This document shows, in pieces, positions 1-64,000 of a DNA stretch of 64,000 nt. Positions within the stretch are counted from its first letter, which is position 1; each line of letters opens with the position of its first letter. Location of the stretch: positions 1 to 64,000 of the forward strand of contig JBFMGO010000021.1 of assembly GCA_040752695.1 (NCBI GenBank), in the 5' to 3' direction. The notes beneath the pieces were generated by a model that saw only the letters and a program-made list of their open reading frames with translations, did not search any database and was not told the DNA's origin. This DNA is from a bacterium. Lineage in GTDB: Bacteria; SZUA-182; DTGQ01. Both the position numbers and the translations under genes were made by a program.

Positions 1-1
1 T

Positions 2-490
2 CCCGCAGCCTATGGGCTGGGGCTCTCCTATAGACTTGGAAATTCCTGGACCTTTGCCGGAGACATAACCAGAACGGAATGGGGAGATTATGTCATTTAT
101 AATCAAAACGGCAAACAGATAGGTCCTTTTGCCAAACAAATTGATAATGTGCCTGGAAAAGATCCTACCTACACGATCAGGCTGGGAGCGGAATATGCTT
201 ATATATTGGATAAATCGAGGATGGTTCTTCCTTTCCGGTTCGGAGTATTTTATGATCCTGAACCTTCGGTGAAAGCTCCCCAGGATTTTTACGGCATCAG
301 CCTTGGGTGTGGTGTTGCCGATAGGCGGATCGCTTTAGATATTGCGTATCAATTTCGATGGGGAACCCCCATTAACTCAGTTGAATTGGGGCTCGATAGC
401 GGACAAGTGGGGCTTAATAGTGAACAAGGGCGGAATGAAGGAAAATTTGAGCAGCATTTCCTGTTAGCCTCTCTCATTTTTTACTTCTAG
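2..490 (+). CDS. Outer-membrane beta-barrel, FadL/TodX-like (5'-truncated by window edge)
   Basis: Frame open from nt 2 (PAAYGLGLSYRLGNSWTFAGDITRTEW...TIRLGAEY...RFGVFYDPEP...LDIAYQF); alternating beta-strand pattern; C-terminal Phe (IFYF). Confidence 0.6.
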   Translation, partial: PAAYGLGLSYRLGNSWTFAGDITRTEWGDYVIYNQNGKQIGPFAKQIDNVPGKDPTYTIRLGAEYAYILDKSRMVLPFRFGVFYDPEPSVKAPQDFYGISLGCGVADRRIALDIAYQFRWGTPINSVELGLDSGQVGLNSEQGRNEGKFEQHFLLASLIFYF

Positions 491-658
491 TGCAAAGTCC
501 GTGGAGGAATTTTCACAGTAAGAAAAATATTGCATATGTGAACTTTTTTTCAGATCAGTGTGTAGTGATAAAACACCAAATAAGACGACAAGAAGACTTA
601 GATTTGTAGTTACAAGGAGTTAAAAGTAGGAACTTCTTCCTATAGACCTCATAATTAC

Positions 659-674
659 AGGCATTAATGTTGCA
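659..674 (+). promoter_or_regulatory. Putative sigma54 (-24/-12) promoter
   Basis: AGGCATTAATGTTGCA: GG(660-661)-N10-GC(672-673), resembling TGGCAC-N5-TTGC; about 100 nt upstream of the 772 start. Confidence 0.5.
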
Positions 675-771
675 ACTCAAAGTCTTATCTTGTAGTATGC
701 AATCTTCGTATCTCAAGGTAACACAGGCCAAATTGCAGCTTTTGAGCAACTGGTCTGGAAGGTAGAAGGGG

Positions 772-3462
772 ATGAAAACAGCAGTTCAGAAAATACAGGC
801 GTATACTGTCATCTTGTTGACTGCCCTGGCGGTTATCTGTGTCGGCTTGCAGAAAAGCGTATGTGCACAGATAGTTAAGGACCCGCTGGTAACGCTGACT
901 GCCCCTTTAACCGACATAAGCAAGGTCTCGTCCTCTCAGCCATCACTTCTCGATCTCATGGGAGGGAGCGGGTTCCCCTCTCTGATCGGTATGGATCTTT
1001 CTTTATCGATGGCAGGACTTAATCCGGCTTTGAATCCTTTTATTTCATCTCCATCATTGGCTGCCAGCAGTGTATTGATGTCAGCTCTTAACGGAAACGC
1101 TTTGATGTCCGCAGCAGTTCTCTCCCAGGCTATGGCCGGAGGAATCTCCCCGGGAGTGGGGATGGGTGGTGCGGTCTACCCGGTCAGCGCGACAGGAGGG
1201 GGGCTGGTAGAGGATCCCAGCTTCCTGATGAACTTGATGGGCTTTGGAAGCGGGCTCTTTCCAGGGATTGGCAGTGCTTTAAGCAATATCTCCTTTCCTA
1301 TCGTGCCCATAGTGCCGTTTTTGGCAGATCAGGGCAGATCGACAGGTTTCCCGACCGGACTCTATTCCAGTCTCATGGTTCCGCCACTCAATCCATTTGG
1401 TATGGCCTCATCGGCGTTTGCCGCTTTACAGATGATGGGTGGCTACCCTACGAGTTACGGGTCAACGCAGGGAATGCCTTACGCTGGCATGCCGGGGGTA
1501 AGTCCTGTAACTGGAGGAGGGTACTCCTCCCCCTTTACGAACCCCACCGCTTTGAGTGCTGGAAGCTCCCCTTATCCTTACCTTGGCGACCCGAGATACG
1601 CAGCAGGTGGTCTTCCCGTCAGTCAACCTTCAGGAACAGCGCCTTTATCTGCAACGGGCACTGGTTCTTTTGGGGGGTATGGTGCCAATCCCGCTTATTT
1701 TGGATACCAGGGACTTACCATTGGGAATCCTCCTGTGATAAATCCGGCTGCTAATATGTATGATAGCGGCTTCATGTATAGTCCCATCCGGCTTGGAGTT
1801 ATTTACGGTGTTGTTCAGGACCAGAAGGGAGAGAGTATCGTAGGTGCTACCATTACGATAATCAGTAATACGGGTGTGGAAATATCCAGTTTAAAAAGTG
1901 GACTCCCTCTTGGAAACTATGGAGTCAGCAAGCCTTTTCCGGGAACTGGTTGTTCATTAAAAATATCCCACCCCTACGGTAAACCGGATACCCAATACCC
2001 AAGTTTTCCCGTTGCTGGAAACGTCCGTTGCGATTTTATCCTTCTTGAAGGCACAGTTCAAGATGCTATTAAGAAGATACCCTTGAGCCAGGTAGGCATT
2101 TTTGCCATAGCTCCTGATGCTTCCCTCCTGGAGGCACAAACCACAACCGACGACGACGGGGAATTCGCAATTTTTCTGCCAAAAGGCACCTATTCCATTG
2201 TGGCTAAACTTCCCCTGTCCGGAACGAGCAGTACAAATCGCCAAGTATCGTCGGTGACAATTCCCATGGATAATGCTGCCAAACTTTCCTTCGACTTGTC
2301 GCTGCCTCTGTTGATCGGAAATGTTATTGACGCTATCGATGATACTATCAATATGCAAGGCGCTTTGATCCAGATTACTCCGTCATCTTCGATTCAAATG
2401 GTTCCCGTTAAAAACCCTGTTAAGGTCGGCAAAGGTGGAGAGTTCACCATCCCCCTTCCCGAGGGGGCGTATACCCTGTCAGTCACGAAAAGCGGTTATA
2501 AAAATAAGACGGTTACCGTCCAGATCAAGGATACAGGATTAGAGGATTACCATATCGAGCTGGAAAGGACGGCACCTTTGACGCCTGTCAATAATCCGCC
2601 TGTTATACAATCACCTCCGGATGGTTGGCCAATACCCGTGGAAGCTGGTAAGGCTGTGGACTTTTATGTAATGGCGCAAGATCCTGATCTTAAAGATGTC
2701 CAGCTTGGTTTTACTATTATAGGACTGAAAGGACTGCCGCAGGGCTGGACAGTAGGGAAAGAGGAAGGCGGGCAGAACGGTGTCCCCAAAAGGTACGTTT
2801 TCCCTACCACGCTGGCTGATCTCGGTGAATATCCCCTGGAGATTACCGTGACTGATTTCGCTTCACCTTCTAAGGTGAATGTTACGGTTAAGGTCCAGTA
2901 TTCCATGCAGTGGAAATTAACCAAAGGCGTGAACCTGATCAGTTGTCCGGCTGCCGGCGCAAGCACTTCCCTCGACTCTGCCTTTGACCTGCTGTCAATT
3001 TTGGGCGATGCTAACCGTGTTGAAAGCGTCTCCCGTTATGACTCAAGCAAAGGGGGATACGTTAAGGCCAGCAATATCAAAGGGGGGAAAAAGACGGGTA
3101 CGGATTTCCCCATCAATAGACAGGAAGGATATATCGTCTACGCTAAACAGGCTGCCCCGGTTGATCTGTACATCCAAAGCGGTAATCTTGCTTCCTGCAA
3201 GCTCCAGATTAAACGCGGAACCAATCTGGTAGGAATACCCGTCGTTTTCAGCGGCACCTATTCCTCCTATGATCTTTTGATAGACCTTGGACAGGATGCT
3301 GTCGAGAGTATCTATCACTATAATCCCAAAGCTGGAGGATACGAATATACTTACTGGATTGGAAATCTTCCCGGTGGATCCGATTTCCCCATTCAAATTG
3401 GAGAGGGATATTATATCCAGGGGAAAGCCGATAAGCAGCTTTCCCTGCCTGCACTACTGTAA
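772..3462 (+). CDS. Large secreted protein: low-complexity G/S/P/A/M N-region, carboxypeptidase-regulatory-like beta-sandwich repeats, Ig-like domain, duplicated C-terminal module
   Basis: Signal peptide (VCA|QIV); GVVQDQKGESIVGATITI, TTTDDDGEFAIFLPKGTY, GEFTIPLPEGAYTLSVTKSGY; C-terminal repeat KGVNLIS..DFPI..EGY / RGTNLVG..DFPI..EGY. Confidence 0.7.
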   Translation: MKTAVQKIQAYTVILLTALAVICVGLQKSVCAQIVKDPLVTLTAPLTDISKVSSSQPSLLDLMGGSGFPSLIGMDLSLSMAGLNPALNPFISSPSLAASSVLMSALNGNALMSAAVLSQAMAGGISPGVGMGGAVYPVSATGGGLVEDPSFLMNLMGFGSGLFPGIGSALSNISFPIVPIVPFLADQGRSTGFPTGLYSSLMVPPLNPFGMASSAFAALQMMGGYPTSYGSTQGMPYAGMPGVSPVTGGGYSSPFTNPTALSAGSSPYPYLGDPRYAAGGLPVSQPSGTAPLSATGTGSFGGYGANPAYFGYQGLTIGNPPVINPAANMYDSGFMYSPIRLGVIYGVVQDQKGESIVGATITIISNTGVEISSLKSGLPLGNYGVSKPFPGTGCSLKISHPYGKPDTQYPSFPVAGNVRCDFILLEGTVQDAIKKIPLSQVGIFAIAPDASLLEAQTTTDDDGEFAIFLPKGTYSIVAKLPLSGTSSTNRQVSSVTIPMDNAAKLSFDLSLPLLIGNVIDAIDDTINMQGALIQITPSSSIQMVPVKNPVKVGKGGEFTIPLPEGAYTLSVTKSGYKNKTVTVQIKDTGLEDYHIELERTAPLTPVNNPPVIQSPPDGWPIPVEAGKAVDFYVMAQDPDLKDVQLGFTIIGLKGLPQGWTVGKEEGGQNGVPKRYVFPTTLADLGEYPLEITVTDFASPSKVNVTVKVQYSMQWKLTKGVNLISCPAAGASTSLDSAFDLLSILGDANRVESVSRYDSSKGGYVKASNIKGGKKTGTDFPINRQEGYIVYAKQAAPVDLYIQSGNLASCKLQIKRGTNLVGIPVVFSGTYSSYDLLIDLGQDAVESIYHYNPKAGGYEYTYWIGNLPGGSDFPIQIGEGYYIQGKADKQLSLPALL

Positions 3463-3517
3463 AAATAAAACAAATACATGACCACTCAGCCAGCAATACC
3501 TTTCCATATCAGCAGTA

Positions 3518-3557
3518 GTGTTATATAATACGTTCAATAGGTGCTATATAATACGTT
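3518..3557 (+). repeat. Direct repeat (2x17 nt, period 23), each copy containing TATAAT
   Basis: gtgttatataatacgtt (3518-3534) / gtgctatataatacgtt (3541-3557), just upstream of the radical SAM gene. Confidence 0.8.
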
Positions 3558-3563
3558 TATAAG

Positions 3564-5288
3564 ATGAAGGAAAGGAGCCTCATTTTGGTTTCCTGGCGAC
3601 AAAAAGAGCAGGCCAGGGCGCTGATCAGCCAAGAGCAGAATCCCGTGATAAAAGATCCCGGCGGCAGGATTTCCGTGGCCCTGGTCTATCCGAATCATTA
3701 TTATATCGGCATGTCCAATCTTGGATTTCACACTATCTACGCTCTTCTCAATGACCGGGAAGATACGGTCTGTGAGCGTGTTTTCCTGCCCGACTCACCC
3801 CTGTCACCCCAAGAATCTTTGATCTCCCTGGAGACACAAAGGATGCTCCATGAATTTGACATCATAGCTTTTTCCGTTTCCTATGAGAACGATTATCTGA
3901 ATATCCTGAAGATCCTGGACCTGGCCAGGGTTCCCCTTTGGGCACAGAGCAGAACCGAACATGACCCGCTGGTGGTCATCGGCGGCGCGTGCGCCGGATT
4001 CAATCCCGAACCTCTGGCCCGGTTTGCCGATTGCTTCATTGTGGGAGAAGGGGAAGGAATAACCCTGGAATTCATGGACCGCTATAGTGCCTGGAAGGGG
4101 AGCGGGAGCCCCGCTGGCGGCAAAAGCCCCTCCGGAAATGGGAGCCTCGCTGGCAACGGGAGCAGGGAGGATTTACTCAAGGAGTTGGCGACACGGGCGG
4201 GGTTTTACATCCCCCGCTTCTATCGCGTGGAATATCATCCAGACGGCAGGATAGCCGAAATGAGTATCAGCAAAGATGCTTCAGCATTTATTTCAAGGCC
4301 GGGCATTTCCCAGGCCCTGGTTACAGACCTCAACACCTGTGAGACCACGACCCGCATCATAACGCCGAATACCGAATTCGGGGATATGTTTCTCGTGGAA
4401 ATCAGCCGGGGCTGCCGCAGAAAGTGTAATTTCTGCCTCATGACCAGCCTCTATAAGCCGTATCGGACGAGGAGCCCGGAGGCGCTTTGGCCTGCGATTG
4501 AAAGGGGGCTCTCCTTTCGGGACCGCATTGGCCTCATCAGCGCTTCGACCACTGACCACCCCCGGATTCTTCAGATTTGCTCAAAGATTCTGTCAGCGGG
4601 CGGGAAAGTTTCGGTCAGTTCCCTGCGAATGGAATCGATTACTCAAGAACTTCTGGATTGCCTGGTTGCCAGCGGGCATAAGACAATCACCCTGGCCCCT
4701 GAGGCTGGAAGCGAGAGGTTGCGCGCGTATCTTGGCAAAAATATGCCGGATGAACTCATCTTTGACCGGGTGAAGCAGATCATCAGCCATGGGATACCGA
4801 ACCTGAAGCTCTACTTTATGGTCGGGCTGCCATCGGAGACTGAAGCTGACCTGGCAGCTATTGTATCTTTAGTCAAGAAAATCAAACATGTCATGGTTCA
4901 GACTGCACGCCAGAAGGCCTCTTTAGGCAGGATTACGGTCAATGTCAACTGCTTTGTGCCCAAGCCCCTCTCAAAGTTCGAGCGCTGTGCCATGGAAAAG
5001 GTGCCTGCCCTTCAATCCAGGCTCAAGTTTCTGGCTGGCCGGCTGAAAAGCACTGCTAATATCCAGGTTCTTTCCGATGTACCCAAGTGGGCCTTTATTC
5101 AAGGGCTCCTGGCACGTGCCGATCGCAGGGTGGGCGAGATTCTGCATCAGGTCCATATCAGCGGCGGGAATTGGAAAAAAGCCTGTCAGGCCGTCAATCT
5201 CAATCCGGAATTCTATGCCGTAAGGCCCAGGGACGAGGAGGAGATTCTCCCCTGGGATTTTATTCGTAAAAGTCCGGCAGCAGAGTAA
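3564..5288 (+). CDS. B12-binding-domain radical SAM protein (TIGR03960-like)
   Basis: ALVYPNHYYIGMSNLGF N-terminus; CRRKCNFC (CX3CX2C) after EISRG; TLAPEAGSERLR; LKLYFMVGLP; LPWDFI. Confidence 0.85.
   Translation: MKERSLILVSWRQKEQARALISQEQNPVIKDPGGRISVALVYPNHYYIGMSNLGFHTIYALLNDREDTVCERVFLPDSPLSPQESLISLETQRMLHEFDIIAFSVSYENDYLNILKILDLARVPLWAQSRTEHDPLVVIGGACAGFNPEPLARFADCFIVGEGEGITLEFMDRYSAWKGSGSPAGGKSPSGNGSLAGNGSREDLLKELATRAGFYIPRFYRVEYHPDGRIAEMSISKDASAFISRPGISQALVTDLNTCETTTRIITPNTEFGDMFLVEISRGCRRKCNFCLMTSLYKPYRTRSPEALWPAIERGLSFRDRIGLISASTTDHPRILQICSKILSAGGKVSVSSLRMESITQELLDCLVASGHKTITLAPEAGSERLRAYLGKNMPDELIFDRVKQIISHGIPNLKLYFMVGLPSETEADLAAIVSLVKKIKHVMVQTARQKASLGRITVNVNCFVPKPLSKFERCAMEKVPALQSRLKFLAGRLKSTANIQVLSDVPKWAFIQGLLARADRRVGEILHQVHISGGNWKKACQAVNLNPEFYAVRPRDEEEILPWDFIRKSPAAE
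4104..4163 (+). repeat. In-frame 18-nt tandem repeat inside radical SAM gene (GSPAGG-KSPSGN-GSLAGN-GS)
   Basis: gggagccccgctggcggc / aaaagcccctccggaaat / gggagcctcgctggcaac / gggagc. Confidence 0.65.
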
Positions 5289-5329
5289 GAGAAAAAAAGA
5301 CCGCTTCCGGGTAAAAATGAGCTGTCTTT

Positions 5330-6754
5330 TCAGGGTACTCGGTTGACTGCCGGGTCCGTATACTCGGGCATCAGGTCAAGGTCCTGGCAGAACTCCCTGG
5401 CTGTGGATCTTGAAATAATACCCCTTTTGTACAGTTTGCGCACGGAATCCTGCATGGTGTGCATTTTGTACCTGCTGCCCGTCTCGATAATCGAGCGGAG
5501 CTGGATGGTGTTATTTTCCCTGATGATGCTTCGTGCAGCTTCGGTAATGATCAGTGCCTCGGTAGCTACCACCCTGTCTTCTCCCCGCACGCAGGGCAGG
5601 AGGGCCTGGGCGATAATTCCCTGCAGGCAGTTGCTTAACTGCATGGACACCTGTTTGCGCTGATGGGAGGGGAACATGCCTACCAGCCGATCCAGCACCT
5701 GAACGCAGTCCGGAGCGTGCATGGAAGTCAAAACCAGGTGTCCGGTTTCGGCTGCGGTGATAGCCACACTGGCTGTTTCCGCATCCAGTAGTTCTCCGAT
5801 CAGAATAACGTCAGGGTCCTGACGCAGGGAACAGCGCACAGCCATGGAGAAGGAAACGGTATCGGAGCCGATTTCCCGCTGCTTGACAATAGATTTGATA
5901 TTTTTATGAATGCATTCGATCGGATCCTCCAGGCAGATGATTACCGCTTCCCGTTCGCGGTTGATTTTGTCCACCATGGCGGCCAGGGTCGTGGTTTTCC
6001 CTGAGCCGGTCGGCCCGGCTACAATGATAATGCCCTTACGCCTCTCTGCAAGGTCCGCTGCCACACCCGGCAAGTTCAACTCCGAGATGGACCTGATTGT
6101 GGGCATGATCGTCCGAAAAACGGCCTCTACGTTTCCCCTCTGCCGATGGATATTGACCCGGAAGCGGACAAGAGGGGTCGGTGAAAAGGCAAAATCCAGC
6201 TCTTTCCATTTTTCGAAACGCCGGATCTGCTCTTCGGTTAATATGCTGTAAATAAGAGCCTGCAAATCGTCATGACCGAGGGCTTCCATATCGAGCGGCT
6301 GAAGACGGCCGAACACCCGTAAGATGGGGGGACAGCCATAGGTCAGATGAAGATCCGATGCCTTGTATTCGTGAGCCGCCTGGAGCAACCGCAGGATGTC
6401 CATCATCTCGATGCGTTTTTGGATTTCCTCCTGATCGGCCCCTTCCAGTTTCAGAAAAGAAAGACCTACCAGGTATCTGACATTGAAATCCTCTTCCTCG
6501 ATATGAATCACTCGCCCCTGTGCCGTCAGTTCCCTGCCCAGGCCGGGGAGTGTGAAGATAAGCCGTAGTTGCGTTCCAAGTGGAAACATTTCCTCGGTTT
6601 CCAGTAAAATCCCTGAGGTACTGATGTTTCTGGTGAAAGATTTTCGAAACTCAAAAGCTGTCTGGTCATGGTCATCGGCTATTTGCTGGTAGCGGACGAA
6701 GATCTTGGTGCGGATGCGTGTGGATTTCCTGTTTTCTGGCCCTTCCCAAAACAT
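5330..6754 (-). CDS. pilT: PilT/PilU-family type IV pilus ATPase with N-terminal PilZ domain
   Basis: PilZ RKSTR (RxxxR) and NISTSG; ASDLHL, Walker A GPTGSGKTT, EDPIE, LRQDPDVILIGE, AETGHLV. Confidence 0.9.
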   Translation of the reverse strand: MFWEGPENRKSTRIRTKIFVRYQQIADDHDQTAFEFRKSFTRNISTSGILLETEEMFPLGTQLRLIFTLPGLGRELTAQGRVIHIEEEDFNVRYLVGLSFLKLEGADQEEIQKRIEMMDILRLLQAAHEYKASDLHLTYGCPPILRVFGRLQPLDMEALGHDDLQALIYSILTEEQIRRFEKWKELDFAFSPTPLVRFRVNIHRQRGNVEAVFRTIMPTIRSISELNLPGVAADLAERRKGIIIVAGPTGSGKTTTLAAMVDKINREREAVIICLEDPIECIHKNIKSIVKQREIGSDTVSFSMAVRCSLRQDPDVILIGELLDAETASVAITAAETGHLVLTSMHAPDCVQVLDRLVGMFPSHQRKQVSMQLSNCLQGIIAQALLPCVRGEDRVVATEALIITEAARSIIRENNTIQLRSIIETGSRYKMHTMQDSVRKLYKRGIISRSTAREFCQDLDLMPEYTDPAVNRVP

Positions 6755-6895
6755 GGTTTCTCCTTATGCAGTATTTCATGAGCCTTTTTCTTATTATTCG
6801 GAAATAGCACAGTTCAACTTTAGGTGGGAGGGCTGACTTTCGCCTTTTGGTGAGCGATTTATTCGTTATGGCGTTATATCGGCCAATTGTTCCTT

Positions 6896-6952
6896 TATCT
6901 GGCCGGTCTTCGGCTGTCCGGCCGGTTTTTCGGCTATCCGGCCAGTCTCAGC
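6896..6952. repeat. Three imperfect ~19-nt tandem copies spanning the ubiA stop codon
   Basis: tatctggccggtcttcggc / tgtccggccggtttttcggc / tatccggccagtctcagc. Confidence 0.6.
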
Positions 6953-7809
6953 ACATCGATAATGGCAGCAGTGCAAAGCACGATGCTGATTACCCCATTA
7001 GCGATAAAGAAAGAGAAATTGGCCCTGGACAGGTCTTCGGGACGGATGATCCAGTGCTGGTAGAGAAGGAAAAAAAGAGTCACCATATAACCGGCTGCAT
7101 AGACAATCCCTAATCCTGCCATTGGCCAGAGGGAGAAAAAACAGACGGCAGCCCCAAGGTGAAGGAGTATGGAAACCCATAAGCCGCCCCGGATGCCGAT
7201 CCTTGCAGGAATGGAATGAAGGTTTGCCGCCCGGTCGAAGTCATAATCCAGGCAGGCGTAAATGACATCAAACCCGCTCACCCAAAGCAGCACTCCGAGT
7301 CCGAGCACTACGGGCACCGGGTCGATCACGCCGGTAATGGCTATCCAGGCAGCCAGAGGGGAAAGCCCAAGGCAGAGCCCAAGAACCAGATGGGCAAGGG
7401 AGGTGAACCTTTTGGCAAAGGAATACAGGAGCAAGATGGCCAATACGAAAGGAGATAAAATCAGGCACAACCGATTCAGGCTGTAGGCTGCAAAGAAGAA
7501 TAGACCGCAGGAGATCAGAAGGAAAAAGATTACCTCGCCTTTTTTGATTTTCCCCGCAGGGATAGCCCGATCCTTTGTTCTGGGATTCCTGGCATCAAAG
7601 GAGGCATCCACCAACCGGTTGAAACTCATGGCAGCGCTGCGTGCTCCCACCATGGCCACCAGGATAAAGAACAGCTTCACCGGCGGCGGCCAGCCACGGG
7701 CTGCAAGAAAGGCAGCTAAAAGAGCGAAGGGGAGGGCAAAGATGGTGTGCTCGAATTTAATCATCTCAAGGATAATCTTCACATGATCGATCACTTTTCT
7801 CATGTTCAA
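6934..7809 (-). CDS. ubiA: UbiA-family prenyltransferase (MqnP-like)
   Basis: IKFEHTIFALPFA, ARSAAMSFNRLVDASFDARNPRT, GFDVIYACLD; multi-TM. Confidence 0.9.
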   Translation of the reverse strand: MNMRKVIDHVKIILEMIKFEHTIFALPFALLAAFLAARGWPPPVKLFFILVAMVGARSAAMSFNRLVDASFDARNPRTKDRAIPAGKIKKGEVIFFLLISCGLFFFAAYSLNRLCLILSPFVLAILLLYSFAKRFTSLAHLVLGLCLGLSPLAAWIAITGVIDPVPVVLGLGVLLWVSGFDVIYACLDYDFDRAANLHSIPARIGIRGGLWVSILLHLGAAVCFFSLWPMAGLGIVYAAGYMVTLFFLLYQHWIIRPEDLSRANFSFFIANGVISIVLCTAAIIDVLRLAG

Positions 7810-8438
7810 GGTTCTTTCACTCTCCTGGCATACGCCTCAAAACAGGCGGACGCATAGCCGATCTGATCAAGGATCCTCTGGATAAAAAACTCCACCAGTT
7901 CCTCGAGGTCCTTCGGATGATTGTAAAATGCGGGGCTGGCCGGAAGAATTACGGCACCCTCTTGAGAGAGAGTGAGCATGTTCTTGAGATGGATACTGCT
8001 TAAAGGGGTCTCGCGTGGTACTAAGATCAGCTTTCTGCGCTCTTTCAGGCAGACGGCGGCAGCCCGGTGGACGAGGTTGAGCGAAAGGCCCTGGGCAATG
8101 GCAGACAGGCTGTTCATGGAGCAGGGGAGAATGATCATCCCTTGCGTATGGAATGAGCCGGTGGCCAGGGGAGAAGAAAAATCCTGGCAGTCATGGTGCA
8201 TCACGGGCAATTGCTGAAAATAATCCGGCCCGCATCCCAGTTCCGTTTTCAGGACCGTGGCCGCCTGGCGGGAAACGATCAGATGCACCTCGATTTCAGA
8301 TGCCAGAAGGTGAGTCAGGAGCCTCTGGGCGTAGATCATGCCACTGGCACCGGTCAGGGCCAGAATGATGCGGCATGACGGATTGATGAGACCTTTTGAT
8401 GACGATGAAATGGAAGTTGCGGTAAGATCAGCGGGCAT
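7806..8438 (-). CDS. ubiX: Flavin prenyltransferase UbiX
   Basis: ALTGASG, PCSMNSL, CLKERRKLILVPRETP, PASPAFY; start placed at ATG 8438 overlapping the menG stop. Confidence 0.92.
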   Translation of the reverse strand: MPADLTATSISSSSKGLINPSCRIILALTGASGMIYAQRLLTHLLASEIEVHLIVSRQAATVLKTELGCGPDYFQQLPVMHHDCQDFSSPLATGSFHTQGMIILPCSMNSLSAIAQGLSLNLVHRAAAVCLKERRKLILVPRETPLSSIHLKNMLTLSQEGAVILPASPAFYNHPKDLEELVEFFIQRILDQIGYASACFEAYARRVKEP

Positions 8439-9147
8439 ATTCCTTTTCCCCCACATGCAGGGCCACGATACCGGCAGTCAAAAGGGAGAAACGAACCTTG
8501 CCGTAGCCATTTTCCTGCATGATCTTCGCGAGTTGCTCTGCGGTATAGAACTTCAGCACCGACTCGGGCAGGTAGCGGTAGGCGGAAGCGTTCCCGGAAA
8601 TCAGCCCGCCAATGAAAGGAAGGATATGCAGGGAGTAGAAAAAGTAAAGGGACCGGAAAAACCTGGACTTGGGCTGAGAAAACTCCAGAATGGCCAATGT
8701 GGCGGAAGGCTTTATGACCCGGTTAATCTCACGCAGGCCCTTTTGGCGGTTGATGAGGTTGCGAAGGCCAAACCCCATGACAGCGCCTTCAGCCACATTA
8801 TCCCGCAAGGGCAGATGTTCGATATCGGCGCAGACCAGGCAGATTCTTTCTTGCTGATCCTGGGGGATTTTCTTTTTTCCCTCAGCCAGCATCCTGGAAC
8901 TGAAATCCAGAGCCACCACTTTGGTATTGGGGCCGCTGTACTTCATTACCTGGAGGGACAAATCGAGCGTGCCGCTGCACAGATCCAGTATGACCTGCTT
9001 TTCCTGCCGCCTGCACTGCCGGTTGAGGGCAGACACGGCTTTTTTCCTCCAGTATTTGTCAATGTTAAAGCTCAACAGGGAATTCAATAGATCGTAGGTA
9101 GGGGAAATCGTCTGAAACATTTTTTGTACTTGATCCTTAGTTGCCAT
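8428..9147 (-). CDS. menG: Demethylmenaquinone methyltransferase UbiE/MenG
   Basis: MFQTISPTYDLLN, LDLCSGT, GFGLRN, AYRYLPESV. Confidence 0.92.
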   Translation of the reverse strand: MATKDQVQKMFQTISPTYDLLNSLLSFNIDKYWRKKAVSALNRQCRRQEKQVILDLCSGTLDLSLQVMKYSGPNTKVVALDFSSRMLAEGKKKIPQDQQERICLVCADIEHLPLRDNVAEGAVMGFGLRNLINRQKGLREINRVIKPSATLAILEFSQPKSRFFRSLYFFYSLHILPFIGGLISGNASAYRYLPESVLKFYTAEQLAKIMQENGYGKVRFSLLTAGIVALHVGEKEYAR

Positions 9148-9159
9148 TATGATTTTCCT

Positions 9160-10620
9160 TTAAGGCAAATCGATACCTAATTTCGGCCACAGCCGGTCCA
9201 CCTTTTCCACGACCGCAGGGTCCATCCGGATAACGTCGGGCCACTCACGCGGATAGCCTTCTTCCCGCCATTTCTTCGTGGCATCGATGCCCATTTTCGA
9301 TCCAAGGTGGGGGCTCGATGCCGCGTGGTCGAGGGCATCCACCGGACCTTCAAAAAAGATCACATCCCGCCGGGGGTCGATATCGTTTCCCAGTCTCCAG
9401 AGCACATCGGACATATTGTGCACATCCACATCGCTCTCGAAGACCACGATGATTTTCGTAAACATCATCTGCCCCATGCCCCAAAGGGCTGACATCACCT
9501 TTTTGGCCTGGCCCGGATAGGTCTTTTTGATGGAAACCAGGGCCAGGTTGTGAAACACTCCCTCCATGGGCAGGTTAAACTCCGTAACTTCCGGCAGTTG
9601 GGCCTGAATCAGGGGCAGAAAAATCCTCTCGGTGGCTTTGGCCAGATAGCAATCCTCCATCGGCGGTTTGCCTACGATGGTGGCAGGATAAACAGGGTCT
9701 TTCTGATGCGTGATGCAGGTCAGGTGGAAAACAGGATAGGAATCGGCAGGTGAGTAATAGCCGGTATGATCGCCAAAAGGCCCCTCGATGCGCTGCTCTT
9801 TCGGCTCCACATATCCTTCCAGCACGAATTGGGCATGTGCCGGAACCTCCTGATCGATGGTCAGGCACCTGGCCATTTCAATGGGAGCATTCTGCAAGAA
9901 GGCGGCAAATTGAATTTCGTCCATGTCGGGCGGGATAGGCGCGGTAGCCGCATAGGTGACGGCAGGCCCGGGCCCGATGGCCACAGCCACCTCAAGCCGC
10001 TGATTCAGCCGCTCGGCCTCGCGATAATGCTCTGCACCCCCTTTATGGGTGTGCCAGTGCATGCCGGTAGTGCGATCGTCATAGACATGCATCCGGTACA
10101 TGCCCACGTTCCTTTTTCCCGTAACCGGATGCCGCGAAAAAACCGTAGGCAGCGTAATGAACCTGCCCCCATCAGCGGGCCAGCAAAAAAGGACGGGAAT
10201 GCGGGACAGGGCTGCCTCCTCACCCCGGTAAACCACCTGCTGACAGGGAGGGTTTTTCACAACCTTCGGGGCTAAGGAAAGAAACCGCTTTAATTTGGGC
10301 AAGAGCCTCAATTTGTTCATCCAGCCAGCAGGCACCTTTATGTCCATCAATTCACCGAACACGTGCCCGAAGGCTTCTTCACTCTCAAGGCCCAAGGCAA
10401 GAGCTACACGGCTCATGGAGCCAAAAGCGTTCATGAGTACCGGCGTGGTGTGCCCCGTAACCCGCTCGAAGAGCAGGGCAGGGCCGCTCGGCCCAGACTT
10501 GGACACACGGTCCGTGATCTCGGTGATTTCAAGGTCACAACTCACCTCTTCCCTGATCCTGACAAGTTCGCCCTTTTTCTCCAGTTCAGCCATAAACTGC
10601 TTCAAATCGTGAAAGGCCAT
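9160..10620 (-). CDS. ubiD: UbiD-family menaquinone biosynthesis decarboxylase (MqnL-like)
   Basis: NVGMYRM, EGPFGDHTGYY, ATIVGKPPMED, WGMGQMMFTK, KMGIDAT. Confidence 0.92.
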   Translation of the reverse strand: MAFHDLKQFMAELEKKGELVRIREEVSCDLEITEITDRVSKSGPSGPALLFERVTGHTTPVLMNAFGSMSRVALALGLESEEAFGHVFGELMDIKVPAGWMNKLRLLPKLKRFLSLAPKVVKNPPCQQVVYRGEEAALSRIPVLFCWPADGGRFITLPTVFSRHPVTGKRNVGMYRMHVYDDRTTGMHWHTHKGGAEHYREAERLNQRLEVAVAIGPGPAVTYAATAPIPPDMDEIQFAAFLQNAPIEMARCLTIDQEVPAHAQFVLEGYVEPKEQRIEGPFGDHTGYYSPADSYPVFHLTCITHQKDPVYPATIVGKPPMEDCYLAKATERIFLPLIQAQLPEVTEFNLPMEGVFHNLALVSIKKTYPGQAKKVMSALWGMGQMMFTKIIVVFESDVDVHNMSDVLWRLGNDIDPRRDVIFFEGPVDALDHAASSPHLGSKMGIDATKKWREEGYPREWPDVIRMDPAVVEKVDRLWPKLGIDLP

Positions 10621-10624
10621 ACAG

Positions 10625-11212
10625 CTATTTTTCCCCCTTTACCCACCAGGGACTCTCTTTATCCTGAAACCACCAGTCATTCGAATCTGTCCTTAAGATT
10701 TCCATGGCCAGACTTTTGGCTTCTTCGGTTTGCAGCCGCTTTAAAACCGCCTGAATCCAATCCTCGGCATATTTATTCCCCAAATCCCCCGATTCTTTCA
10801 ACTCGAGCAGAAAATCCAGTTGGTCGGCATCACGAGCCATTTTAGACTCAATGGTCGTTTGCTGGATAAACTCATGGATCACATCACGCATCTCATCGCC
10901 GAACGGCAGATGTGCAGTCAGGTCAGTCACGGCTTTTTCTTCATCAATGGATACATATTTTTTATTTACATAATTATGATCTCCTGTCCGGGCTTCAGGA
11001 AGATCGTGAAAAAGGCACATCTTCAAAAGCCGGTTTTCATCTACCGGCACAGAAACCATCTTGGAGAGCGCATACCCTATGCACGCCACCCGGAAGGTAT
11101 GCTCTGCCACGGACTCTTCTCCAGATCCCAAAAACTGATAGCCGGTTCTGGGCGTTTTCTTGAGCATTCCTGCCTCGAACAGGAAATTGACGATTTGTTT
11201 CATTATCATCAT
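10625..11212 (-). CDS. HD-domain phosphohydrolase (YfbR/HD_3-like)
   Basis: LKKTPRTG, ESVAEH, LFHDLPEARTGD, DADQLD. Confidence 0.85.
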   Translation of the reverse strand: MMIMKQIVNFLFEAGMLKKTPRTGYQFLGSGEESVAEHTFRVACIGYALSKMVSVPVDENRLLKMCLFHDLPEARTGDHNYVNKKYVSIDEEKAVTDLTAHLPFGDEMRDVIHEFIQQTTIESKMARDADQLDFLLELKESGDLGNKYAEDWIQAVLKRLQTEEAKSLAMEILRTDSNDWWFQDKESPWWVKGEK

Positions 11213-11215
11213 GCT

Positions 11216-11269
11216 TCTTTCGTTATGTTCTTTGTTGCGTTCCTCGTTGTATTCTTCATTGTGTTCTTT
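11216..11269. repeat. 12-nt tandem repeat (~4.5 imperfect copies) upstream of HD gene
   Basis: tctttcgttatg/ttctttgttgcg/ttcctcgttgta/ttcttcattgtg/ttcttt. Confidence 0.6.
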
Positions 11270-11565
11270 TATCTTTGTCTATTGTTTATCTCCACCAGCT
11301 CATTTTTAGAGTCATATCATACTAAAACAGGGCTTATCTGACAAACATTTTCTCATTCTTCTCATATCAGAAAACAGTTTTCCGGTTACAGGAATAACCT
11401 GAACCGATACTTTTACCGAGAGCGGTTACAGCAAAGCTCTATTATCATGCAGAGCCTGAATATTGAAAGGACAAGACCGCTGACAGACATGAGTAGTGCA
11501 AGAGTTGATCTCGCCTGGAACCGGAAATGGATATCGGTATCTCATTCTGAGGGGGAAGAACGAGC

Positions 11566-11832
11566 ATGGATCACCTGAACGAGAGAATTCAGAGCGCTCT
11601 GGATTTGTTTCTCCACGGCTGTCAAACCTGGGCAGAAATTATCCATAATCAAACTTTTCTGGATGAGCTGGAACGCATTAAAGCAGAGTTTCAAAGGATC
11701 AGCCATCTGCCCCATGAAGCGGAAACCGTCAAGTTAATAGAAGAAATGACCCTTCGGATATTGTCAGATCTGGATCTGGCTATGAAGGACCTGGGACTGG
11801 GCGGTGTGAAAATGAAAGAAGCCCTCCACTGA
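11566..11832 (+). CDS. Hypothetical protein (88 aa, helical)
   Basis: ATG preceded by GAGGGGG RBS; ordinary composition. Confidence 0.65.
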   Translation: MDHLNERIQSALDLFLHGCQTWAEIIHNQTFLDELERIKAEFQRISHLPHEAETVKLIEEMTLRILSDLDLAMKDLGLGGVKMKEALH

Positions 11833-11851
11833 GCACCGGTATCTGGAAAGA

Positions 11852-12010
11852 TCATACTTTTGATAATGGAAATAAATGTAAGATATCACCTACCGAATAT
11901 CTTGAGGCAACGAGTCCGGCTATCGTACCTATAGTGACACGGAGACCACGGATACAGGGCTTGCCACCCATTACTTCTGGATTGATTGCTGTATGTTTTA
12001 ACTTCAACAT
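11852..12010 (-). pseudogene. DUF433-family (antitoxin-like) protein, apparently C-terminally truncated; not in ORF track
   Basis: Manual translation MLKLKHTAINPEVMGGKPCIRGLRVTIGTIAGLVASRYSVGDILHLFPLSKV*; GGKPCIRGLRV is the DUF433 hallmark; GAGGGG RBS. Confidence 0.75.
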
Positions 12011-12064
12011 CGTTAGGTTTCCCCTCGTTTGTAGCTTCAGGTTTCGCTATGCGAGAAAATCTAG

Positions 12065-12093
12065 TTGACTTTTTGCTGATGCTTTATTATCAT
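12065..12093 (+). promoter_or_regulatory. sigma70-type promoter for the tRNA
   Basis: TTGACT-17-TATCAT. Confidence 0.65.
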
Positions 12094-12115
12094 AAACTTC
12101 TCCAATTGATGCTAC

Positions 12116-12188
12116 GCGCCTGTAGCTCAGGGGATAGAGCGCAGCGCTCCGGACGCTGAAGCCGAAGGTTCGAGTCCTTCCAGGCGCA
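12116..12188 (+). tRNA. tRNA-Arg (anticodon CCG); CCA not encoded
   Basis: Acceptor GCGCCTG/CAGGCGC, D-arm GCTC/GAGC, anticodon stem CAGCG/CGCTG with loop CT-CCG-GA, T-arm GAAGG-TTCGAGT-CCTTC. Confidence 0.95.
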
Positions 12189-12483
12189 TAAATGTTTGGC
12201 TTAGCAGGAGTGGTTAAAAATCCTTTATCATCGCCGTGCTAAGAATTCTGGTCGCTGTGGAATCGAAGTCAATGGTGGTAAGCTCCCTACGAAAGATTGG
12301 TTCTTAACCCTGCGTATCATTACCTCTGGAGGCTATACATAGCTTACCTCAAAACCCTGGGGAGTTTGTAGCATTGCAGGGTTAATTCTTCCTACTTAAA
12401 GTAATTAATTATTAAATCTACACAATAAAATTATCTCTCTTAGAAAGAATACCACTTTCCGTAGTTCATTCAAGTAAAAACCG

Positions 12484-12528
12484 CTATAAGCTCCTATTAA
12501 GCCGTTCGATAATGTTTGTTGTTCTCAT
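12484..12528 (-). mobile_element. Possible tiny IS256-family transposase remnant
   Basis: Translates MRTTNIIERLNRSL*, resembling the IS256 C-terminal TTNxIERLN motif; only 14 codons. Confidence 0.3.
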
Positions 12529-12725
12529 CGGTAATGTTCCAAGGTCAGAAACCTGCACTTATTGTCAGGTGCATAGGCAATCATATATTTTACCTGTGCT
12601 TCCCCCGTAAGTTATTGGCTGAACAAAATTGAATTTCCGTGCAAAGTATGTTAGACTGACACAAGAAATATATTATAAGAGGCGATATCCCTAACGCTAA
12701 GAAAGTTATAGGTAAATTGAGTGCC

Positions 12726-14225
12726 ATGACCGATCGGAAAATCCCCTTTCTGTTTTTGTATGCCGGTGTGCTGATCGGCGTTTTTCTCTTTCAGTATGGT
12801 GTAGCGTTGTGCTCCGCCCAGATCAGCGACGAGAACAGCCTGTATGCGGTAGCTCTTGGCGCGTACAAGGATGGATTTTATGATCTGGCTATCGATCAGT
12901 TTTCCCAGTTGCTGAGGGTGTATCCCGATTGTCCCAAGGCTCCCTATGCGCAGTTTCGCATTGCGGAGGCCTATTTTAAGCAGAAAAAATACAATCAGGC
13001 GATTCTTCACTACCAGAGGCTGCTTGATCGGTATCCTCAAAAGAGCGAACTCCTGGATAAGGCCCTGTATCGAATGGGGCAGACTTCCTTCTTCAAGGGG
13101 GAGTACGAGAAGGCAGGCAGCTTTTATCAACGGCTGCTCAGCGGCTATCCTGACAGTGAGTTGACCGCGGATGCCTTATTCTGGTCTGCGGAGTCAAACA
13201 GTCAGGCAGGGGCATGGAAAGAGGCGCTTTCACCCTATCAGAAATTTTTGGGAAAATACCCCGGCCACAGCCATGCTGCTGAAGCACAGTATGGTTTAGG
13301 ACTGGCTTATCTGAAATTACGGGACTACGGCCGGGCCATAAAAACTTTCCGGGAACTGATGGACAAGCACCCCAAGAATAAGCAATTGGTCTCGAAGGCC
13401 CTTTTGAACAGCGCGGATATTGAATACCGGCAGGGAGAGTATGAAAAGGCGGCTTTGGATTATCAAAAATTCGTCCGTGATTATCCTGATTATTCTGATG
13501 CCAGATCGGCCCTGTATGGAGCGGGTCTTTCATTCTATCAGGCCAAGCAGTTTCCAAAGGCGGTGGCTCTCTATAAGCAGTTTCTCGGAAAGTATCCAAA
13601 GGATGATTTGGCGGAATCGGTTTCCTTCCAGAGCGGGTTTATGCTCTTCAAGCTAGAGGATTACTCTCCTGCTGCTGCCCAGTTGGATGACTTCATTCGC
13701 AAGTACGGTGAAAGCTCGTATGTGCCCGAAGCTTATTACTATCTTGCCCTCAGCAATCAGAAACTGGAAAAACGGGATCTTGCTGAACAGCAATTGATCC
13801 ATATCACGAAAGAGTGTAAAAACAGCCCGATTGCCAGCAGCGCCTGGCTGCAGTTGGGCACTCTCTACTACCAGGCACAGAAGTTTCTCCAGGCTGCCGA
13901 GGCCTATAAGAGCGCTTCAGGCTCTGCCGACCGGAGTGTAGCGGCGGAGGCCCTCTATTGGCTGGGGGAGTCGTATGCGAGTCAAAAAAATTACGATAAG
14001 GCTATTCACACCTTTTTGCAAATTCCTCAGCAGTATGCCGGGATTGCCAACTGGGCAGTTATGGCACAAATGAGGCTGGCCGGAATTTACGAGCATCTCA
14101 AGGAATATTCCAAGGCACTGGAGCTGTACGAGACGGTTGCCAAAAACCAGAAGGAAGATTATTTCAGACAGTCCGCCCAGCAAAGAATTGAAAAATTACG
14201 GTCTCAGACGAAAGAGACTCCCTAG
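12726..14225 (+). CDS. Exported TPR-repeat protein (CpoB/BamD-like repeats)
   Basis: Signal peptide (CSA|QIS); repeated A..Y..LL..YP.S...ALY TPR units. Confidence 0.85.
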   Translation: MTDRKIPFLFLYAGVLIGVFLFQYGVALCSAQISDENSLYAVALGAYKDGFYDLAIDQFSQLLRVYPDCPKAPYAQFRIAEAYFKQKKYNQAILHYQRLLDRYPQKSELLDKALYRMGQTSFFKGEYEKAGSFYQRLLSGYPDSELTADALFWSAESNSQAGAWKEALSPYQKFLGKYPGHSHAAEAQYGLGLAYLKLRDYGRAIKTFRELMDKHPKNKQLVSKALLNSADIEYRQGEYEKAALDYQKFVRDYPDYSDARSALYGAGLSFYQAKQFPKAVALYKQFLGKYPKDDLAESVSFQSGFMLFKLEDYSPAAAQLDDFIRKYGESSYVPEAYYYLALSNQKLEKRDLAEQQLIHITKECKNSPIASSAWLQLGTLYYQAQKFLQAAEAYKSASGSADRSVAAEALYWLGESYASQKNYDKAIHTFLQIPQQYAGIANWAVMAQMRLAGIYEHLKEYSKALELYETVAKNQKEDYFRQSAQQRIEKLRSQTKETP

Positions 14226-14454
14226 CTTTTTTTCAGTTTCTTTTTCCTTGAACCGTAAGCGAGTTGAGAGCCATGAATGTCTTCCAGGCGGAAGAAGGAT
14301 ACTTTTCGGAAGGAGAGGCTCTCACCCCGTTGTCATGTTATCTTATTATCTTTAACCTTAAGACCGTATGTTAATGGACAAAAGCAGTTATTACCATTCG
14401 TGGACATCATTTGATAGTCATTATCATCTATCGAAGGGAGGATGAGAGCCCTCT

Positions 14455-17400
14455 ATGCGCGTGAAACAAAAAGGGTCATGGCCCGCACACATAAGCTTGT
14501 GGATTTTTTTATCTAGTTTGGCAGTGAGTTGTTCGCTCTTATTGTCTTCATCAATCTGTGTGGCTACGGATGGTGAGACCAAACCGGGTATCACGTTGCC
14601 GGAAGTAGTGGTAACCGGCGATTACCAGTTAAAGTTTAAAGAGAATAAAACCCAGCAGTTCCCAACCCTGGCGGCTCTGGGAGTCAAGGAGGTCCCCATC
14701 GAATCGGCCAAAGCAGGTCTTGCTCCGGTCATCGGAGAAGAAGAGAAGCTGAAACCTGCGGTCAAGCCCGGCCTGGGCTGTCTTTTCGGTGTGCCGTTAG
14801 GTGGGATTTTTTCCCGCGCCGTCTTGCAGGACAGAGGATATTATGAATCCGGAAAACACGAATATCAAAGAGGGAATTTTAAAGAGGCCGTTGCATCCTT
14901 CGAGACGGTGATAGCCAAGTATCCGAACAGCCCCTATAAGGGAGTGGCTGCTTATTGGGCAGGAGAATCGTATTTTAACCTCAAAGACGTGGAGAAAGCC
15001 ATATCCTCGTACAACCGGGTCATTGAGCGATCTACCCAGACGCAGTACGCTGATTATACCATGTATTCCCTGGGATGGATTTACGCCCAAAAGGAAGACT
15101 TCGAGCAGTCCACCCGGTATCTTCAGTCAGTTATCGATCTCTACGGTTTAAGCCCTCTGCGGGAGAAGTCTTACTATCTTTTGGCTGGAGGTTACTATCA
15201 CCTGGGCAAATATCAGGAGTCGGCACGAGCCTATCAGCAGTTGACCAGGGAATTTCCTGAAAGCCCGTTTGCAGCGCAGAGCCTTTTCTGGCAGGCCGAG
15301 TGTGCCTTCAATCTCGAGAATTTCCAGGACAGTGAAAGGCTTTACCGGGATTTTCTCTTCAAATACGAGACCGACAGTCTGGCGGATTCCGCCCTGTATG
15401 GTTTGGCCTGGACCTATTTCAAAGTGTCACGGTTTCAGGATGCCATTACCTGTTTGCAGTCGCTGCAGGGAAAATATCCGCAAAGCACCCTGATTCCTTT
15501 GGCTCTGTATCGAAAGGGGCGATGCTTTTTCATGATGGAGGATTTCCAGAAGGCCAGGGAGACCTATGAGGAACTCTTGACCGCCTATCCCGACATTCCT
15601 CTTTATAATCAGGCACTCTTTGGCATTGCCTGGTCTTTATTCAAGACACAGGAGTATGAAGCTGCCTCCTCAAAATTGAAGCAAATTATCGAACGAAAGG
15701 GAGTCGATGAGCCCGTGCGGCTTTCGGCGATTTTCATGCTGGCTGAAACCTGGTACAACCAGAAGCAGTACCAGGAGGCCATTGCCTGCTACCGGCAATT
15801 GACCGATTCGCAGAATGAATACACTGAAAACGCTTGTTTCCGGATAGGCACCTGCTCAATCCTCTTAGAGCGTTATGCACAGGCTGTTGAGGCTCTGAAG
15901 AAACTGATGAGTGAATATCCTACAACCAATCTTGCCGATCAAGCAACCTACTGGATCGGCGAGTCATATTTTCGCATGGGAAATTACCGGGCAGCCATTC
16001 AAAGCTATTCCGAGCTCTTGAATGAGTATCCGGAAGGCAAATGGAGTGCGCCGAGCCTGCATGGAATCGGATGGTCTTATTACCGTCTGGAAGACTGGGA
16101 ACTGGCGGCCAAAGAGTTTTCTCAACTGGCGGTCTATTTCCCGGACAGCCCGCTTTTGCCGGATGCCCTCTTTCGCCAGGCCGAATGTCTTTACAACCTG
16201 AAGAAGTATCCCGAGTCTCAGAAATGCCTGGAGGAGTTGATGGCCAGGTTTCCCCAGTCTGCTCTCCTTGATACGGCCGCTTTTCGATACGCCCTCACCT
16301 ACTCCCGGATGGGGGATATGAAAGAGGCGATCAGGCAATTTCGTCTCCTGCTCCAGCGATTCCCCCAGAGTGACTTGAAAGACCAGAGCCAGTACTATAT
16401 CGGATTAACCTTTTTCCAGGACAGTAAGTTTAAAGATGCGGTCAGGGAATTTAGAATACTCCTCAGTGAGTATCCCCAAAGCCGCTTTGCCAATCAGGCG
16501 CGGATCAAAATAGCGGATTGCCTCTATAACCTTGGACAATACTCGCAGGCCCTTCGGCAGTATCAGGAACTGAATACTCACTTTATCGACAGCTCAGTAG
16601 GGGTTGAGGCCGAATACGGCGCTATCTTGTGCTACGACCGGCTGGGAATGACCGGCCAGTATCTTGAGGCATCCAGGAGTTTCATTGAAAAGTATAAAGA
16701 TAACCCCATCAGCGAGCAGCTTCAGTTTCAGATCGGAGAAACGCTCTTTACTCGCGGAGATCTTCCCCAGGCCGTTCAGAATTACCAGATCCTTATCGAG
16801 AAGTTCCCCAAGGGAAAGCTTTTGGATGAGGCCATGTACAAGGTCGCTTCCATTCATCTGCAATCGGGGGAGTACCAGCGGGCTATCGATGAATTCACCC
16901 AGCTTCTTTCCGTGTCCCCGCAAACCACCCGGGCGATCGATATTCATCTCGGCCTGGCCAAGGCGTATTTTCATCTTCAGAATTACCAGAAAACGGTTGA
17001 GGAATGCAATACGGTTTTGCAGAATGAAAAGCCCGAAGTCATGCTCCACGAAGCGCTCTACTATCGCGGAGTATCTCTTGAGAATCTGGGGAACCCGGCC
17101 ACGGCCATAAGGAGCTTTCTCCAATTGGTGGAAAAGTTTCCCGAAGGGCCTTTCTTCCATGAGGTTCAATATAAGCTTGGCCAGATTTTTTTCAATGAAT
17201 TGCGGTATGAAGAGGCAGCACGTGCTTTTAATCATTCTTCAAAATCCTCCAGCAAAGAGCTGCGGATCAAGTCGCTTTTTCAGTTAGGGGAAGCGAATAC
17301 CCAGTTGCGGGAGTATTCTCAGGCCATTGCCGACTTCATGAAAATCCCCTACCTGTATCCGGAGGAAGAAGAGTGGAAACTTAAGGTTTACTACCGGGTT

Positions 17401-17553
17401 GGGGAATTATACGAGCGGCAGGGCGACTATGAGCAGGCCAAAAATGCTTATCAAAAGGTGATCAACGATGTCCGCGATACTGAATTGCGCAAAGAAGCCA
17501 TCAAGAGAATAGGAGTGATATCTTCACTGAAGAAAAAGAAAAGAAACAAATAA
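14455..17553 (+). CDS. Large exported TPR protein with N-terminal TonB-box-like motif
   Basis: Signal peptide, ITLPEVVVTG, then many CpoB-like TPR units. Confidence 0.85.
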   Translation: MRVKQKGSWPAHISLWIFLSSLAVSCSLLLSSSICVATDGETKPGITLPEVVVTGDYQLKFKENKTQQFPTLAALGVKEVPIESAKAGLAPVIGEEEKLKPAVKPGLGCLFGVPLGGIFSRAVLQDRGYYESGKHEYQRGNFKEAVASFETVIAKYPNSPYKGVAAYWAGESYFNLKDVEKAISSYNRVIERSTQTQYADYTMYSLGWIYAQKEDFEQSTRYLQSVIDLYGLSPLREKSYYLLAGGYYHLGKYQESARAYQQLTREFPESPFAAQSLFWQAECAFNLENFQDSERLYRDFLFKYETDSLADSALYGLAWTYFKVSRFQDAITCLQSLQGKYPQSTLIPLALYRKGRCFFMMEDFQKARETYEELLTAYPDIPLYNQALFGIAWSLFKTQEYEAASSKLKQIIERKGVDEPVRLSAIFMLAETWYNQKQYQEAIACYRQLTDSQNEYTENACFRIGTCSILLERYAQAVEALKKLMSEYPTTNLADQATYWIGESYFRMGNYRAAIQSYSELLNEYPEGKWSAPSLHGIGWSYYRLEDWELAAKEFSQLAVYFPDSPLLPDALFRQAECLYNLKKYPESQKCLEELMARFPQSALLDTAAFRYALTYSRMGDMKEAIRQFRLLLQRFPQSDLKDQSQYYIGLTFFQDSKFKDAVREFRILLSEYPQSRFANQARIKIADCLYNLGQYSQALRQYQELNTHFIDSSVGVEAEYGAILCYDRLGMTGQYLEASRSFIEKYKDNPISEQLQFQIGETLFTRGDLPQAVQNYQILIEKFPKGKLLDEAMYKVASIHLQSGEYQRAIDEFTQLLSVSPQTTRAIDIHLGLAKAYFHLQNYQKTVEECNTVLQNEKPEVMLHEALYYRGVSLENLGNPATAIRSFLQLVEKFPEGPFFHEVQYKLGQIFFNELRYEEAARAFNHSSKSSSKELRIKSLFQLGEANTQLREYSQAIADFMKIPYLYPEEEEWKLKVYYRVGELYERQGDYEQAKNAYQKVINDVRDTELRKEAIKRIGVISSLKKKKRNK

Positions 17554-17587
17554 ATCATTTTGATTTTGAGCCAAGGGAGGAGAAATA

Positions 17588-18229
17588 ATGCTTAATTACA
17601 TTATCAAGGGAGGGTGGGTAATGGCCCCCATCCTTTTTTGCTCGGTGTTAGGTCTGGCTATTGTGCTTGAGAGATTTTACAGCCTGCGGGAATCAAGGAT
17701 TCACCCCCCTGAGTTTGTCGCTAAAGTGAAAAGACTGCTCCATGAGGGGAAAATCAGCGAGGCTATCGCTATTTGTGGTAACAGCTCTTTTTCCATATCG
17801 AAGATTATCGAGGCCGGAATCTTGAAAATTCATGCCTCACGCGATGAGATCAAGGAAACGATCGAGCATGCAGGGAAGCGGGAATCGATAAAGCTGCAAA
17901 AACATCTCGCTCCCCTGGCCACGGTTGCCACGGTTGCACCGCTTTTAGGGCTTTTGGGAACCGTAACCGGCATGATCAAGGCCTTTGAGGTGGTAGCGAC
18001 GGTAGGAGTCGGCCAGCCTAAGGATCTGGCCGGAGGTGTCGGTGAGGCACTGATTACTACCGCTGCCGGGTTGATCATAGGTATTCCTGCCCTGGTGGCC
18101 CACAATTATTTCTATAAGGAGGCCCATGGCTATATCTCGGAGATGGAAAATACCTCTATGGAGCTGTTGGATATCCTGAAGAGAGACGAAGGACAGAGGA
18201 GCTTTTCCCAGAGAGATGCTTCGAGATAA
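17588..18229 (+). CDS. exbB: MotA/TolQ/ExbB proton channel
   Basis: GGWVMAPILFCS, APLLGLLGTVTGMIKAF, EALITTAAGL. Confidence 0.92.
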   Translation: MLNYIIKGGWVMAPILFCSVLGLAIVLERFYSLRESRIHPPEFVAKVKRLLHEGKISEAIAICGNSSFSISKIIEAGILKIHASRDEIKETIEHAGKRESIKLQKHLAPLATVATVAPLLGLLGTVTGMIKAFEVVATVGVGQPKDLAGGVGEALITTAAGLIIGIPALVAHNYFYKEAHGYISEMENTSMELLDILKRDEGQRSFSQRDASR

Positions 18230-18240
18230 AGGGGAGAAAG

Positions 18241-18651
18241 ATGAATTTTTCTGATAACACTGAAAAAGGTCTCAAGTTAGATATCAATCTTACTCCTTTG
18301 ATTGATGTGACTTTACAATTGGTAATCTTTTTTATGATTACCACCTCGTTTATGGCACAGACCGGCATCGATGTAAAGCTCCCCAAGGCCAGTGCAAAAG
18401 ATATCAAGCAGGAAAAGGAATTAACGGTAACTATCAGCAAAGAGAAAAAGATCTACCTGAACGAAGCATTCGTTTCCATAGCCGAACTTCCAGACCGGCT
18501 GGCCAAGGCTCAACAAAAGGGAAACAAGTCCGTCCTGATCATCAAGGCAGATGAGATCGTTCCTCACGGTCTTGTCGTTCAGGTTATGGATATAGCGAAA
18601 AAGACAGGCATTGAGAATCTGGCCATAGCCACAAGACCTGAAGATGAATAA
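18241..18651 (+). CDS. exbD: ExbD/TolR
   Basis: INLTPLIDVTLQLVIFFM, LPKA, IKAD, VVQVMD. Confidence 0.92.
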   Translation: MNFSDNTEKGLKLDINLTPLIDVTLQLVIFFMITTSFMAQTGIDVKLPKASAKDIKQEKELTVTISKEKKIYLNEAFVSIAELPDRLAKAQQKGNKSVLIIKADEIVPHGLVVQVMDIAKKTGIENLAIATRPEDE

Positions 18652-18685
18652 CCTTCTGACGATAAATACTCATGTATGGTAGAGA

Positions 18686-19549
18686 ATGGTAGCCAATAGA
18701 AGCCTTAACACCTTCATGATCATTTCCCTTCTTTTGCATGCACTGGTCATTTGCCTGATACCAAAATTCAAGCCGGTAGAGACTGAAGAAAGAATCGGTG
18801 GCTCTTATACCCAGGTTCAGCTCATCCAGGTTCCCTTGCAGGCACAGGCCCCAGACAACAGGAACGTCTCCCGGCCCGTAGACAGGAACGCGCCGAGCGC
18901 GCCTAAACCTCAAAACAGTATCCCTCTTCCCGAAATGGACCCCGCTGTCCGTAATCAGATGAGGGCCGATCACGAAGTTCCGATGCCTTCTTTCGATCTT
19001 CCCCGGCCACTCAAGGCACAGGTACAGCCTTTATCCTATTCTGACGCGGACCTGGAAGACGACATCATAGACCGTGCTTTAGGCGATGAATTATTAGATC
19101 AGCAAAAGCGGACCGTGCCTGCGACGCAAGTCCCTCCACAGCCCGGGGAAATTGCGTCAAAAAGGAAAGAGAATCAGCCCAAGCCGGTGCCGGAGGAAAT
19201 GGACTTCGATCAGGTCGAGCCTGTGGAGAAAGTCAGCCGGGCCAGCACACCTTCTGCCGCATCGGATATTCAGTGGTCCGGCAAGCCACGTAACCTCATT
19301 GCCAAACCTGACTATCCTCTGCGCTATCCTGAGGGGTATCAGGGGCAGACTCAAGGGAGAATCCGGCTGAAATTCTGGGTTGACAGCCAGGGGTATGTCA
19401 TCCGAGTCGTACCGATGCAGAAATTAGACCCCCGCCTTGAGGCGGTAGCCAGTGATTATCTGCGGCAATACCGGTTCGAGCCGGTGAGCAAAGGGAAGGG
19501 GAGCGAGCATGAATGGGGAATTATCCCCTTCAGTTTTCGCCTCGAATAG
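18686..19549 (+). CDS. tonB: TonB-family energy transducer
   Basis: N-terminal TM ISLLLH, Pro-rich linker, C-domain YPE..QGRIRLKFWVDSQGYV...YRFEP. Confidence 0.8.
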   Translation: MVANRSLNTFMIISLLLHALVICLIPKFKPVETEERIGGSYTQVQLIQVPLQAQAPDNRNVSRPVDRNAPSAPKPQNSIPLPEMDPAVRNQMRADHEVPMPSFDLPRPLKAQVQPLSYSDADLEDDIIDRALGDELLDQQKRTVPATQVPPQPGEIASKRKENQPKPVPEEMDFDQVEPVEKVSRASTPSAASDIQWSGKPRNLIAKPDYPLRYPEGYQGQTQGRIRLKFWVDSQGYVIRVVPMQKLDPRLEAVASDYLRQYRFEPVSKGKGSEHEWGIIPFSFRLE

Positions 19550-19594
19550 CGAAATGGTACTGAAAAGCCACAGCATGATGCTTTCAGTAACAGT

Positions 19595-20104
19595 GTGATG
19601 AAAAAAGAGAAGGAACTGAGTCGTCTTATCTTATACAGCTTGAGCCCGCAAGAGAGCCACCGCCTGGGGCAGATACTGGGGGAGTCTCTTTCCACCGGCT
19701 TTCTGGTTGCCCTTTCAGGTGATCTCGGAGCGGGTAAAACCAGCCTGATCCAGGGGATTGCACGGGGGCTCAAGGTGAGGGACCGCTATATTACCAGCCC
19801 TACGTTCACTCTTATAAACGAATATCAGGGGATGTGCCCGGTTTACCACTTCGACGTCTACCGCCTTTCGGACCCGCAGGAAATGGAAGATCTTGGATAT
19901 GAGGAATTTTTTTACGGTGAAGGAGTCACCCTAGTGGAATGGGCGGAAAAAATAGAAAACCTTTTACCTGAGGATCACCTGAAGATAAACCTCGATCACC
20001 AGGGACCGGAAATAAGAAGGCTTATGTTTACCGCCAAAGGAAAAGAAGCAAGGAAAGTTCTCGGCAGGTTCCGCAGCCGGATCTTTCAGCCGAAGGATTT
20101 ATGA
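19595..20104 (+). CDS. tsaE: tRNA t6A biosynthesis ATPase TsaE
   Basis: GDLGAGKT, SPTFTL, YHFDVYRL, VEWAE. Confidence 0.95.
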   Translation: MMKKEKELSRLILYSLSPQESHRLGQILGESLSTGFLVALSGDLGAGKTSLIQGIARGLKVRDRYITSPTFTLINEYQGMCPVYHFDVYRLSDPQEMEDLGYEEFFYGEGVTLVEWAEKIENLLPEDHLKINLDHQGPEIRRLMFTAKGKEARKVLGRFRSRIFQPKDL

Positions 20105-20134
20105 CACTATAATGAACAGGCAAGAGTTTCTCTG

Positions 20135-21220
20135 ATGAACATACAACGAAAAAAAACCAGACCCCTCTGGTTGAGGGGGGTAAAAATCGGGGATGGCGCT
20201 CCCGTCTCCATTCAATCGATGACCAAAACCGATACCCGCAATCAGGAGGTCACAGTGGCCCAGATCGAGCGCCTTGCTCAGGCTGGCTGCGAGATTATCC
20301 GGATAGCGGTACCAGATAAAGAGGCTGCTGAGAAAATCCCTTCTATCGTTCAGCACAGCCCCATCCCGGTCATTGCCGACATCCATTTCAATCATCGGCT
20401 GGCCTTGATGGCACTTGAAGGCGGTGTCGAGGGCCTGCGCATTAATCCGGGCAACATCGGATCCCCTGCACAGGTGCAGGAGGTGGTCCGGATGGCCAGT
20501 GATACCGGAGCGGTTATCCGCATCGGTGTCAATGCAGGATCACTCGAGAAAGACCTCTACCAGAAATACGGCGGCCCGGCCCCGGAAGCCATGGTCGAGA
20601 GCGCCCGCCGTAAGGTCGATCTTCTCGAAGGCATGGGATTTTCCAGGATTAAAATCTCCCTGAAGTCATCTTCTGTCATTGACACGATCGAGGCTTACCG
20701 GCTGATAGCCAAAGAGATGGATTATCCTCTGCACCTTGGGATCACCGAAACAGGCGATGCTTTTTGCGGAGGAATTAAATCTGCCGTAGGCTTGGGGATT
20801 TTACTCTCTGAAGGTATTGGAGATACTGTGCGGGTTTCCCTGACCGCCGATCCAATCCTTGAGGTGAGGGCAGGATACGAAGTCCTGCGCGCTCTGGGGA
20901 TTCGGCAAAGAGGCCCTGAGATTATTTCCTGCCCCACCTGCGGGCGGTGCGAAATCGATATTCAGAAGCTGGTCATAAAGGTGCAAGAGCGGATAGGCCA
21001 CCTTACACATCCGCTCAAGGTGGCCATCATGGGCTGCGTGGTCAATGGTCCCGGAGAAGCGAAAGAGGCAGATGCAGGAATTGCAGGGGGGCATGGAGTC
21101 GGCGTTCTTTTCAAAAATGGCCAGGTTGTCGAAAAGCGCAGGGAAGAAGATCTGCTCCCGGCTCTTTTCGCCCTGATCGAAGAGATAACGGGTACGAAGC
21201 TCTCGCCCAACAGTCACTGA
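20135..21220 (+). CDS. ispG: HMBPP synthase IspG
   Basis: IQSMTKT, ADIHF, RINPGNIG, CPTCGR, MGCVVNGPGE. Confidence 0.97.
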   Translation: MNIQRKKTRPLWLRGVKIGDGAPVSIQSMTKTDTRNQEVTVAQIERLAQAGCEIIRIAVPDKEAAEKIPSIVQHSPIPVIADIHFNHRLALMALEGGVEGLRINPGNIGSPAQVQEVVRMASDTGAVIRIGVNAGSLEKDLYQKYGGPAPEAMVESARRKVDLLEGMGFSRIKISLKSSSVIDTIEAYRLIAKEMDYPLHLGITETGDAFCGGIKSAVGLGILLSEGIGDTVRVSLTADPILEVRAGYEVLRALGIRQRGPEIISCPTCGRCEIDIQKLVIKVQERIGHLTHPLKVAIMGCVVNGPGEAKEADAGIAGGHGVGVLFKNGQVVEKRREEDLLPALFALIEEITGTKLSPNSH

Positions 21221-21252
21221 AAGAAGATGAAGAGATAAGGAGAGAAAAGAGC

Positions 21253-21639
21253 ATGTATAAACTTATGGTCAGTTCAAGCTTTGCAGCGGCTCATCAGTTG
21301 CGGGGATATGCGGGAAAGTGCGAATCGCTCCACGGGCATAACTGGCGGGTTCAGCTTTACGTCACTGCGGAAAAGCTTAATGAAATTGGACTTGCCCTTG
21401 ATTTTAAGGACATCAAAAAGTGCCTGCACAATGTCTTGCAAACGCTCGATCACACCAATTTGAATACGTTACCGCCTTTCCAGGATCGGAATCCTTCCTC
21501 TGAAAACATTGCCAGGTATTTATTCGAACAGGTTTCCGGTGAGTTGGCCCAAGGAGAGGTGGAGGGATCATCAATGCAGGTTGCCTCTGTCCGGGTGTGG
21601 GAATCGGACAATGCTTACGCGGAATACTACATAAGGTGA
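21253..21639 (+). CDS. queD: 6-carboxytetrahydropterin synthase QueD
   Basis: FAAAHQL, CESLHGHNW, LDHTNLN, PSSENIA, VWES; start reassigned to ATG 21253 after GGAG. Confidence 0.93.
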   Translation: MYKLMVSSSFAAAHQLRGYAGKCESLHGHNWRVQLYVTAEKLNEIGLALDFKDIKKCLHNVLQTLDHTNLNTLPPFQDRNPSSENIARYLFEQVSGELAQGEVEGSSMQVASVRVWESDNAYAEYYIR

Positions 21640-21685
21640 ATAAATTATTTACTGGAGGCACATCGTTCATGGTATTATAATTTAA

Positions 21686-22202
<517 letters not shown>

Positions 22203-22300
22203 AATATGGAGTGTAGACTTGCATAATATCCTGACCTGAGACCTTAACCTCATGTATTGCCCGGCTTAACAGCTTCTTATCCAGTCGTCGATATTAATTG

Positions 22301-22326
22301 CTTGTCAATAGTACTTGTCAATAGTA
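22301..22326. repeat. Perfect 13-nt tandem duplication
   Basis: cttgtcaatagta x2. Confidence 0.85.
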
Positions 22327-22509
22327 ATTGAGAGTACGATACCCTTGAAACCTTCATGGTGAGGAATAATCCCCTGCAATTCTCTCCTGGCTTTCTTCCA
22401 GAAAATGTGTTATTATTTATATCATTTAATAAGTAGTAGTGAAAAATTGATGAGAACTTACAGCCCTTGTAAGATATAAATCGCATAAAAACATAAGTCA
22501 TACTGAATC

Positions 22510-24180
22510 ATGGACAGCACTGACCTTCAAAAGATCACGAACGACCAGACAATAACGAACGATTGGCACATAGGGCCGGGGGATATATGCCAGCTCAAGG
22601 AACTGAGCGAAGAGATTCTCAAATTCGTGCCAATAGGTATTCAGGTACTGGATAGTAATTTTTGCATCCGGCTCTGGAATCCGGCCATGGAGAGGGTAAC
22701 GCACGTTCCTGCCTCACGGGTAGTAGGCAGGAACGCCTTTGAAATCTTTCCCAATAACACTGCCACGGTGGAGCTTGAGGAAATCTGTAAACGTGTCCTG
22801 AAGGAAGGGAGGCCTTTTTTCAAGAAATCCAATCCACGCTTCATGGTAAATGGCTCTCCGGTGTATTATAAACTCAGCGTCTTTCCCCTTCATTCGCTGC
22901 ATTCCCATCAGGACCAGCAAGAGGATGCTCAGGCTGATAATCATAGTCAGGCTGGTTTTATTTTGATCTGCCTGGAAGATATTACCGAACATAAATCCAT
23001 TGAGAATGAGTTAGAGGAAGAAGCCCGAAAGCAGGCCAAAGGGATGGAGGAATGGGAGAAGAATTTTTACGACCTGGTGGAAGGCTCGCTTGAAGGCGTC
23101 GGGATTTCGAGGGGGGAAACCATCATTTATGTCAATCCAAGTCTGGCCCGGATATTGGGATATAAGGATCCACGGGAGCTGATTGGTCAGAATTTACTGA
23201 TTACCCACCCTTCCGAGGCATGGGATATTCTGCGGGAGCGGGTGGAAAGGAGACGGCAGGGTAAATCCAATGCCCCCCGGTTTGAGATCAAGGGTAAAAA
23301 AAAGGATGGGACAGTTATCGAGCTGGATGTTTCAACTTCAAATGTTTGTGCAAACGGCGAGTGGGTCACTCTGACTACGGTCCGGGACATTACGGAGAAG
23401 AAAAAGATCGAAGAGCAGGAAAGAAAAATCCACGAGCATATCCTCCATTCGGACCGCCTGGCAGCCATGGGAAGGTTGTCGGCCGGTATTGCCCATGAAA
23501 TAAATAATCCCCTGGCTGTGCTCTCCGGGCGGATTCAGGAGCTTCTCACAACGTATGAAGATAATAAAGAATTGCGGCACAATTTCGCCAGCATGAAAAG
23601 GGTATGTGACCGTATCGGGAAGATTGTAGACAACCTCCTGTTTTTTTCCAAGCAAAAGGATGAGCCCAGGTATCTCTATGATATCAATGAAGTTATCGAA
23701 GACGCTATTTCGATGTTCGCGACACAGACCGTGGCTAAAGGGGTGCGTGTCGTAAAGCAGTACGCTCATGACCTTCCTCCTGTCATCATGATTGCCAGTC
23801 AGATTCAGCAAGTCTGCGTCAATCTGTTCATCAACGCCATAGATGCCACGAAGTTAGGGGATGAAATCACCATTTCAACAAAACTGGACAAGGCCAAAAA
23901 GTGTGCGATGATCATCTTCAAAGATACCGGAGTCGGGATCCCGAAAGATATCCAGGATAAAATCTTTGAGCCTTTCTTCACTACGAAAGAGATGGGCAGG
24001 GGAAGCGGACTGGGCCTTTCCATCAGTTCCGGAATCATCAAGGCCCATAAAGGGAGTATTCGGGTGCGATCCAAAGAGGGGCTGGGCACGATCTTTACGG
24101 TCAAGCTGCCTCTGCCTGCGCCGGAAGACCTTCAGCTTTACGGCATGAACCGGGCCAGGTATCTGAAATCTCCTCTCTGA
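22510..24180 (+). CDS. Cytoplasmic PAS-PAS sensor histidine kinase
   Basis: Two PAS domains; H-box AGIAHEINNPL; NLFINA, DTGVGI, FEPFFTTK, GSGLGL. Confidence 0.92.
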   Translation: MDSTDLQKITNDQTITNDWHIGPGDICQLKELSEEILKFVPIGIQVLDSNFCIRLWNPAMERVTHVPASRVVGRNAFEIFPNNTATVELEEICKRVLKEGRPFFKKSNPRFMVNGSPVYYKLSVFPLHSLHSHQDQQEDAQADNHSQAGFILICLEDITEHKSIENELEEEARKQAKGMEEWEKNFYDLVEGSLEGVGISRGETIIYVNPSLARILGYKDPRELIGQNLLITHPSEAWDILRERVERRRQGKSNAPRFEIKGKKKDGTVIELDVSTSNVCANGEWVTLTTVRDITEKKKIEEQERKIHEHILHSDRLAAMGRLSAGIAHEINNPLAVLSGRIQELLTTYEDNKELRHNFASMKRVCDRIGKIVDNLLFFSKQKDEPRYLYDINEVIEDAISMFATQTVAKGVRVVKQYAHDLPPVIMIASQIQQVCVNLFINAIDATKLGDEITISTKLDKAKKCAMIIFKDTGVGIPKDIQDKIFEPFFTTKEMGRGSGLGLSISSGIIKAHKGSIRVRSKEGLGTIFTVKLPLPAPEDLQLYGMNRARYLKSPL

Positions 24181-24250
24181 ACCCGATATTTTCCCTGATC
24201 CTGAAAATAGATGCTCATATGAGATAGATAGCGTGGTTTTTGGCAGAGAC

Positions 24251-25183
24251 TTACTGGTTTCGCTTCGGATAAGGCCACAGGGTTTTGCTTTTGAGATTTT
24301 TAAGGTTCTTGATGGCATAGAGTGCCTGGTCAGCCTTATGGATCAATTCATAATCAGTAGCAGCTTCGGTGGGGTAATTGGCGATGCCGAAGCTGATGGA
24401 AACCTGCAGTTCCTGCTGCACTCCATCGAAGTGAAAGGATGTGCGGGCCAGTTCGTTTTGTATACGCATCATGGCCTTGGCTGCATTCCCTTTTGAGGTC
24501 TCCGGCATAACCACGACGAATTCATCACCGCCGTAGCGGGCTACGGTATCCACCTCCCGCAGTCTATCACGGATGAAGCGGGCTACGGATTTTATGACAA
24601 AGTCTCCTGTCTGGTGTCCGAAATTATCGTTAAACTCTTTAAAATAATCGATATCCATAATAGACAGGGACACATCGTGATGGTAGCGTTCGGAAATCTT
24701 CAGGATATCGGCCAGGGTCTTGTCGAAGTAATAGCGGTTGTAGAGCTGAGTGACGGAGTCGATATGGACCAGTTCCCTCAAAGTCTGGAACCGGTCTACT
24801 TTGGCCTGGATACGGACAATGATCTCTTCTGCGCTGGCAGATTTCAGGATATAATCATCCGCCCCGATTTTGAGCCGTACCATGGAATCCTCGGCGTCTC
24901 CCTCCTCCATCAGCAGCACGAAAGGGACTACCGCAGTCAGCGGGTTTTCGCGAACCCGGCGGCAGAATTCGATACTGCTCATGGAAGATAAGTAGGCGTC
25001 CGAAATGATAATGTCCGGTATCTGTTCATTTAAGATAGAGAGTGCTTCGGATCCATGATTGGCCTTGAGGACCAGATATCCGGATTTGAGCAGATTTTCT
25101 TCCAGGCGTTCTTTAACTGCGGATTCCTCCTCAACCAGGAGAACTTTTTTGAGCATTCCGGGCATATTTTCCTCTCCAGCCAA
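24251..25183 (-). CDS. Receiver-GGDEF diguanylate cyclase
   Basis: DIDYFKEFNDNFGH, I-site REVD, RYGGDEF; N-terminal receiver-like domain. Confidence 0.9.
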   Translation of the reverse strand: MAGEENMPGMLKKVLLVEEESAVKERLEENLLKSGYLVLKANHGSEALSILNEQIPDIIISDAYLSSMSSIEFCRRVRENPLTAVVPFVLLMEEGDAEDSMVRLKIGADDYILKSASAEEIIVRIQAKVDRFQTLRELVHIDSVTQLYNRYYFDKTLADILKISERYHHDVSLSIMDIDYFKEFNDNFGHQTGDFVIKSVARFIRDRLREVDTVARYGGDEFVVVMPETSKGNAAKAMMRIQNELARTSFHFDGVQQELQVSISFGIANYPTEAATDYELIHKADQALYAIKNLKNLKSKTLWPYPKRNQ

Positions 25184-25220
25184 TAGAAAGTTCCCTTAAA
25201 GGACACAAAGAAAAGATCTA

Positions 25221-26153
25221 TCAGCTTTTCTCATTTTCCCTTTGAGGGGGGAGCTGTTCCAGGGAATTACCATTGAGCCTGGCTATCTTTACCCGACGAA
25301 TTCTCCGCGCATCTACTTTTTCTACAGTAAATTGCAGACCTTTAAAAGTGATCTGCTCACCCTGATAGGGGATTCTTTCCAGGAGAGTAAAGATAAGCCC
25401 ACCTACGGTTTCATAATCATCCTCTTTAAGAGGAATTTGAAAATACTCCTCCAGTTCGTCTATCTCTAATCGCCCATCTGCAGACACAGCCTGCTTATTC
25501 TGTTCATCGACCACCAGCATTTTTTCCGTGGTCGTATCATACTCATCCTCTATCTCGCCAACCAATTCCTCGAGAAGGTCTTCGATCGTCACCAGTCCGG
25601 CAGTCCCGCCATATTCATCCACCACGATAGCCAGGTGGACTTTTTTATGCTGAAATTCCCGCAGCAATTCACTGATTCTTTTTGTTTCAGGAATAAAGAA
25701 AGGTGGCCGCATGATATCGGAAACCCTGAAATTTTCCTTGTTGGGGTGAAGGAGCCGGATAAGATCCTTAACATAGAGCACCCCCACGATGTTGTCAATG
25801 CTCTCTTTATAAACCGGAATCCGGGAGTGTCCATCCTCGCTGATAAAGTTTATCACCTGCTCAAAGGATGCATCTTCACGGATGCAGAGCATCTCTATCC
25901 TTGGGACCATGACCTCGCGGGCAATGGTATCACCGAATTTGAGGATGCTTCGGAGCATTTCATGTTCCTCCTCCTCGATCACGCCCCGTCTTTCTCCGTC
26001 ATCTATCAACTTCCTGAGTTCCTCTTCGCTTTGGACTGATGTCCTTTCCCCTCCAAAGCAGAGCCGAGATAAAAACCCCTTCATGGTAAGACGTAACCAC
26101 TCTTTTAAGCTTTCTTCACGTTCCGAAGGGGGATCGTCTTCTATTTTCTCCAT
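25221..26153 (-). CDS. CorC/hemolysin-family CBS-domain protein
   Basis: [41 protein letters not shown]; start at ATG 26153 with GAGGGAG RBS. Confidence 0.9.
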
Positions 26154-26203
26154 AAATCTCCCTCTAAAAATACATTCATTCGAATAACTATCCTCCTTCA
26201 TCT

Positions 26204-26938
26204 TTAAAAGCAGCAACGGAATAAGATAAAAATACCAGCCGTAACCAAACCTCCGAGGAGTGCCCCGGCAATGACCTCTTGACGGGTATGTATTTTCAGG
26301 AGCAGTCTGCTGTGACTTACCATAATGCCGAGGAAAAAGGCCAGTACGATAACGATTGCATTGCTGGTTAAAAAGGCTATCGCCGTTCCCATGGAAAAGG
26401 CAATAGCAGAATGCCCGCTGGGCATGCCGCCGTGCAGGGGTTCTCCCCTGCCATACATGGCTTTGCCGATTACAATGAGAATAATGACCACCAGAAGGGA
26501 AAAAAGGATGGTATAGGCGGCGAATTCATTTTCACTCAAGCGATGGAAAAATCCCACCGTTTTGAAGGCAGGCGGCAAGATATGGGGAATAAAAATCAGA
26601 CTCCCGATAGCTATGGCTCCGATAGCCGCGACCAGGACGGCGCCCGCTGCAATGTCTTTAATAATTTTCGCCTGAGTATGGTAATCCGGACTGATCATGT
26701 TTATCATCTCTTCAATGGCCGTATTAAGCAATTCTGCTACCAGGACAGAAGAAATGACCACTACGATGAACAAAAGGTCAATCTTGGAAATAGGTAAAAC
26801 GGCACTGGCCACTAATACCAGGGCCGCAGCCAACAGATGAAAGCGAAGATTACCTTGTGTTCTGACTGCGTAAATAATTCCCTCAATGGCATAATTTATC
26901 TTTTCGATTAAGGTATCACAAGAGCGATCAGGAAGCAT
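26204..26938 (-). CDS. dgkA: DgkA-family kinase fused to PAP2-like phosphatase
   Basis: AELLNTAIE, AKIIKDIAAGAV; GGMPSGHSA, SRL..IH. Confidence 0.85.
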   Translation of the reverse strand: MLPDRSCDTLIEKINYAIEGIIYAVRTQGNLRFHLLAAALVLVASAVLPISKIDLLFIVVVISSVLVAELLNTAIEEMINMISPDYHTQAKIIKDIAAGAVLVAAIGAIAIGSLIFIPHILPPAFKTVGFFHRLSENEFAAYTILFSLLVVIILIVIGKAMYGRGEPLHGGMPSGHSAIAFSMGTAIAFLTSNAIVIVLAFFLGIMVSHSRLLLKIHTRQEVIAGALLGGLVTAGIFILFRCCF

Positions 26939-26940
26939 AA

Positions 26941-27384
26941 TTACGATATATCAGGTTGAATGTACTGCCAAAGTTCCTGCTCCTTTGCCTGCATCCTCTT
27001 GGCATCTTTATCGGTCATATGATCGTAGCCAGAAAGATGGAGAAGACCGTGGATCAGTAAAATTCCAACCTCCTTTTCCAGGGAATGCTCACTTTCCGCA
27101 GCTTGCCTTTGCGCGGTCTCCACGGAAATAACGACATCTCCGAGAAGATCGGGGCTGATCTCTTTGAATTCTCCCTCCTGCATGGCAAAGGCCAGAACAT
27201 CGGTCGCCGAGTCCATACCCCGGTAGTGGAGATTGAGCTCTTTTATAATCTTATCGGTTACGAATGTTATACTCACCTCCTGGGTTTGAAATCCCAAGGC
27301 GCTTAAAATTTTCCTGGTTACCTTCCTCCACAAAGGGTTGTTTATTTTTTGGATCTTTTGCTGATTTTGGATTTGTATCTCCAC
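26941..27384 (-). CDS. ybeY: rRNA maturation RNase YbeY
   Basis: LNLHYRG..TDVLAF, LGDVVIS, IHGLLHLSGYDH; likely GTG start at 27384. Confidence 0.93.
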   Translation of the reverse strand: MEIQIQNQQKIQKINNPLWRKVTRKILSALGFQTQEVSITFVTDKIIKELNLHYRGMDSATDVLAFAMQEGEFKEISPDLLGDVVISVETAQRQAAESEHSLEKEVGILLIHGLLHLSGYDHMTDKDAKRMQAKEQELWQYIQPDIS

Positions 27385-29767
27385 CTTTTTCCTTTTTCTC
27401 CTCCTCTCCTGCGGGTTGAATGGTAGGATAAACAATCCTTTGGTGAAATATTCCGGTCAAGATCCGGTTAAAGCTGCCGGCAATTTGATGCAGGTCCTTG
27501 AGCGTCAGCTCACACTCATCGAGCTGACCATCTTTGAAGACATGGTTGATAATGTTCAAAATCAGCCCCTGGATTCGTGAGGGGCTGGGATCTGTCAGTG
27601 TCCTCGATGCTGCCTCTACCACATCGGCCAGCATGACAATGCCCGCCTCCTTGGTTTGGGGCTTGGGTCCCGGATAGCGGTAATCCTCCTCTTTAACCAC
27701 TTGCAGCTTCTGCGACTCCTGGTCTTTGGCTTTTTTGTAGAAGAACCTGATGAGACTGGTCCCATGGTGCTGGCTGATGATATCCACGATAGCAGGACTG
27801 ATTTTATTCTGCCTGGCTAATTCGACACCGTCCCTCACGTGCGAGATCAGGATCAACCCGCTCATACTGGGAGCCAGCCGTTCATGCTCGTTTTTGAAAT
27901 TCATCTGGTTTTCCACGAAATAGCGTGGCTTCTTCACCTTGCCAATGTCATGGTAATTGGAAGCCACCCTGGCCAGAAGCGAGTTTGCGCCGATGGCCTC
28001 GCAGGCTGCCTCGGCCAGGTTGCCGACAACGATGCTATGGTGATAGGTTCCGGGTGCATCCATGGCGAGACGCCGCAGGATAGGCTGATTCATATTTAAT
28101 AGTTCCAGCAGTTTGATATCGGTAGTCACTTTGAATAAGGATTCAAAAATCGGCAAAAGAGCAGAAACGAGAGTCGCCGATGCCAGTCCTCCCACCATCC
28201 CGAAGATGCAATCGGAAATTCCCTGGGAGCTTATGAGGGACCCTCTGGCCAGATTGAGCGGAATAATCACCGACAGGTTAATCAGACTGACCATGGATCC
28301 ACCGCGAACAATAGCGGTTCTCCGGGCCTTATACACCAAGCCGTAGATCGCTCCCATGCCGCCGAAAAAAGCCACTAAAAAAAAATAGAAACTTTTTCCT
28401 ATCAACAGACTGGATAGAATAGCGACTACGGCCGCAACCATCACCGCCACCAGGGGATCGAGCAGGACAGCGGTCAGCATGGCGGCACAAGCAAAGGGAA
28501 AGGCATAAAAATAGGATGAATGCTCTATCTGCGGCACGGTAGCCGAAAGGCCATTGGCGACATAGACCAAAATCTTGTTGAAGAAAACGGCCACCAGGAT
28601 GATCATGGTGACTAAGAGCAGACTTTTCATATTCCTGGCTATCTGAGGACGGTGCCTTTGAATAAAGAAAAACAGCATAAGCAGAGTCAGGAAAATGGTC
28701 ATGGCCAACCCGGCCAGTGAGAGGAAAATGTTTTCCTGCTTCATGATCTTGATCAGCTCATTCAGTTTGGCTACCTGACTTTCCGTAACCTTTTCTCCCT
28801 CACGAATGATCATTTCACCTTTTTTTATCTGGAAAAAGGATGGCTTTACACTCTCGATGGCCCGCACTTTTCTGTTTCGTGTCTCGCTCAGATTGAGGGT
28901 CAGGTTTGGATAAATGAGTCCTTTCACGGCCTCCCCTACGAGTTGGGAAGCTCTTTGATCACGGGGAAAAAGAGATTTTGCCGCTTTTTGAGCAAATTCC
29001 TTGGCCCCCTGCTCGTCTAATATCTGGCTCATATCGTTTATGATCACCTCATGGCCGGTAACGATGTTCCTCTTGATAAATCCTTTTCTCTCCTCTTCCA
29101 GAGGAAAATTCAAACTTCCCAGAACTCCCATGTACATAATTTGATTGACGAGCTGGTTGATGGAGCTCTTAATCTGGCCTTTTTCAGGATAATTGATCAG
29201 GTACCTGAATTCATCTAAAGACAAGGTAAGATGAGTTTCATTTTTGAATTGCTCCCATTGATCTTCGATTGTCAATTGAGGAGGTGGCTCTTGCTGGTCC
29301 TGCTTTTTGCCGGACTGGGGCATAGGCCCGACGAATTCGTTTTTTTCTTTCGGCTTTTCAGGTTTCTTGAGGGGAGCCGCAGGAGATTCATCCATTAACA
29401 GGTCAAAGGCCCGGTTCAGTCTCTGATTGATATCCACCAAAAGCCGGTCGTCGAAATCGTAGATAGCCAGGATACGGCCTTCCGCTTCATGCTGGCGCTT
29501 GATGGTGGTGGCCTTGTCCTCCACCTGAAAGTCTTTCGGGGCCTTAATGTCCTGCGGGCTGATATCGCCCTCGTGCATGGAAATGACTGGCACGCTGATA
29601 ATGGGGAAGGTCAGATAGGTCAGGGCAAGAGTCGCACCTAACCATAACCCGACAACCTGGGCAATGTATCGGGTGTGCGTTTTAGGGGAAGAAGACTTTT
29701 TATCCTTTAAGAGAACTCTTTTGCCACTTACAGCTTTTGTGGCTCCTTTTCTCCATTTATCGAACAT
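27251..29767 (-). CDS. 7TM-HD (HDIG) phosphohydrolase, PgpH-like
   Basis: Extracytoplasmic domain, TM block, APGTYHHS, YHDIGK, QHHGT, YPGPKP, MLAD. Confidence 0.92.
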   Translation of the reverse strand: MFDKWRKGATKAVSGKRVLLKDKKSSSPKTHTRYIAQVVGLWLGATLALTYLTFPIISVPVISMHEGDISPQDIKAPKDFQVEDKATTIKRQHEAEGRILAIYDFDDRLLVDINQRLNRAFDLLMDESPAAPLKKPEKPKEKNEFVGPMPQSGKKQDQQEPPPQLTIEDQWEQFKNETHLTLSLDEFRYLINYPEKGQIKSSINQLVNQIMYMGVLGSLNFPLEEERKGFIKRNIVTGHEVIINDMSQILDEQGAKEFAQKAAKSLFPRDQRASQLVGEAVKGLIYPNLTLNLSETRNRKVRAIESVKPSFFQIKKGEMIIREGEKVTESQVAKLNELIKIMKQENIFLSLAGLAMTIFLTLLMLFFFIQRHRPQIARNMKSLLLVTMIILVAVFFNKILVYVANGLSATVPQIEHSSYFYAFPFACAAMLTAVLLDPLVAVMVAAVVAILSSLLIGKSFYFFLVAFFGGMGAIYGLVYKARRTAIVRGGSMVSLINLSVIIPLNLARGSLISSQGISDCIFGMVGGLASATLVSALLPIFESLFKVTTDIKLLELLNMNQPILRRLAMDAPGTYHHSIVVGNLAEAACEAIGANSLLARVASNYHDIGKVKKPRYFVENQMNFKNEHERLAPSMSGLILISHVRDGVELARQNKISPAIVDIISQHHGTSLIRFFYKKAKDQESQKLQVVKEEDYRYPGPKPQTKEAGIVMLADVVEAASRTLTDPSPSRIQGLILNIINHVFKDGQLDECELTLKDLHQIAGSFNRILTGIFHQRIVYPTIQPAGEEEKKEKGGDTNPKSAKDPKNKQPFVEEGNQENFKRLGISNPGGEYNIRNR

Positions 29768-30779
29768 TTTTTCCTTTTACGGATTTCTCGAAAGCCTTGT
29801 TCCTGGAATTTTCTATAGAGCGTTCATGTCCCTCATAGGCCTTGATAATTTTTTGAACCAGATTATGGCGAACCACATCAAGTTCAGAAAAGTAGATGAA
29901 GCGGATTCCCTGCACACTCCTCAGGATGGTCTGAACCTCAACCAATCCGGAAGACCGGTCGGCGGGTAAGTCAATCTGGGTTATATCACCCGTAATCACC
30001 GCTTTTGATCCGAACCCCAACCGCGTCAGAAACATTTTCATCTGCTCGGAGGTGGTGTTTTGGGCCTCATCCAGGATGACGAAAGCATCGTTCAAAGTTC
30101 TTCCCCGCATATAGGCTAAGGGGGCAATTTCAATCACGTCCCTTTCCATAAGCCGGCTCGCTCTTTCGGTGTCCATCATGTCGTAGAGAGCGTCGTAAAG
30201 GGGCCGCAGGTAAGGGTTTACTTTCTCCTGAAGGTCACCGGGCAAAAAGCCCAGCTTTTCGCCTGCCTCTACGGCGGGTCTGGCCAGAATGATACGGCTC
30301 ACGGTCTTGCTCATGAGCGAAGATACTGCCATAGCCATGGCCAGATAAGTTTTCCCGGTACCGGCCGGGCCGATTCCAAAGACGATATCGTAATCTCTTA
30401 TGGCCTGTATGTATTCCTGCTGAACCTTTCCCTTGGCGCGGACAAACGTCTTTCTTCCCGGCACCTCGATACGGTCCAGAAAAATCGATTCCAAATCTGC
30501 ATCTTCATTTTCAGTAAAGGTTTGAATGATATATCTGATATCAGTACCTTTACTTACCGCGCCCTCTTTAATCAGGTTAAGAAGCCTTGGGATAAGGATA
30601 GTAGCCCGATTAACGTTTTTTTCCTCTCCAAGGATGCAAAACTGATTTCCCCTGGTCGAAATTTGAACCTGGAAATTATCCTCAAGCAGTTGCAGGTTCT
30701 TTTCCTGGCAACCAAAGAAATCTGCAAGACTTTGATTATCCTCGTATTCAATCTTTTTCATTACTTGTTCTTTTTTCAA
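29757..30779 (-). CDS. phoH: PhoH-family ATPase
   Basis: GPAGTGKT, RPAVEAGEKLGFLPGDL, AYMRGRTL, DEAQN. Confidence 0.95.
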   Translation of the reverse strand: MKKEQVMKKIEYEDNQSLADFFGCQEKNLQLLEDNFQVQISTRGNQFCILGEEKNVNRATILIPRLLNLIKEGAVSKGTDIRYIIQTFTENEDADLESIFLDRIEVPGRKTFVRAKGKVQQEYIQAIRDYDIVFGIGPAGTGKTYLAMAMAVSSLMSKTVSRIILARPAVEAGEKLGFLPGDLQEKVNPYLRPLYDALYDMMDTERASRLMERDVIEIAPLAYMRGRTLNDAFVILDEAQNTTSEQMKMFLTRLGFGSKAVITGDITQIDLPADRSSGLVEVQTILRSVQGIRFIYFSELDVVRHNLVQKIIKAYEGHERSIENSRNKAFEKSVKGKNVR

Positions 30780-30893
30780 TCCGCCTTTTTTTATCCTTTC
30801 AAAAAGAATTCTCCTAACCGATAAAACCTTTCCTTTTGTCCTCTGTTCAAAAGGGAATCCTCCCAGTTTATCGTATATAGGTTTATAGCTCTG

Positions 30894-30922
30894 AAGATAA
30901 CATGATATTGAACAGATGTCAA
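30894..30922 (-). promoter_or_regulatory. sigma70-type promoter of phoH operon
   Basis: TTGACA-17-TATCTT with TGn extension. Confidence 0.6.
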
Positions 30923-30960
30923 GAAAAATAAACGCAATTTATGCCTTATTTTTCAATATG

Positions 30961-32043
30961 TTATGTAGGGATGGTCATGAACAGGTAGAGAGCGAAACAA
31001 AAGAAGATCGCATTTCCCAGCCAGGCAGCTAGGACCGGAGGGATAGCTCCTGCGTGGCCGAGCGATACGCTGATGAAAAAAACCACCCAGTACAGAAAAC
31101 TGATCAATAACCCCAGTCCGATGTTGAACAGCCGGGCGCTTCTATCGATTTTTACGGCAAAGGATATGCCGATCAGGGCCATGATAAAGGTAATAAAAGA
31201 CATCGAAATCTTTGAATGCAGGTCTACCCGGTACTTGTTCGTCCGGTATCCAGCCTCTTGCAGCCGCTCGATATACTGGGATAATTCCTGGTACGTCATC
31301 TCTTCGGGAAGTTTTTGCAGGCTGAACAGATCCTCGAATGGCTCAGGGATGGGAAAGGTTGCCTGCTCAAACTCCCGAAAGGATATTTTCGAAAGCCGAT
31401 CAGGGCCAAACGTGCGCTCAATTCCGTGGTAAAAATACCAGGTACCATGGCGATACGCACCTCTTTGCGCATCAACTCTGCGGATCACGTGAAATTGAGA
31501 ATCGAGTTCAAAGAAGATGATACCATGTATCTCCTGAAATTCAGCGTTTACCAGTTGCACATTAAAAATGCGCTTCTTGCTTCCCCAAAACCAGGTCTGG
31601 CTTTTCTTAAGACTTTTCCCCGGTTTTTTCCCTGCCATAAGGTTTTGGTAATACAACGCCATTTGATTGCTTCTGGTCAGTATCGTCTCCCGAAAGACGA
31701 AGGAAAGAGCGCATACAAGAGCGGCGATGACTAAGAGGGCGTAAGAGGCTCTATAGAGGCTGATTCCGCCCGCTTTGATCGCTAAGAGCTCCCTGTTGCG
31801 CGACAAAAGGCTTAAGGTCAAAAGAACGGCGATCAGAAAGGCCACAGGCAGGATCTGTAACAGGATCTGAGGCATGCTATAATAAAGATACTTCAGGGCA
31901 TAACCGATACCGTGACTGGACTTGCCCACATCGTCTATCTTTTCGAAAAATTCGATAATGCTATAGATCCCGATCAGGCTTGTAATCGTGAGGGCGAGTG
32001 AGCGGAAAAACTCTTTTGCCAGGTATCGATCTAAGATACGCAT
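30961..32043 (-). CDS. lptG: LPS export permease LptG
   Basis: MRILDRYL, ELLAIKAGGISL, AWLGNAIF; follows lptF. Confidence 0.88.
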   Translation of the reverse strand: MRILDRYLAKEFFRSLALTITSLIGIYSIIEFFEKIDDVGKSSHGIGYALKYLYYSMPQILLQILPVAFLIAVLLTLSLLSRNRELLAIKAGGISLYRASYALLVIAALVCALSFVFRETILTRSNQMALYYQNLMAGKKPGKSLKKSQTWFWGSKKRIFNVQLVNAEFQEIHGIIFFELDSQFHVIRRVDAQRGAYRHGTWYFYHGIERTFGPDRLSKISFREFEQATFPIPEPFEDLFSLQKLPEEMTYQELSQYIERLQEAGYRTNKYRVDLHSKISMSFITFIMALIGISFAVKIDRSARLFNIGLGLLISFLYWVVFFISVSLGHAGAIPPVLAAWLGNAIFFCFALYLFMTIPT

Positions 32044-32059
32044 GGTGAATTCCACTTTT

Positions 32060-33139
32060 TCATTGCTCCATCCTTCTGAGCAGAAGACCGCTTACTATAA
32101 GGAGGATAAGGTTTGGCATCCACATGGCCAGCCAGGCAGGCAGCCACCCTCCATAAACCGCAGCCCTTCCTGCGGCCAGAAGTGAGTAATAACTTAAAAT
32201 GATAATTAAACTCAAGCCAAACCCGCTGAACCGGCTGCTCTTGCGGTTCTGAACTCCAAGAGGGCACCCTGCCAGAGCAAAGACAATGCAGGCAAAGGGG
32301 ATAGAAAATCTCGTATGCCATTCGATAAGAAGCTTGTAAGAGGGATCACCTGATTTTTGCTGCTCCTTGAGGTAATGATAAAATTCCTTCATGCTCATGG
32401 TACGAAAATCATCCGTATCACCAATACTGTCCCCGGAAATCAGAATATCATACGTTGAAAAGGTAAGACGCTGGTATTCTTTCGGATTTTTGGGGTTATT
32501 CCGGTGAATTGTCCCATCCTCAAGACGCAGGACCAATTTAAATACTCGATCATCGGCGATCAGCCGGCCTTTACGGGCAAAAATGGTGACAACTTCATCT
32601 TTTTTGCGTTGATCCGAAACAATCACCCTGGACAGACGAGAGCCGGAAATTTCCTCTACATAGGTAACCAGTCCGCCAAGATTATCATTAAAGGTTTTTT
32701 CCTGAAGGCTTAAGGTAGCGTTTTTCCAGGTAGCGTGCAGAGCCAACCGCTGAAAAGCGGCGTTCCCTTTCGGAATGAAAACGCAGGAGACAGAAAGGGT
32801 AATGCCAAAAACAACAACAGCAAAAGCCAGGACCGGCGCTATGACACGATGAAGGGGTATTCCACCTGCAACCAGGGCCAGAATTTCGTTATCTGACGAC
32901 ATCCGGCCAAAAAGGATGAGAATGCCGAAAAGAAAAGACATGGGGATGATGAAAACCAAAAGGGATGGCAAAAGATAGAAAAGCAAAAGGGCAACCGTTG
33001 TCCAGGAAACCTGGCTGTTAACGATCAGGTCGGTAAGACGGAGTATGTTGCCCATCAAGAGGACAAACGTAAAGACCAGTATCCCCAGCACAAATGGAGG
33101 GATTAATTGTTTGAGTATGTATCGGTCAAGAACCTTCAC
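32060..33139 (-). CDS. lptF: LPS export permease LptF
   Basis: LDRYILKQLIPPF, GRMSSDNEILAL, RFSIPFAC, MWMPN. Confidence 0.88.
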   Translation of the reverse strand: MKVLDRYILKQLIPPFVLGILVFTFVLLMGNILRLTDLIVNSQVSWTTVALLLFYLLPSLLVFIIPMSFLFGILILFGRMSSDNEILALVAGGIPLHRVIAPVLAFAVVVFGITLSVSCVFIPKGNAAFQRLALHATWKNATLSLQEKTFNDNLGGLVTYVEEISGSRLSRVIVSDQRKKDEVVTIFARKGRLIADDRVFKLVLRLEDGTIHRNNPKNPKEYQRLTFSTYDILISGDSIGDTDDFRTMSMKEFYHYLKEQQKSGDPSYKLLIEWHTRFSIPFACIVFALAGCPLGVQNRKSSRFSGFGLSLIIILSYYSLLAAGRAAVYGGWLPAWLAMWMPNLILLIVSGLLLRRMEQ

Positions 33140-33169
33140 CGCGGGCCATTTGAATGACTATTTTATTTA

Positions 33170-33206
33170 TTTAAAAATAAAGGGGTAGAGCAACTCTACC
33201 CCTTTC
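33170..33206 (-). terminator. Rho-independent terminator of cytochrome c3 gene
   Basis: AAAGGGGTAGAG-caa-CTCTACCCCTTT perfect stem followed by T-rich tail on minus strand. Confidence 0.8.
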
Positions 33207-33234
33207 AAATTAAATTCACCCCAATAAAACCTGA

Positions 33235-33675
33235 TTACTCAGCCTTAGCATGACACTCGTTGCACTTGGTAGGAGCCTTTTTGGCAACAGCATCCTTGTT
33301 GTTCTTGTGACAATCTTTGAAGCAGTTGTTGTGCATGGCGTCCTTCAATGCGACAACTTTCTTGCCGTCTTTCTCATGCTCTTCTGCACCATGGCAGTCC
33401 TTGGTGCTGCATTTATTCGCATTGGCCGTATCGTTATTGTCCTTCATGTTATGATGACATTCCTTACAGCCAGCGGATTCCGCGTGCTTCTTGTGACTCA
33501 GCGTAACGAGCTTCGTTGATGGAGGAATTTTGGTTTTCTTGCCATCCTTGAAACACGTTGCAGGACTGTCGAGCTCGAAAGTGTCTTTAACCTTGGGAGC
33601 ATCAGCAGCCCTGAGAGCGGATACTCCAATCAGCAGCAGAGAAACGCAAAGAATTGCTAATAGAGCTTTTTTCAT
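33235..33675 (-). CDS. Tetraheme cytochrome c3 (class III)
   Basis: Signal peptide; SHKKH; CKECHH, CSTKDCH, CFKDCH, CNECH; Lys-rich; ATG 33675 with GGAGGG. Confidence 0.88.
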   Translation of the reverse strand: MKKALLAILCVSLLLIGVSALRAADAPKVKDTFELDSPATCFKDGKKTKIPPSTKLVTLSHKKHAESAGCKECHHNMKDNNDTANANKCSTKDCHGAEEHEKDGKKVVALKDAMHNNCFKDCHKNNKDAVAKKAPTKCNECHAKAE

Positions 33676-33752
33676 TCTATTCCCTCCTTTCACTATGAGA
33701 TTTCCAGGCTCTTTCGGTTATCGAATACGCCCGGGCCGTGACTTCTCACGAA

Positions 33753-33782
33753 ATTATAGTAAAAATTCCATCTTCCTGTCAA
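33753..33782 (-). promoter_or_regulatory. Consensus sigma70 promoter of cytochrome c3
   Basis: TTGACA-18-TATAAT. Confidence 0.75.
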
Positions 33783-33817
33783 GACACACCAGGGGCAAGC
33801 CCCCGATAACAAAGGCA

Positions 33818-35344
33818 CTAATAATTTTCAATGTTGACCATATTTACAAAGCCGAACTGATTGAGCGGCTGCTCAAAATGTTCGTCATCTCCCAGTACCA
33901 GCAGGATATTGTCCTCCGGTTTCAGATACGTCCTGGCAACCCGCTGTAAGTCCTCCATAGTGACCGCTCGGATAAGATCCTGATACCGGTCAAGATAATC
34001 GGAAGGCAGTCCGCGATACTCCAGGGTAATCAACTGACTCACTATTCCTTCCGAAGAGGAGAAGGAAAAGACAAATTTATTTAAGATCGAGTCCTTGGCC
34101 CATTGCAGTTTTTGAGGTGAAATCTCACCCGCTTTCATTTTTTCCAGAATCTGATAGATCAGATGAGTGGCCAGGATAGTGGTTGAGGAATTGGTAAAGC
34201 AATAAGCGCCGGACACTCCGTAATCGATATTGCCGGTGTAAAAGCTCCCGACACTATAAGCCAGACCGCGGTTAGAGCGGATTTCCTCAGTGAGATAAGA
34301 ATTAAATCCATCACCTCCCAGAAGATGATTCAGAATCAAAAAGGCAAAGTAATCCGGGTGGTTCTGGGGAACCGAGTACCCGCCGGTAACGATGATGGAT
34401 TGCGGTATTTTTTTTACGATATAGTTAACCGACTTTACCGTACGGCCCGGTGGAATGGGAGCGGGAGGAACAGGTGCAGGCAAAGCCGGCCACTCGGCGG
34501 TCAAATCCTCCAGTTTTTCCATAATCTCTTCCGGGCAAAAGTCACCGGAAATTCCCACGATCATGTTATCGGGATGGAAGAACCGCTCATGAATATTGAC
34601 AAGATCCTGACGTGTCAGTTTCTTCACCCCTTCAATGGTTGGCTCGTTGCCCCTCGGGTCACCTTGGTAGAGCAGCTTGCGGAATTCCCTGAAGGCGATA
34701 TCCTGTGGAGAGTCGTTCTTGCGGCGGATGCTCTCGATCAATTTATCTTTGGCCAGGTTCACCTTCTCCTGGCTGAAGGCAGGATTGCGCAGGACATCGA
34801 AAAAGAGTCCCAATCCTTTATCCAGATCCTTAGTCAGTACGGACAGGGAAGCAGTACCCGACTCCCTGTTGATATCCGTGCCGAGGTAGATGGAATGAAA
34901 TTCCAACTCCTCGTCGAGCTGATCTGCGGACAGGGATGTAGTCCCTCCTGTTCGCATGACCACACCGGTCAGATGGGCCACACCGACCTGATCCTGGGGC
35001 TCGTAAACACTGCCTGTGCGGATCAGTGCAGTAACATCGACAATGGGAATTTCGTGGTCGGGCAAAAGGTACACAACCATCCCGTTCTTGAGCTGCTTGC
35101 GCTCCGCTTTCGGAAAGTGAAGCTGCAAGGGAGGATAGGTGAGGCTTCCGGGATGAGGAAGGGCAGGGGGCGATATCCTGGACGCGGTCGGAGTGGTGCA
35201 GGCCGTCAAACAACCTAAAAGGAGAAAGAAGGTGATCACCCGGGCAGCAAAGCTCAGGAAAGAACCGGATGCGGCTTTCTGGGTGAATCTGTGTCTGTGA
35301 TGGTTCAGTTCTCTTTCTCTTATTCTTCCTTTTATTTTTCCCAT
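33818..35344 (-). CDS. M16 peptidase, non-catalytic subunit (probable lipoprotein)
   Basis: LKNGMVV, MRTGGT, EIRSNRGLAYSV; HXXEH replaced by HLTGV; LTAC lipobox-like; start uncertain. Confidence 0.85.
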   Translation of the reverse strand: MGKIKGRIRERELNHHRHRFTQKAASGSFLSFAARVITFFLLLGCLTACTTPTASRISPPALPHPGSLTYPPLQLHFPKAERKQLKNGMVVYLLPDHEIPIVDVTALIRTGSVYEPQDQVGVAHLTGVVMRTGGTTSLSADQLDEELEFHSIYLGTDINRESGTASLSVLTKDLDKGLGLFFDVLRNPAFSQEKVNLAKDKLIESIRRKNDSPQDIAFREFRKLLYQGDPRGNEPTIEGVKKLTRQDLVNIHERFFHPDNMIVGISGDFCPEEIMEKLEDLTAEWPALPAPVPPAPIPPGRTVKSVNYIVKKIPQSIIVTGGYSVPQNHPDYFAFLILNHLLGGDGFNSYLTEEIRSNRGLAYSVGSFYTGNIDYGVSGAYCFTNSSTTILATHLIYQILEKMKAGEISPQKLQWAKDSILNKFVFSFSSSEGIVSQLITLEYRGLPSDYLDRYQDLIRAVTMEDLQRVARTYLKPEDNILLVLGDDEHFEQPLNQFGFVNMVNIENY

Positions 35345-35348
35345 ATTT

Positions 35349-37043
35349 TCACTGTCTGCCCGGCGCCGACATATTCGGGTCTTCCATGTTCGGGTCCGCA
35401 TGAGTGTCCGAACCGTTATCTGCTGCGCTCTTCATACCCATGACCGCAGAAGACCATGCCTGCTCCTTTTTCCCGTCAGTGAGCAGATAAGCCACGGTTC
35501 GATTATCCTCGATCAGGTATTTTCGTACATTTTCCTGTATCTGTTCAGGCGTAATCTTGTCAATAACCTCAAGGTGGTTATCAATATATCTCCAATCCCC
35601 AGCCACGCTCTCAAAGTAGGAAAGCTTACTGGCCAGGCCGGAGTTCGAATTTAAAGATCGGACGAATTCCCCGGATAATTGATTTTTAATTTTTTGTATT
35701 TCCCTATCAGTGACCTGTTCTTTTTTCAACCGTTCGATCTCTTCGTAAATGGCCTGCTCAACCTCCTGAACGGTGTGAGGATAGCGGGGAGTGGCCATAA
35801 CGGTAAAGAGGTTTGCATATCGCGCTCCCGGCATTCCATTGGCCGTATTGACCTGGACGGCGATTTGATCTTTTTCCACCAGGCGTTGAAAGAGCCGGGA
35901 GGTACGGCCACCGGAAAGGATGCCATCGACCAGATCGAAGATATAATCTTCATGACTGGGCAGGGTTGGTTTATGATAGCCGATGACAAGTTGCGGCTGG
36001 GCATCAAGACGAACGGTGACTCTGCGCTCTCCGATCTGGGAAGGCTCCCTGGCAGTCATCACGGGAGGGGATTCCCTGCGGGGAAGAGAGCCAAAATAGC
36101 GCTGTACCAGAGCGATGAATTCTTTCGCCTGCACATCTCCCACTGCTGTAATGACAGCATTATTGGGTACGTAGTAGGTTTTGAAAAAGTCTTCCATTTC
36201 CGCCTTGGAAATGAACTGCACTTCAGATTCCCAGCCTATGACGGGATTCCGGTAAGGGTGAAATACATAGGCGGAAGCTAAAAACTGTTCCCAGAGCATG
36301 CTCATGGGCTCGCTTTCGTGCGTTTGCCGCCGCTCTTCCAGAACCACGTCCCGTTCGGCATAAAATTCTCGAAAAACCGGGTTTTCGAATCGGTCGGACT
36401 CCAGCCGTGCCCACAGCTCCACCCGGTTGGAGGGAAGACTCACATGATACGTGGTCAGATCCGCACCGGTGCTGGCATTCAGTCCCACGGCTCCGTTCGA
36501 AGTATACAAAAGGCTCATCTCGTCACTCACGACATACTGGCTGGCCTGCTTTTGCAGGGCCTTTAATTCATCTTCCAGTTCCTTGAGCACTTCGGGCCGG
36601 TCGCCTTTTTTCCTCTCTGAATCAATTTTTTCCCCGACCCGATCGATTCTGACCAGGAGTTTTTCTTCCTCCGGGAAATTTTTCGTTCCAATGCTGGTCG
36701 TCCCTTTAAAAAGCATATGTTCCAAAAGGTGAGCCAGCCCTTTTCCTCCCTCATCGATCATTCCGACCCGAAATCGAAGATAGAGGGAAACAGTCGGAGA
36801 TTGATGTCTCTCCAGCACCAGCACCTTCATTCCATTGCTTAACGTCTGCTCCACCACCAGGTTCTTCAAATGGGTAGCCCGGCTGGCAGGAACACAGACA
36901 AGGATAATCATCCCAAGGATCAGGAAAGATATTCTTTTCTTCCCCGGAACAGACATTCTTTTTTTCCACCCGCTCATCATCAAGATGCGATCCAGCCTTC
37001 CGAAAAGTTGTTCAGCCGATATCAAAAACGAAAAAATGATCAT
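35349..37043 (-). CDS. M16 zinc peptidase, catalytic subunit (exported)
   Basis: GLAHLLEHMLFKGT, LNAST, ERDVVLEERR, HPY; true start probably downstream of the listed one. Confidence 0.9.
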   Translation of the reverse strand: MIIFSFLISAEQLFGRLDRILMMSGWKKRMSVPGKKRISFLILGMIILVCVPASRATHLKNLVVEQTLSNGMKVLVLERHQSPTVSLYLRFRVGMIDEGGKGLAHLLEHMLFKGTTSIGTKNFPEEEKLLVRIDRVGEKIDSERKKGDRPEVLKELEDELKALQKQASQYVVSDEMSLLYTSNGAVGLNASTGADLTTYHVSLPSNRVELWARLESDRFENPVFREFYAERDVVLEERRQTHESEPMSMLWEQFLASAYVFHPYRNPVIGWESEVQFISKAEMEDFFKTYYVPNNAVITAVGDVQAKEFIALVQRYFGSLPRRESPPVMTAREPSQIGERRVTVRLDAQPQLVIGYHKPTLPSHEDYIFDLVDGILSGGRTSRLFQRLVEKDQIAVQVNTANGMPGARYANLFTVMATPRYPHTVQEVEQAIYEEIERLKKEQVTDREIQKIKNQLSGEFVRSLNSNSGLASKLSYFESVAGDWRYIDNHLEVIDKITPEQIQENVRKYLIEDNRTVAYLLTDGKKEQAWSSAVMGMKSAADNGSDTHADPNMEDPNMSAPGRQ

Positions 37044-37200
37044 AAAACACGTCGATCCGGTAAATTAACCTAATCTGAACAACTTGTCAAGCCGGTTCTT
37101 AGCATATAATTTATTGCCATTGCAATTTTTTTCCTATCCCCACGTGGATCAATCACCAGATTCACTAAAAAAATCATGCTGTTTTTGGTATGCCTCTAAC

Positions 37201-37216
37201 CGGCATATCGCTTGCA
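37201..37216 (+). promoter_or_regulatory. Putative sigma54 promoter
   Basis: CGGCATATCGCTTGCA: GG(37202-3)-N10-GC(37214-5). Confidence 0.6.
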
Positions 37217-37255
37217 TTTTTCTAAAAACCGTAAAGAAACCGTTCTGTTAAGTAC

Positions 37256-37315
37256 CTATCCGAAAAGTTGGGATAGATCCATTTCTGATGCAGTTCGTCA
37301 GGACTTTTCGGATAG
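37256..37315. repeat. Perfect 13-bp inverted repeat, 34-nt spacer
   Basis: ctatccgaaaagt (37256-68) / acttttcggatag (37303-15). Confidence 0.8.
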
Positions 37316-37473
37316 AGCTCTGAACTGACTGCTGATCCCTGGCACTTTATGTTCTTTCGGCACAAAGCTGATTAACAATTACAGGGCCAGTATGGCAGCC
37401 ATACTATGGTGACGAGAGAGCGTCCTTTAAGTATCTATAAAGTATCTTGCGAAAGGTTGAAAGAAGGGATTTT

Positions 37474-39381
37474 ATGACAAAAGGAAGACGACCACGACCA
37501 CTATCCTGCTTTTCCTGTCCGGACCTCGGTTTTGCTCTCTGGGTAGTCCTCGTTTTATTTCTTCTGTGCGGGCATCCGGCCTGTATACATGCCCAGTGGC
37601 TTGCACCGTATCTTTTGTACTCCCCGCAGGGCCTGCAATCGTCGTCTTTATTGTCATCGTTATCACCATCGGTAACATCGTCGTCATCGTCATTCACGAA
37701 CTGGGATCTTTCCCAGGACCTTTCCCAGGGGGCAGGACTTTTCCTGTGGCCCGGCTTTTCCCCTTTTGCGTCCTATCCGCAGGCATCCCTGGCTGCCTCC
37801 CCTGGACCGCTTGCGGGCTGGCAGGGGCTTTTGTCGTACAACTCATGGGGAAATCCACTGGCGTCCCTGGCTGCGTCCCTGACATGGGCAAACCCCTGGT
37901 CAATCTTTTCCCCTCCTTTCACAGCCTATGGTCTCACAGCCTATGGATATGGAATGGCTCTTCCGCTCCTGCAAAATGCTCTTGGCACATCATGGTTAAA
38001 TCCTCTTGCTGCATCGCTTCTGCTTGGTGCAGCCTCTAATTCATCTTTTGCGGCTTCCAACGCACTTCTCCCCGGCACAGCCACTCCTTTACCTTTCGCG
38101 GCTTCCATCGCGCCGCCTGTCGACAGGCGTACGGTCGGCATCGAAACGGGGGGGATTCTCTACAAACTTCCGGCCCGGCAAAGTGCAGGTATGATCTATG
38201 TGCCGGGAGTTCCAGCTTATACGGCAAACCAGGTGATCGTGACCTTCAAGCCCGGAACCCCTTCGCTTGAGGTCGGCAGGGTGTGTGCCAGTAATGGATT
38301 CCGTGAGGCATATACCAGCCCTTATGGCGGTTATACGGTCCTGAACACCACGGGTTCGGTCACGGCCCTCCAGGCCGCAAGGCGGCTGCGTGCCGAGTCT
38401 TCGGTCTTGTTTGCCGAGCCGAACTATCTGCGCCGTGCCCATTTTATCCCGAATGATCCTTACTATAAGTATCAATGGCACCTGCCGCGGTTGAATTGCA
38501 GTTATGCGTGGGATTTCGCTCAAGGCGCGGGAACCCTGGTGGCGCTTTTGGATTCCGGAGTTGCCTTTGAGACGAATGCGACTTTTACTCAGGCACCCGA
38601 CCTTGCCGGGACGCTCTTTGCTCCAGGGTATGATTTTGTCAATAACGACCCCTACCCGGACGATGACTATGGCCACGGCACGCACATGGCAGGCTGTATT
38701 GCCCAGACAACGAACAATTTGACCGGAACTGCCGGAGTGGCTTTCAATGCGACCATCATGCCGGTCAAGATTATGGACAATCTGGGCGGGGTGGTGATTT
38801 CTACCGAGGTTGACGGCATTTACTTCGCCGTCAATAGCGGGGCTAAAGTCATCAGCATGAGTCTGGGCGGCCCCGGCACTTCAGCCACCGAGGCAGCGGC
38901 CATCACCTATGCCTATAACAACGGGGTAACCATTATCTGCTCTGCCGGAAATGCCGGCTCCAGCACGCCTGAATACCCCGCTTCTTATGCTGAGCCGGTT
39001 TCGGTCAGCGCCATTCGCTATGATTATTCTATTCCCTCTTACTCCAATTATGGACAGTATGTCGATGTCTGCGCCCCAGGCGGTGACTTGAGTGTCGATC
39101 AAAACGTCGATGGGTTTGGAGACGGCATCCTGCAGCAGACACATGACGGAAAGAACTACAGTTCGTTTTATTATTACTTCATGGAAGGGACCTCTCCTGC
39201 CTGCGCACTGGTTTCCGGTGTTGCTGCTCTGATTATCGGAAAAAGCACCGTCCCTCTGACTGCTGCCAATGTGGCTGCAATCCTCAAAGGAAGCGCCACG
39301 GACCTTGGCACTACCGGCTGGGACCAGTATTACGGCTACGGCCTGGTCAACGCCTATCTGGCTGTGCTCCAAACCCCCTGA
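37474..39381 (+). CDS. Secreted S8 subtilase with low-complexity N-terminal extension
   Basis: Triad LLDSG, GHGTH, EGTS; SAGN oxyanion; FAEPNY..PNDP propeptide junction; signal IHA|QW. Confidence 0.93.
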   Translation: MTKGRRPRPLSCFSCPDLGFALWVVLVLFLLCGHPACIHAQWLAPYLLYSPQGLQSSSLLSSLSPSVTSSSSSFTNWDLSQDLSQGAGLFLWPGFSPFASYPQASLAASPGPLAGWQGLLSYNSWGNPLASLAASLTWANPWSIFSPPFTAYGLTAYGYGMALPLLQNALGTSWLNPLAASLLLGAASNSSFAASNALLPGTATPLPFAASIAPPVDRRTVGIETGGILYKLPARQSAGMIYVPGVPAYTANQVIVTFKPGTPSLEVGRVCASNGFREAYTSPYGGYTVLNTTGSVTALQAARRLRAESSVLFAEPNYLRRAHFIPNDPYYKYQWHLPRLNCSYAWDFAQGAGTLVALLDSGVAFETNATFTQAPDLAGTLFAPGYDFVNNDPYPDDDYGHGTHMAGCIAQTTNNLTGTAGVAFNATIMPVKIMDNLGGVVISTEVDGIYFAVNSGAKVISMSLGGPGTSATEAAAITYAYNNGVTIICSAGNAGSSTPEYPASYAEPVSVSAIRYDYSIPSYSNYGQYVDVCAPGGDLSVDQNVDGFGDGILQQTHDGKNYSSFYYYFMEGTSPACALVSGVAALIIGKSTVPLTAANVAAILKGSATDLGTTGWDQYYGYGLVNAYLAVLQTP

Positions 39382-39486
39382 TGGGGAGTGTGGGACCAAG
39401 GAGGGGGCGGGAGGGAGGGGGCAGTGAGGAGAGGTTTGGAGTATTTTGGGGTATTATAGTGATGAATACGTGGAGCGAGAATGGTA

Positions 39487-39888
39487 TCAGGTTTGCCTGG
39501 CATGCAGGTAATCTGCCGGAGGGAGAATATGTATGCCCTTTACCGTTTGGCCATAGTATTTACCGAAATGTCTGATGTCACCGGTTAGTAAGTGTGTGGC
39601 CCCGGACTCAATCGCAGCCATGAAGATTGGACGGTCTTTATCTGGAAATTCCATAACTTCCGGTGGGTAAAAGTCCGCTTGCTGTCTGTCGAGGATTTTC
39701 AGGGCACAAGCCAGCCTGTCCAGCCGGATATGCTGTTCAGGTTCTTCAAGGTTAAGTCTGGCTTCCTCAAGAGCGTAGGCAGAAGTGACCAGTTTAACGC
39801 CTTCCAAATGCCACAACCGGAGAAGACCCGCATCTGGACGGTAGGCAGCAGAAAAAAGGATATTGGCATCCAAAAAGACCCGATCCAC
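39487..39888 (-). CDS. PIN-domain toxin (VapC-like)
   Basis: VFLDANILFSA, KDRPI..A, LLTGD..HF. Confidence 0.88.
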   Translation of the reverse strand: MDRVFLDANILFSAAYRPDAGLLRLWHLEGVKLVTSAYALEEARLNLEEPEQHIRLDRLACALKILDRQQADFYPPEVMEFPDKDRPIFMAAIESGATHLLTGDIRHFGKYYGQTVKGIHILPPADYLHARQT

Positions 39889-39891
39889 GTG

Positions 39892-40188
39892 TCAGGCCCC
39901 TTGCGGCTTATGGTGCGGGATTGTGTCCGGATCGAGACCGAGTTTGCGTACTTCTTCCCTGGCTTGTGCATAGTCTTGGGCATTCACGGCATTTGACAAG
40001 AGAAATTCAGCCCGGCGCTCCGGTGTATAGACTTCTAAAGGAATGGCGGCAGCACGACGGATGAGCACTCCTTCTTCCTTTTCCTCAATGATTACCAGAG
40101 AGCCTTCCTCTATGCCGAAACGACGGCGCAAACGTGCAGGGATAACGATAGTTCCCCTTTTTCCTACCTTGCCCATTTCTCCTATCAT
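39892..40188 (-). CDS. AbrB/MazE-family antitoxin
   Basis: KVGKRGTIVIPARLRRRFGIEEG; 3 nt upstream of PIN gene. Confidence 0.88.
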   Translation of the reverse strand: MIGEMGKVGKRGTIVIPARLRRRFGIEEGSLVIIEEKEEGVLIRRAAAIPLEVYTPERRAEFLLSNAVNAQDYAQAREEVRKLGLDPDTIPHHKPQGA

Positions 40189-40460
40189 AGATCATAGTCC
40201 TTCCCTTGAAAATAGCTATTTCTCAATGCCTGATTATCGGAATATCCATAATTCAGAATTATTTTAGCATCCTTTTTCAGCAAGAGTCAAATAGAATAGA
40301 TTCTTTTTTAAGAGCATGTCGGATGTATATGTTAACAATATCCGCCCGGCTTCCGAAATGAGGTGTGTCTATGATTAAACTGGAAGTAAGCAAGAACATG
40401 AGTATACTGCTCATTCAAGATCTGAACCCTAAACAGGGTAATGTAAACTTTTAAAAAATG

Positions 40461-43142
40461 TTAAGGCCTTATGGGCTCTATAATTTCCCTCAAGATTCGA
40501 AGCAGATCGGCCAGGGCAAACGGTTTTTGAAGAAACCGAAATCCCCTCTCTTGTATAAGAGGCCATTGGGACTTTTGGTCAGTATAGCCACTCATCAGTA
40601 AAACCTGCAGGCTGGGTCGGCAGAAGAGAAATCGGTCAACCAATTCAATTCCTGACTGATCTGGCAATACCACATCACTCAGCACAAGGTCAAATACTCC
40701 TTTTTCCTGCTCAAAAGCATTCAGTCCCTCTTGTCCATTGGAGGCTTCTGTCACAGTATAATTATTCTTACGAAGCACCCCTGTCACCAGCTTGCGAACC
40801 ATCTCATCATCTTCCACTACCAATATCCGCTCCCCCTTGCCATGAAACTTCCGCAGGGGAATTATCTCTTCTACCTGCCTTTTTATCCTGGCGGGAATGG
40901 CTGGCAGGTAGATCTTGAACACCGAGCCTTGTCCCGGCTCGCTATGGACATTAATCCAGCCCTCATGCTGCTTGACGATACCGTAGACCACAGACAGGCC
41001 AAGCCCGGTCCCTTTTCCCACCTCTTTTGTGGTGAAAAAGGGCTCGAAAATCCGCTTAACGGTCTTTCCATCCATACCGTATCCCGTATCGGTAATCGAG
41101 AGACAGACAAATTGGCCCGCTCGTGCATCAGGAATATCATGAGAATTGTTTTCATCCAGGAATACATTTTCCGTTTTGATGATGAGTCGCCCTCCCCTGG
41201 GCATGGCATCCCTTGCATTAACTGCCAGATTCATGATTACCTGCTCAATGGTTCCCTCATCAGCCTTCATTGGCCAGAGTTCAGGCTCCAGGGTGGTAAT
41301 AATGGTAATGTCCTCACCAATGAGACGATGAAGCATTTTAAGCAGATTTTCAATTAATCTGTTAAGATCAAGGGGATTAAACTCCATTGGCTGCCTGCGG
41401 CTGAAAAGAAGTAACTGGCGAGTAAGATTGGCTGCCCGGCCAACAGCTAACCTGACCTGGTTAAGATCCCTGGAGAGAGGATCGGTATCGGATGTTTTCA
41501 TCATAGCCAGAGCATTATATCCCTGGATACTGGTCAAGAGATTATTGAAGTCGTGGGCTATCCCGCCGGCCAGAAGGCCAACGGCCTCCATCTTTTGAGA
41601 TTGAAAAAGCTGAAGCTGGATATCCTGCTTTTCCTTTTCGATCCTTTTACGTTCGGTAGTATCACGCGTAATTGCCATTACCGCGGGCTTTCCTCCATAT
41701 TGTATCAGGCTGGTAGTTACCTCGACATCTTTTACCGTACCGTCCTTACCGATAAGTTTTACCTCAAAAAAGGAAGGGACCTTTTCCCCCGCCAGATGTG
41801 ATCTGTATCTTCTGGCGGCCGGCTCTCTGAATTCTGGAGAGATTGTCGCTAAATAAGACGTTCCTATCAATTCTTCGACTGTACAACCCACCATTTGTGC
41901 TCCAGCCTTATTAACAAATGTAATGACTCCCTGCTGGAAAATGGCAACTCCATCTTTTGCCTGTTCCACCAGAGTCGAATATTTTTCCTCTGATTCTCTG
42001 AGTGCATCCTCTGCCGTTTTCCGCTCAGTTATATCCTTAAAATCCTCTATAACGCCTAACACGGCCCCATCGGGTCTTTTCAAGGGAGTTACGGTCAGAA
42101 TACAGGGAATTTTCATGCCTTCTCTAACGTGCAACTCCGTATCGCACACTAACAGCCGTTCACTATTGGCAAAGTGTTTTATTGGACAAAGTGGAGTTTC
42201 ACAAAGAGAATCCTTCAATATTTCCCAGCATTTTTTACCTGTGATCTCGTCCTTATTCATACCCAGCATAGTGCATAAGGTATTGTTAACTCTAAGGATA
42301 GTGCCTTCTATACCAATCACGCACATCCCATCGGCCGCAGTATTGAATATCTGATTGAGTTCCATATAGGCGCTTTTGATATCATCCTTGCTTTCCTTCA
42401 AAGCATCTTCAGCCCGCTTGCGCTCGACCATAGTACCGATCAAATTTGCCGCAGTCTGCAACCGCTTTTTGGCAAGTTCAATGAGAAAAGCAGGACGGGA
42501 CGCATATCTGTTGGCCTCCTCTATGAGCTCATCAATGCCAAGATGATACCTTTGTGCAATTTCTTTCAGCTTTTGGCGATCTTTCGGCGGATCGCCGTAT
42601 CCAAAGTTGATAGATCCGACTATTTCGCCTTCAGCCCACAGGGGAATAGCATAAATATGGATACCTCCACGGCATTCGATATCTACCGGCTGGCCCGTTT
42701 CCATGGAAAGTCTGGAAGCTTCATTCCAGCACGACTCATGGCAGTGCCACTTACCGCTTGCTAATGCCTTCCGGTTATCCTGTGTGTCACACAAATTGCG
42801 GGAGGCGTTGTCGAGTAAGCGGCACCAGCCGGAAGCAAAAATGCCAAGGGCGTAATCTCCACTCTTCTCATATACTGCCGATGAGGTATCAAGCAAGTCA
42901 AGAACATCTTCCGTAATATCAAAGAGAGCATCTTCTCCTACAGCCTCAACCAGGATACGGCAGGTATTGAGCTTGCCGAGGTTACCATAAGGCTGCTCAT
43001 AAGGCTTTTTTTGGCTCGATCTTGGCTCAATGCTTTTCTTCAGCAGCCACTCGATGCTCTGTGGCTGGTCTTTTGCTTTCTCTTTATCTCTCATGATATT
43101 TGCCTTTATATATTTGGCTAACTTTTCGGGAAATAAGTTCAA
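40461..43142 (-). CDS. PocR-PAS-PAS hybrid histidine kinase
   Basis: PocR-like SGWCRLL..CHESCW..ECRGG; AGGIAHDFNNLL; NLAVNARDAM; C-terminal receiver (VVEDD, SDVVLP); start uncertain. Confidence 0.9.
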   Translation of the reverse strand: MNLFPEKLAKYIKANIMRDKEKAKDQPQSIEWLLKKSIEPRSSQKKPYEQPYGNLGKLNTCRILVEAVGEDALFDITEDVLDLLDTSSAVYEKSGDYALGIFASGWCRLLDNASRNLCDTQDNRKALASGKWHCHESCWNEASRLSMETGQPVDIECRGGIHIYAIPLWAEGEIVGSINFGYGDPPKDRQKLKEIAQRYHLGIDELIEEANRYASRPAFLIELAKKRLQTAANLIGTMVERKRAEDALKESKDDIKSAYMELNQIFNTAADGMCVIGIEGTILRVNNTLCTMLGMNKDEITGKKCWEILKDSLCETPLCPIKHFANSERLLVCDTELHVREGMKIPCILTVTPLKRPDGAVLGVIEDFKDITERKTAEDALRESEEKYSTLVEQAKDGVAIFQQGVITFVNKAGAQMVGCTVEELIGTSYLATISPEFREPAARRYRSHLAGEKVPSFFEVKLIGKDGTVKDVEVTTSLIQYGGKPAVMAITRDTTERKRIEKEKQDIQLQLFQSQKMEAVGLLAGGIAHDFNNLLTSIQGYNALAMMKTSDTDPLSRDLNQVRLAVGRAANLTRQLLLFSRRQPMEFNPLDLNRLIENLLKMLHRLIGEDITIITTLEPELWPMKADEGTIEQVIMNLAVNARDAMPRGGRLIIKTENVFLDENNSHDIPDARAGQFVCLSITDTGYGMDGKTVKRIFEPFFTTKEVGKGTGLGLSVVYGIVKQHEGWINVHSEPGQGSVFKIYLPAIPARIKRQVEEIIPLRKFHGKGERILVVEDDEMVRKLVTGVLRKNNYTVTEASNGQEGLNAFEQEKGVFDLVLSDVVLPDQSGIELVDRFLFCRPSLQVLLMSGYTDQKSQWPLIQERGFRFLQKPFALADLLRILREIIEPIRP

Positions 43143-43203
43143 TTTATATTATACACCATTAAAAGCCATGGTGTTAGCGATAAATCAGATGCTTCACATC
43201 TGT

Positions 43204-43223
43204 CAGGAGCGCACAGGAGCGCA
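43204..43223. repeat. 10-nt tandem duplication
   Basis: caggagcgca x2. Confidence 0.7.
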
Positions 43224-43489
43224 CAAAATTTGAAATTAAAGTAAGTATCTGGTATGATAAGCACGTATAATGCAATAATGCTGCTCTATGGAAGCAAGGG
43301 GGCGCTCGCTGTTAGGATAAGCGGATGCAAGTAACGCATAACTCCAGGAGAATCCATAATACCTGGCAAGGCAGGCTTTGCTGCCCGCCTTAAAAACACT
43401 CGCACAATAACAGTATCCTGCGGTGCTATCATGGAAGCCTTGATGGAACAGAAAACTGATACAAAACCAAAAAGCATAAAATTGGACAA

Positions 43490-44821
43490 ATGAGCCAAAA
43501 AGCGGCATTATTTACTTTAGGCTGCAAGCTGAATCAATATGAAACCATGTTCTTGCAGGAACAGTTGGAGAAATGCGGATATGACATCGTTCCTTTTGAG
43601 AGCATGGCGGATGTGTACGTTGTCAATACCTGCACGGTTACCAATAAGGGAGATTATCACTCCAGGATGAAGATCAGGCAGGCCCGGCACACGAATCCAG
43701 ACGCTCTGATCGTGGCCACGGGGTGTTCCGCACAGGTGAATCCGCACAAGCTGGCCGGCATATCCGACCTTGTCCTGGGCAATGCGGAAAAAGGGGATCT
43801 GATCCACTATCTGGCTTCCTGGAAGAAAAGGGACTGTGCGGATATCCGGGTAAGCGGGCTCGATCGTCAAAGCCGGTTTCAGCCTTATTTTATCAGCCGT
43901 TTTTCCGGCTATACGCGGGCTTTTTTGAAGATTCAGGAAGGGTGCGATCAAAGATGCAGTTACTGCATCGTGCCGGCAGCCAGAGGGCGAAACCGCAGCG
44001 CCATCCCTGAGGATATCCTTTCGCAGGCCAGGCAACTGGTTGAGAATGGCTATCAGGAATTGGTCCTTACCGGCATTCATCTTGGCACCTATGGCCAGGA
44101 TTTAGCCCGTGAGCTGGAGAGAAAAATCACTCTTTGTGAATTGCTTGAGGCGTTGCTTGCCTGTACCGCTCGTAGCGGCAATGGATCGCTGCGCCTGCGG
44201 CTCAGTTCCATCGAACCGACGGAGTTTACAGAGGAACTGAAGCTCCTTTTGACCACATCTGCCCGGATCTGTGCTCACCTGCATGTACCTTTGCAAAGTG
44301 GTGATGACAGCATCCTCAAAGCGATGCACCGGCCCTATACGAGCGCTTTCTACAAAGAGCTGATCGAAGAATTGGTTTCCAAAAGGCCCGAGATGGCCAT
44401 CGGAGCGGATATCATGGTGGGCTTTCCGGGGGAAACCGAAGAGAGCTTTCAAAGGACCGTTCAATTCGTCGAAGCCCTGCCCCTTGCTTATCTTCACGTT
44501 TTCAAGTATTCTCCCCGGCCGGGAACTGAGGCGGCCAGCCTTTCGCATCAGATTGACGGCCAGACCAAAAAGGAGCGGTGTACACTTTTGCGACAGGTGA
44601 GCAGGAGCACGTCATACCGTTTCAGACGCCGTTTTCTGCACACTTGCCTCCCGGCACTGGTTCTGGAGCAAAAGGACCGGCAAACCGGCCGTCACATAGC
44701 CCTTTCGGGAAATTACATCAAAGTGGTGACCGAAGGGGCAAAGGACCTGGTAAATCAGCAGGTCAGCGTGGAAATAACTGATGTTTCAGAAGGCAGCACG
44801 ATGGGGAAAGTAGTCCCATAA
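43490..44821 (+). CDS. mtaB: tRNA methylthiotransferase MtaB
   Basis: TLGCKLNQYE, NTCTVT, KIQEGCDQRCSYC, LTGIHLG, RLSSIEP, HVFKYSPRPGT. Confidence 0.93.
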   Translation: MSQKAALFTLGCKLNQYETMFLQEQLEKCGYDIVPFESMADVYVVNTCTVTNKGDYHSRMKIRQARHTNPDALIVATGCSAQVNPHKLAGISDLVLGNAEKGDLIHYLASWKKRDCADIRVSGLDRQSRFQPYFISRFSGYTRAFLKIQEGCDQRCSYCIVPAARGRNRSAIPEDILSQARQLVENGYQELVLTGIHLGTYGQDLARELERKITLCELLEALLACTARSGNGSLRLRLSSIEPTEFTEELKLLLTTSARICAHLHVPLQSGDDSILKAMHRPYTSAFYKELIEELVSKRPEMAIGADIMVGFPGETEESFQRTVQFVEALPLAYLHVFKYSPRPGTEAASLSHQIDGQTKKERCTLLRQVSRSTSYRFRRRFLHTCLPALVLEQKDRQTGRHIALSGNYIKVVTEGAKDLVNQQVSVEITDVSEGSTMGKVVP

Positions 44822-44931
44822 GGGTATGAAAGCGATAGGGAAAAAGTCTGAATTTTTGGGTCTTGCAAAAGAAATGGCTCTTTGCTACCATTGAGCGAAA
44901 TGAACGAAGAAGAATAGAGGAGAGTGAAGAA

Positions 44932-46650
44932 GTGCGATTTTCTCAAGGCTTAATCAATACAAGCAGGGAAATACCGACCGAGGCGGAGATTATCAGCCAC
45001 CAATTGATGTTGCGGGCCGGGATGATCAGAAAAGTAGCGGCGGGTGTTTATATGTATCTGCCACTGGGATATCGGGTCATTCGCAAGATTGAAAACATCA
45101 TTCGGGAGGAGATGAACCGTGCCGGGGCACTGGAGGTGCATCTGCCGGTGTTGTGTCCTTCGGAACTGTGGCAGGAAAGCGGGCGGTGGTCCCTGTACGG
45201 ACCGGAGTTGATGCGGGTGCATGATCGGCACAACCGGGAATTTTGCCTTGGGCCGACCCATGAGGAGGTCATTACCGATCTGGTCCGGCGTGAGGTTCGG
45301 TCTTACCGGCAATTGCCACTTAACTTATACCAGATCCAGACCAAGTTCCGTGATGAAATCCGACCCCGGTTCGGGCTGATGAGGGGCAGGGAATTTATCA
45401 TGAAGGACGCCTACAGCTTTGACCGCGACGATGCAGGAGCTGACATCAATTACCAGAAGATGAAGGAAACCTACCAGAATATCTTTCGGCGGTGCGGGCT
45501 GGTGTTCAAGGCTGTTGATGCTGATACGGGGGCAATCGGCGGGAATTTCTCGCACGAGTTCATGGTGCTGGCAGAGTCGGGAGAGGACAGTATTGCCAGT
45601 TGCACGCAGTGCGAGTATGGCTCGAACGTTGAAAAAGCGACCTATGCTCTTCCCCCTGAATCACCTGCAAAGGACCCTTCCACTTGGCAGGAACTTAAGT
45701 CCGTATCGACCCCCGACCTCAAGTCGGTCCAGGATGTTGCCTCGTTTTTAGGGATCAGTCCGGCACAGCTCGTAAAAACGCTGCTGGTCATAGTCGATGG
45801 CACTCCCGTGGCCGTATTGATCCGGGGAGACCACGAGTTAAACGAGATCAAATTGAAAAACCTGACCGCAGCGGCCCAGATCACTATGGCTGATGCGGAA
45901 ACGATCGAATCGCTGACAGGCGGCAGTGTGGGATTCAGCGGTCCGGTAGGCTTGAACAATGTGCGGGTACTTGCTGACTACTCGGTAAGAGACCTGGTTA
46001 ATTTCGTTGCAGGCGCGAATCGGAAAGACACCCATTTCGTCAACGTGAACTGGGGAAGGGATTGCCCAAGGCCGGAATTCCACGATCTGCGGACTGTTCA
46101 GGAAAATGACCCCTGCCCCCTGTGCCAGGGGCCGATGAAGATCAATAAGGGGATAGAGGTAGGCCATATTTTCAAACTGGGGACCAAGTACAGTAAGGCT
46201 TTAAAAGCGACTTATCTCGATCAGAATGGTGAAGAGAAGATTATCGTGATGGGCTGCTATGGCATAGGAGTAGGAAGAACCATGGCTGCCTCGATCGAGC
46301 AGAATTACGATCAGGATGGAATTATCTGGCCTCTGCCCATTGCTCCATTTCAGGTCATAGTGTTGCCTACCGATACCACCGATAAAGATATCAGAGAGAC
46401 TGCTGAAACCATCTATCAGGAATTACTCGCTGCCGGCATAGAAGTGATTATCGATGATCGGGAAGAAAGACCTGGAGTCAAATTCAAGGACTCGGATTTG
46501 TTGGGCATCCCTCTTCGAATAACCATTGGCAGTAAGTCGTTGAAGCAAAATTCGGTAGAAGTTCGTATTCGAAAAACAGGCCAGATCATTCAGGTCCCGA
46601 AAGATGAATGCCGTCAAAAAATTCAAACGATGCTCGGTGAGATGCTTTGA
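44932..46650 (+). CDS. proS: Prolyl-tRNA synthetase
   Basis: SHQLMLRAG, LGPTHEE, FRDEIRPRFGLMRGREF, GIEVGHIFKLG, MGCYGIG; GTG start 44932. Confidence 0.97.
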   Translation: MRFSQGLINTSREIPTEAEIISHQLMLRAGMIRKVAAGVYMYLPLGYRVIRKIENIIREEMNRAGALEVHLPVLCPSELWQESGRWSLYGPELMRVHDRHNREFCLGPTHEEVITDLVRREVRSYRQLPLNLYQIQTKFRDEIRPRFGLMRGREFIMKDAYSFDRDDAGADINYQKMKETYQNIFRRCGLVFKAVDADTGAIGGNFSHEFMVLAESGEDSIASCTQCEYGSNVEKATYALPPESPAKDPSTWQELKSVSTPDLKSVQDVASFLGISPAQLVKTLLVIVDGTPVAVLIRGDHELNEIKLKNLTAAAQITMADAETIESLTGGSVGFSGPVGLNNVRVLADYSVRDLVNFVAGANRKDTHFVNVNWGRDCPRPEFHDLRTVQENDPCPLCQGPMKINKGIEVGHIFKLGTKYSKALKATYLDQNGEEKIIVMGCYGIGVGRTMAASIEQNYDQDGIIWPLPIAPFQVIVLPTDTTDKDIRETAETIYQELLAAGIEVIIDDREERPGVKFKDSDLLGIPLRITIGSKSLKQNSVEVRIRKTGQIIQVPKDECRQKIQTMLGEML

Positions 46651-46797
46651 GTAAGGGATGATATCCTCAATATTAGGCAATGGACGGGATGCTCTTACCT
46701 AAAAAGAGGTGGAGTCCTGATTGGCAACCGGTTTTCCTGGCAATGGCTAAAATTCATTTGAGAAGGACTCACGAGAAAGAAGAGGGGTGAAAATATT

Positions 46798-47094
46798 ATG
46801 GGCAAAAACAGGGAAAAGCTGAAAGCCATGATACGTGAGCTGGGTGAGGCCATAAGCGACAACCTGATACAATCAAATGCTGTTCAGGATGTGCTGCAAA
46901 GGATTAAGGATCATGGGTATCATGTGGATCTGTCTTTGGCCGTTGGAGTCTGTTTATATAAAGACCATTTGGAAGAGGGCCTGACAGCTTCTCCCGTGCC
47001 TGAAAAAAAAGAGGAGCTTGCGTTTGAGATGAACCAGAGTGACTTGGAATTTCTCAATTCACTTGGCATCAGGATTGACAAGGAAACTGATTGA
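46798..47094 (+). CDS. Hypothetical protein
   Basis: 98 aa, GAGGGGTG RBS, 21 nt upstream of trpB2. Confidence 0.7.
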   Translation: MGKNREKLKAMIRELGEAISDNLIQSNAVQDVLQRIKDHGYHVDLSLAVGVCLYKDHLEEGLTASPVPEKKEELAFEMNQSDLEFLNSLGIRIDKETD

Positions 47095-47115
47095 AGAAAG
47101 AGGAGAGAAATAACC

Positions 47116-48471
47116 ATGCAGGATCGAAAAATAATGCTTTCCGAGGAGGAGATACCTTCGTCATGGTATAATATTCTTCCGGATCTGCCCACTCCCTTGA
47201 GCCCGCCATTGCATCCAGGCACGCATGAGCCGATCGGGCCCGAAGCTTTGCAGCCCATATTTCCCGATGCTCTGATTGAGCAGGAAGTAAGCAGTCAGGC
47301 TATCATACCTATCCCGGAGGAGGTCCGTGACGTTTACCGCCTCTGGCGTCCGACTCCCCTGGTCAGGGCTTATAACCTGGAAAAGAAGCTGAACACGCCT
47401 GCCAGGATTTATTACAAAAACGAGGGTGTGAGCCCGCCGGGAAGTCACAAGCCCAATACCGCCGTAGCCCAGGCCTACTATAACAAACAGGCCGGAGTGA
47501 GAAGGCTGGCGACGGAAACCGGAGCCGGACAGTGGGGAAGCGCACTGGCCTTTGCCTGCAATATTTTCGGTCTTCAATGCACCGTCTATATGGTCAAGAT
47601 CAGCTACCAGCAAAAGCCGTATCGCAGATCGATGATCAATGTCTGGGGTGCGGAAGTGACGCCGAGTCCCAGCACGAAAACCAAGGCGGGCCGCGATATT
47701 TTGGCCCAGGACCCGGATTCTTTAGGAAGTCTGGGAATCGCCATCAGCGAGGCCATAGAGGATGCTGCGCAGCACGAGGATACCAAGTACGCACTGGGAA
47801 GCGTCTTGAATCATGTGATGCTCCATCAGACCATCATCGGCCTTGAGACCAAGAAGCAGTTGCAGAAGGCCGGGCTTGAGCCGGACATCCTGGTGGGCTG
47901 CTGCGGGGGCGGAAGCAATTTCGCCGGATTGGCTTTCCCCTTCATCAGGGATAAAATCAATGGCAAGGATGTACGGATCATTGCGGTTGAGCCGACTGCC
48001 TGCCCCTCACTTACCCGTGGGGAATTCCGCTATGATTTCGGGGATACTGCCCATCTCACCCCATTACTTAAGATGTATACGCTGGGACATAGTTTTATTC
48101 CTCCGGGAATTCACGCTGGCGGACTCCGCTATCATGGGGCATCTCCTATTGTCAGCAACCTGCTGAACGAAGGAATTATCGAGGCTGTAGGATGTAAACA
48201 GACAGCCATATTCGAAAGTGCCCTGACCTTTGCACGAACCGAGGGCATCATCCCGGCTCCCGAATCAGCCCATGCCATCCGGTGTGTGATAGAGGAGGCG
48301 GAAAAGTGCCGTGAAGCAGGGGAAGAAAAGGTAATCGTCTTTTCACTCAGCGGGCACGGACATTTTGATTTAGCCTCTTATGACAGCTACCTGGCTCAGC
48401 AACTGAAGGATTATGAATACCCGGAAGAGAACATCCGTCAGGCACTCAGTCAACTGCCTGTCCTCGGATAA
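47116..48471 (+). CDS. trpB: Tryptophan synthase beta chain type 2 (TrpB2)
   Basis: [49 protein letters not shown]; no trpA nearby. Confidence 0.95.
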
Positions 48472-48521
48472 AAAGTTTTACGGATATGATCGTCAGATAA
48501 GAAGCTTTACGGATATGATCG
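48467..48521. repeat. 26-nt direct repeat (24/26 identical, period 29) overlapping trpB2 stop
   Basis: gataaaaagttttacggatatgatcg / gataagaagctttacggatatgatcg. Confidence 0.8.
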
Positions 48522-48563
48522 ATCGGTACGATCGAGAGAACAAAGCGAGAGAGGGGGAATGAA

Positions 48564-48677
48564 GTGGTAAGACGAAGATATTTCTATATAGCCTTGGCAG
48601 TCGTTATGGTGCTCTTGCTTCTGCCGGCGGCAGGATGCAGCATAAGGCCGAATATCCCCTGCATTCCGTGCCTCTAA
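48564..48677 (+). CDS. Putative small lipoprotein (37 aa), not in ORF track
   Basis: GAGGGGG RBS, GTG start; MVRRRYFYIALAVVMVLLLLPAAG|CSIRPNIPCIPCL*. Confidence 0.6.
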   Translation: MVRRRYFYIALAVVMVLLLLPAAGCSIRPNIPCIPCL

Positions 48678-48802
48678 GAAGAGGCGAAAAGGGATACTGG
48701 CCGAAGAGGGATTGATCCTTTTACATGTGGTCATTCCCTCTTTTTTGTCCAAAACCTTAAGGAGGACAAGACCCCCTTTTTTAAGAAAAAGATGAGAGGA
48801 AG

Positions 48803-49561
48803 ATGAATCGATTTAAAACTGCCGTCAAGAGGTGGCTTGTTTTTATGACCTTGATTTTTGGCCTGACAGGGTATTGGGGATGTACAAAACAGGAGAAAGT
48901 GCTTTCTGACTTTGATTTATATAAAGGGGGAACCAGCTCGTTCGAAAAGGAAAAGTTTCAGGAGGCCCGAAAATACTTTCAGGATATTGAAGTTATCTAC
49001 CCTGAAAGCCGATATCTTTCTCTGGCCAGAGTAGGAATTGCCAATACGTACTATGAGGAGGGTTTATACGACGAAGCTATCATAGAATATCAGAAAGTGC
49101 TGGAGTTTTATCCTTTAGGCAAACTCTCGGACTGGTCGCAGTATCGGATCGGAATGTGCCATTTCCTGCAAATACTGCCGGAAGACCGTGATCAGGAAGA
49201 AACGCGAAAAGCCTGTTCGGCCTTTGAAACATTCTTTTCCCAATATCCAAAAAGTCCGTTGGTGAATGAGGCAAGAGAAAAATACCAGATCTTAAGGGAC
49301 CGCCTTGGCGGTAATGAGCTATATGTGGCTAAATTTTACCTCAAAAATAAATCGTATCAGGTGGCAATCAGCCGGTTGCAGGGAATTTTGGTTCAATATC
49401 CCCAGTTCAGCCGGAAGGATGAGGTCCTCTATTACCTGGCTCAATCCTTCAGAAAAAGTGGCAATAAGGAATTGGAAGAGGAAATGGGTCGTACGTTAAC
49501 CAGTCAGTATCCCGATTCACCATTTACCCGGAAGCTGTTGCAGGAAAGAATCGACCCGTAA
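48803..49561 (+). CDS. bamD: Outer-membrane assembly lipoprotein BamD
   Basis: Lipoprotein Cys, TPRs, DRDQEET, ELYVAKFY, AISRL. Confidence 0.88.
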   Translation: MNRFKTAVKRWLVFMTLIFGLTGYWGCTKQEKVLSDFDLYKGGTSSFEKEKFQEARKYFQDIEVIYPESRYLSLARVGIANTYYEEGLYDEAIIEYQKVLEFYPLGKLSDWSQYRIGMCHFLQILPEDRDQEETRKACSAFETFFSQYPKSPLVNEAREKYQILRDRLGGNELYVAKFYLKNKSYQVAISRLQGILVQYPQFSRKDEVLYYLAQSFRKSGNKELEEEMGRTLTSQYPDSPFTRKLLQERIDP

Positions 49562-49626
49562 CTTAAAGGAAGCGGAATAAAAACGGATCTTTTATCGGGA
49601 GAAGGGGCCTGGCATTACCTAAGCCG

Positions 49627-49655
49627 TTGACTTTTTTTGTTTTTTCTTGTATATT
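49627..49655 (+). promoter_or_regulatory. sigma70-type promoter of HEPN gene
   Basis: TTGACT-17-TATATT. Confidence 0.55.
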
Positions 49656-49742
49656 CAAGGCGAGAGGTAAATATGCCTTTCGATATGGGCCGGGAAAAGA
49701 AACAATGATTGTGTGGGGTATAAGAAGAAAGGAGAGAATTAA

Positions 49743-50171
49743 GTGCACGACCCGAAGGATATAGCTGAAGCGTATTTAACAGAGAGCACCGTAGACATTG
49801 AAACTGCGCGGCTGACCAACATTAACGGATTGTACAGCCGTACTATCCATTTTTCCCAGGAATGTGTGGAAAAAATCACCAAGGCCTGTCTGGCCTTGCG
49901 TGAAATTTTTACGCGTGACCACAAGACCTCGACCTTATTTTTAGCCGTATTCAGAAATGAAATTGAACAAATTGACGAAATACAAAAAGCGGCCTTGATT
50001 TTGGAAAAACATGGTGCCAGGACGAGATTTCCACTCTATCAGCGGGGTGATCTCCCCTTATGGGTCCCATCCAAGGTGTACGGGCCGGAAGAGGCAGGAG
50101 ATGCCCTGAAGCAGGGAGAATTTATCTATAATACATTAAAGGCTTTTTTAGAAAAAGAGATGAATAAGTAG
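49743..50171 (+). CDS. HEPN-domain protein
   Basis: Y..TIHFSQECVEKITKACL, TRDH, TRFP, EEA..AL. Confidence 0.8.
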   Translation: MHDPKDIAEAYLTESTVDIETARLTNINGLYSRTIHFSQECVEKITKACLALREIFTRDHKTSTLFLAVFRNEIEQIDEIQKAALILEKHGARTRFPLYQRGDLPLWVPSKVYGPEEAGDALKQGEFIYNTLKAFLEKEMNK

Positions 50172-50267
50172 CCGCAGAGGGTGTTATTCATATGCTCTCG
50201 AGCAGCCTTATGACACCCATGCGGTGCTGGAAAAACTGGTGACGGGTTAACGGGAGGAGAAAGCTGA

Positions 50268-50990
50268 TTGATTCCTTTGAAAGATGATGTCCCGAGTACA
50301 AGCTTTCCCGCAGTTACGGTGGCTGTTATCGGTTTGAACTGTCTTGTTTTTATTTCTCAAATGCTTTTTGGAGCGGAAGGCGGCAGGCGGATTGTCTCGA
50401 CATTTGGAATCATCCCTTACGAATTGAGCCATTTCACGGATCTCCCGCCGTATACTCCTATCCCTTTACCGTTTACGCTCATTACCTCCATGTTTCTCCA
50501 CGGTGGCCTGGCCCACCTTGTCGGGAATATGCTCTATCTTTGGATCTTCGGTGATAATGTGGAAGACTCCATGGGACATGTACGGTTTGCAGTTTTTTAC
50601 CTCTTATGCGGCCTGGCTGCTGCCTTCACCCAGATTATCGTCGCACCTTCATCAACTATACCGATGATAGGAGCCAGCGGGGCGATATCAGGGGTCTTAG
50701 GCGCTTATTTACTTTTGTACCCCAGGGCGAAGGTGTTGACTTTGATTTTTTTGGGTTTCTTTATCGAAACCGTGAGAATTCCGGCAAGCCTTTTACTTTC
50801 CCTCTGGATCATTATTCAGGTTCTCAGCGGAGCTTCCAGTTTAGTTGCCCATTCATTATCCGGTGGAGTTGCCTGGTTTGCCCATATCGGCGGTTTCCTC
50901 ATGGGAATTTTGCTTATCTCCTCATTTAAAAAACCTCACAAGGGGCTTAGGATAAGGAAGTGGGCAGATAAAAACGAAATAAGGTGGTGA
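50268..50990 (+). CDS. Rhomboid intramembrane serine protease
   Basis: MFLHGG..HL.GNM, GASGAISG, AWFAHIGGF. Confidence 0.93.
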   Translation: MIPLKDDVPSTSFPAVTVAVIGLNCLVFISQMLFGAEGGRRIVSTFGIIPYELSHFTDLPPYTPIPLPFTLITSMFLHGGLAHLVGNMLYLWIFGDNVEDSMGHVRFAVFYLLCGLAAAFTQIIVAPSSTIPMIGASGAISGVLGAYLLLYPRAKVLTLIFLGFFIETVRIPASLLLSLWIIIQVLSGASSLVAHSLSGGVAWFAHIGGFLMGILLISSFKKPHKGLRIRKWADKNEIRW

Positions 50991-50997
50991 TTTCCTC

Positions 50998-52401
50998 ATG
51001 CCTCATGCTCACATCCTGATTATCGACGATGAGATGCGGATACGCTCTTCACTGGCTGGCATTTTAACGGATGAGGGCTATGAAATCTCCATGGCCGCGG
51101 ATGGTGAGGCAGGTCTGGAAAAAATCCGGAGCGACCCCCCTCCTGATCTGGTTTTATCCGATATCTGGATGCCGAAACTGGATGGGCTGGAGCTTTTGCA
51201 GAAAATCAAAGAGTCGGACCTGGATGTACCGGTCATCATGATCTCAGGGCACGGTAATATCGAAACGGCAGTGAAGGCTATTAAAATGGGTGCCTTCGAT
51301 TTTCTCGAAAAGCCGCTCTCATTGGAAAAGACCGTATTGATCGTAAAACATGCCCTGGACCAGCGAAGGCTTGAGACAGAGAACAAAAACCTGCGAATGC
51401 GCATTAACAAAAGGTATGAAATCATCGGGCATAGCCTGATGCTGAACGAATTGAGAAAGCAGGTTCAAATCGCGGCTCCGACCAATGGGCGGGTTCTGAT
51501 TTACGGTGAAAACGGGACGGGAAAGGAGCTTATCGCCCGTGAGATCCACGAAAAGAGCAAAAGAAAAGATAAACCCTTCGTTGGGGTGAACTGTGCAGCT
51601 ATCCCTGAAGACCTCATCGAGAGCGAGCTGTTCGGCCATGAGAGAGGAGCCTTTACCGGCGCTGCCAGCCGAAGGCAGGGGAAATTCGAACTGGCCGATG
51701 GCGGAACCCTGTTCCTGGATGAAGTGGGTGACATGAGCCTTAAAACCCAGGCCAAGCTGTTGCGGGTTCTGGAAGAAGAAGCAGTACAGCGCGTCGGCGG
51801 CGGAGAGCCGATAAAGGTGGACGTGCGCGTCATCGCTGCCTCGAATAAGAATTTAAAGGATGAGATCGATCGCGGAAACTTCAGGGAGGATCTCTACTAT
51901 CGGCTCAGTGTCATCCCTATCAAGGTGCCGAGCTTAAAAGAACGAAAAGAAGATGTTCCTTCATTGGTCGATCATTTTTTGAGAGAGTTTTGCGCAGAAA
52001 ACGGCAAAAAACTGAAAAAAATTACCTCCGAAGCCATGGAGCTTTTGAGCCGCTACGATTGGCCCGGCAATGTACGGGAATTGAAGAACCTGATTGAGCG
52101 GCTGGTGATCATGGTACCGGGAAACACCATTACCGTTATGGATATCCCCTTATCGCTCAGGGAAAAAAGTCAACCATCCCTGCGCGAGGCCAAGCAGGAA
52201 TTTGAAAAATATATCATCACTCAGACCCTTCGGGCTAACCGGGGTAATATTTCAAAGAGTGCCAAGATCTTGAAAATCGATCGCAGCCTTCTTTATCAGA
52301 AATTAAAAACGTATGGTCTTGAACCAAAAAATGAGTCCCCAGATATGAAGAATGGATCAGCAGATAACCAGCAGAGGAAAAGGTATGACGAATTTATGTA
52401 A
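50998..52401 (+). CDS. Sigma54-dependent response regulator (NtrC/NtrX family)
   Basis: Receiver (IDDE, DIWMP), [14 protein letters not shown] intact, WPGNVREL, Fis-type HTH. Confidence 0.93.
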
Positions 52402-52762
52402 CGAATTAAAACTCGGCCCCGGACAATTGATACCTGCGATTATCCAGGATGCTGAAAGTAAAGATATCTTAATGCTTGCCTACATGAATCCCGAGACATT
52501 GAGGTTGACAATTGAAACCGGTATTACACACTTTTGGAGCAGATCGAGAAATTGCCTCTGGAAAAAGGGTGAAACTTCCGGAAACACGCAGGAAGTGCTG
52601 GAAATTCTCTACGACTGCGATGTGGATACCCTCCTGATCAAGGTCAAACAAAATGGGCCTGCCTGCCACACGGGGTATCGAACCTGCTTCTATCGGCAAT
52701 ATCAGGGAGATGACAAAGAGCCCAAAATCGTTTCTCAACAGATAGCGTCGTCACATCCCTGA
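52385..52762 (+). CDS. hisI: Phosphoribosyl-AMP cyclohydrolase
   Basis: LMLAYMN, FWSRSR, KGETSGN, DCDVD, ACHTG..TCF. Confidence 0.95.
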
Positions 52763-52804
52763 CGTGTATACACCGGAACAGACAGAAGGTTAAGGTCGAA
52801 CTCC

Positions 52805-54106
52805 TTGAAGGAAAATCAATCGCTTATCTATCACAAGGAAGTACTGGATAATGGCCTTCGCGTGATTATGGTGGAAATGCCCCATCTTCATTCCGTCGAG
52901 ATCAGCCTGTATGTTAAGGCTGGTACCCGTTTTGAGAATGCCGGCAATAACGGCATCTCTCATTTCGTAGAGCATATGCTGTTCCGGGGAACGAAGAGCA
53001 TGCCAAGTTCCTATCTTCTGCACAGGCGCTTTGAATCCCTGGGTGGAGACATCAACGCGGTAACCGGTGTTGAGGATACCTGTTTTTGGCTCAGCATTCA
53101 TCCCCGCTACTTCGAAAAAGGACTGGCCTGTTTTTCCGAAATGTTCCTCTCTCCTCAATTCGCCAATATGGAGACGGAAAAGCAGATCGTCCTGGAAGAA
53201 ATTTTGAATGAAACCAATGAAAAAGGAGAGGACATCGATATCGACAACCTCTCCTCCAGGATGCTCTGGCCCGATGACAGTCTGGGATTTTCCACTCTGG
53301 GAACCAGGGAAAACATCATGCGTTTTACCGAGGAAGAGGTCAGGTCTTTTTTCCAGACTTATTATACGGCCTCCAATATCGTTCTGTGTATTGCGGGCAA
53401 GGCCAGCCATCAAAAGATCCTGGCTTGTGTCCGCAAATACTTTTCCGGGCTTCCCACAGGCAGGGAAATCGAGATCATAAGCCCAAAATCCTCTCAGAAA
53501 GCCGCTCAGGTCCTTTTCAAGAAAAATCCCGGCAGTCAGGCCAATGTACAGATTTGCTTTCGATCCGTGTCATACAATGCTCCTGACTACTATGCGACCT
53601 TACTTGTGCAAAGAATTATGGATTCTGGCAATTCCTCCCGGCTTCAATGGAATATCCGCGAAAAACAGGGGCTGGTATATGACATTTCCGCCAGTGTCTC
53701 CTCTTTCTATGATACCGGCACCTTTGATGTCGATTTTTCCGTAGCCCCTGAAAAAATCTCCCGTGTGGTGCAGGAGATATTCCGGGAAATTCAAAAATTG
53801 ACCCTGTCGCCCGTTTCCCTAGAGGAGTTTCAGCGGGCTAAGCGCCGGTATATGCTCGAATTCGACTTCGCACTGGACAACGTAGCCAAGATGGCTGATC
53901 GATTCGGCTGGATGGAACTTTTTCGTCAGGGTGAATCTCTGGAATCAGAGAGGGAAAAGATCAAGCGGGTGACCAGAGAAGAGGTGCTTTTGTGGTGCAG
54001 GGAGCATTTCGTTAACGCAGGACTCAATATTGTCGTCCTGGGCCAGTACTCGAAGGAAGAGGAGAGCATGGTCAGAACACTGGCCCAGGAATTTCCACTG
54101 TCATGA
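52805..54106 (+). CDS. Cytoplasmic M16 zinc peptidase
   Basis: LDNGLRV, GISHFVEHMLFRGT, SSRL..IREKQGLVY. Confidence 0.92.
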   Translation: MKENQSLIYHKEVLDNGLRVIMVEMPHLHSVEISLYVKAGTRFENAGNNGISHFVEHMLFRGTKSMPSSYLLHRRFESLGGDINAVTGVEDTCFWLSIHPRYFEKGLACFSEMFLSPQFANMETEKQIVLEEILNETNEKGEDIDIDNLSSRMLWPDDSLGFSTLGTRENIMRFTEEEVRSFFQTYYTASNIVLCIAGKASHQKILACVRKYFSGLPTGREIEIISPKSSQKAAQVLFKKNPGSQANVQICFRSVSYNAPDYYATLLVQRIMDSGNSSRLQWNIREKQGLVYDISASVSSFYDTGTFDVDFSVAPEKISRVVQEIFREIQKLTLSPVSLEEFQRAKRRYMLEFDFALDNVAKMADRFGWMELFRQGESLESEREKIKRVTREEVLLWCREHFVNAGLNIVVLGQYSKEEESMVRTLAQEFPLS

Positions 54107-54116
54107 GATGAGGATA

Positions 54117-54830
54117 TTACGAAATACCCAGGATTGGAGCGATAACGATAGGAATAAAATTGGTGAGAAAATGCAAAACGATGACCATAGCCAGACTCTT
54201 CTTCCATAAAAACAGCAGGGAAAACACCAGGCCGATGTAACCTACAGCCATCATGCCCGCTGCACCTTCATAAGCGTGGCCTATCGTAAAAAGAAGGGTG
54301 GAGAGAAGAACGCTGATCAAGGGGTTTTCCGTAATCTCCTCAAGCCGGGTGATCAGATAGCCGCGAAAGATAATTTCTTCGGCAAAAGCCACCACCAGCA
54401 CCAGGACTCCGCCCAAAACGATTTCCCAGATACCCGTGGGCATTAAAGACAGGGGGACCTCCTCAATATGGCTCAAGCCCGCATGGGTGAAAAAATCCAG
54501 TATTTCCCCAACTGAAAAGTAAAAGAGGGGGAAGGTCACTATTCCCCAGAAGACATGCTTTTTAAGGTCCTTCCTGGTCCATCCGATCAGAGAAGGTTGC
54601 TCTCCCCTCAGCGTCAGGATAAAAAAGATGAGAGCCGTAAGGCCCAGGTTTCGAAAAATAGTAATCAAAGCAGTGATGGAAAAGGGGCAACTGTCCGGAC
54701 AAAAGAATACAGCCGGAAAAAGCAAAGAAGCAAAAGTGATTGACAGAAAGAACATGAGTTCGCGGAGCTTGCTTCTCCTGGGATCGTTTTGGAACTCTTC
54801 ATGCACCTTTTGAATAACCTCCTTGTACAT
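54117..54830 (-). CDS. CPBP/Abi intramembrane glutamic protease
   Basis: AEEIIFRG, FTIGH, LHFLTN. Confidence 0.9.
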   Translation of the reverse strand: MYKEVIQKVHEEFQNDPRRSKLRELMFFLSITFASLLFPAVFFCPDSCPFSITALITIFRNLGLTALIFFILTLRGEQPSLIGWTRKDLKKHVFWGIVTFPLFYFSVGEILDFFTHAGLSHIEEVPLSLMPTGIWEIVLGGVLVLVVAFAEEIIFRGYLITRLEEITENPLISVLLSTLLFTIGHAYEGAAGMMAVGYIGLVFSLLFLWKKSLAMVIVLHFLTNFIPIVIAPILGIS

Positions 54831-54918
54831 ACATCCATTTTTCTGACCATGGTATAGGTATAGTATAGGAAAAGATGCCTTTTGTCCACTTTTTACATCT
54901 TTGACTTGCCTGGCAATC

Positions 54919-54970
54919 TTTGACTTTGTGTGGTAATATATTCATTTGACCTTGTGTGGTAATATGTTCA
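54919..54970. repeat. 26-nt tandem repeat (24/26 identical) in divergent promoter region
   Basis: tttgactttgtgtggtaatatattca / tttgaccttgtgtggtaatatgttca. Confidence 0.85.
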
Positions 54971-55086
54971 ACTGTTCACTGCCGATTATACACCATAAGA
55001 CATGAAAGATAGGTCGGCGGGAGCGGAAAATACTTTGCTGGAGCCTTACGAGAAGAAGGTATGCAAACCGGGATGGAGACGTTATC

Positions 55087-56160
55087 ATGAAGTGGTCTTT
55101 CCAGGTTGGAAAATTTTTCGGAATTCCTCTAAAAATACATGTTACTTTTTGGCTGCTCTTGTTATTCGTGGCCTTGAGCTCAGGAAAGCAGGCAGGGGTG
55201 CAGGGAGGAGTGCATGGGGTGATTTTCGTAGCGTTGCTCTTTGCCTGTGTGGTGCTTCACGAGCTTGGCCATAGTGTTGTAGCCCAGCGGCTCGGGATTA
55301 GAGTCCGGGATATCATTCTCTTGCCCATTGGCGGCATTTCCCAGATGGAGAAGATCCCGGACGAGCCAAAGAGTGAACTTTTTATTTCCGCTATCGGTCC
55401 GGTGATCAGCCTGACCCTGGCCCTCCTTTTCTTTGCCGTGGCCCGGCTTTTGGGGCTCAGCACCGCCATACCTCAAGGCTCTCTTTTGGATGGGAATGTC
55501 CTGGTGGGTCTTTTCTGGATTAATCTTATCCTGGGGATTTTTAACCTTTTGCCTGCCTTCCCCATGGACGGAGGGAGAGTATTGCGGGCCCTTCTGGCCC
55601 TGCGGATGGAATATATCCAGGCCACCCATATCGCGGTAAGTGTGGGGCAGGTGTTCGCCATTTTCTTCTTCTTTTACGGACTGTTCTATAACTTCTGGCT
55701 GGCCTTGATAGGCATCTTTATCTATATGGGAGCAGAGGGTGAGGAGCATGAGACTATCTTACGCAGATCGTTAAGAAGAATACCGGTAGGGCAGGCCATC
55801 ATTACCAATTTTAATAAGCTCTCGCCGGATGACAACCTGCAAGATGCCATGGATATCGCCTGTCATAGCCTTCAAATGGATTTTCCCGTCATGCGTGACG
55901 GGGAACTCATCGGTATACTGCCAAAAGAGCAATTCCTGAAAGCCATGAGGGATTACTCAATGGATACCCCCATCAGAAGTGTCATGAGCACCGATTATAT
56001 TACCATCTCGGACACAGAACCCCTTGGAGATGCTTATTCCAGAATCAATGAAGTGAAAGGCGGCTTCGTACCGGTAATGCACGGTCAGACCCTCTTAGGA
56101 TTCATCAATATGGAGCAAATCGGCAAGTACCACATGCTCTGCGGAATGGGCAAACGATAA
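55087..56160 (+). CDS. Site-2 (M50) protease with CBS domains
   Basis: LHELGH, LLPIGG, NLLPAFPMDGGR, two CBS domains. Confidence 0.93.
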   Translation: MKWSFQVGKFFGIPLKIHVTFWLLLLFVALSSGKQAGVQGGVHGVIFVALLFACVVLHELGHSVVAQRLGIRVRDIILLPIGGISQMEKIPDEPKSELFISAIGPVISLTLALLFFAVARLLGLSTAIPQGSLLDGNVLVGLFWINLILGIFNLLPAFPMDGGRVLRALLALRMEYIQATHIAVSVGQVFAIFFFFYGLFYNFWLALIGIFIYMGAEGEEHETILRRSLRRIPVGQAIITNFNKLSPDDNLQDAMDIACHSLQMDFPVMRDGELIGILPKEQFLKAMRDYSMDTPIRSVMSTDYITISDTEPLGDAYSRINEVKGGFVPVMHGQTLLGFINMEQIGKYHMLCGMGKR

Positions 56161-56212
56161 GGGTACCCCTGTCACAAAAAAACGTTATTAATCATATGGC
56201 AAAAAGGCATCA

Positions 56213-56256
56213 GCCGCAGTGTTGGCAAAGGGCGCATGGCGTGCCAATACTGCGGC
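56213..56256. terminator. 15-bp hairpin between convergent genes
   Basis: gccgcagtgttggca / tgccaatactgcggc. Confidence 0.55.
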
Positions 56257-56280
56257 CTGACTGGAAATTGCTAAAATCTG

Positions 56281-57264
56281 CTACCAGAGAGGAAATTGGG
56301 AGCCATAGCTGAAGGGAGTTGAATACGTTTGGAATCCATAGCTGAAAGGGGTGCTGAAATTGCTTCCAAGGCCAAATCCGCCTGAAAATGTACTGCCGGT
56401 CCATCCGAAATTATTATAAGACGGGCTGAATAATCCAGTCCCCAAACCGGTGAATCCACCCAATCCGCCGCTGAGAGGGAACGTGGTGGCAAGACCAAAT
56501 AATGTTGTATTATAACTAAAGGTGAATGGGTTACTATAACCAAAGTTAAAGGTATTTCCCAGGCCATACCCGCCTGGATAGGTCATGGAGCCGCCGTAGT
56601 TCCCGTAAGATGGGGCATATGATCCATAGCCAGGGAGAGAAGGAGTATAAGGAATTGAAGGAGTGACATAAGGGGTATAAGGAGTGGTAGGCGTGTAGGG
56701 CGTGTAAGGCGTATAAGGAGTATAGGGATTATAAGGAGTAGTAGGTGTAGTAGGTGTCGTCGGGGTAGTGGGTGTAGTAGGAGTAGTGGGAGTGGTAGGA
56801 GTGGTGGAAGTGATAATCCCTCCTGCCGTGGTAGACAGGCCGGTCAGGTCATCAACCAGGTCGACCAGAGTAAGGGTGGTAGGCTCACATGTGAGCATGG
56901 TAAAAGTCAATGATACCACATTACCGCTGACTCCTGCAGCAATGCCGGCTCCTGTATCGAGCCCGCCAACCTGCAGAATGCCGCCTGGACGCTGCCCGAC
57001 ATCGAACATGGTAAAACCCTGAGTCAGGTTCCCCCTCGTGAATTGATGATACATAAGGACATTTTCATCATAGCTGATTTTAAATCCAAGGCTGCTTACG
57101 TTATGAGGAGCACTACTCAGAGAAACCGTGAACGTTACTTCTCCTCCTGTGCTAGGACAGGGCTGGCTATTGATAGCCAGGTTGCTGGCTGCGGCAAACA
57201 CTAGAGAAGACACGCAAAGAGCTGTAATGAACGAGATACTGCCTACGACATGCTTTTTTTTCAC
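56281..57264 (-). CDS. Secreted cohesin-like domain protein with (TPT)n/(TPY)n linker and G/F/Y/S-rich tail
   Basis: GTG 57264 with GGAGG; signal peptide; VTFTVSL..VSSLGFKISYDENVL..RGNLT..VSLTF (cohesin-like). Confidence 0.75.
   Translation of the reverse strand: MKKKHVVGSISFITALCVSSLVFAAASNLAINSQPCPSTGGEVTFTVSLSSAPHNVSSLGFKISYDENVLMYHQFTRGNLTQGFTMFDVGQRPGGILQVGGLDTGAGIAAGVSGNVVSLTFTMLTCEPTTLTLVDLVDDLTGLSTTAGGIITSTTPTTPTTPTTPTTPTTPTTPTTPYNPYTPYTPYTPYTPTTPYTPYVTPSIPYTPSLPGYGSYAPSYGNYGGSMTYPGGYGLGNTFNFGYSNPFTFSYNTTLFGLATTFPLSGGLGGFTGLGTGLFSPSYNNFGWTGSTFSGGFGLGSNFSTPFSYGFQTYSTPFSYGSQFPLW
56640..56810 (-). repeat. 9-nt coding repeats, (TPT)n grading into (TPY)n
   Basis: TTPTTPTTPTTPTTPTTPTTPTTPYNPYTPYTPYTPYTPTTPYTPY. 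Confidence 0.85.
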
Positions 57265-57598
57265 TTTCCTAAACCTCCATATTAATTTAAACAAGATGGC
57301 TACTGATATGAGCGGTGATTAAAGAAGATATTACCCTATCCTGGACGCTTCCCCTTCTCGAAAAAATCTCCCTCCAGGAAGAGACATTCAGTATAATTAT
57401 AACATTTATCCTTATCTATTTACCATTGATTTTTCACCTTTTCAGGAGATTTTTATTGCCGTAGGGCTTTAATTTCGGGTTCCTCCTGATATTTTTTCAC
57501 CGGTTATCACCTGTTTTCCTTATCACTCTTATCACCGTCACCGGCATCACCTGCCACTAAGCACCATAACCTTACCACCACCTTTGTTATTTCTCTCG

Positions 57599-60466
57599 TC
57601 ATCGTGCCTGTTGCCCTTCGATTTCGCCTATTTTCTCAAGGAGGGACCGTGCCTCCTGGTTATCCGGCTGGAGGCGGACACTTTCTATCATCTCATCATA
57701 GGCAGATCGATAGAGGCCCTGCCGGAAATAGGCTGCACCGAGCCGGTAGTGCAGGGCTGGATTTTCCGGGTCAAGATCGCTGGCCTTTTGCCAGGCGGTG
57801 ACAGCCTTTGCATCCTCCCCTCTTTGAGAGAAGGCCAGGCCGATATTGAAAAGATGGGTGGAAAGGTCAATGCCTTTTCCGGCCAGGGCTATCTTCCACT
57901 CTTCCAGAGCCTTGTCAATGAGATTTCTTTCGAAATAGGCATTGCCAAGGTTAAGATGCGCTCCCGGAAGATCGGTCTTCAGGGAAAGGGCTTTTTCGAA
58001 GGAGTGGATGGCCTGATCGGTTTGCCCAAGGCCCTGCTGGGCCTTTCCCAGTGAGTAATAGGCTAAAGGATCATCGGGGCGCAAGGTGACTACTTTCGAA
58101 AAAGCGGGCAATGCCGATGGGAAGTCCCCCTTCTCCAGATATAAAAGTCCGAGCTGGCTGTAGCCATCTGCATCATCCCGGTCCATCTCGATCGCCCGGC
58201 CAAAGATATCCTTAGCCAGATCATAGTCTTTCAGGCCGCAATAGGCCATCCCCAGGTTAATCATGGCATTTTTGTACCCTGGCCGGAGCGTTACGGCCTT
58301 TTTAAGCTCAAAAAGAGCATCCTGAAGTCGCCCCTGGTTCAGGTAAACACATCCCAGGTTATTATGTGCTTCGGGGTTATTCGGATCAAGAAAGATGGCT
58401 TTTTGGCAGTACTGGCTGGCAAGCTCTGGTTTCCCCTGGCTGTTGTAGACTAATCCTAAGTTTTGGTAGGCGCTAGGGTGGTTGGGATCGATCCTGATTG
58501 CAGCTTCGAAATGGGCAGCGGCCTTGTCGAAATTTGCCCCGTTCAAGAACAGGTTCCCTGCCTGGTTGTGGGCATCGAGGTAGTTGGGGTCAAGTTGCAG
58601 GGCCTGTTCTACTGCGGCCATGGCTTCATCCTTTTTACCCATCTTATCATAGGTAAGGCTCAGGTTATAGTGGATTTCAGGATATCCGGCCCAGGTCAGA
58701 GCAAGCCTGAACTCTGCCAGAGCCAGATCGTAACTTCCCTTTTGGTAATAAATCAGGCCAAGCTGGTTGTGGGCATCTATCTCGTCAGGATTAAGGCTCA
58801 ATGCCTTCTTGAATTCATATTCAGCCGGATCCGTCAGCTTCTTCTCCTGATAGACGCGGCCCAGATTAAGGTGAGCCGAAACATTGTCCGGGTTAATCTG
58901 AATGATCTTCTGGAAGCAGAGCATGGCCTGATCGTAAAGGTGAGCGTATAGATAGGAAATGCCCTGGTCCAGATAATCGATAAGAAAGATCATTTCCTTG
59001 GGGTCCTGACCACCCCCCTCTTTTACCTCACTCCCCTTTGGTCTTGTCCATACGTATCCCAGGCTTCGCAGCCGGTCCTGAACATCCCTGCTCATCTGAA
59101 CCTGTTTGACTGATTCATGATCTGGCGCATAGGATTTTTTCAATTTCTCAAGGTCATCCTTTAACTGGCTATGGATTTTTGCCTCTTTCTCATTGCAGGC
59201 TTTTGTATCCTTCACAGCGCAGGCTCTTGCCTCTTTCCCGATCAGGTTCTTTTTCTCACCGGGATCAATGGCGAGACGATAAACTTCGGGGTGAGGTGCC
59301 TGTATATATTTCCAATCTTTTTTGCGCACGCCTTCGAGCCTGCTCCAGCCGAAATTGAGTTTCGGACTGAGGCTTTCTAAGAGTATCTCCTGATGGATTT
59401 CCCTGCTCTTGCCGTACATCAGGGGCAATAGACTTTTTCCGGCAAGGTCAGGAGGCTGTTTAATATCGAAAAGGTCACAAACCGCAGGGAGGATATCCAG
59501 GTTGCTGACCAGTGCCTGAATCTTTTTCCCCCTGGGGAAAAGGCCATTTGGCCCTTTGATGATCAGAGGAATCCTGAGAGTTGATTCGTAAATGAAAATG
59601 GCATGGGTGGCTTCCCCGTGCTCTCCCAGGCTCTCCCCATGATCTGCGGTCAGGATGATGATTGTCCGGTTAGTCAGCCCCAAAAGGTCCAGTCCTTTTA
59701 TTAAATCGCCAAGGCACTGATCGGTATAGGCGATTTCTCCATCATAGGGGCATTTTTGATAGTCCCGGGCAAAGGGAAAAGGGGGCGAGTAAGCGGCGTG
59801 GGGGTCGAAGTAATGGAGCCAGAGAAAGAATCGCCGGTCGCCGTTTTCCTTCAGCCAGTCGAGTCCAAGACGGGTGATTTCTCCGGCATTGCGCTCGTTG
59901 TAGAGGATATCCGTCGGCTTTCCCCGCACAGGAAGCTTATCCTCGTAGAAATCGAAGCCCTGGTCCAGCCCGAAAATGGAGTTAAGAACAAACGATCCTA
60001 TACAGGCACCTGTCCGGCAGCCATTTTCCTTCAGGATTTCGGCCAGGGTGCGGGCTTTGTTTTCAAGAATGAAGTTGCCGTTATTGCGTACACCGTGCTG
60101 AATGGGGTACTGACCGGTCATGATGGAGGAGTGTGCAGGCAGGGTGATTGGGACAGGAGTGACGGCTTGAGTGAACAGCACGCCTTGAGCGGCCAGGGCA
60201 TCCAGGTTAGGTGTTTTTACCTTTTCGTATCCATAGCACCCCAGATGATCGGCTCTTAAGGTATCGATCGTGATGAGCAGTACATTATAATCCTTGTAAT
60301 CCTTTTCCTTTGGCCCGGCCCGAAGGGCACAGGCCGGGCTGATCTGGAAAAGTGACCAGGTCAGGAGTAAAGTAATTGCCATGTCAAAGAGATAACGCTT
60401 CGTAAGGCAAGTCATGAGGTACATTTTTGCGTGAGTCCTTCCGGTTCTTTGGCTTTTTTGCGGCAT
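57599..60466 (-). CDS. Sulfatase-fold (alkaline phosphatase superfamily) protein with C-terminal TPRs
   Basis: NVLLITIDTLRADHLGCYG, ITLPAHSSIMTG, HYFDPH, YDGEI, TADHGE, LRSLGY; many TPRs. Confidence 0.88.
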   Translation of the reverse strand: MPQKSQRTGRTHAKMYLMTCLTKRYLFDMAITLLLTWSLFQISPACALRAGPKEKDYKDYNVLLITIDTLRADHLGCYGYEKVKTPNLDALAAQGVLFTQAVTPVPITLPAHSSIMTGQYPIQHGVRNNGNFILENKARTLAEILKENGCRTGACIGSFVLNSIFGLDQGFDFYEDKLPVRGKPTDILYNERNAGEITRLGLDWLKENGDRRFFLWLHYFDPHAAYSPPFPFARDYQKCPYDGEIAYTDQCLGDLIKGLDLLGLTNRTIIILTADHGESLGEHGEATHAIFIYESTLRIPLIIKGPNGLFPRGKKIQALVSNLDILPAVCDLFDIKQPPDLAGKSLLPLMYGKSREIHQEILLESLSPKLNFGWSRLEGVRKKDWKYIQAPHPEVYRLAIDPGEKKNLIGKEARACAVKDTKACNEKEAKIHSQLKDDLEKLKKSYAPDHESVKQVQMSRDVQDRLRSLGYVWTRPKGSEVKEGGGQDPKEMIFLIDYLDQGISYLYAHLYDQAMLCFQKIIQINPDNVSAHLNLGRVYQEKKLTDPAEYEFKKALSLNPDEIDAHNQLGLIYYQKGSYDLALAEFRLALTWAGYPEIHYNLSLTYDKMGKKDEAMAAVEQALQLDPNYLDAHNQAGNLFLNGANFDKAAAHFEAAIRIDPNHPSAYQNLGLVYNSQGKPELASQYCQKAIFLDPNNPEAHNNLGCVYLNQGRLQDALFELKKAVTLRPGYKNAMINLGMAYCGLKDYDLAKDIFGRAIEMDRDDADGYSQLGLLYLEKGDFPSALPAFSKVVTLRPDDPLAYYSLGKAQQGLGQTDQAIHSFEKALSLKTDLPGAHLNLGNAYFERNLIDKALEEWKIALAGKGIDLSTHLFNIGLAFSQRGEDAKAVTAWQKASDLDPENPALHYRLGAAYFRQGLYRSAYDEMIESVRLQPDNQEARSLLEKIGEIEGQQAR

Positions 60467-60478
60467 TTGGTTTTTCCC

Positions 60479-60997
60479 TTACTGTTGCGGGGAAAGAAAA
60501 TTATCCATGATGAAATAGATAATTGATTCTTGAGGAGACACACCGATGTTGGCTGCATAGTTATAAAGATTCGCTCCGATATAATCGGCTGTCTGATCGT
60601 ATATATAAAGAAAAGGTGTCTGACTGGCCAGTTCATAAAAGTGAAGGGCATAGTTCAGGTAGTTATACATTTCATTCAGTTGCATTATGGGATTATAAAA
60701 CGTATAGGAATTCAGTGCTGAATAAGAAGGAGCATAGGCTGACAGCGGAGAAAAGAGTGATCCATTTCCATAGTATCCCCCAAGAAAAGGATTAGCGAAA
60801 TTTAAGCCTGTAAAACCTGCCCAAGAGCTGTAATAAGGAAGGAACAGCCCGCTGAAGGGGTAATTTCCATACAGATAGGGTGAATAGATCCCTTGAGCTT
60901 GAGCTAATGTGAAATAGACACTGACTATGATTCCCCCCGCCAAAAGCCCGGCAAGTGCCCTGGCAACTATAGACTGCATTAAGGATTTCAATTTCAT
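60479..60997 (-). CDS. Hypothetical secreted Tyr-rich protein
   Basis: ATG 60997 with AAGGAGGT; signal LAQA|QGI; Y/F/G/S/N-rich. Confidence 0.75.
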   Translation of the reverse strand: MKLKSLMQSIVARALAGLLAGGIIVSVYFTLAQAQGIYSPYLYGNYPFSGLFLPYYSSWAGFTGLNFANPFLGGYYGNGSLFSPLSAYAPSYSALNSYTFYNPIMQLNEMYNYLNYALHFYELASQTPFLYIYDQTADYIGANLYNYAANIGVSPQESIIYFIMDNFLSPQQ

Positions 60998-61046
60998 ACC
61001 TCCTTTAGAAGAATGTTGGCCTTGGTTTTCCCCCCACCCGAAAGGA

Positions 61047-61126
61047 AGCAAGGAGGAGGACCGGCAGGTGAGGAAAGTGCTCTGACCCTTTTGCCCTTTT
61101 TCCTCACCCACCGTATCCCCCTTGCT
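61047..61126 (-). other. Long imperfect intergenic hairpin
   Basis: agcaagg/ccttgct and ggtgaggaaa/tttcctcacc nested arms. Confidence 0.55.
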
Positions 61127-61215
61127 GCCTTATCCTTACTTGGTTCAATAATGCATACAGCCGATACGTTCTTTAGGTTACCAGCCTAAGAACTTTTATC
61201 TTCTTCTCCCCCTTG

Positions 61216-61809
61216 TCATATCGCCGGCAGCCCGAATACCTGGGACGCGGTCAAGAGTGATGACGGACTTACCCCCAGAGCATTCCCGTAGGCCAGTAGA
61301 TACGAGAGATTAGCCAAATCAAACAGGTAAATAGCCTGAGTTGTGGGCAGCGTGGCCGGCGTTGGAGCCAGAATGGAGTAGCCCGGCAGCAAACTGATAG
61401 GAGCAGGGGCTCCGGTAACAGGATCGAGGTATTTGGCCGGAGGCCAGGGATTTATCCCATAGAGCACATCAAAATAGACCAGACCGGTCGGGCTGTTGTA
61501 AAAGAGCCAGGGCGGCTGCTCTCCCATGGGCCAGCCTGTGGCCGGACCTGCCAGGGTCCACCAGTCGGGGTCCCAGGCCAGGGCAGGCTGCACAGGAAGA
61601 ATGGTATTCCGGGTAAGTGAAGTTACAATGGGTGTCGGAGTTCCCGCAGCATTGGACGGCGATAGGACTGGAGACCAAAGCGGCCAGAGGATATTATAAG
61701 GGGGCAAGGGCACCCAGTTCTGGGCCTGCACGGTCGGCTGTCCTGTTGCTAAAAACGAAGACAGAACCATAAGTGCTAAAACCGTATAACAACTTTTTTT
61801 CCTCAACAT
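61216..61809 (-). CDS. Secreted Pro/aromatic-rich paralog 4 (subtype B)
   Basis: ATG 61809 with AGGAGG; VQA|QNWVPLPPYNILWPLWSP...FGLPAI. Confidence 0.85.
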   Translation of the reverse strand: MLRKKSCYTVLALMVLSSFLATGQPTVQAQNWVPLPPYNILWPLWSPVLSPSNAAGTPTPIVTSLTRNTILPVQPALAWDPDWWTLAGPATGWPMGEQPPWLFYNSPTGLVYFDVLYGINPWPPAKYLDPVTGAPAPISLLPGYSILAPTPATLPTTQAIYLFDLANLSYLLAYGNALGVSPSSLLTASQVFGLPAI

Positions 61810-61847
61810 GACTATTTTCCTCCTCATTCTTCTGCATTCACCGAAGG

Positions 61848-62402
61848 TTATATAGGCGGTAGTCCCCATATCTGAGCTGCGGTCAGCAGATTGAGAAAGT
61901 CCGCTCCTGTGACACCGTAAGACAATGCGTAGGTTGCATTAGCCAGAGGTATGTAGTACTCCAGATGGGCCAGGGATGTCGGTAAGAGGAGGGTCCATGT
62001 AGACAGCAAGGTAATCGGAGCTGGAGCACCGGTAGCAGGGTCGAGCATATAACTGGGCGGCCAGGGATTCATACCGTAAACCTGATCAAAATAAGTGAGA
62101 CCGCCCCCAAAAGCGATTGGAGTGTTATATATGGCCCAGGGTGTGACTTGGGCGGGGTCCCAGACCAATCCCGGCTGTGTGGGGAGCACGGTGTTTTTGG
62201 TTATGCTGCTTACCAGAGGAGTAGCTAAGCCGGTAGCGGGATTGACCGGAGACAGGGCTGGTGACCATAAGGGCCACAGGACATTATAAGGAGGCATGAT
62301 TTGCCAATTGGCTGCCCCAGCCGATGAAACAATCAATAAACCCAAAATGCACAATACGATAAAGGTAAATGTTAATGCAAGGGATTTCCTTTCTTTAAAC
62401 AT
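61848..62402 (-). CDS. Secreted Pro/aromatic-rich paralog 3 (subtype A)
   Basis: ATG 62402 with AAGGAG; AGA|ANWQIMPPYNVLWPLWSP...WGLPPI. Confidence 0.85.
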   Translation of the reverse strand: MFKERKSLALTFTFIVLCILGLLIVSSAGAANWQIMPPYNVLWPLWSPALSPVNPATGLATPLVSSITKNTVLPTQPGLVWDPAQVTPWAIYNTPIAFGGGLTYFDQVYGMNPWPPSYMLDPATGAPAPITLLSTWTLLLPTSLAHLEYYIPLANATYALSYGVTGADFLNLLTAAQIWGLPPI

Positions 62403-62524
62403 AGGTGAATCTCCTTTTGGATCTGAACAAATCAAGTCTTGAGAAAATGTCGTTAAGCCGTATTTTTTCCGAGCTAAAAACAATCCCCAAATCCATAATC
62501 TTCCTAAAAGATAAAGAGACACCT

Positions 62525-63091
62525 CTAAATGGGAGGAAGACCCCAGATATCGGCATAGGTCAGTAATGAGGATGAGTTTACACCAAGGTTGAAACCGTAA
62601 CCGAGCAGGTAGGTCAAATTGGCCAATTCTATCAATGCCAGGTTTGTCTCTTTCAGCAATGGTAAGGAGAGAAAGGTATAGTCGGGTGGCAGGGTGAGGG
62701 GAACGGGTGCTCCCGTCGTTGGATCGAGCAGCTTGGCAGGAGGCCAGGGATTGAGGCCATAGACAATATCATAAAAAACCACGCCCGTTGGAGTGTTATA
62801 AAAGAGATAGGGGAATACCGTACCCATCGGCCCGGTGTAGGTAGGGGTAGGATTCATGGCCAGCACAGGCTGCACTGGGAGTATGGTATTGCGGGAAAGT
62901 TCGGGGATCAGGGGAGTGGGTAAACCGGTAACCGGGCTTTTCGGCGACAGGGTGGGAGACCACAAAGGCCAGAGGATGTTGTACGGCGGCAAAGCCTGCC
63001 AGTTCTGAGCCCAGGCAGAAGAAATGATACCTGCCCCCAGAATGATCGAAAGAACAGCGAGAAAGGTCACATATAATCTTTTCATACGCAT
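62525..63091 (-). CDS. Secreted Pro/aromatic-rich paralog 2 (subtype B)
   Basis: AAGGAG RBS; AWA|QNWQALPPYNILWPLWSP...WGLPPI. Confidence 0.85.
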   Translation of the reverse strand: MRMKRLYVTFLAVLSIILGAGIISSAWAQNWQALPPYNILWPLWSPTLSPKSPVTGLPTPLIPELSRNTILPVQPVLAMNPTPTYTGPMGTVFPYLFYNTPTGVVFYDIVYGLNPWPPAKLLDPTTGAPVPLTLPPDYTFLSLPLLKETNLALIELANLTYLLGYGFNLGVNSSSLLTYADIWGLPPI

Positions 63092-63113
63092 AAGCTGTTT
63101 CTCCTTTTTTAGC

Positions 63114-63656
63114 CTACAGTGGAGGCAATCCCCAGATAGAAGCGCTGGTCAAAAGGCTCGTTAACGGGACTCCATACTGATACGAGTAAACGGCATTGGC
63201 CAGGGGGACATAATATTCAAGTCCCTTTAAAGCGGTTGGCAAGAGAACTGACCAGCTCAGAGGCAGGGTGATCGGCTTCGGAGCCCCGCTCACAGCATCG
63301 ACCATATAGCTTGGCGGCCAGGGATTCAGACCATAATACAGATCAAAGTATAATAATCCGCCTCCAAAAGCCGTCGGAGTATTATAGAGTGCCCACGGAA
63401 CCCCGGTACCGGCTGGCTGAAGCGGGTCCCAGGCCAGGGCAGGCTGCACCGGAAGTATGGTATTCCTGGTGAGATTCGTTACCAGAGGAGTACCTCCCGG
63501 CGACAGGGCTGGAGACCAGAGTGGCCACAGGACATTATAAGGAGGCATGGCAGCCCAATTGGCCTGCGCCTGCACCAGGGCAGGAAGAAGGATACTTATG
63601 CTGATTAAGGTAATAAAAATAAAGAGAAAAATGACAGCTTTCTTTCCTTTAAACAT
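63114..63656 (-). CDS. Secreted Pro/aromatic-rich paralog 1 (subtype A)
   Basis: GAGGTG RBS; VQA|QANWAAMPPYNVLWPLWSP...WGLPPL. Confidence 0.85.
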   Translation of the reverse strand: MFKGKKAVIFLFIFITLISISILLPALVQAQANWAAMPPYNVLWPLWSPALSPGGTPLVTNLTRNTILPVQPALAWDPLQPAGTGVPWALYNTPTAFGGGLLYFDLYYGLNPWPPSYMVDAVSGAPKPITLPLSWSVLLPTALKGLEYYVPLANAVYSYQYGVPLTSLLTSASIWGLPPL

Positions 63657-63691
63657 ACGTCACCTCGTAATCATGAACGTAAACCTTGTGA

Positions 63692-63711
63692 ATCGATAGT
63701 TATCGATAGTT
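63692..63711. repeat. 10-nt tandem duplication upstream of paralog array
   Basis: atcgatagtt x2. Confidence 0.7.
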
Positions 63712-64000
63712 AATGGTTGTCATAACGATGAGAAACATGTAAAATATTTATTCATTTTTGAAAAGTTGACATTCCCCCTTTCTGGATGCTTCGATGATGC
63801 CTTTGGTCGGGTCCTTACGGTATCTGTAAAGGTGTCCGGAAGGGGGTCTAAGCCTTCCTTGCTGTTTTACAAAGATCATCATGTGCAATTACCTGTGAAA
63901 TGGTGGTTACATGAAGGTACAAGATAGAAAAACGAAGGGTCTCTTATGGCCTCACCTCCTTTTTATCATGATCACCTTCAGGCAAATCAGCCAAAAGGTG

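Follow-up and report, generated by a model that had tools for sequence, protein, structure and literature searches.

SLH domains, helical modules that bind pyruvylated cell-wall polymers, stand at the N-terminus of diverse exoproteins, just after the leader, and anchor them to the envelope. Phage tailspike head-binding domains, BclA-type exosporium fibres and trimeric adhesins carry a trimer module at one end, followed by a stalk and payload domains. Fungal hydrophobins, with eight conserved cysteines in four disulfides, and BslA are small secreted hydrophobic proteins that coat surfaces by self-assembly; chaplins act as amyloids and are far shorter than the proteins analysed here. The chaplins and rodlins of Streptomyces are described as secreted, small, hydrophobic proteins with multiple paralogues that coat the surface by self-assembly (PMC3079736, PMC5314377). 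In the WxL clusters of Bacillota (Csc/Elr), domain-only small proteins accompany large proteins that carry the same module with variable payloads, including a beta-helix class, and the small subunits self-associate (PMC10599100; bioRxiv 10.64898/2026.10.17.759780); the module stands at the C-terminus in 2,867 of 2,871 WxL adhesins (bioRxiv 10.64898/2026.10.17.759780). Here we describe a family of secreted proteins from an uncultivated bacterial order and propose, with a probability of about 0.45, that its domain forms trimers and serves a surface coat or matrix both as building block and as attachment module.

The window that we analysed is a stretch of 64,000 nucleotides of contig JBFMGO010000021.1, and the four genes of the array lie within 61216-63656, all on the reverse strand. 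Gene A (63114-63656) encodes a 180-aa precursor composed of a Sec-type leader and a PPYN-LWPLW domain of the array-type subfamily (HMM E-value 2.8e-81); gene B (62525-63091) encodes a 188-aa precursor (HMM E-value 6.5e-94), the mature part of which corresponds to 62528-63007. Genes C (61848-62402) and D (61216-61809) encode precursors of 184 and 197 aa, respectively, the latter with an extra WWTLAGPATGWPMGEQPP loop. Both lie within longer open reading frames (61848-62522 and 61216-61869), and we took the shorter ATG starts, at 62402 for C and 61809 for D, which are found just 3' of AAAGGAG and GAGGAGG, respectively. The start of C agrees with that of its orthologue P0011, and the start of D with those of P0003, P0005 and P0008. 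Purine-rich Shine-Dalgarno-like sites precede all four genes (GAGGTG, AAGGAG, AAGGAG and GAGGAGG for A to D) and, judged by eye, the leaders appear to have a basic n-region, a hydrophobic core and an A-x-A-type site right before (Q/A)NW. The array thus agrees with an earlier sequence-only reading, which had described four co-oriented genes, each with a ribosome-binding site and a Sec signal.

The four proteins are 50-62% identical to A, 62 of the 206 columns of their alignment are invariant, and their E-values against the family HMM (1e-81 to 1e-94) place the likeness far above chance. All the shared motifs listed by the sequence-only reading were found: NW..PPYN(I/V)LWPLWSP.LSP, NT(I/V)LP(V/T)QP, YN(T/S)P, YG(L/M/I)NPWPP, LAN and LLT...(W/F)GLP(P/A)(I/L). 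The mature regions were likewise Cys-free and charge-poor as it had stated, with no cysteine and 6-11 charged residues per 149-168. The invariant residues are Pro, Trp, Tyr, Leu, Gly, Asn, Ser, Thr, Gln and Asp, without His, Cys, Glu, Lys or Arg, a set that fits the earlier view that these proteins are not enzymes. Scans of 57000-64000 for sigma-70 promoters and terminators gave no excess over shuffles. A good -24/-12-like (sigma-54) site was found at 7 of 29 family genes, as compared with 106 of 3,000 random windows; the four window genes, however, score just 4-7 of 11, and the sigma-54 reading is therefore not applicable to the array.

The family is previously undescribed, has no recognisable fold and represents an order-specific expansion. 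Neither the four proteins nor their downstream partner scored above threshold in Pfam, NCBIfam or PHROGs, and two PDB searches gave no fold match, bearing out the description of the family as unrecognised. With hmmscan against Pfam-A at E-values up to 1, A-D had two unrelated sub-threshold matches (DUF5989, E 0.23; YL1_C, E 0.065), and the chaplin, curlin-repeat and Fap profiles of Pfam and NCBIfam did not match them. The ESM Atlas was uninformative: its recognition value was 1637, under the 2300 reached by 91 of 100 known-family proteins, and the top clusters were unnamed hypothetical proteins. None of the 120 homologues listed has a Pfam domain, and their names, where given, are all 'hypothetical protein'. 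No description of the family was found in the literature searched (bioRxiv supplements excluded).

All 13 genomes examined from one order had family matches, 11-68 in each, whereas 0 of 7 genomes from sister orders had any. A set of 5.8 billion proteins contained at least 881 homologues, and only 102 clusters at 50% identity were found among 1.84 billion representatives. The majority of family genes encode the domain only, and conserved arrays hold 3-9 distinct paralogues. The genome of the window has 29 full-length paralogues, in which Asp, Glu, Lys and Arg together make up 4.7% of residues versus 22.4% in the long open reading frames of the genome, with 17.9% Pro and 4.8% Trp. These 29 copies, the role of the domain as an N-terminal module in payload proteins and the continuation of the locus into Gly/Tyr-rich and sulfatase-like/TPR genes were absent from the sequence-only reading. 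The proteins resemble chaplins, rodlins, hydrophobins and BslA in being small, secreted, hydrophobic and present as multiple paralogues. They have no sequence match to any of these and are rich in Pro, about 150 aa in length and, by prediction, globular; in contrast to the eight cysteines of hydrophobins, mature A-D have none, and the 29 paralogues have a single cysteine in total.

Each of the four genes has an orthologue at the syntenic locus L039: A at 4869-5435 (81% identity, dN/dS 0.076), B at 5492-6064 (80% identity), C at 6266-6820 (71% identity, dN/dS 0.087) and D at 6862-7449 (79% identity, dN/dS 0.08). The family is under purifying selection, with dN/dS of about 0.08 for these orthologue pairs, although dS of 1.5-2.3 is near saturation. 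The tree groups A, B and D each with its own L039 orthologue as sisters (support 97, 99 and 95, respectively), and the B-like and D-like subclades contain members from several MAGs. Together with the one-to-one orthologues, these subclades indicate that the paralogues of the array are old and have been kept distinct.

The AlphaFold2 model of mature B (pLDDT 90.9, pTM 0.85) has six short strands and a 22-residue helix, and an independent model of a distant long member has its secondary-structure elements in the same order. A Foldseek search of the PDB with the B model gave no match (best E 2.3), as did a BFVD search (best E 1.2). Of 48,161 chains compared by VIA-align, four reached Z of at least 2 (best 2.4), none of them a fold match or an Ig-like chain; by the rule of this tool, a fold may be present without appearing among such hits. 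If the predictions hold, the domain would be a new protein fold.

We then turn to self-association, for which three copies of mature B were modelled as a complex. The runs scored 0.83, 0.85 and 0.85, as compared with 0.00 for the best of three controls, shared at least 85% of contacts and had partner pLDDT of at least 87. In the calibration of the complex score, 20 of 30 proteins solved as pairs attained the mark, as did 1 of 23 solved as single chains; this calibration used two copies and the tool's own alignments and is only roughly valid for the three-copy B run. The predicted complex, run with three copies of this one paralogue, is a closed trimer around a helix bundle. Its most confident inter-chain contacts are made by the C-terminal segment, such as those of residues 150-152 and 157-160 with residues 81-85 and 90 of the adjacent chain. 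The homo-oligomer prediction that the sequence-only reading had suggested thus favours its proposal of self-assembly as far as binding goes (0.85 versus 0.00), but the product is closed and not an open polymer.

The C-terminal segment bears on an alternative in which the proteins are subunits of an open-ended fibre, sheath or S-layer, and the LLT...GLPPI arm, at times on a long Pro/Thr-rich tether, inserts into the next unit. The confident contacts of this segment fit such an arrangement, as does its conservation in other paralogues, whose linkers between core and segment range from 0 to about 100 aa. Of 178 family proteins, 177 also end in a hydrophobic, aromatic or Pro residue (I, L, P, F, W or Y). 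The distinct, conserved paralogues of the arrays also resemble sets of major and minor subunits. The sole multimer run, however, gave a closed three-fold assembly, which offers no support for a lattice or fibre; fibre-assembly genes were not found among the annotated neighbours; and Pro-rich sequence disfavours cross-beta amyloid. We regard the open-ended arrangement as quite unlikely. Since the trimer is closed, assembly machinery was not seen among the annotated neighbours and the predicted interface is less conserved than the remainder of the domain, the sheath, fibre or S-layer of the sequence-only reading remains a plausible, not an established, sub-case of self-assembly.

The mean majority fraction at the interface was 0.50 versus 0.69 elsewhere in the domain (138 sequences), and among the four window proteins interface conservation was 0.63 versus 0.775. 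The helix is the least conserved segment (0.50). Such low conservation could mean that pairing is specific to each paralogue or that the interface is spurious. Conservation is highest (0.82) in the Trp/Tyr/Pro/Asn-rich N-terminus, which falls outside the contacts between chains in the model. Carbohydrate-binding sites typically have aromatic platforms with Asn, Gln or Asp, and the domain is appended to varied payloads, as binding modules are. The domain might thus be an attachment or lectin-like module whose aromatic N-terminal face recognises an envelope polymer other than protein (polysaccharide, peptidoglycan or lipid); copies made of the domain alone would then serve as free binders or caps and have no structural part. 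We consider this unlikely: 11-68 matches per genome, mostly domain-only and in arrays of 3-9 paralogues, would be unusual for free binders, no carbohydrate-binding family was recognised by sequence, the fold searches were empty, and glycan-synthesis genes do not recur next to family genes.

The use of the domain in long proteins is the other part of the building-block and attachment reading. It follows the leader directly in P0136 (Beta_helix and PKD) and P0147 (LVIVD); in P0166 (2519 aa, FG-GAP/BACON) it stands at the start, where the match begins at profile position 61 and the N-terminus may be truncated; and in a 1026-aa family protein it comes first, followed by five linker-plus-barrel units. 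In 12 of the 13 long representatives scanned, the match begins no further than about 65 residues into the protein; in P0146 it is internal. Proteins with PKD, LVIVD, beta-helix and beta-barrel payloads all have the domain of the array proteins as their N-terminal module. PF04575, which would link 8-stranded barrel payloads to Slam/T11SS, had no match in the genome, but as the control genomes gave none either, this search is uninformative.

The combination of domain-only small proteins with payload-bearing large ones resembles the WxL clusters, and the window proteins hold two W-x-L triplets (WPL and WGL). The absence of a Pfam family match, however, extends to WxL: A-D did not match its profile (hmmscan, Pfam-A, E up to 1). 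The small sheet with a long helix that is modelled here may also differ from the WxL fold, which is Ig-like but incomplete and is joined through a donor strand at the N-terminus; the module is C-terminal in WxL adhesins but N-terminal in this family; the DUF916/DUF3324 chaperone and the LPxTG partner were not found among the Pfam-scanned neighbours; and WxL is confined to Bacillota, whereas this lineage has outer-membrane genes. The position right after the leader, on diverse exoproteins, recalls SLH domains, but there is no Pfam SLH match, and a pyruvylated-polymer ligand is not indicated for this family. With tailspikes, BclA and trimeric adhesins the long members share a terminal, predicted-trimer module followed by a stalk and payload, and one of them has a right-handed beta-helix, as tailspikes do; they differ in showing no fold or sequence similarity in the PDB or BFVD and no relative in viral contigs, and most family members lack a stalk or payload. 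A phage tail-fibre origin was dropped because viral contigs hold no relative.

Downstream of the array, 60479-60997 (reverse strand) encodes an exported partner of 172 aa, with an N-terminal half rich in Gly, Tyr, Ser and Phe and a strongly conserved C-terminal 60 aa. The genome has only two copies of this gene, both adjoining array-type family genes (chance 1.3e-4). The partner family comprises eight proteins, two of which are encoded beside D orthologues, and is present in syntenic L039. A likeness of the partner to the C-terminal helix region of the PPYN-LWPLW family was not significant (hhalign probability 0.2, BLASTP E 1.7). Twelve nucleotides after the partner gene starts a gene (57599-60466, reverse strand) for a 955-aa protein with a Pfam Sulfatase domain (E 2.1e-45) and TPR. 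Aligned to solved sulfatases, this product has T-L-P-A-H in place of C-x-P-x-R, and despite its Sulfatase domain it lacks the C/S-x-P-x-R signature of type I (formylglycine) sulfatases; judged by this substitution, it is a sulfatase-fold protein but probably no sulfate esterase. No paper on a Thr-type sulfatase with TPR was found in the literature searched.

Three of the 16 sulfatase-like/TPR paralogues lie within 1 kb of family genes (P 7e-4), and such genes adjoin family arrays also in L033, L037, L039, L100 and L103. Their clade and the family have an identical phyletic pattern, which, however, amounts to a single evolutionary contrast. Low-charge small exported partners adjoin family genes in six of seven Pro/Thr-rich and both Gly/Tyr-rich copies. 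The L039 locus consists of two Pro/Thr-rich genes, a gene for a small Cys-containing membrane protein, five family genes, the Gly/Tyr-rich partner and the sulfatase-like/TPR gene; because our contig ends 738 nt upstream of gene A, the upstream part of that locus would fall outside it. Pfam scans of neighbours covered 13 window genes, 20 proteins of the same genome, and 14 and 5 proteins of related loci. Usher, secretin, sortase-like and glycan-synthesis genes did not recur among the annotated neighbours; chaperone-usher genes were likewise not seen among them (part of the neighbours were scanned), and the B model had no pilin fold match. The genome also encodes 29 cohesin-type paralogues, few of them near family genes, with weak enrichment.

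A BamD gene in the window and a TolC-like OEP gene elsewhere in the genome indicate a two-membrane envelope. The family proteins have a Sec leader without a lipobox and no evident route across the outer membrane, and may thus stay in the periplasm. The lack of such a route, their strong hydrophobicity, and the recurrent adjacency to and common phyletic pattern with Thr-type sulfatase-like/TPR genes would suit periplasmic or outer-membrane-associated proteins with a non-structural role, for example carriers of hydrophobic ligands, or substrates or adaptors of the sulfatase-like/TPR enzymes. However, the fused payloads (beta-helix, PKD, LVIVD, FG-GAP and BACON) are typical of extracellular proteins, a sulfatase-like/TPR enzyme lies within 1 kb at only 3 of the 21 family loci in the genome, and none of the searches indicated a pocket or ligand. 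We view a non-structural role of this kind as improbable.

We return to the domain as a trimer-forming building block and attachment module. The proteins would be exported by Sec, with the leader cleaved just before (Q/A)NW, and the mature domain of about 150 aa would fold into a small beta-sheet against one long helix. Three chains are predicted to join via their long helices, with the C-terminal LLT...GLPPI segment of each packing on the YG.NPWPP strand of its neighbour. We infer that the proteins reach the surface and form a coat there, in which the invariant N-terminal PPYN-LWPLWSP face, left outside the predicted interface, may dock members to one another or to a partner that all of them share. 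Paralogues made of the domain alone, A-D included, would make up the bulk of this hydrophobic coat or matrix, and long members would use the domain to plant their payloads into it: a beta-helix, PKD, an LVIVD propeller, or 8-stranded barrels strung along Pro/Thr-rich stalks. Further matrix components might be the exported Gly/Tyr-rich and Pro/Thr-rich proteins encoded in the same clusters, and the sulfatase-like/TPR enzyme is a candidate modifier. A bolder version, which we hold to be doubtful, is that the order builds a novel proteinaceous coat or mesh with its own fold and assembly logic: trimeric PPYN-LWPLW units would be latched or cross-linked by exchangeable C-terminal arms, docked by the aromatic N-terminal face, fitted with payloads on Pro/Thr-rich stalks, joined by Gly/Tyr-rich and Pro/Thr-rich partners, and modified by the Thr-type sulfatase-fold/TPR protein.

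The above claim is built on sequence statistics and structure prediction, and its chief value is as a concrete, testable target. If the predictions hold, the family would provide both a new fold and a new self-associating surface module, and a nearly uncharged, lysine-poor, trimer-forming unit of 150 aa could find practical use as a scaffold that assembles itself. The family, at 11-68 matches per genome, would account for a visible share of the secreted proteome across a whole uncultivated order. If true, the proposed role would place a modular system of attachment domain plus payload alongside SLH, WxL and cohesin-dockerin, and would open a first way into the cell envelope of a lineage for which metagenomes are the only source.

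Four paralogous genes lie in tandem on the minus strand, A (63114-63656), B (62525-63091), C (61848-62402) and D (61216-61809), separated by 22, 122 and 38 nt and encoding precursors of 180, 188, 184 and 197 aa. ORF listing predicted longer frames for C and D; we adopted ATG starts that follow AAAGGAG and GAGGAGG and match the orthologues P0011 and P0003/P0005/P0008. By inspection, all four leaders consist of a basic stretch, a hydrophobic core and an A-x-A-type site directly before (Q/A)NW. The sequence-only reading had described co-oriented genes with leaders and a set of shared motifs; every motif was found, and 62 of 206 alignment columns are invariant among the four proteins. It was also right that the mature parts lack Cys and are poor in charge (0 Cys; 6-11 charged residues per 149-168) and that the family was unrecognised, as no profile in Pfam, NCBIfam or PHROGs matched. 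The family-wide invariant residues are Pro, Trp, Tyr, Leu, Gly, Asn, Ser, Thr, Gln and Asp; His, Cys, Glu, Lys and Arg are missing from them, so that no catalytic or metal site is hinted at, in agreement with its finding no recognisable catalytic motif.

Of 8,000 candidates scored with a profile of the four proteins, at least 881 were homologues at E up to 0.001; none of the 120 listed carried a Pfam domain, and those with a name were a 'hypothetical protein' of an unclassified 'bacterium'. When 1.84 billion representatives were searched exhaustively by profile, no more than 102 clusters at 50% identity emerged. Full-length paralogues number 29 in the window's own genome (6.05 Mb, 239 contigs), spread over 21 loci; a further copy on contig C49 (8333-8874, minus strand) is a frameshifted remnant, broken into three overlapping frames and probably a pseudogene. 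On contig C45, the mature products of two family genes (33909-34547 and 36304-36960) are identical through their first 150 residues, indicating a recent duplication inside a three-gene array. Among the 20 species genomes of the phylum in our collection, the family was present in 13 of 13 from the window's order (G000 included; 11-68 matches per genome) and absent from 7 of 7 from other orders (85-97% complete); since the genomes are related, this pattern counts as one gain or one loss.

We sorted 178 mature sequences, from the own genome and 79 related loci, into two main types, which split with support 96 in a quick maximum-likelihood tree. The PPYN-T-LW type (94 sequences) accounts for 66 of the 73 single-gene loci, and the PPYN-(I/V/L)-LW type (82 sequences, including A-D) predominates in arrays of three to nine genes. 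In the family layout, a leader precedes a conserved core of ~130 aa, which a linker (0 to ~100 aa long, with Pro/Thr/Val-rich repeats in some copies) connects to a brief conserved stretch, LLT...(I/L).G(L). Of the 178 proteins, 177 end in I, L, P, F, W or Y. The 29 mature paralogues are rich in P (17.9%), L (16.1%), T (10.0%), Y (5.4%) and W (4.8%), and D+E+K+R make up 4.7%, versus 22.4% in the genome's long ORFs.

The array itself is conserved. In the syntenic locus of a named MAG (L039), five family genes, a Gly/Tyr-rich gene, a sulfatase-like/TPR gene and a divergent M50-CBS peptidase gene occur in that order, which the window shares, M50-CBS gene included. A, B, C and D are 81, 80, 71 and 79% identical to their own L039 orthologues, versus 50-65% to the other L039 genes, with dN/dS of 0.076-0.087 at a dS near saturation (1.5-2.3). 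In the tree, the L039 orthologue is sister of A (support 97), B (99) and D (95), and several MAGs contribute genes to B-like and D-like subclades. By these comparisons, the array paralogues are old and have stayed distinct, which argues for differing roles and against recent amplification. The contig ends 738 nt upstream of A; in L039 four further genes lie upstream of the array, encoding its fifth family member, a small membrane protein with Cys residues and two exported proteins rich in Pro and Thr.

The AlphaFold2 model of mature B (138 aligned relatives; mean pLDDT 90.9, pTM 0.85) comprises six short strands and two helices, one of 22 residues (120-141) and a short one at the C-terminus. 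The family domain of P0128, a 358-aa long member of the other subfamily, was modelled with the same order of elements, followed by a disordered linker and an 8-stranded barrel. The B model matched nothing at E up to 0.001 among 350,542 PDB chains (Foldseek; best 2.3) and nothing in BFVD (best E 1.2), and only 4 of 48,161 representative chains reached Z ≥2 with VIA-align (best 2.4). Unmatched models usually still attain Z 7-8 with this tool, so the fold search was unusually empty. The family appears new by sequence and its fold new as predicted, a missing match being no proof for an irregular, Pro-rich model.

Multimer prediction, which the sequence-only reading had named as a check, favoured self-association: three copies of mature B gave ipSAE values of 0.83, 0.85 and 0.85, in contrast to 0.00 in each of three control runs with unrelated proteins, with contact agreement of at least 85% between runs and partner pLDDT of at least 87. 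In calibration, 20 of 30 proteins with a structure solved as a pair attained the tool's mark, as did 1 of 23 with a single-chain structure; these figures were obtained with two copies and the tool's own alignments and are only roughly applicable to the three-copy run. In the trimer model the helices converge on the three-fold axis, where residues 128 and 131 contact their own equivalents, and the C-terminal segment (150-152, 157-160) packs against the neighbouring chain (residues 80-86 and 90-92), where the expected errors are lowest. Such packing would explain why a short motif is conserved behind a linker of variable length. The strict version of the sequence-only reading, an open polymer formed via arm exchange, is rather improbable beside the predicted trimer. 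Counting against the trimer interface, however, it is less conserved than the rest of the protein (0.50 versus 0.69 family-wide; 0.63 versus 0.775 among A-D); conservation is lowest in the helix and highest in the N-terminal 22 residues (0.82). Each paralogue probably has its own pairing preference, and another role is probable for the invariant N-terminal face; the predicted B interface could also be false.

In a Pfam scan of 13 long family representatives, the matched stretch began within ~65 residues of the protein start in 12, the exception being P0146, where the domain is internal; nine had no Pfam domain whatever. The family domain is combined with a right-handed beta-helix and PKD in P0136, with an LVIVD propeller in P0147, and with FG-GAP and BACON in P0166, which starts inside the domain and may be truncated N-terminally. 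In a 1026-aa protein of locus L097 it is followed by five units of a Pro/Ala/Val/Thr-rich linker and a ~100-aa module, a predicted 8-stranded barrel resembling avidins, the NHBA C-domain, the TbpB C-lobe and small OmpA-type barrels (Z 11-13; Foldseek best E 5.7e-4). These architectures suggest that the family domain acts as a constant module with variable payloads. A lectin-like binder of a non-protein envelope polymer might carry payloads too, a reading that we find unlikely. The same 100-aa module, with Gly/Tyr-rich low-complexity or Pro/Thr-rich stretches, occurs in exported proteins encoded in L063 (3619-4140 and 4284-5297), L069 (7099-7752), L077 (3152-3778), L084 (3713-4423) and the own genome (C33 25012-25728). 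Together these proteins suggest that the lineage has its own set of modular, nearly uncharged secreted products.

Several gene families recur beside the arrays. The Gly/Tyr-rich partner (60479-60997, minus strand), a 172-aa exported protein, has a low-complexity Gly/Tyr/Ser/Phe-rich N-terminal half, and its last 60 aa are very well conserved. Both of its only genomic copies adjoin array-type family genes (chance 1.3e-4); in all 4 loci where its neighbours were seen it is next to such genes, directly 3' of the D-type gene in 3. Its own family numbers only 8 proteins, and in two other MAGs the gene numbers are adjacent to those of D orthologues. Small exported proteins that begin with an aromatic/Pro-rich stretch, continue through a long Pro/Thr/Val/Ala-rich middle and finish in a hydrophobic LL..LLI-type sequence are encoded in the own genome (C1 106034-106534; C45 34882-35334, 37026-37571; C63 21184-21663, 23365-23898; C13 71455-71940) and in L039 (1611-2078 and 2195-2833); 6 of the 7 own-genome copies adjoin family genes. 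A family of small membrane-anchored proteins (L039 3216-3647; L036 9870-10337; L037 640-1047; own genome C122 9845-10414, C95 407-874, C10 81810-82286, C78 446-904) with a conserved LDAPEY.RC.H..CEFLE start and I.TS(I/V)I(R/K)S end, matching no Pfam profile, recurs next to array-type arrays in 9 loci; it was not found within the window, whose contig ends just upstream of A.

The sulfatase-like/TPR gene (57599-60466, minus strand; 955 aa) has 16 genomic paralogues, 3 of which lie no more than 1 kb from family genes and share their strand (P 7e-4), and relatives adjoin family arrays in L033, L037, L039, L100 and L103. Of the 20 genomes, the 13 with the family also contain this clade (4-13 copies each), and the 7 from sister orders gave no match to it (E up to 1e-60). 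In the alignment, the sulfatase signature position reads T-L-P-A-H versus C-x-P-x-R in solved sulfatases, and the protein is probably not a sulfate esterase; from superfamily knowledge our guess is a phospho-ester transferase or hydrolase, and it may act on the family proteins. A periplasmic, non-structural role of the family tied to such neighbouring enzymes would fit this adjacency, but is the least probable of the readings.

Histidine kinase and NtrC-type sigma-54 activator genes were the commonest neighbour class (28 genes, 20 loci). A good -24/-12-like site (TGGCAC-N5-(T/A)TGC, score ≥9 of 11) was present at 7 of 29 family genes versus 106 of 3,000 random windows, for example upstream of C48 828-1433, C27 25912-26688 and 27821-28381, and C45 10275-10880; the A-D array has none. 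BamD (48803-49561), together with a TolC-type gene elsewhere in the genome, indicates an outer membrane. The genes adjoining the locus (48803-57294) are mostly envelope or protease genes, and include those for a rhomboid (50268-50990), a sigma-54 response regulator (50998-52401), an M16 peptidase (52805-54106), a CPBP/Rce1-like protease (54117-54830), the M50-CBS peptidase (55087-56160) and a cohesin-domain protein (56281-57294).

In organisation, the nearest analogue is the WxL clusters of Bacillota, which pair small proteins made of the domain alone with large ones in which that module carries variable payloads, and whose subunits self-associate (PMC10599100; bioRxiv 10.64898/2026.10.17.759780). 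The family, however, matches no WxL profile, appears to differ in predicted fold, carries its module at the opposite protein end, and showed no chaperone or LPxTG partner among its annotated neighbours; it does not qualify as a WxL family. What chaplins and hydrophobins have in common with it is the concept of a hydrophobic coat of several paralogues; they differ in sequence, size and cysteine pattern. No description of the family was found in the literature searched. A hydrophobic surface coat or matrix is the best supported of the readings weighed: with a probability of roughly 0.45, somewhat short of even, the family domain would be a secreted self-associating unit, probably a trimer, serving both on its own, as a building block, and within payload proteins, as the module that attaches them.
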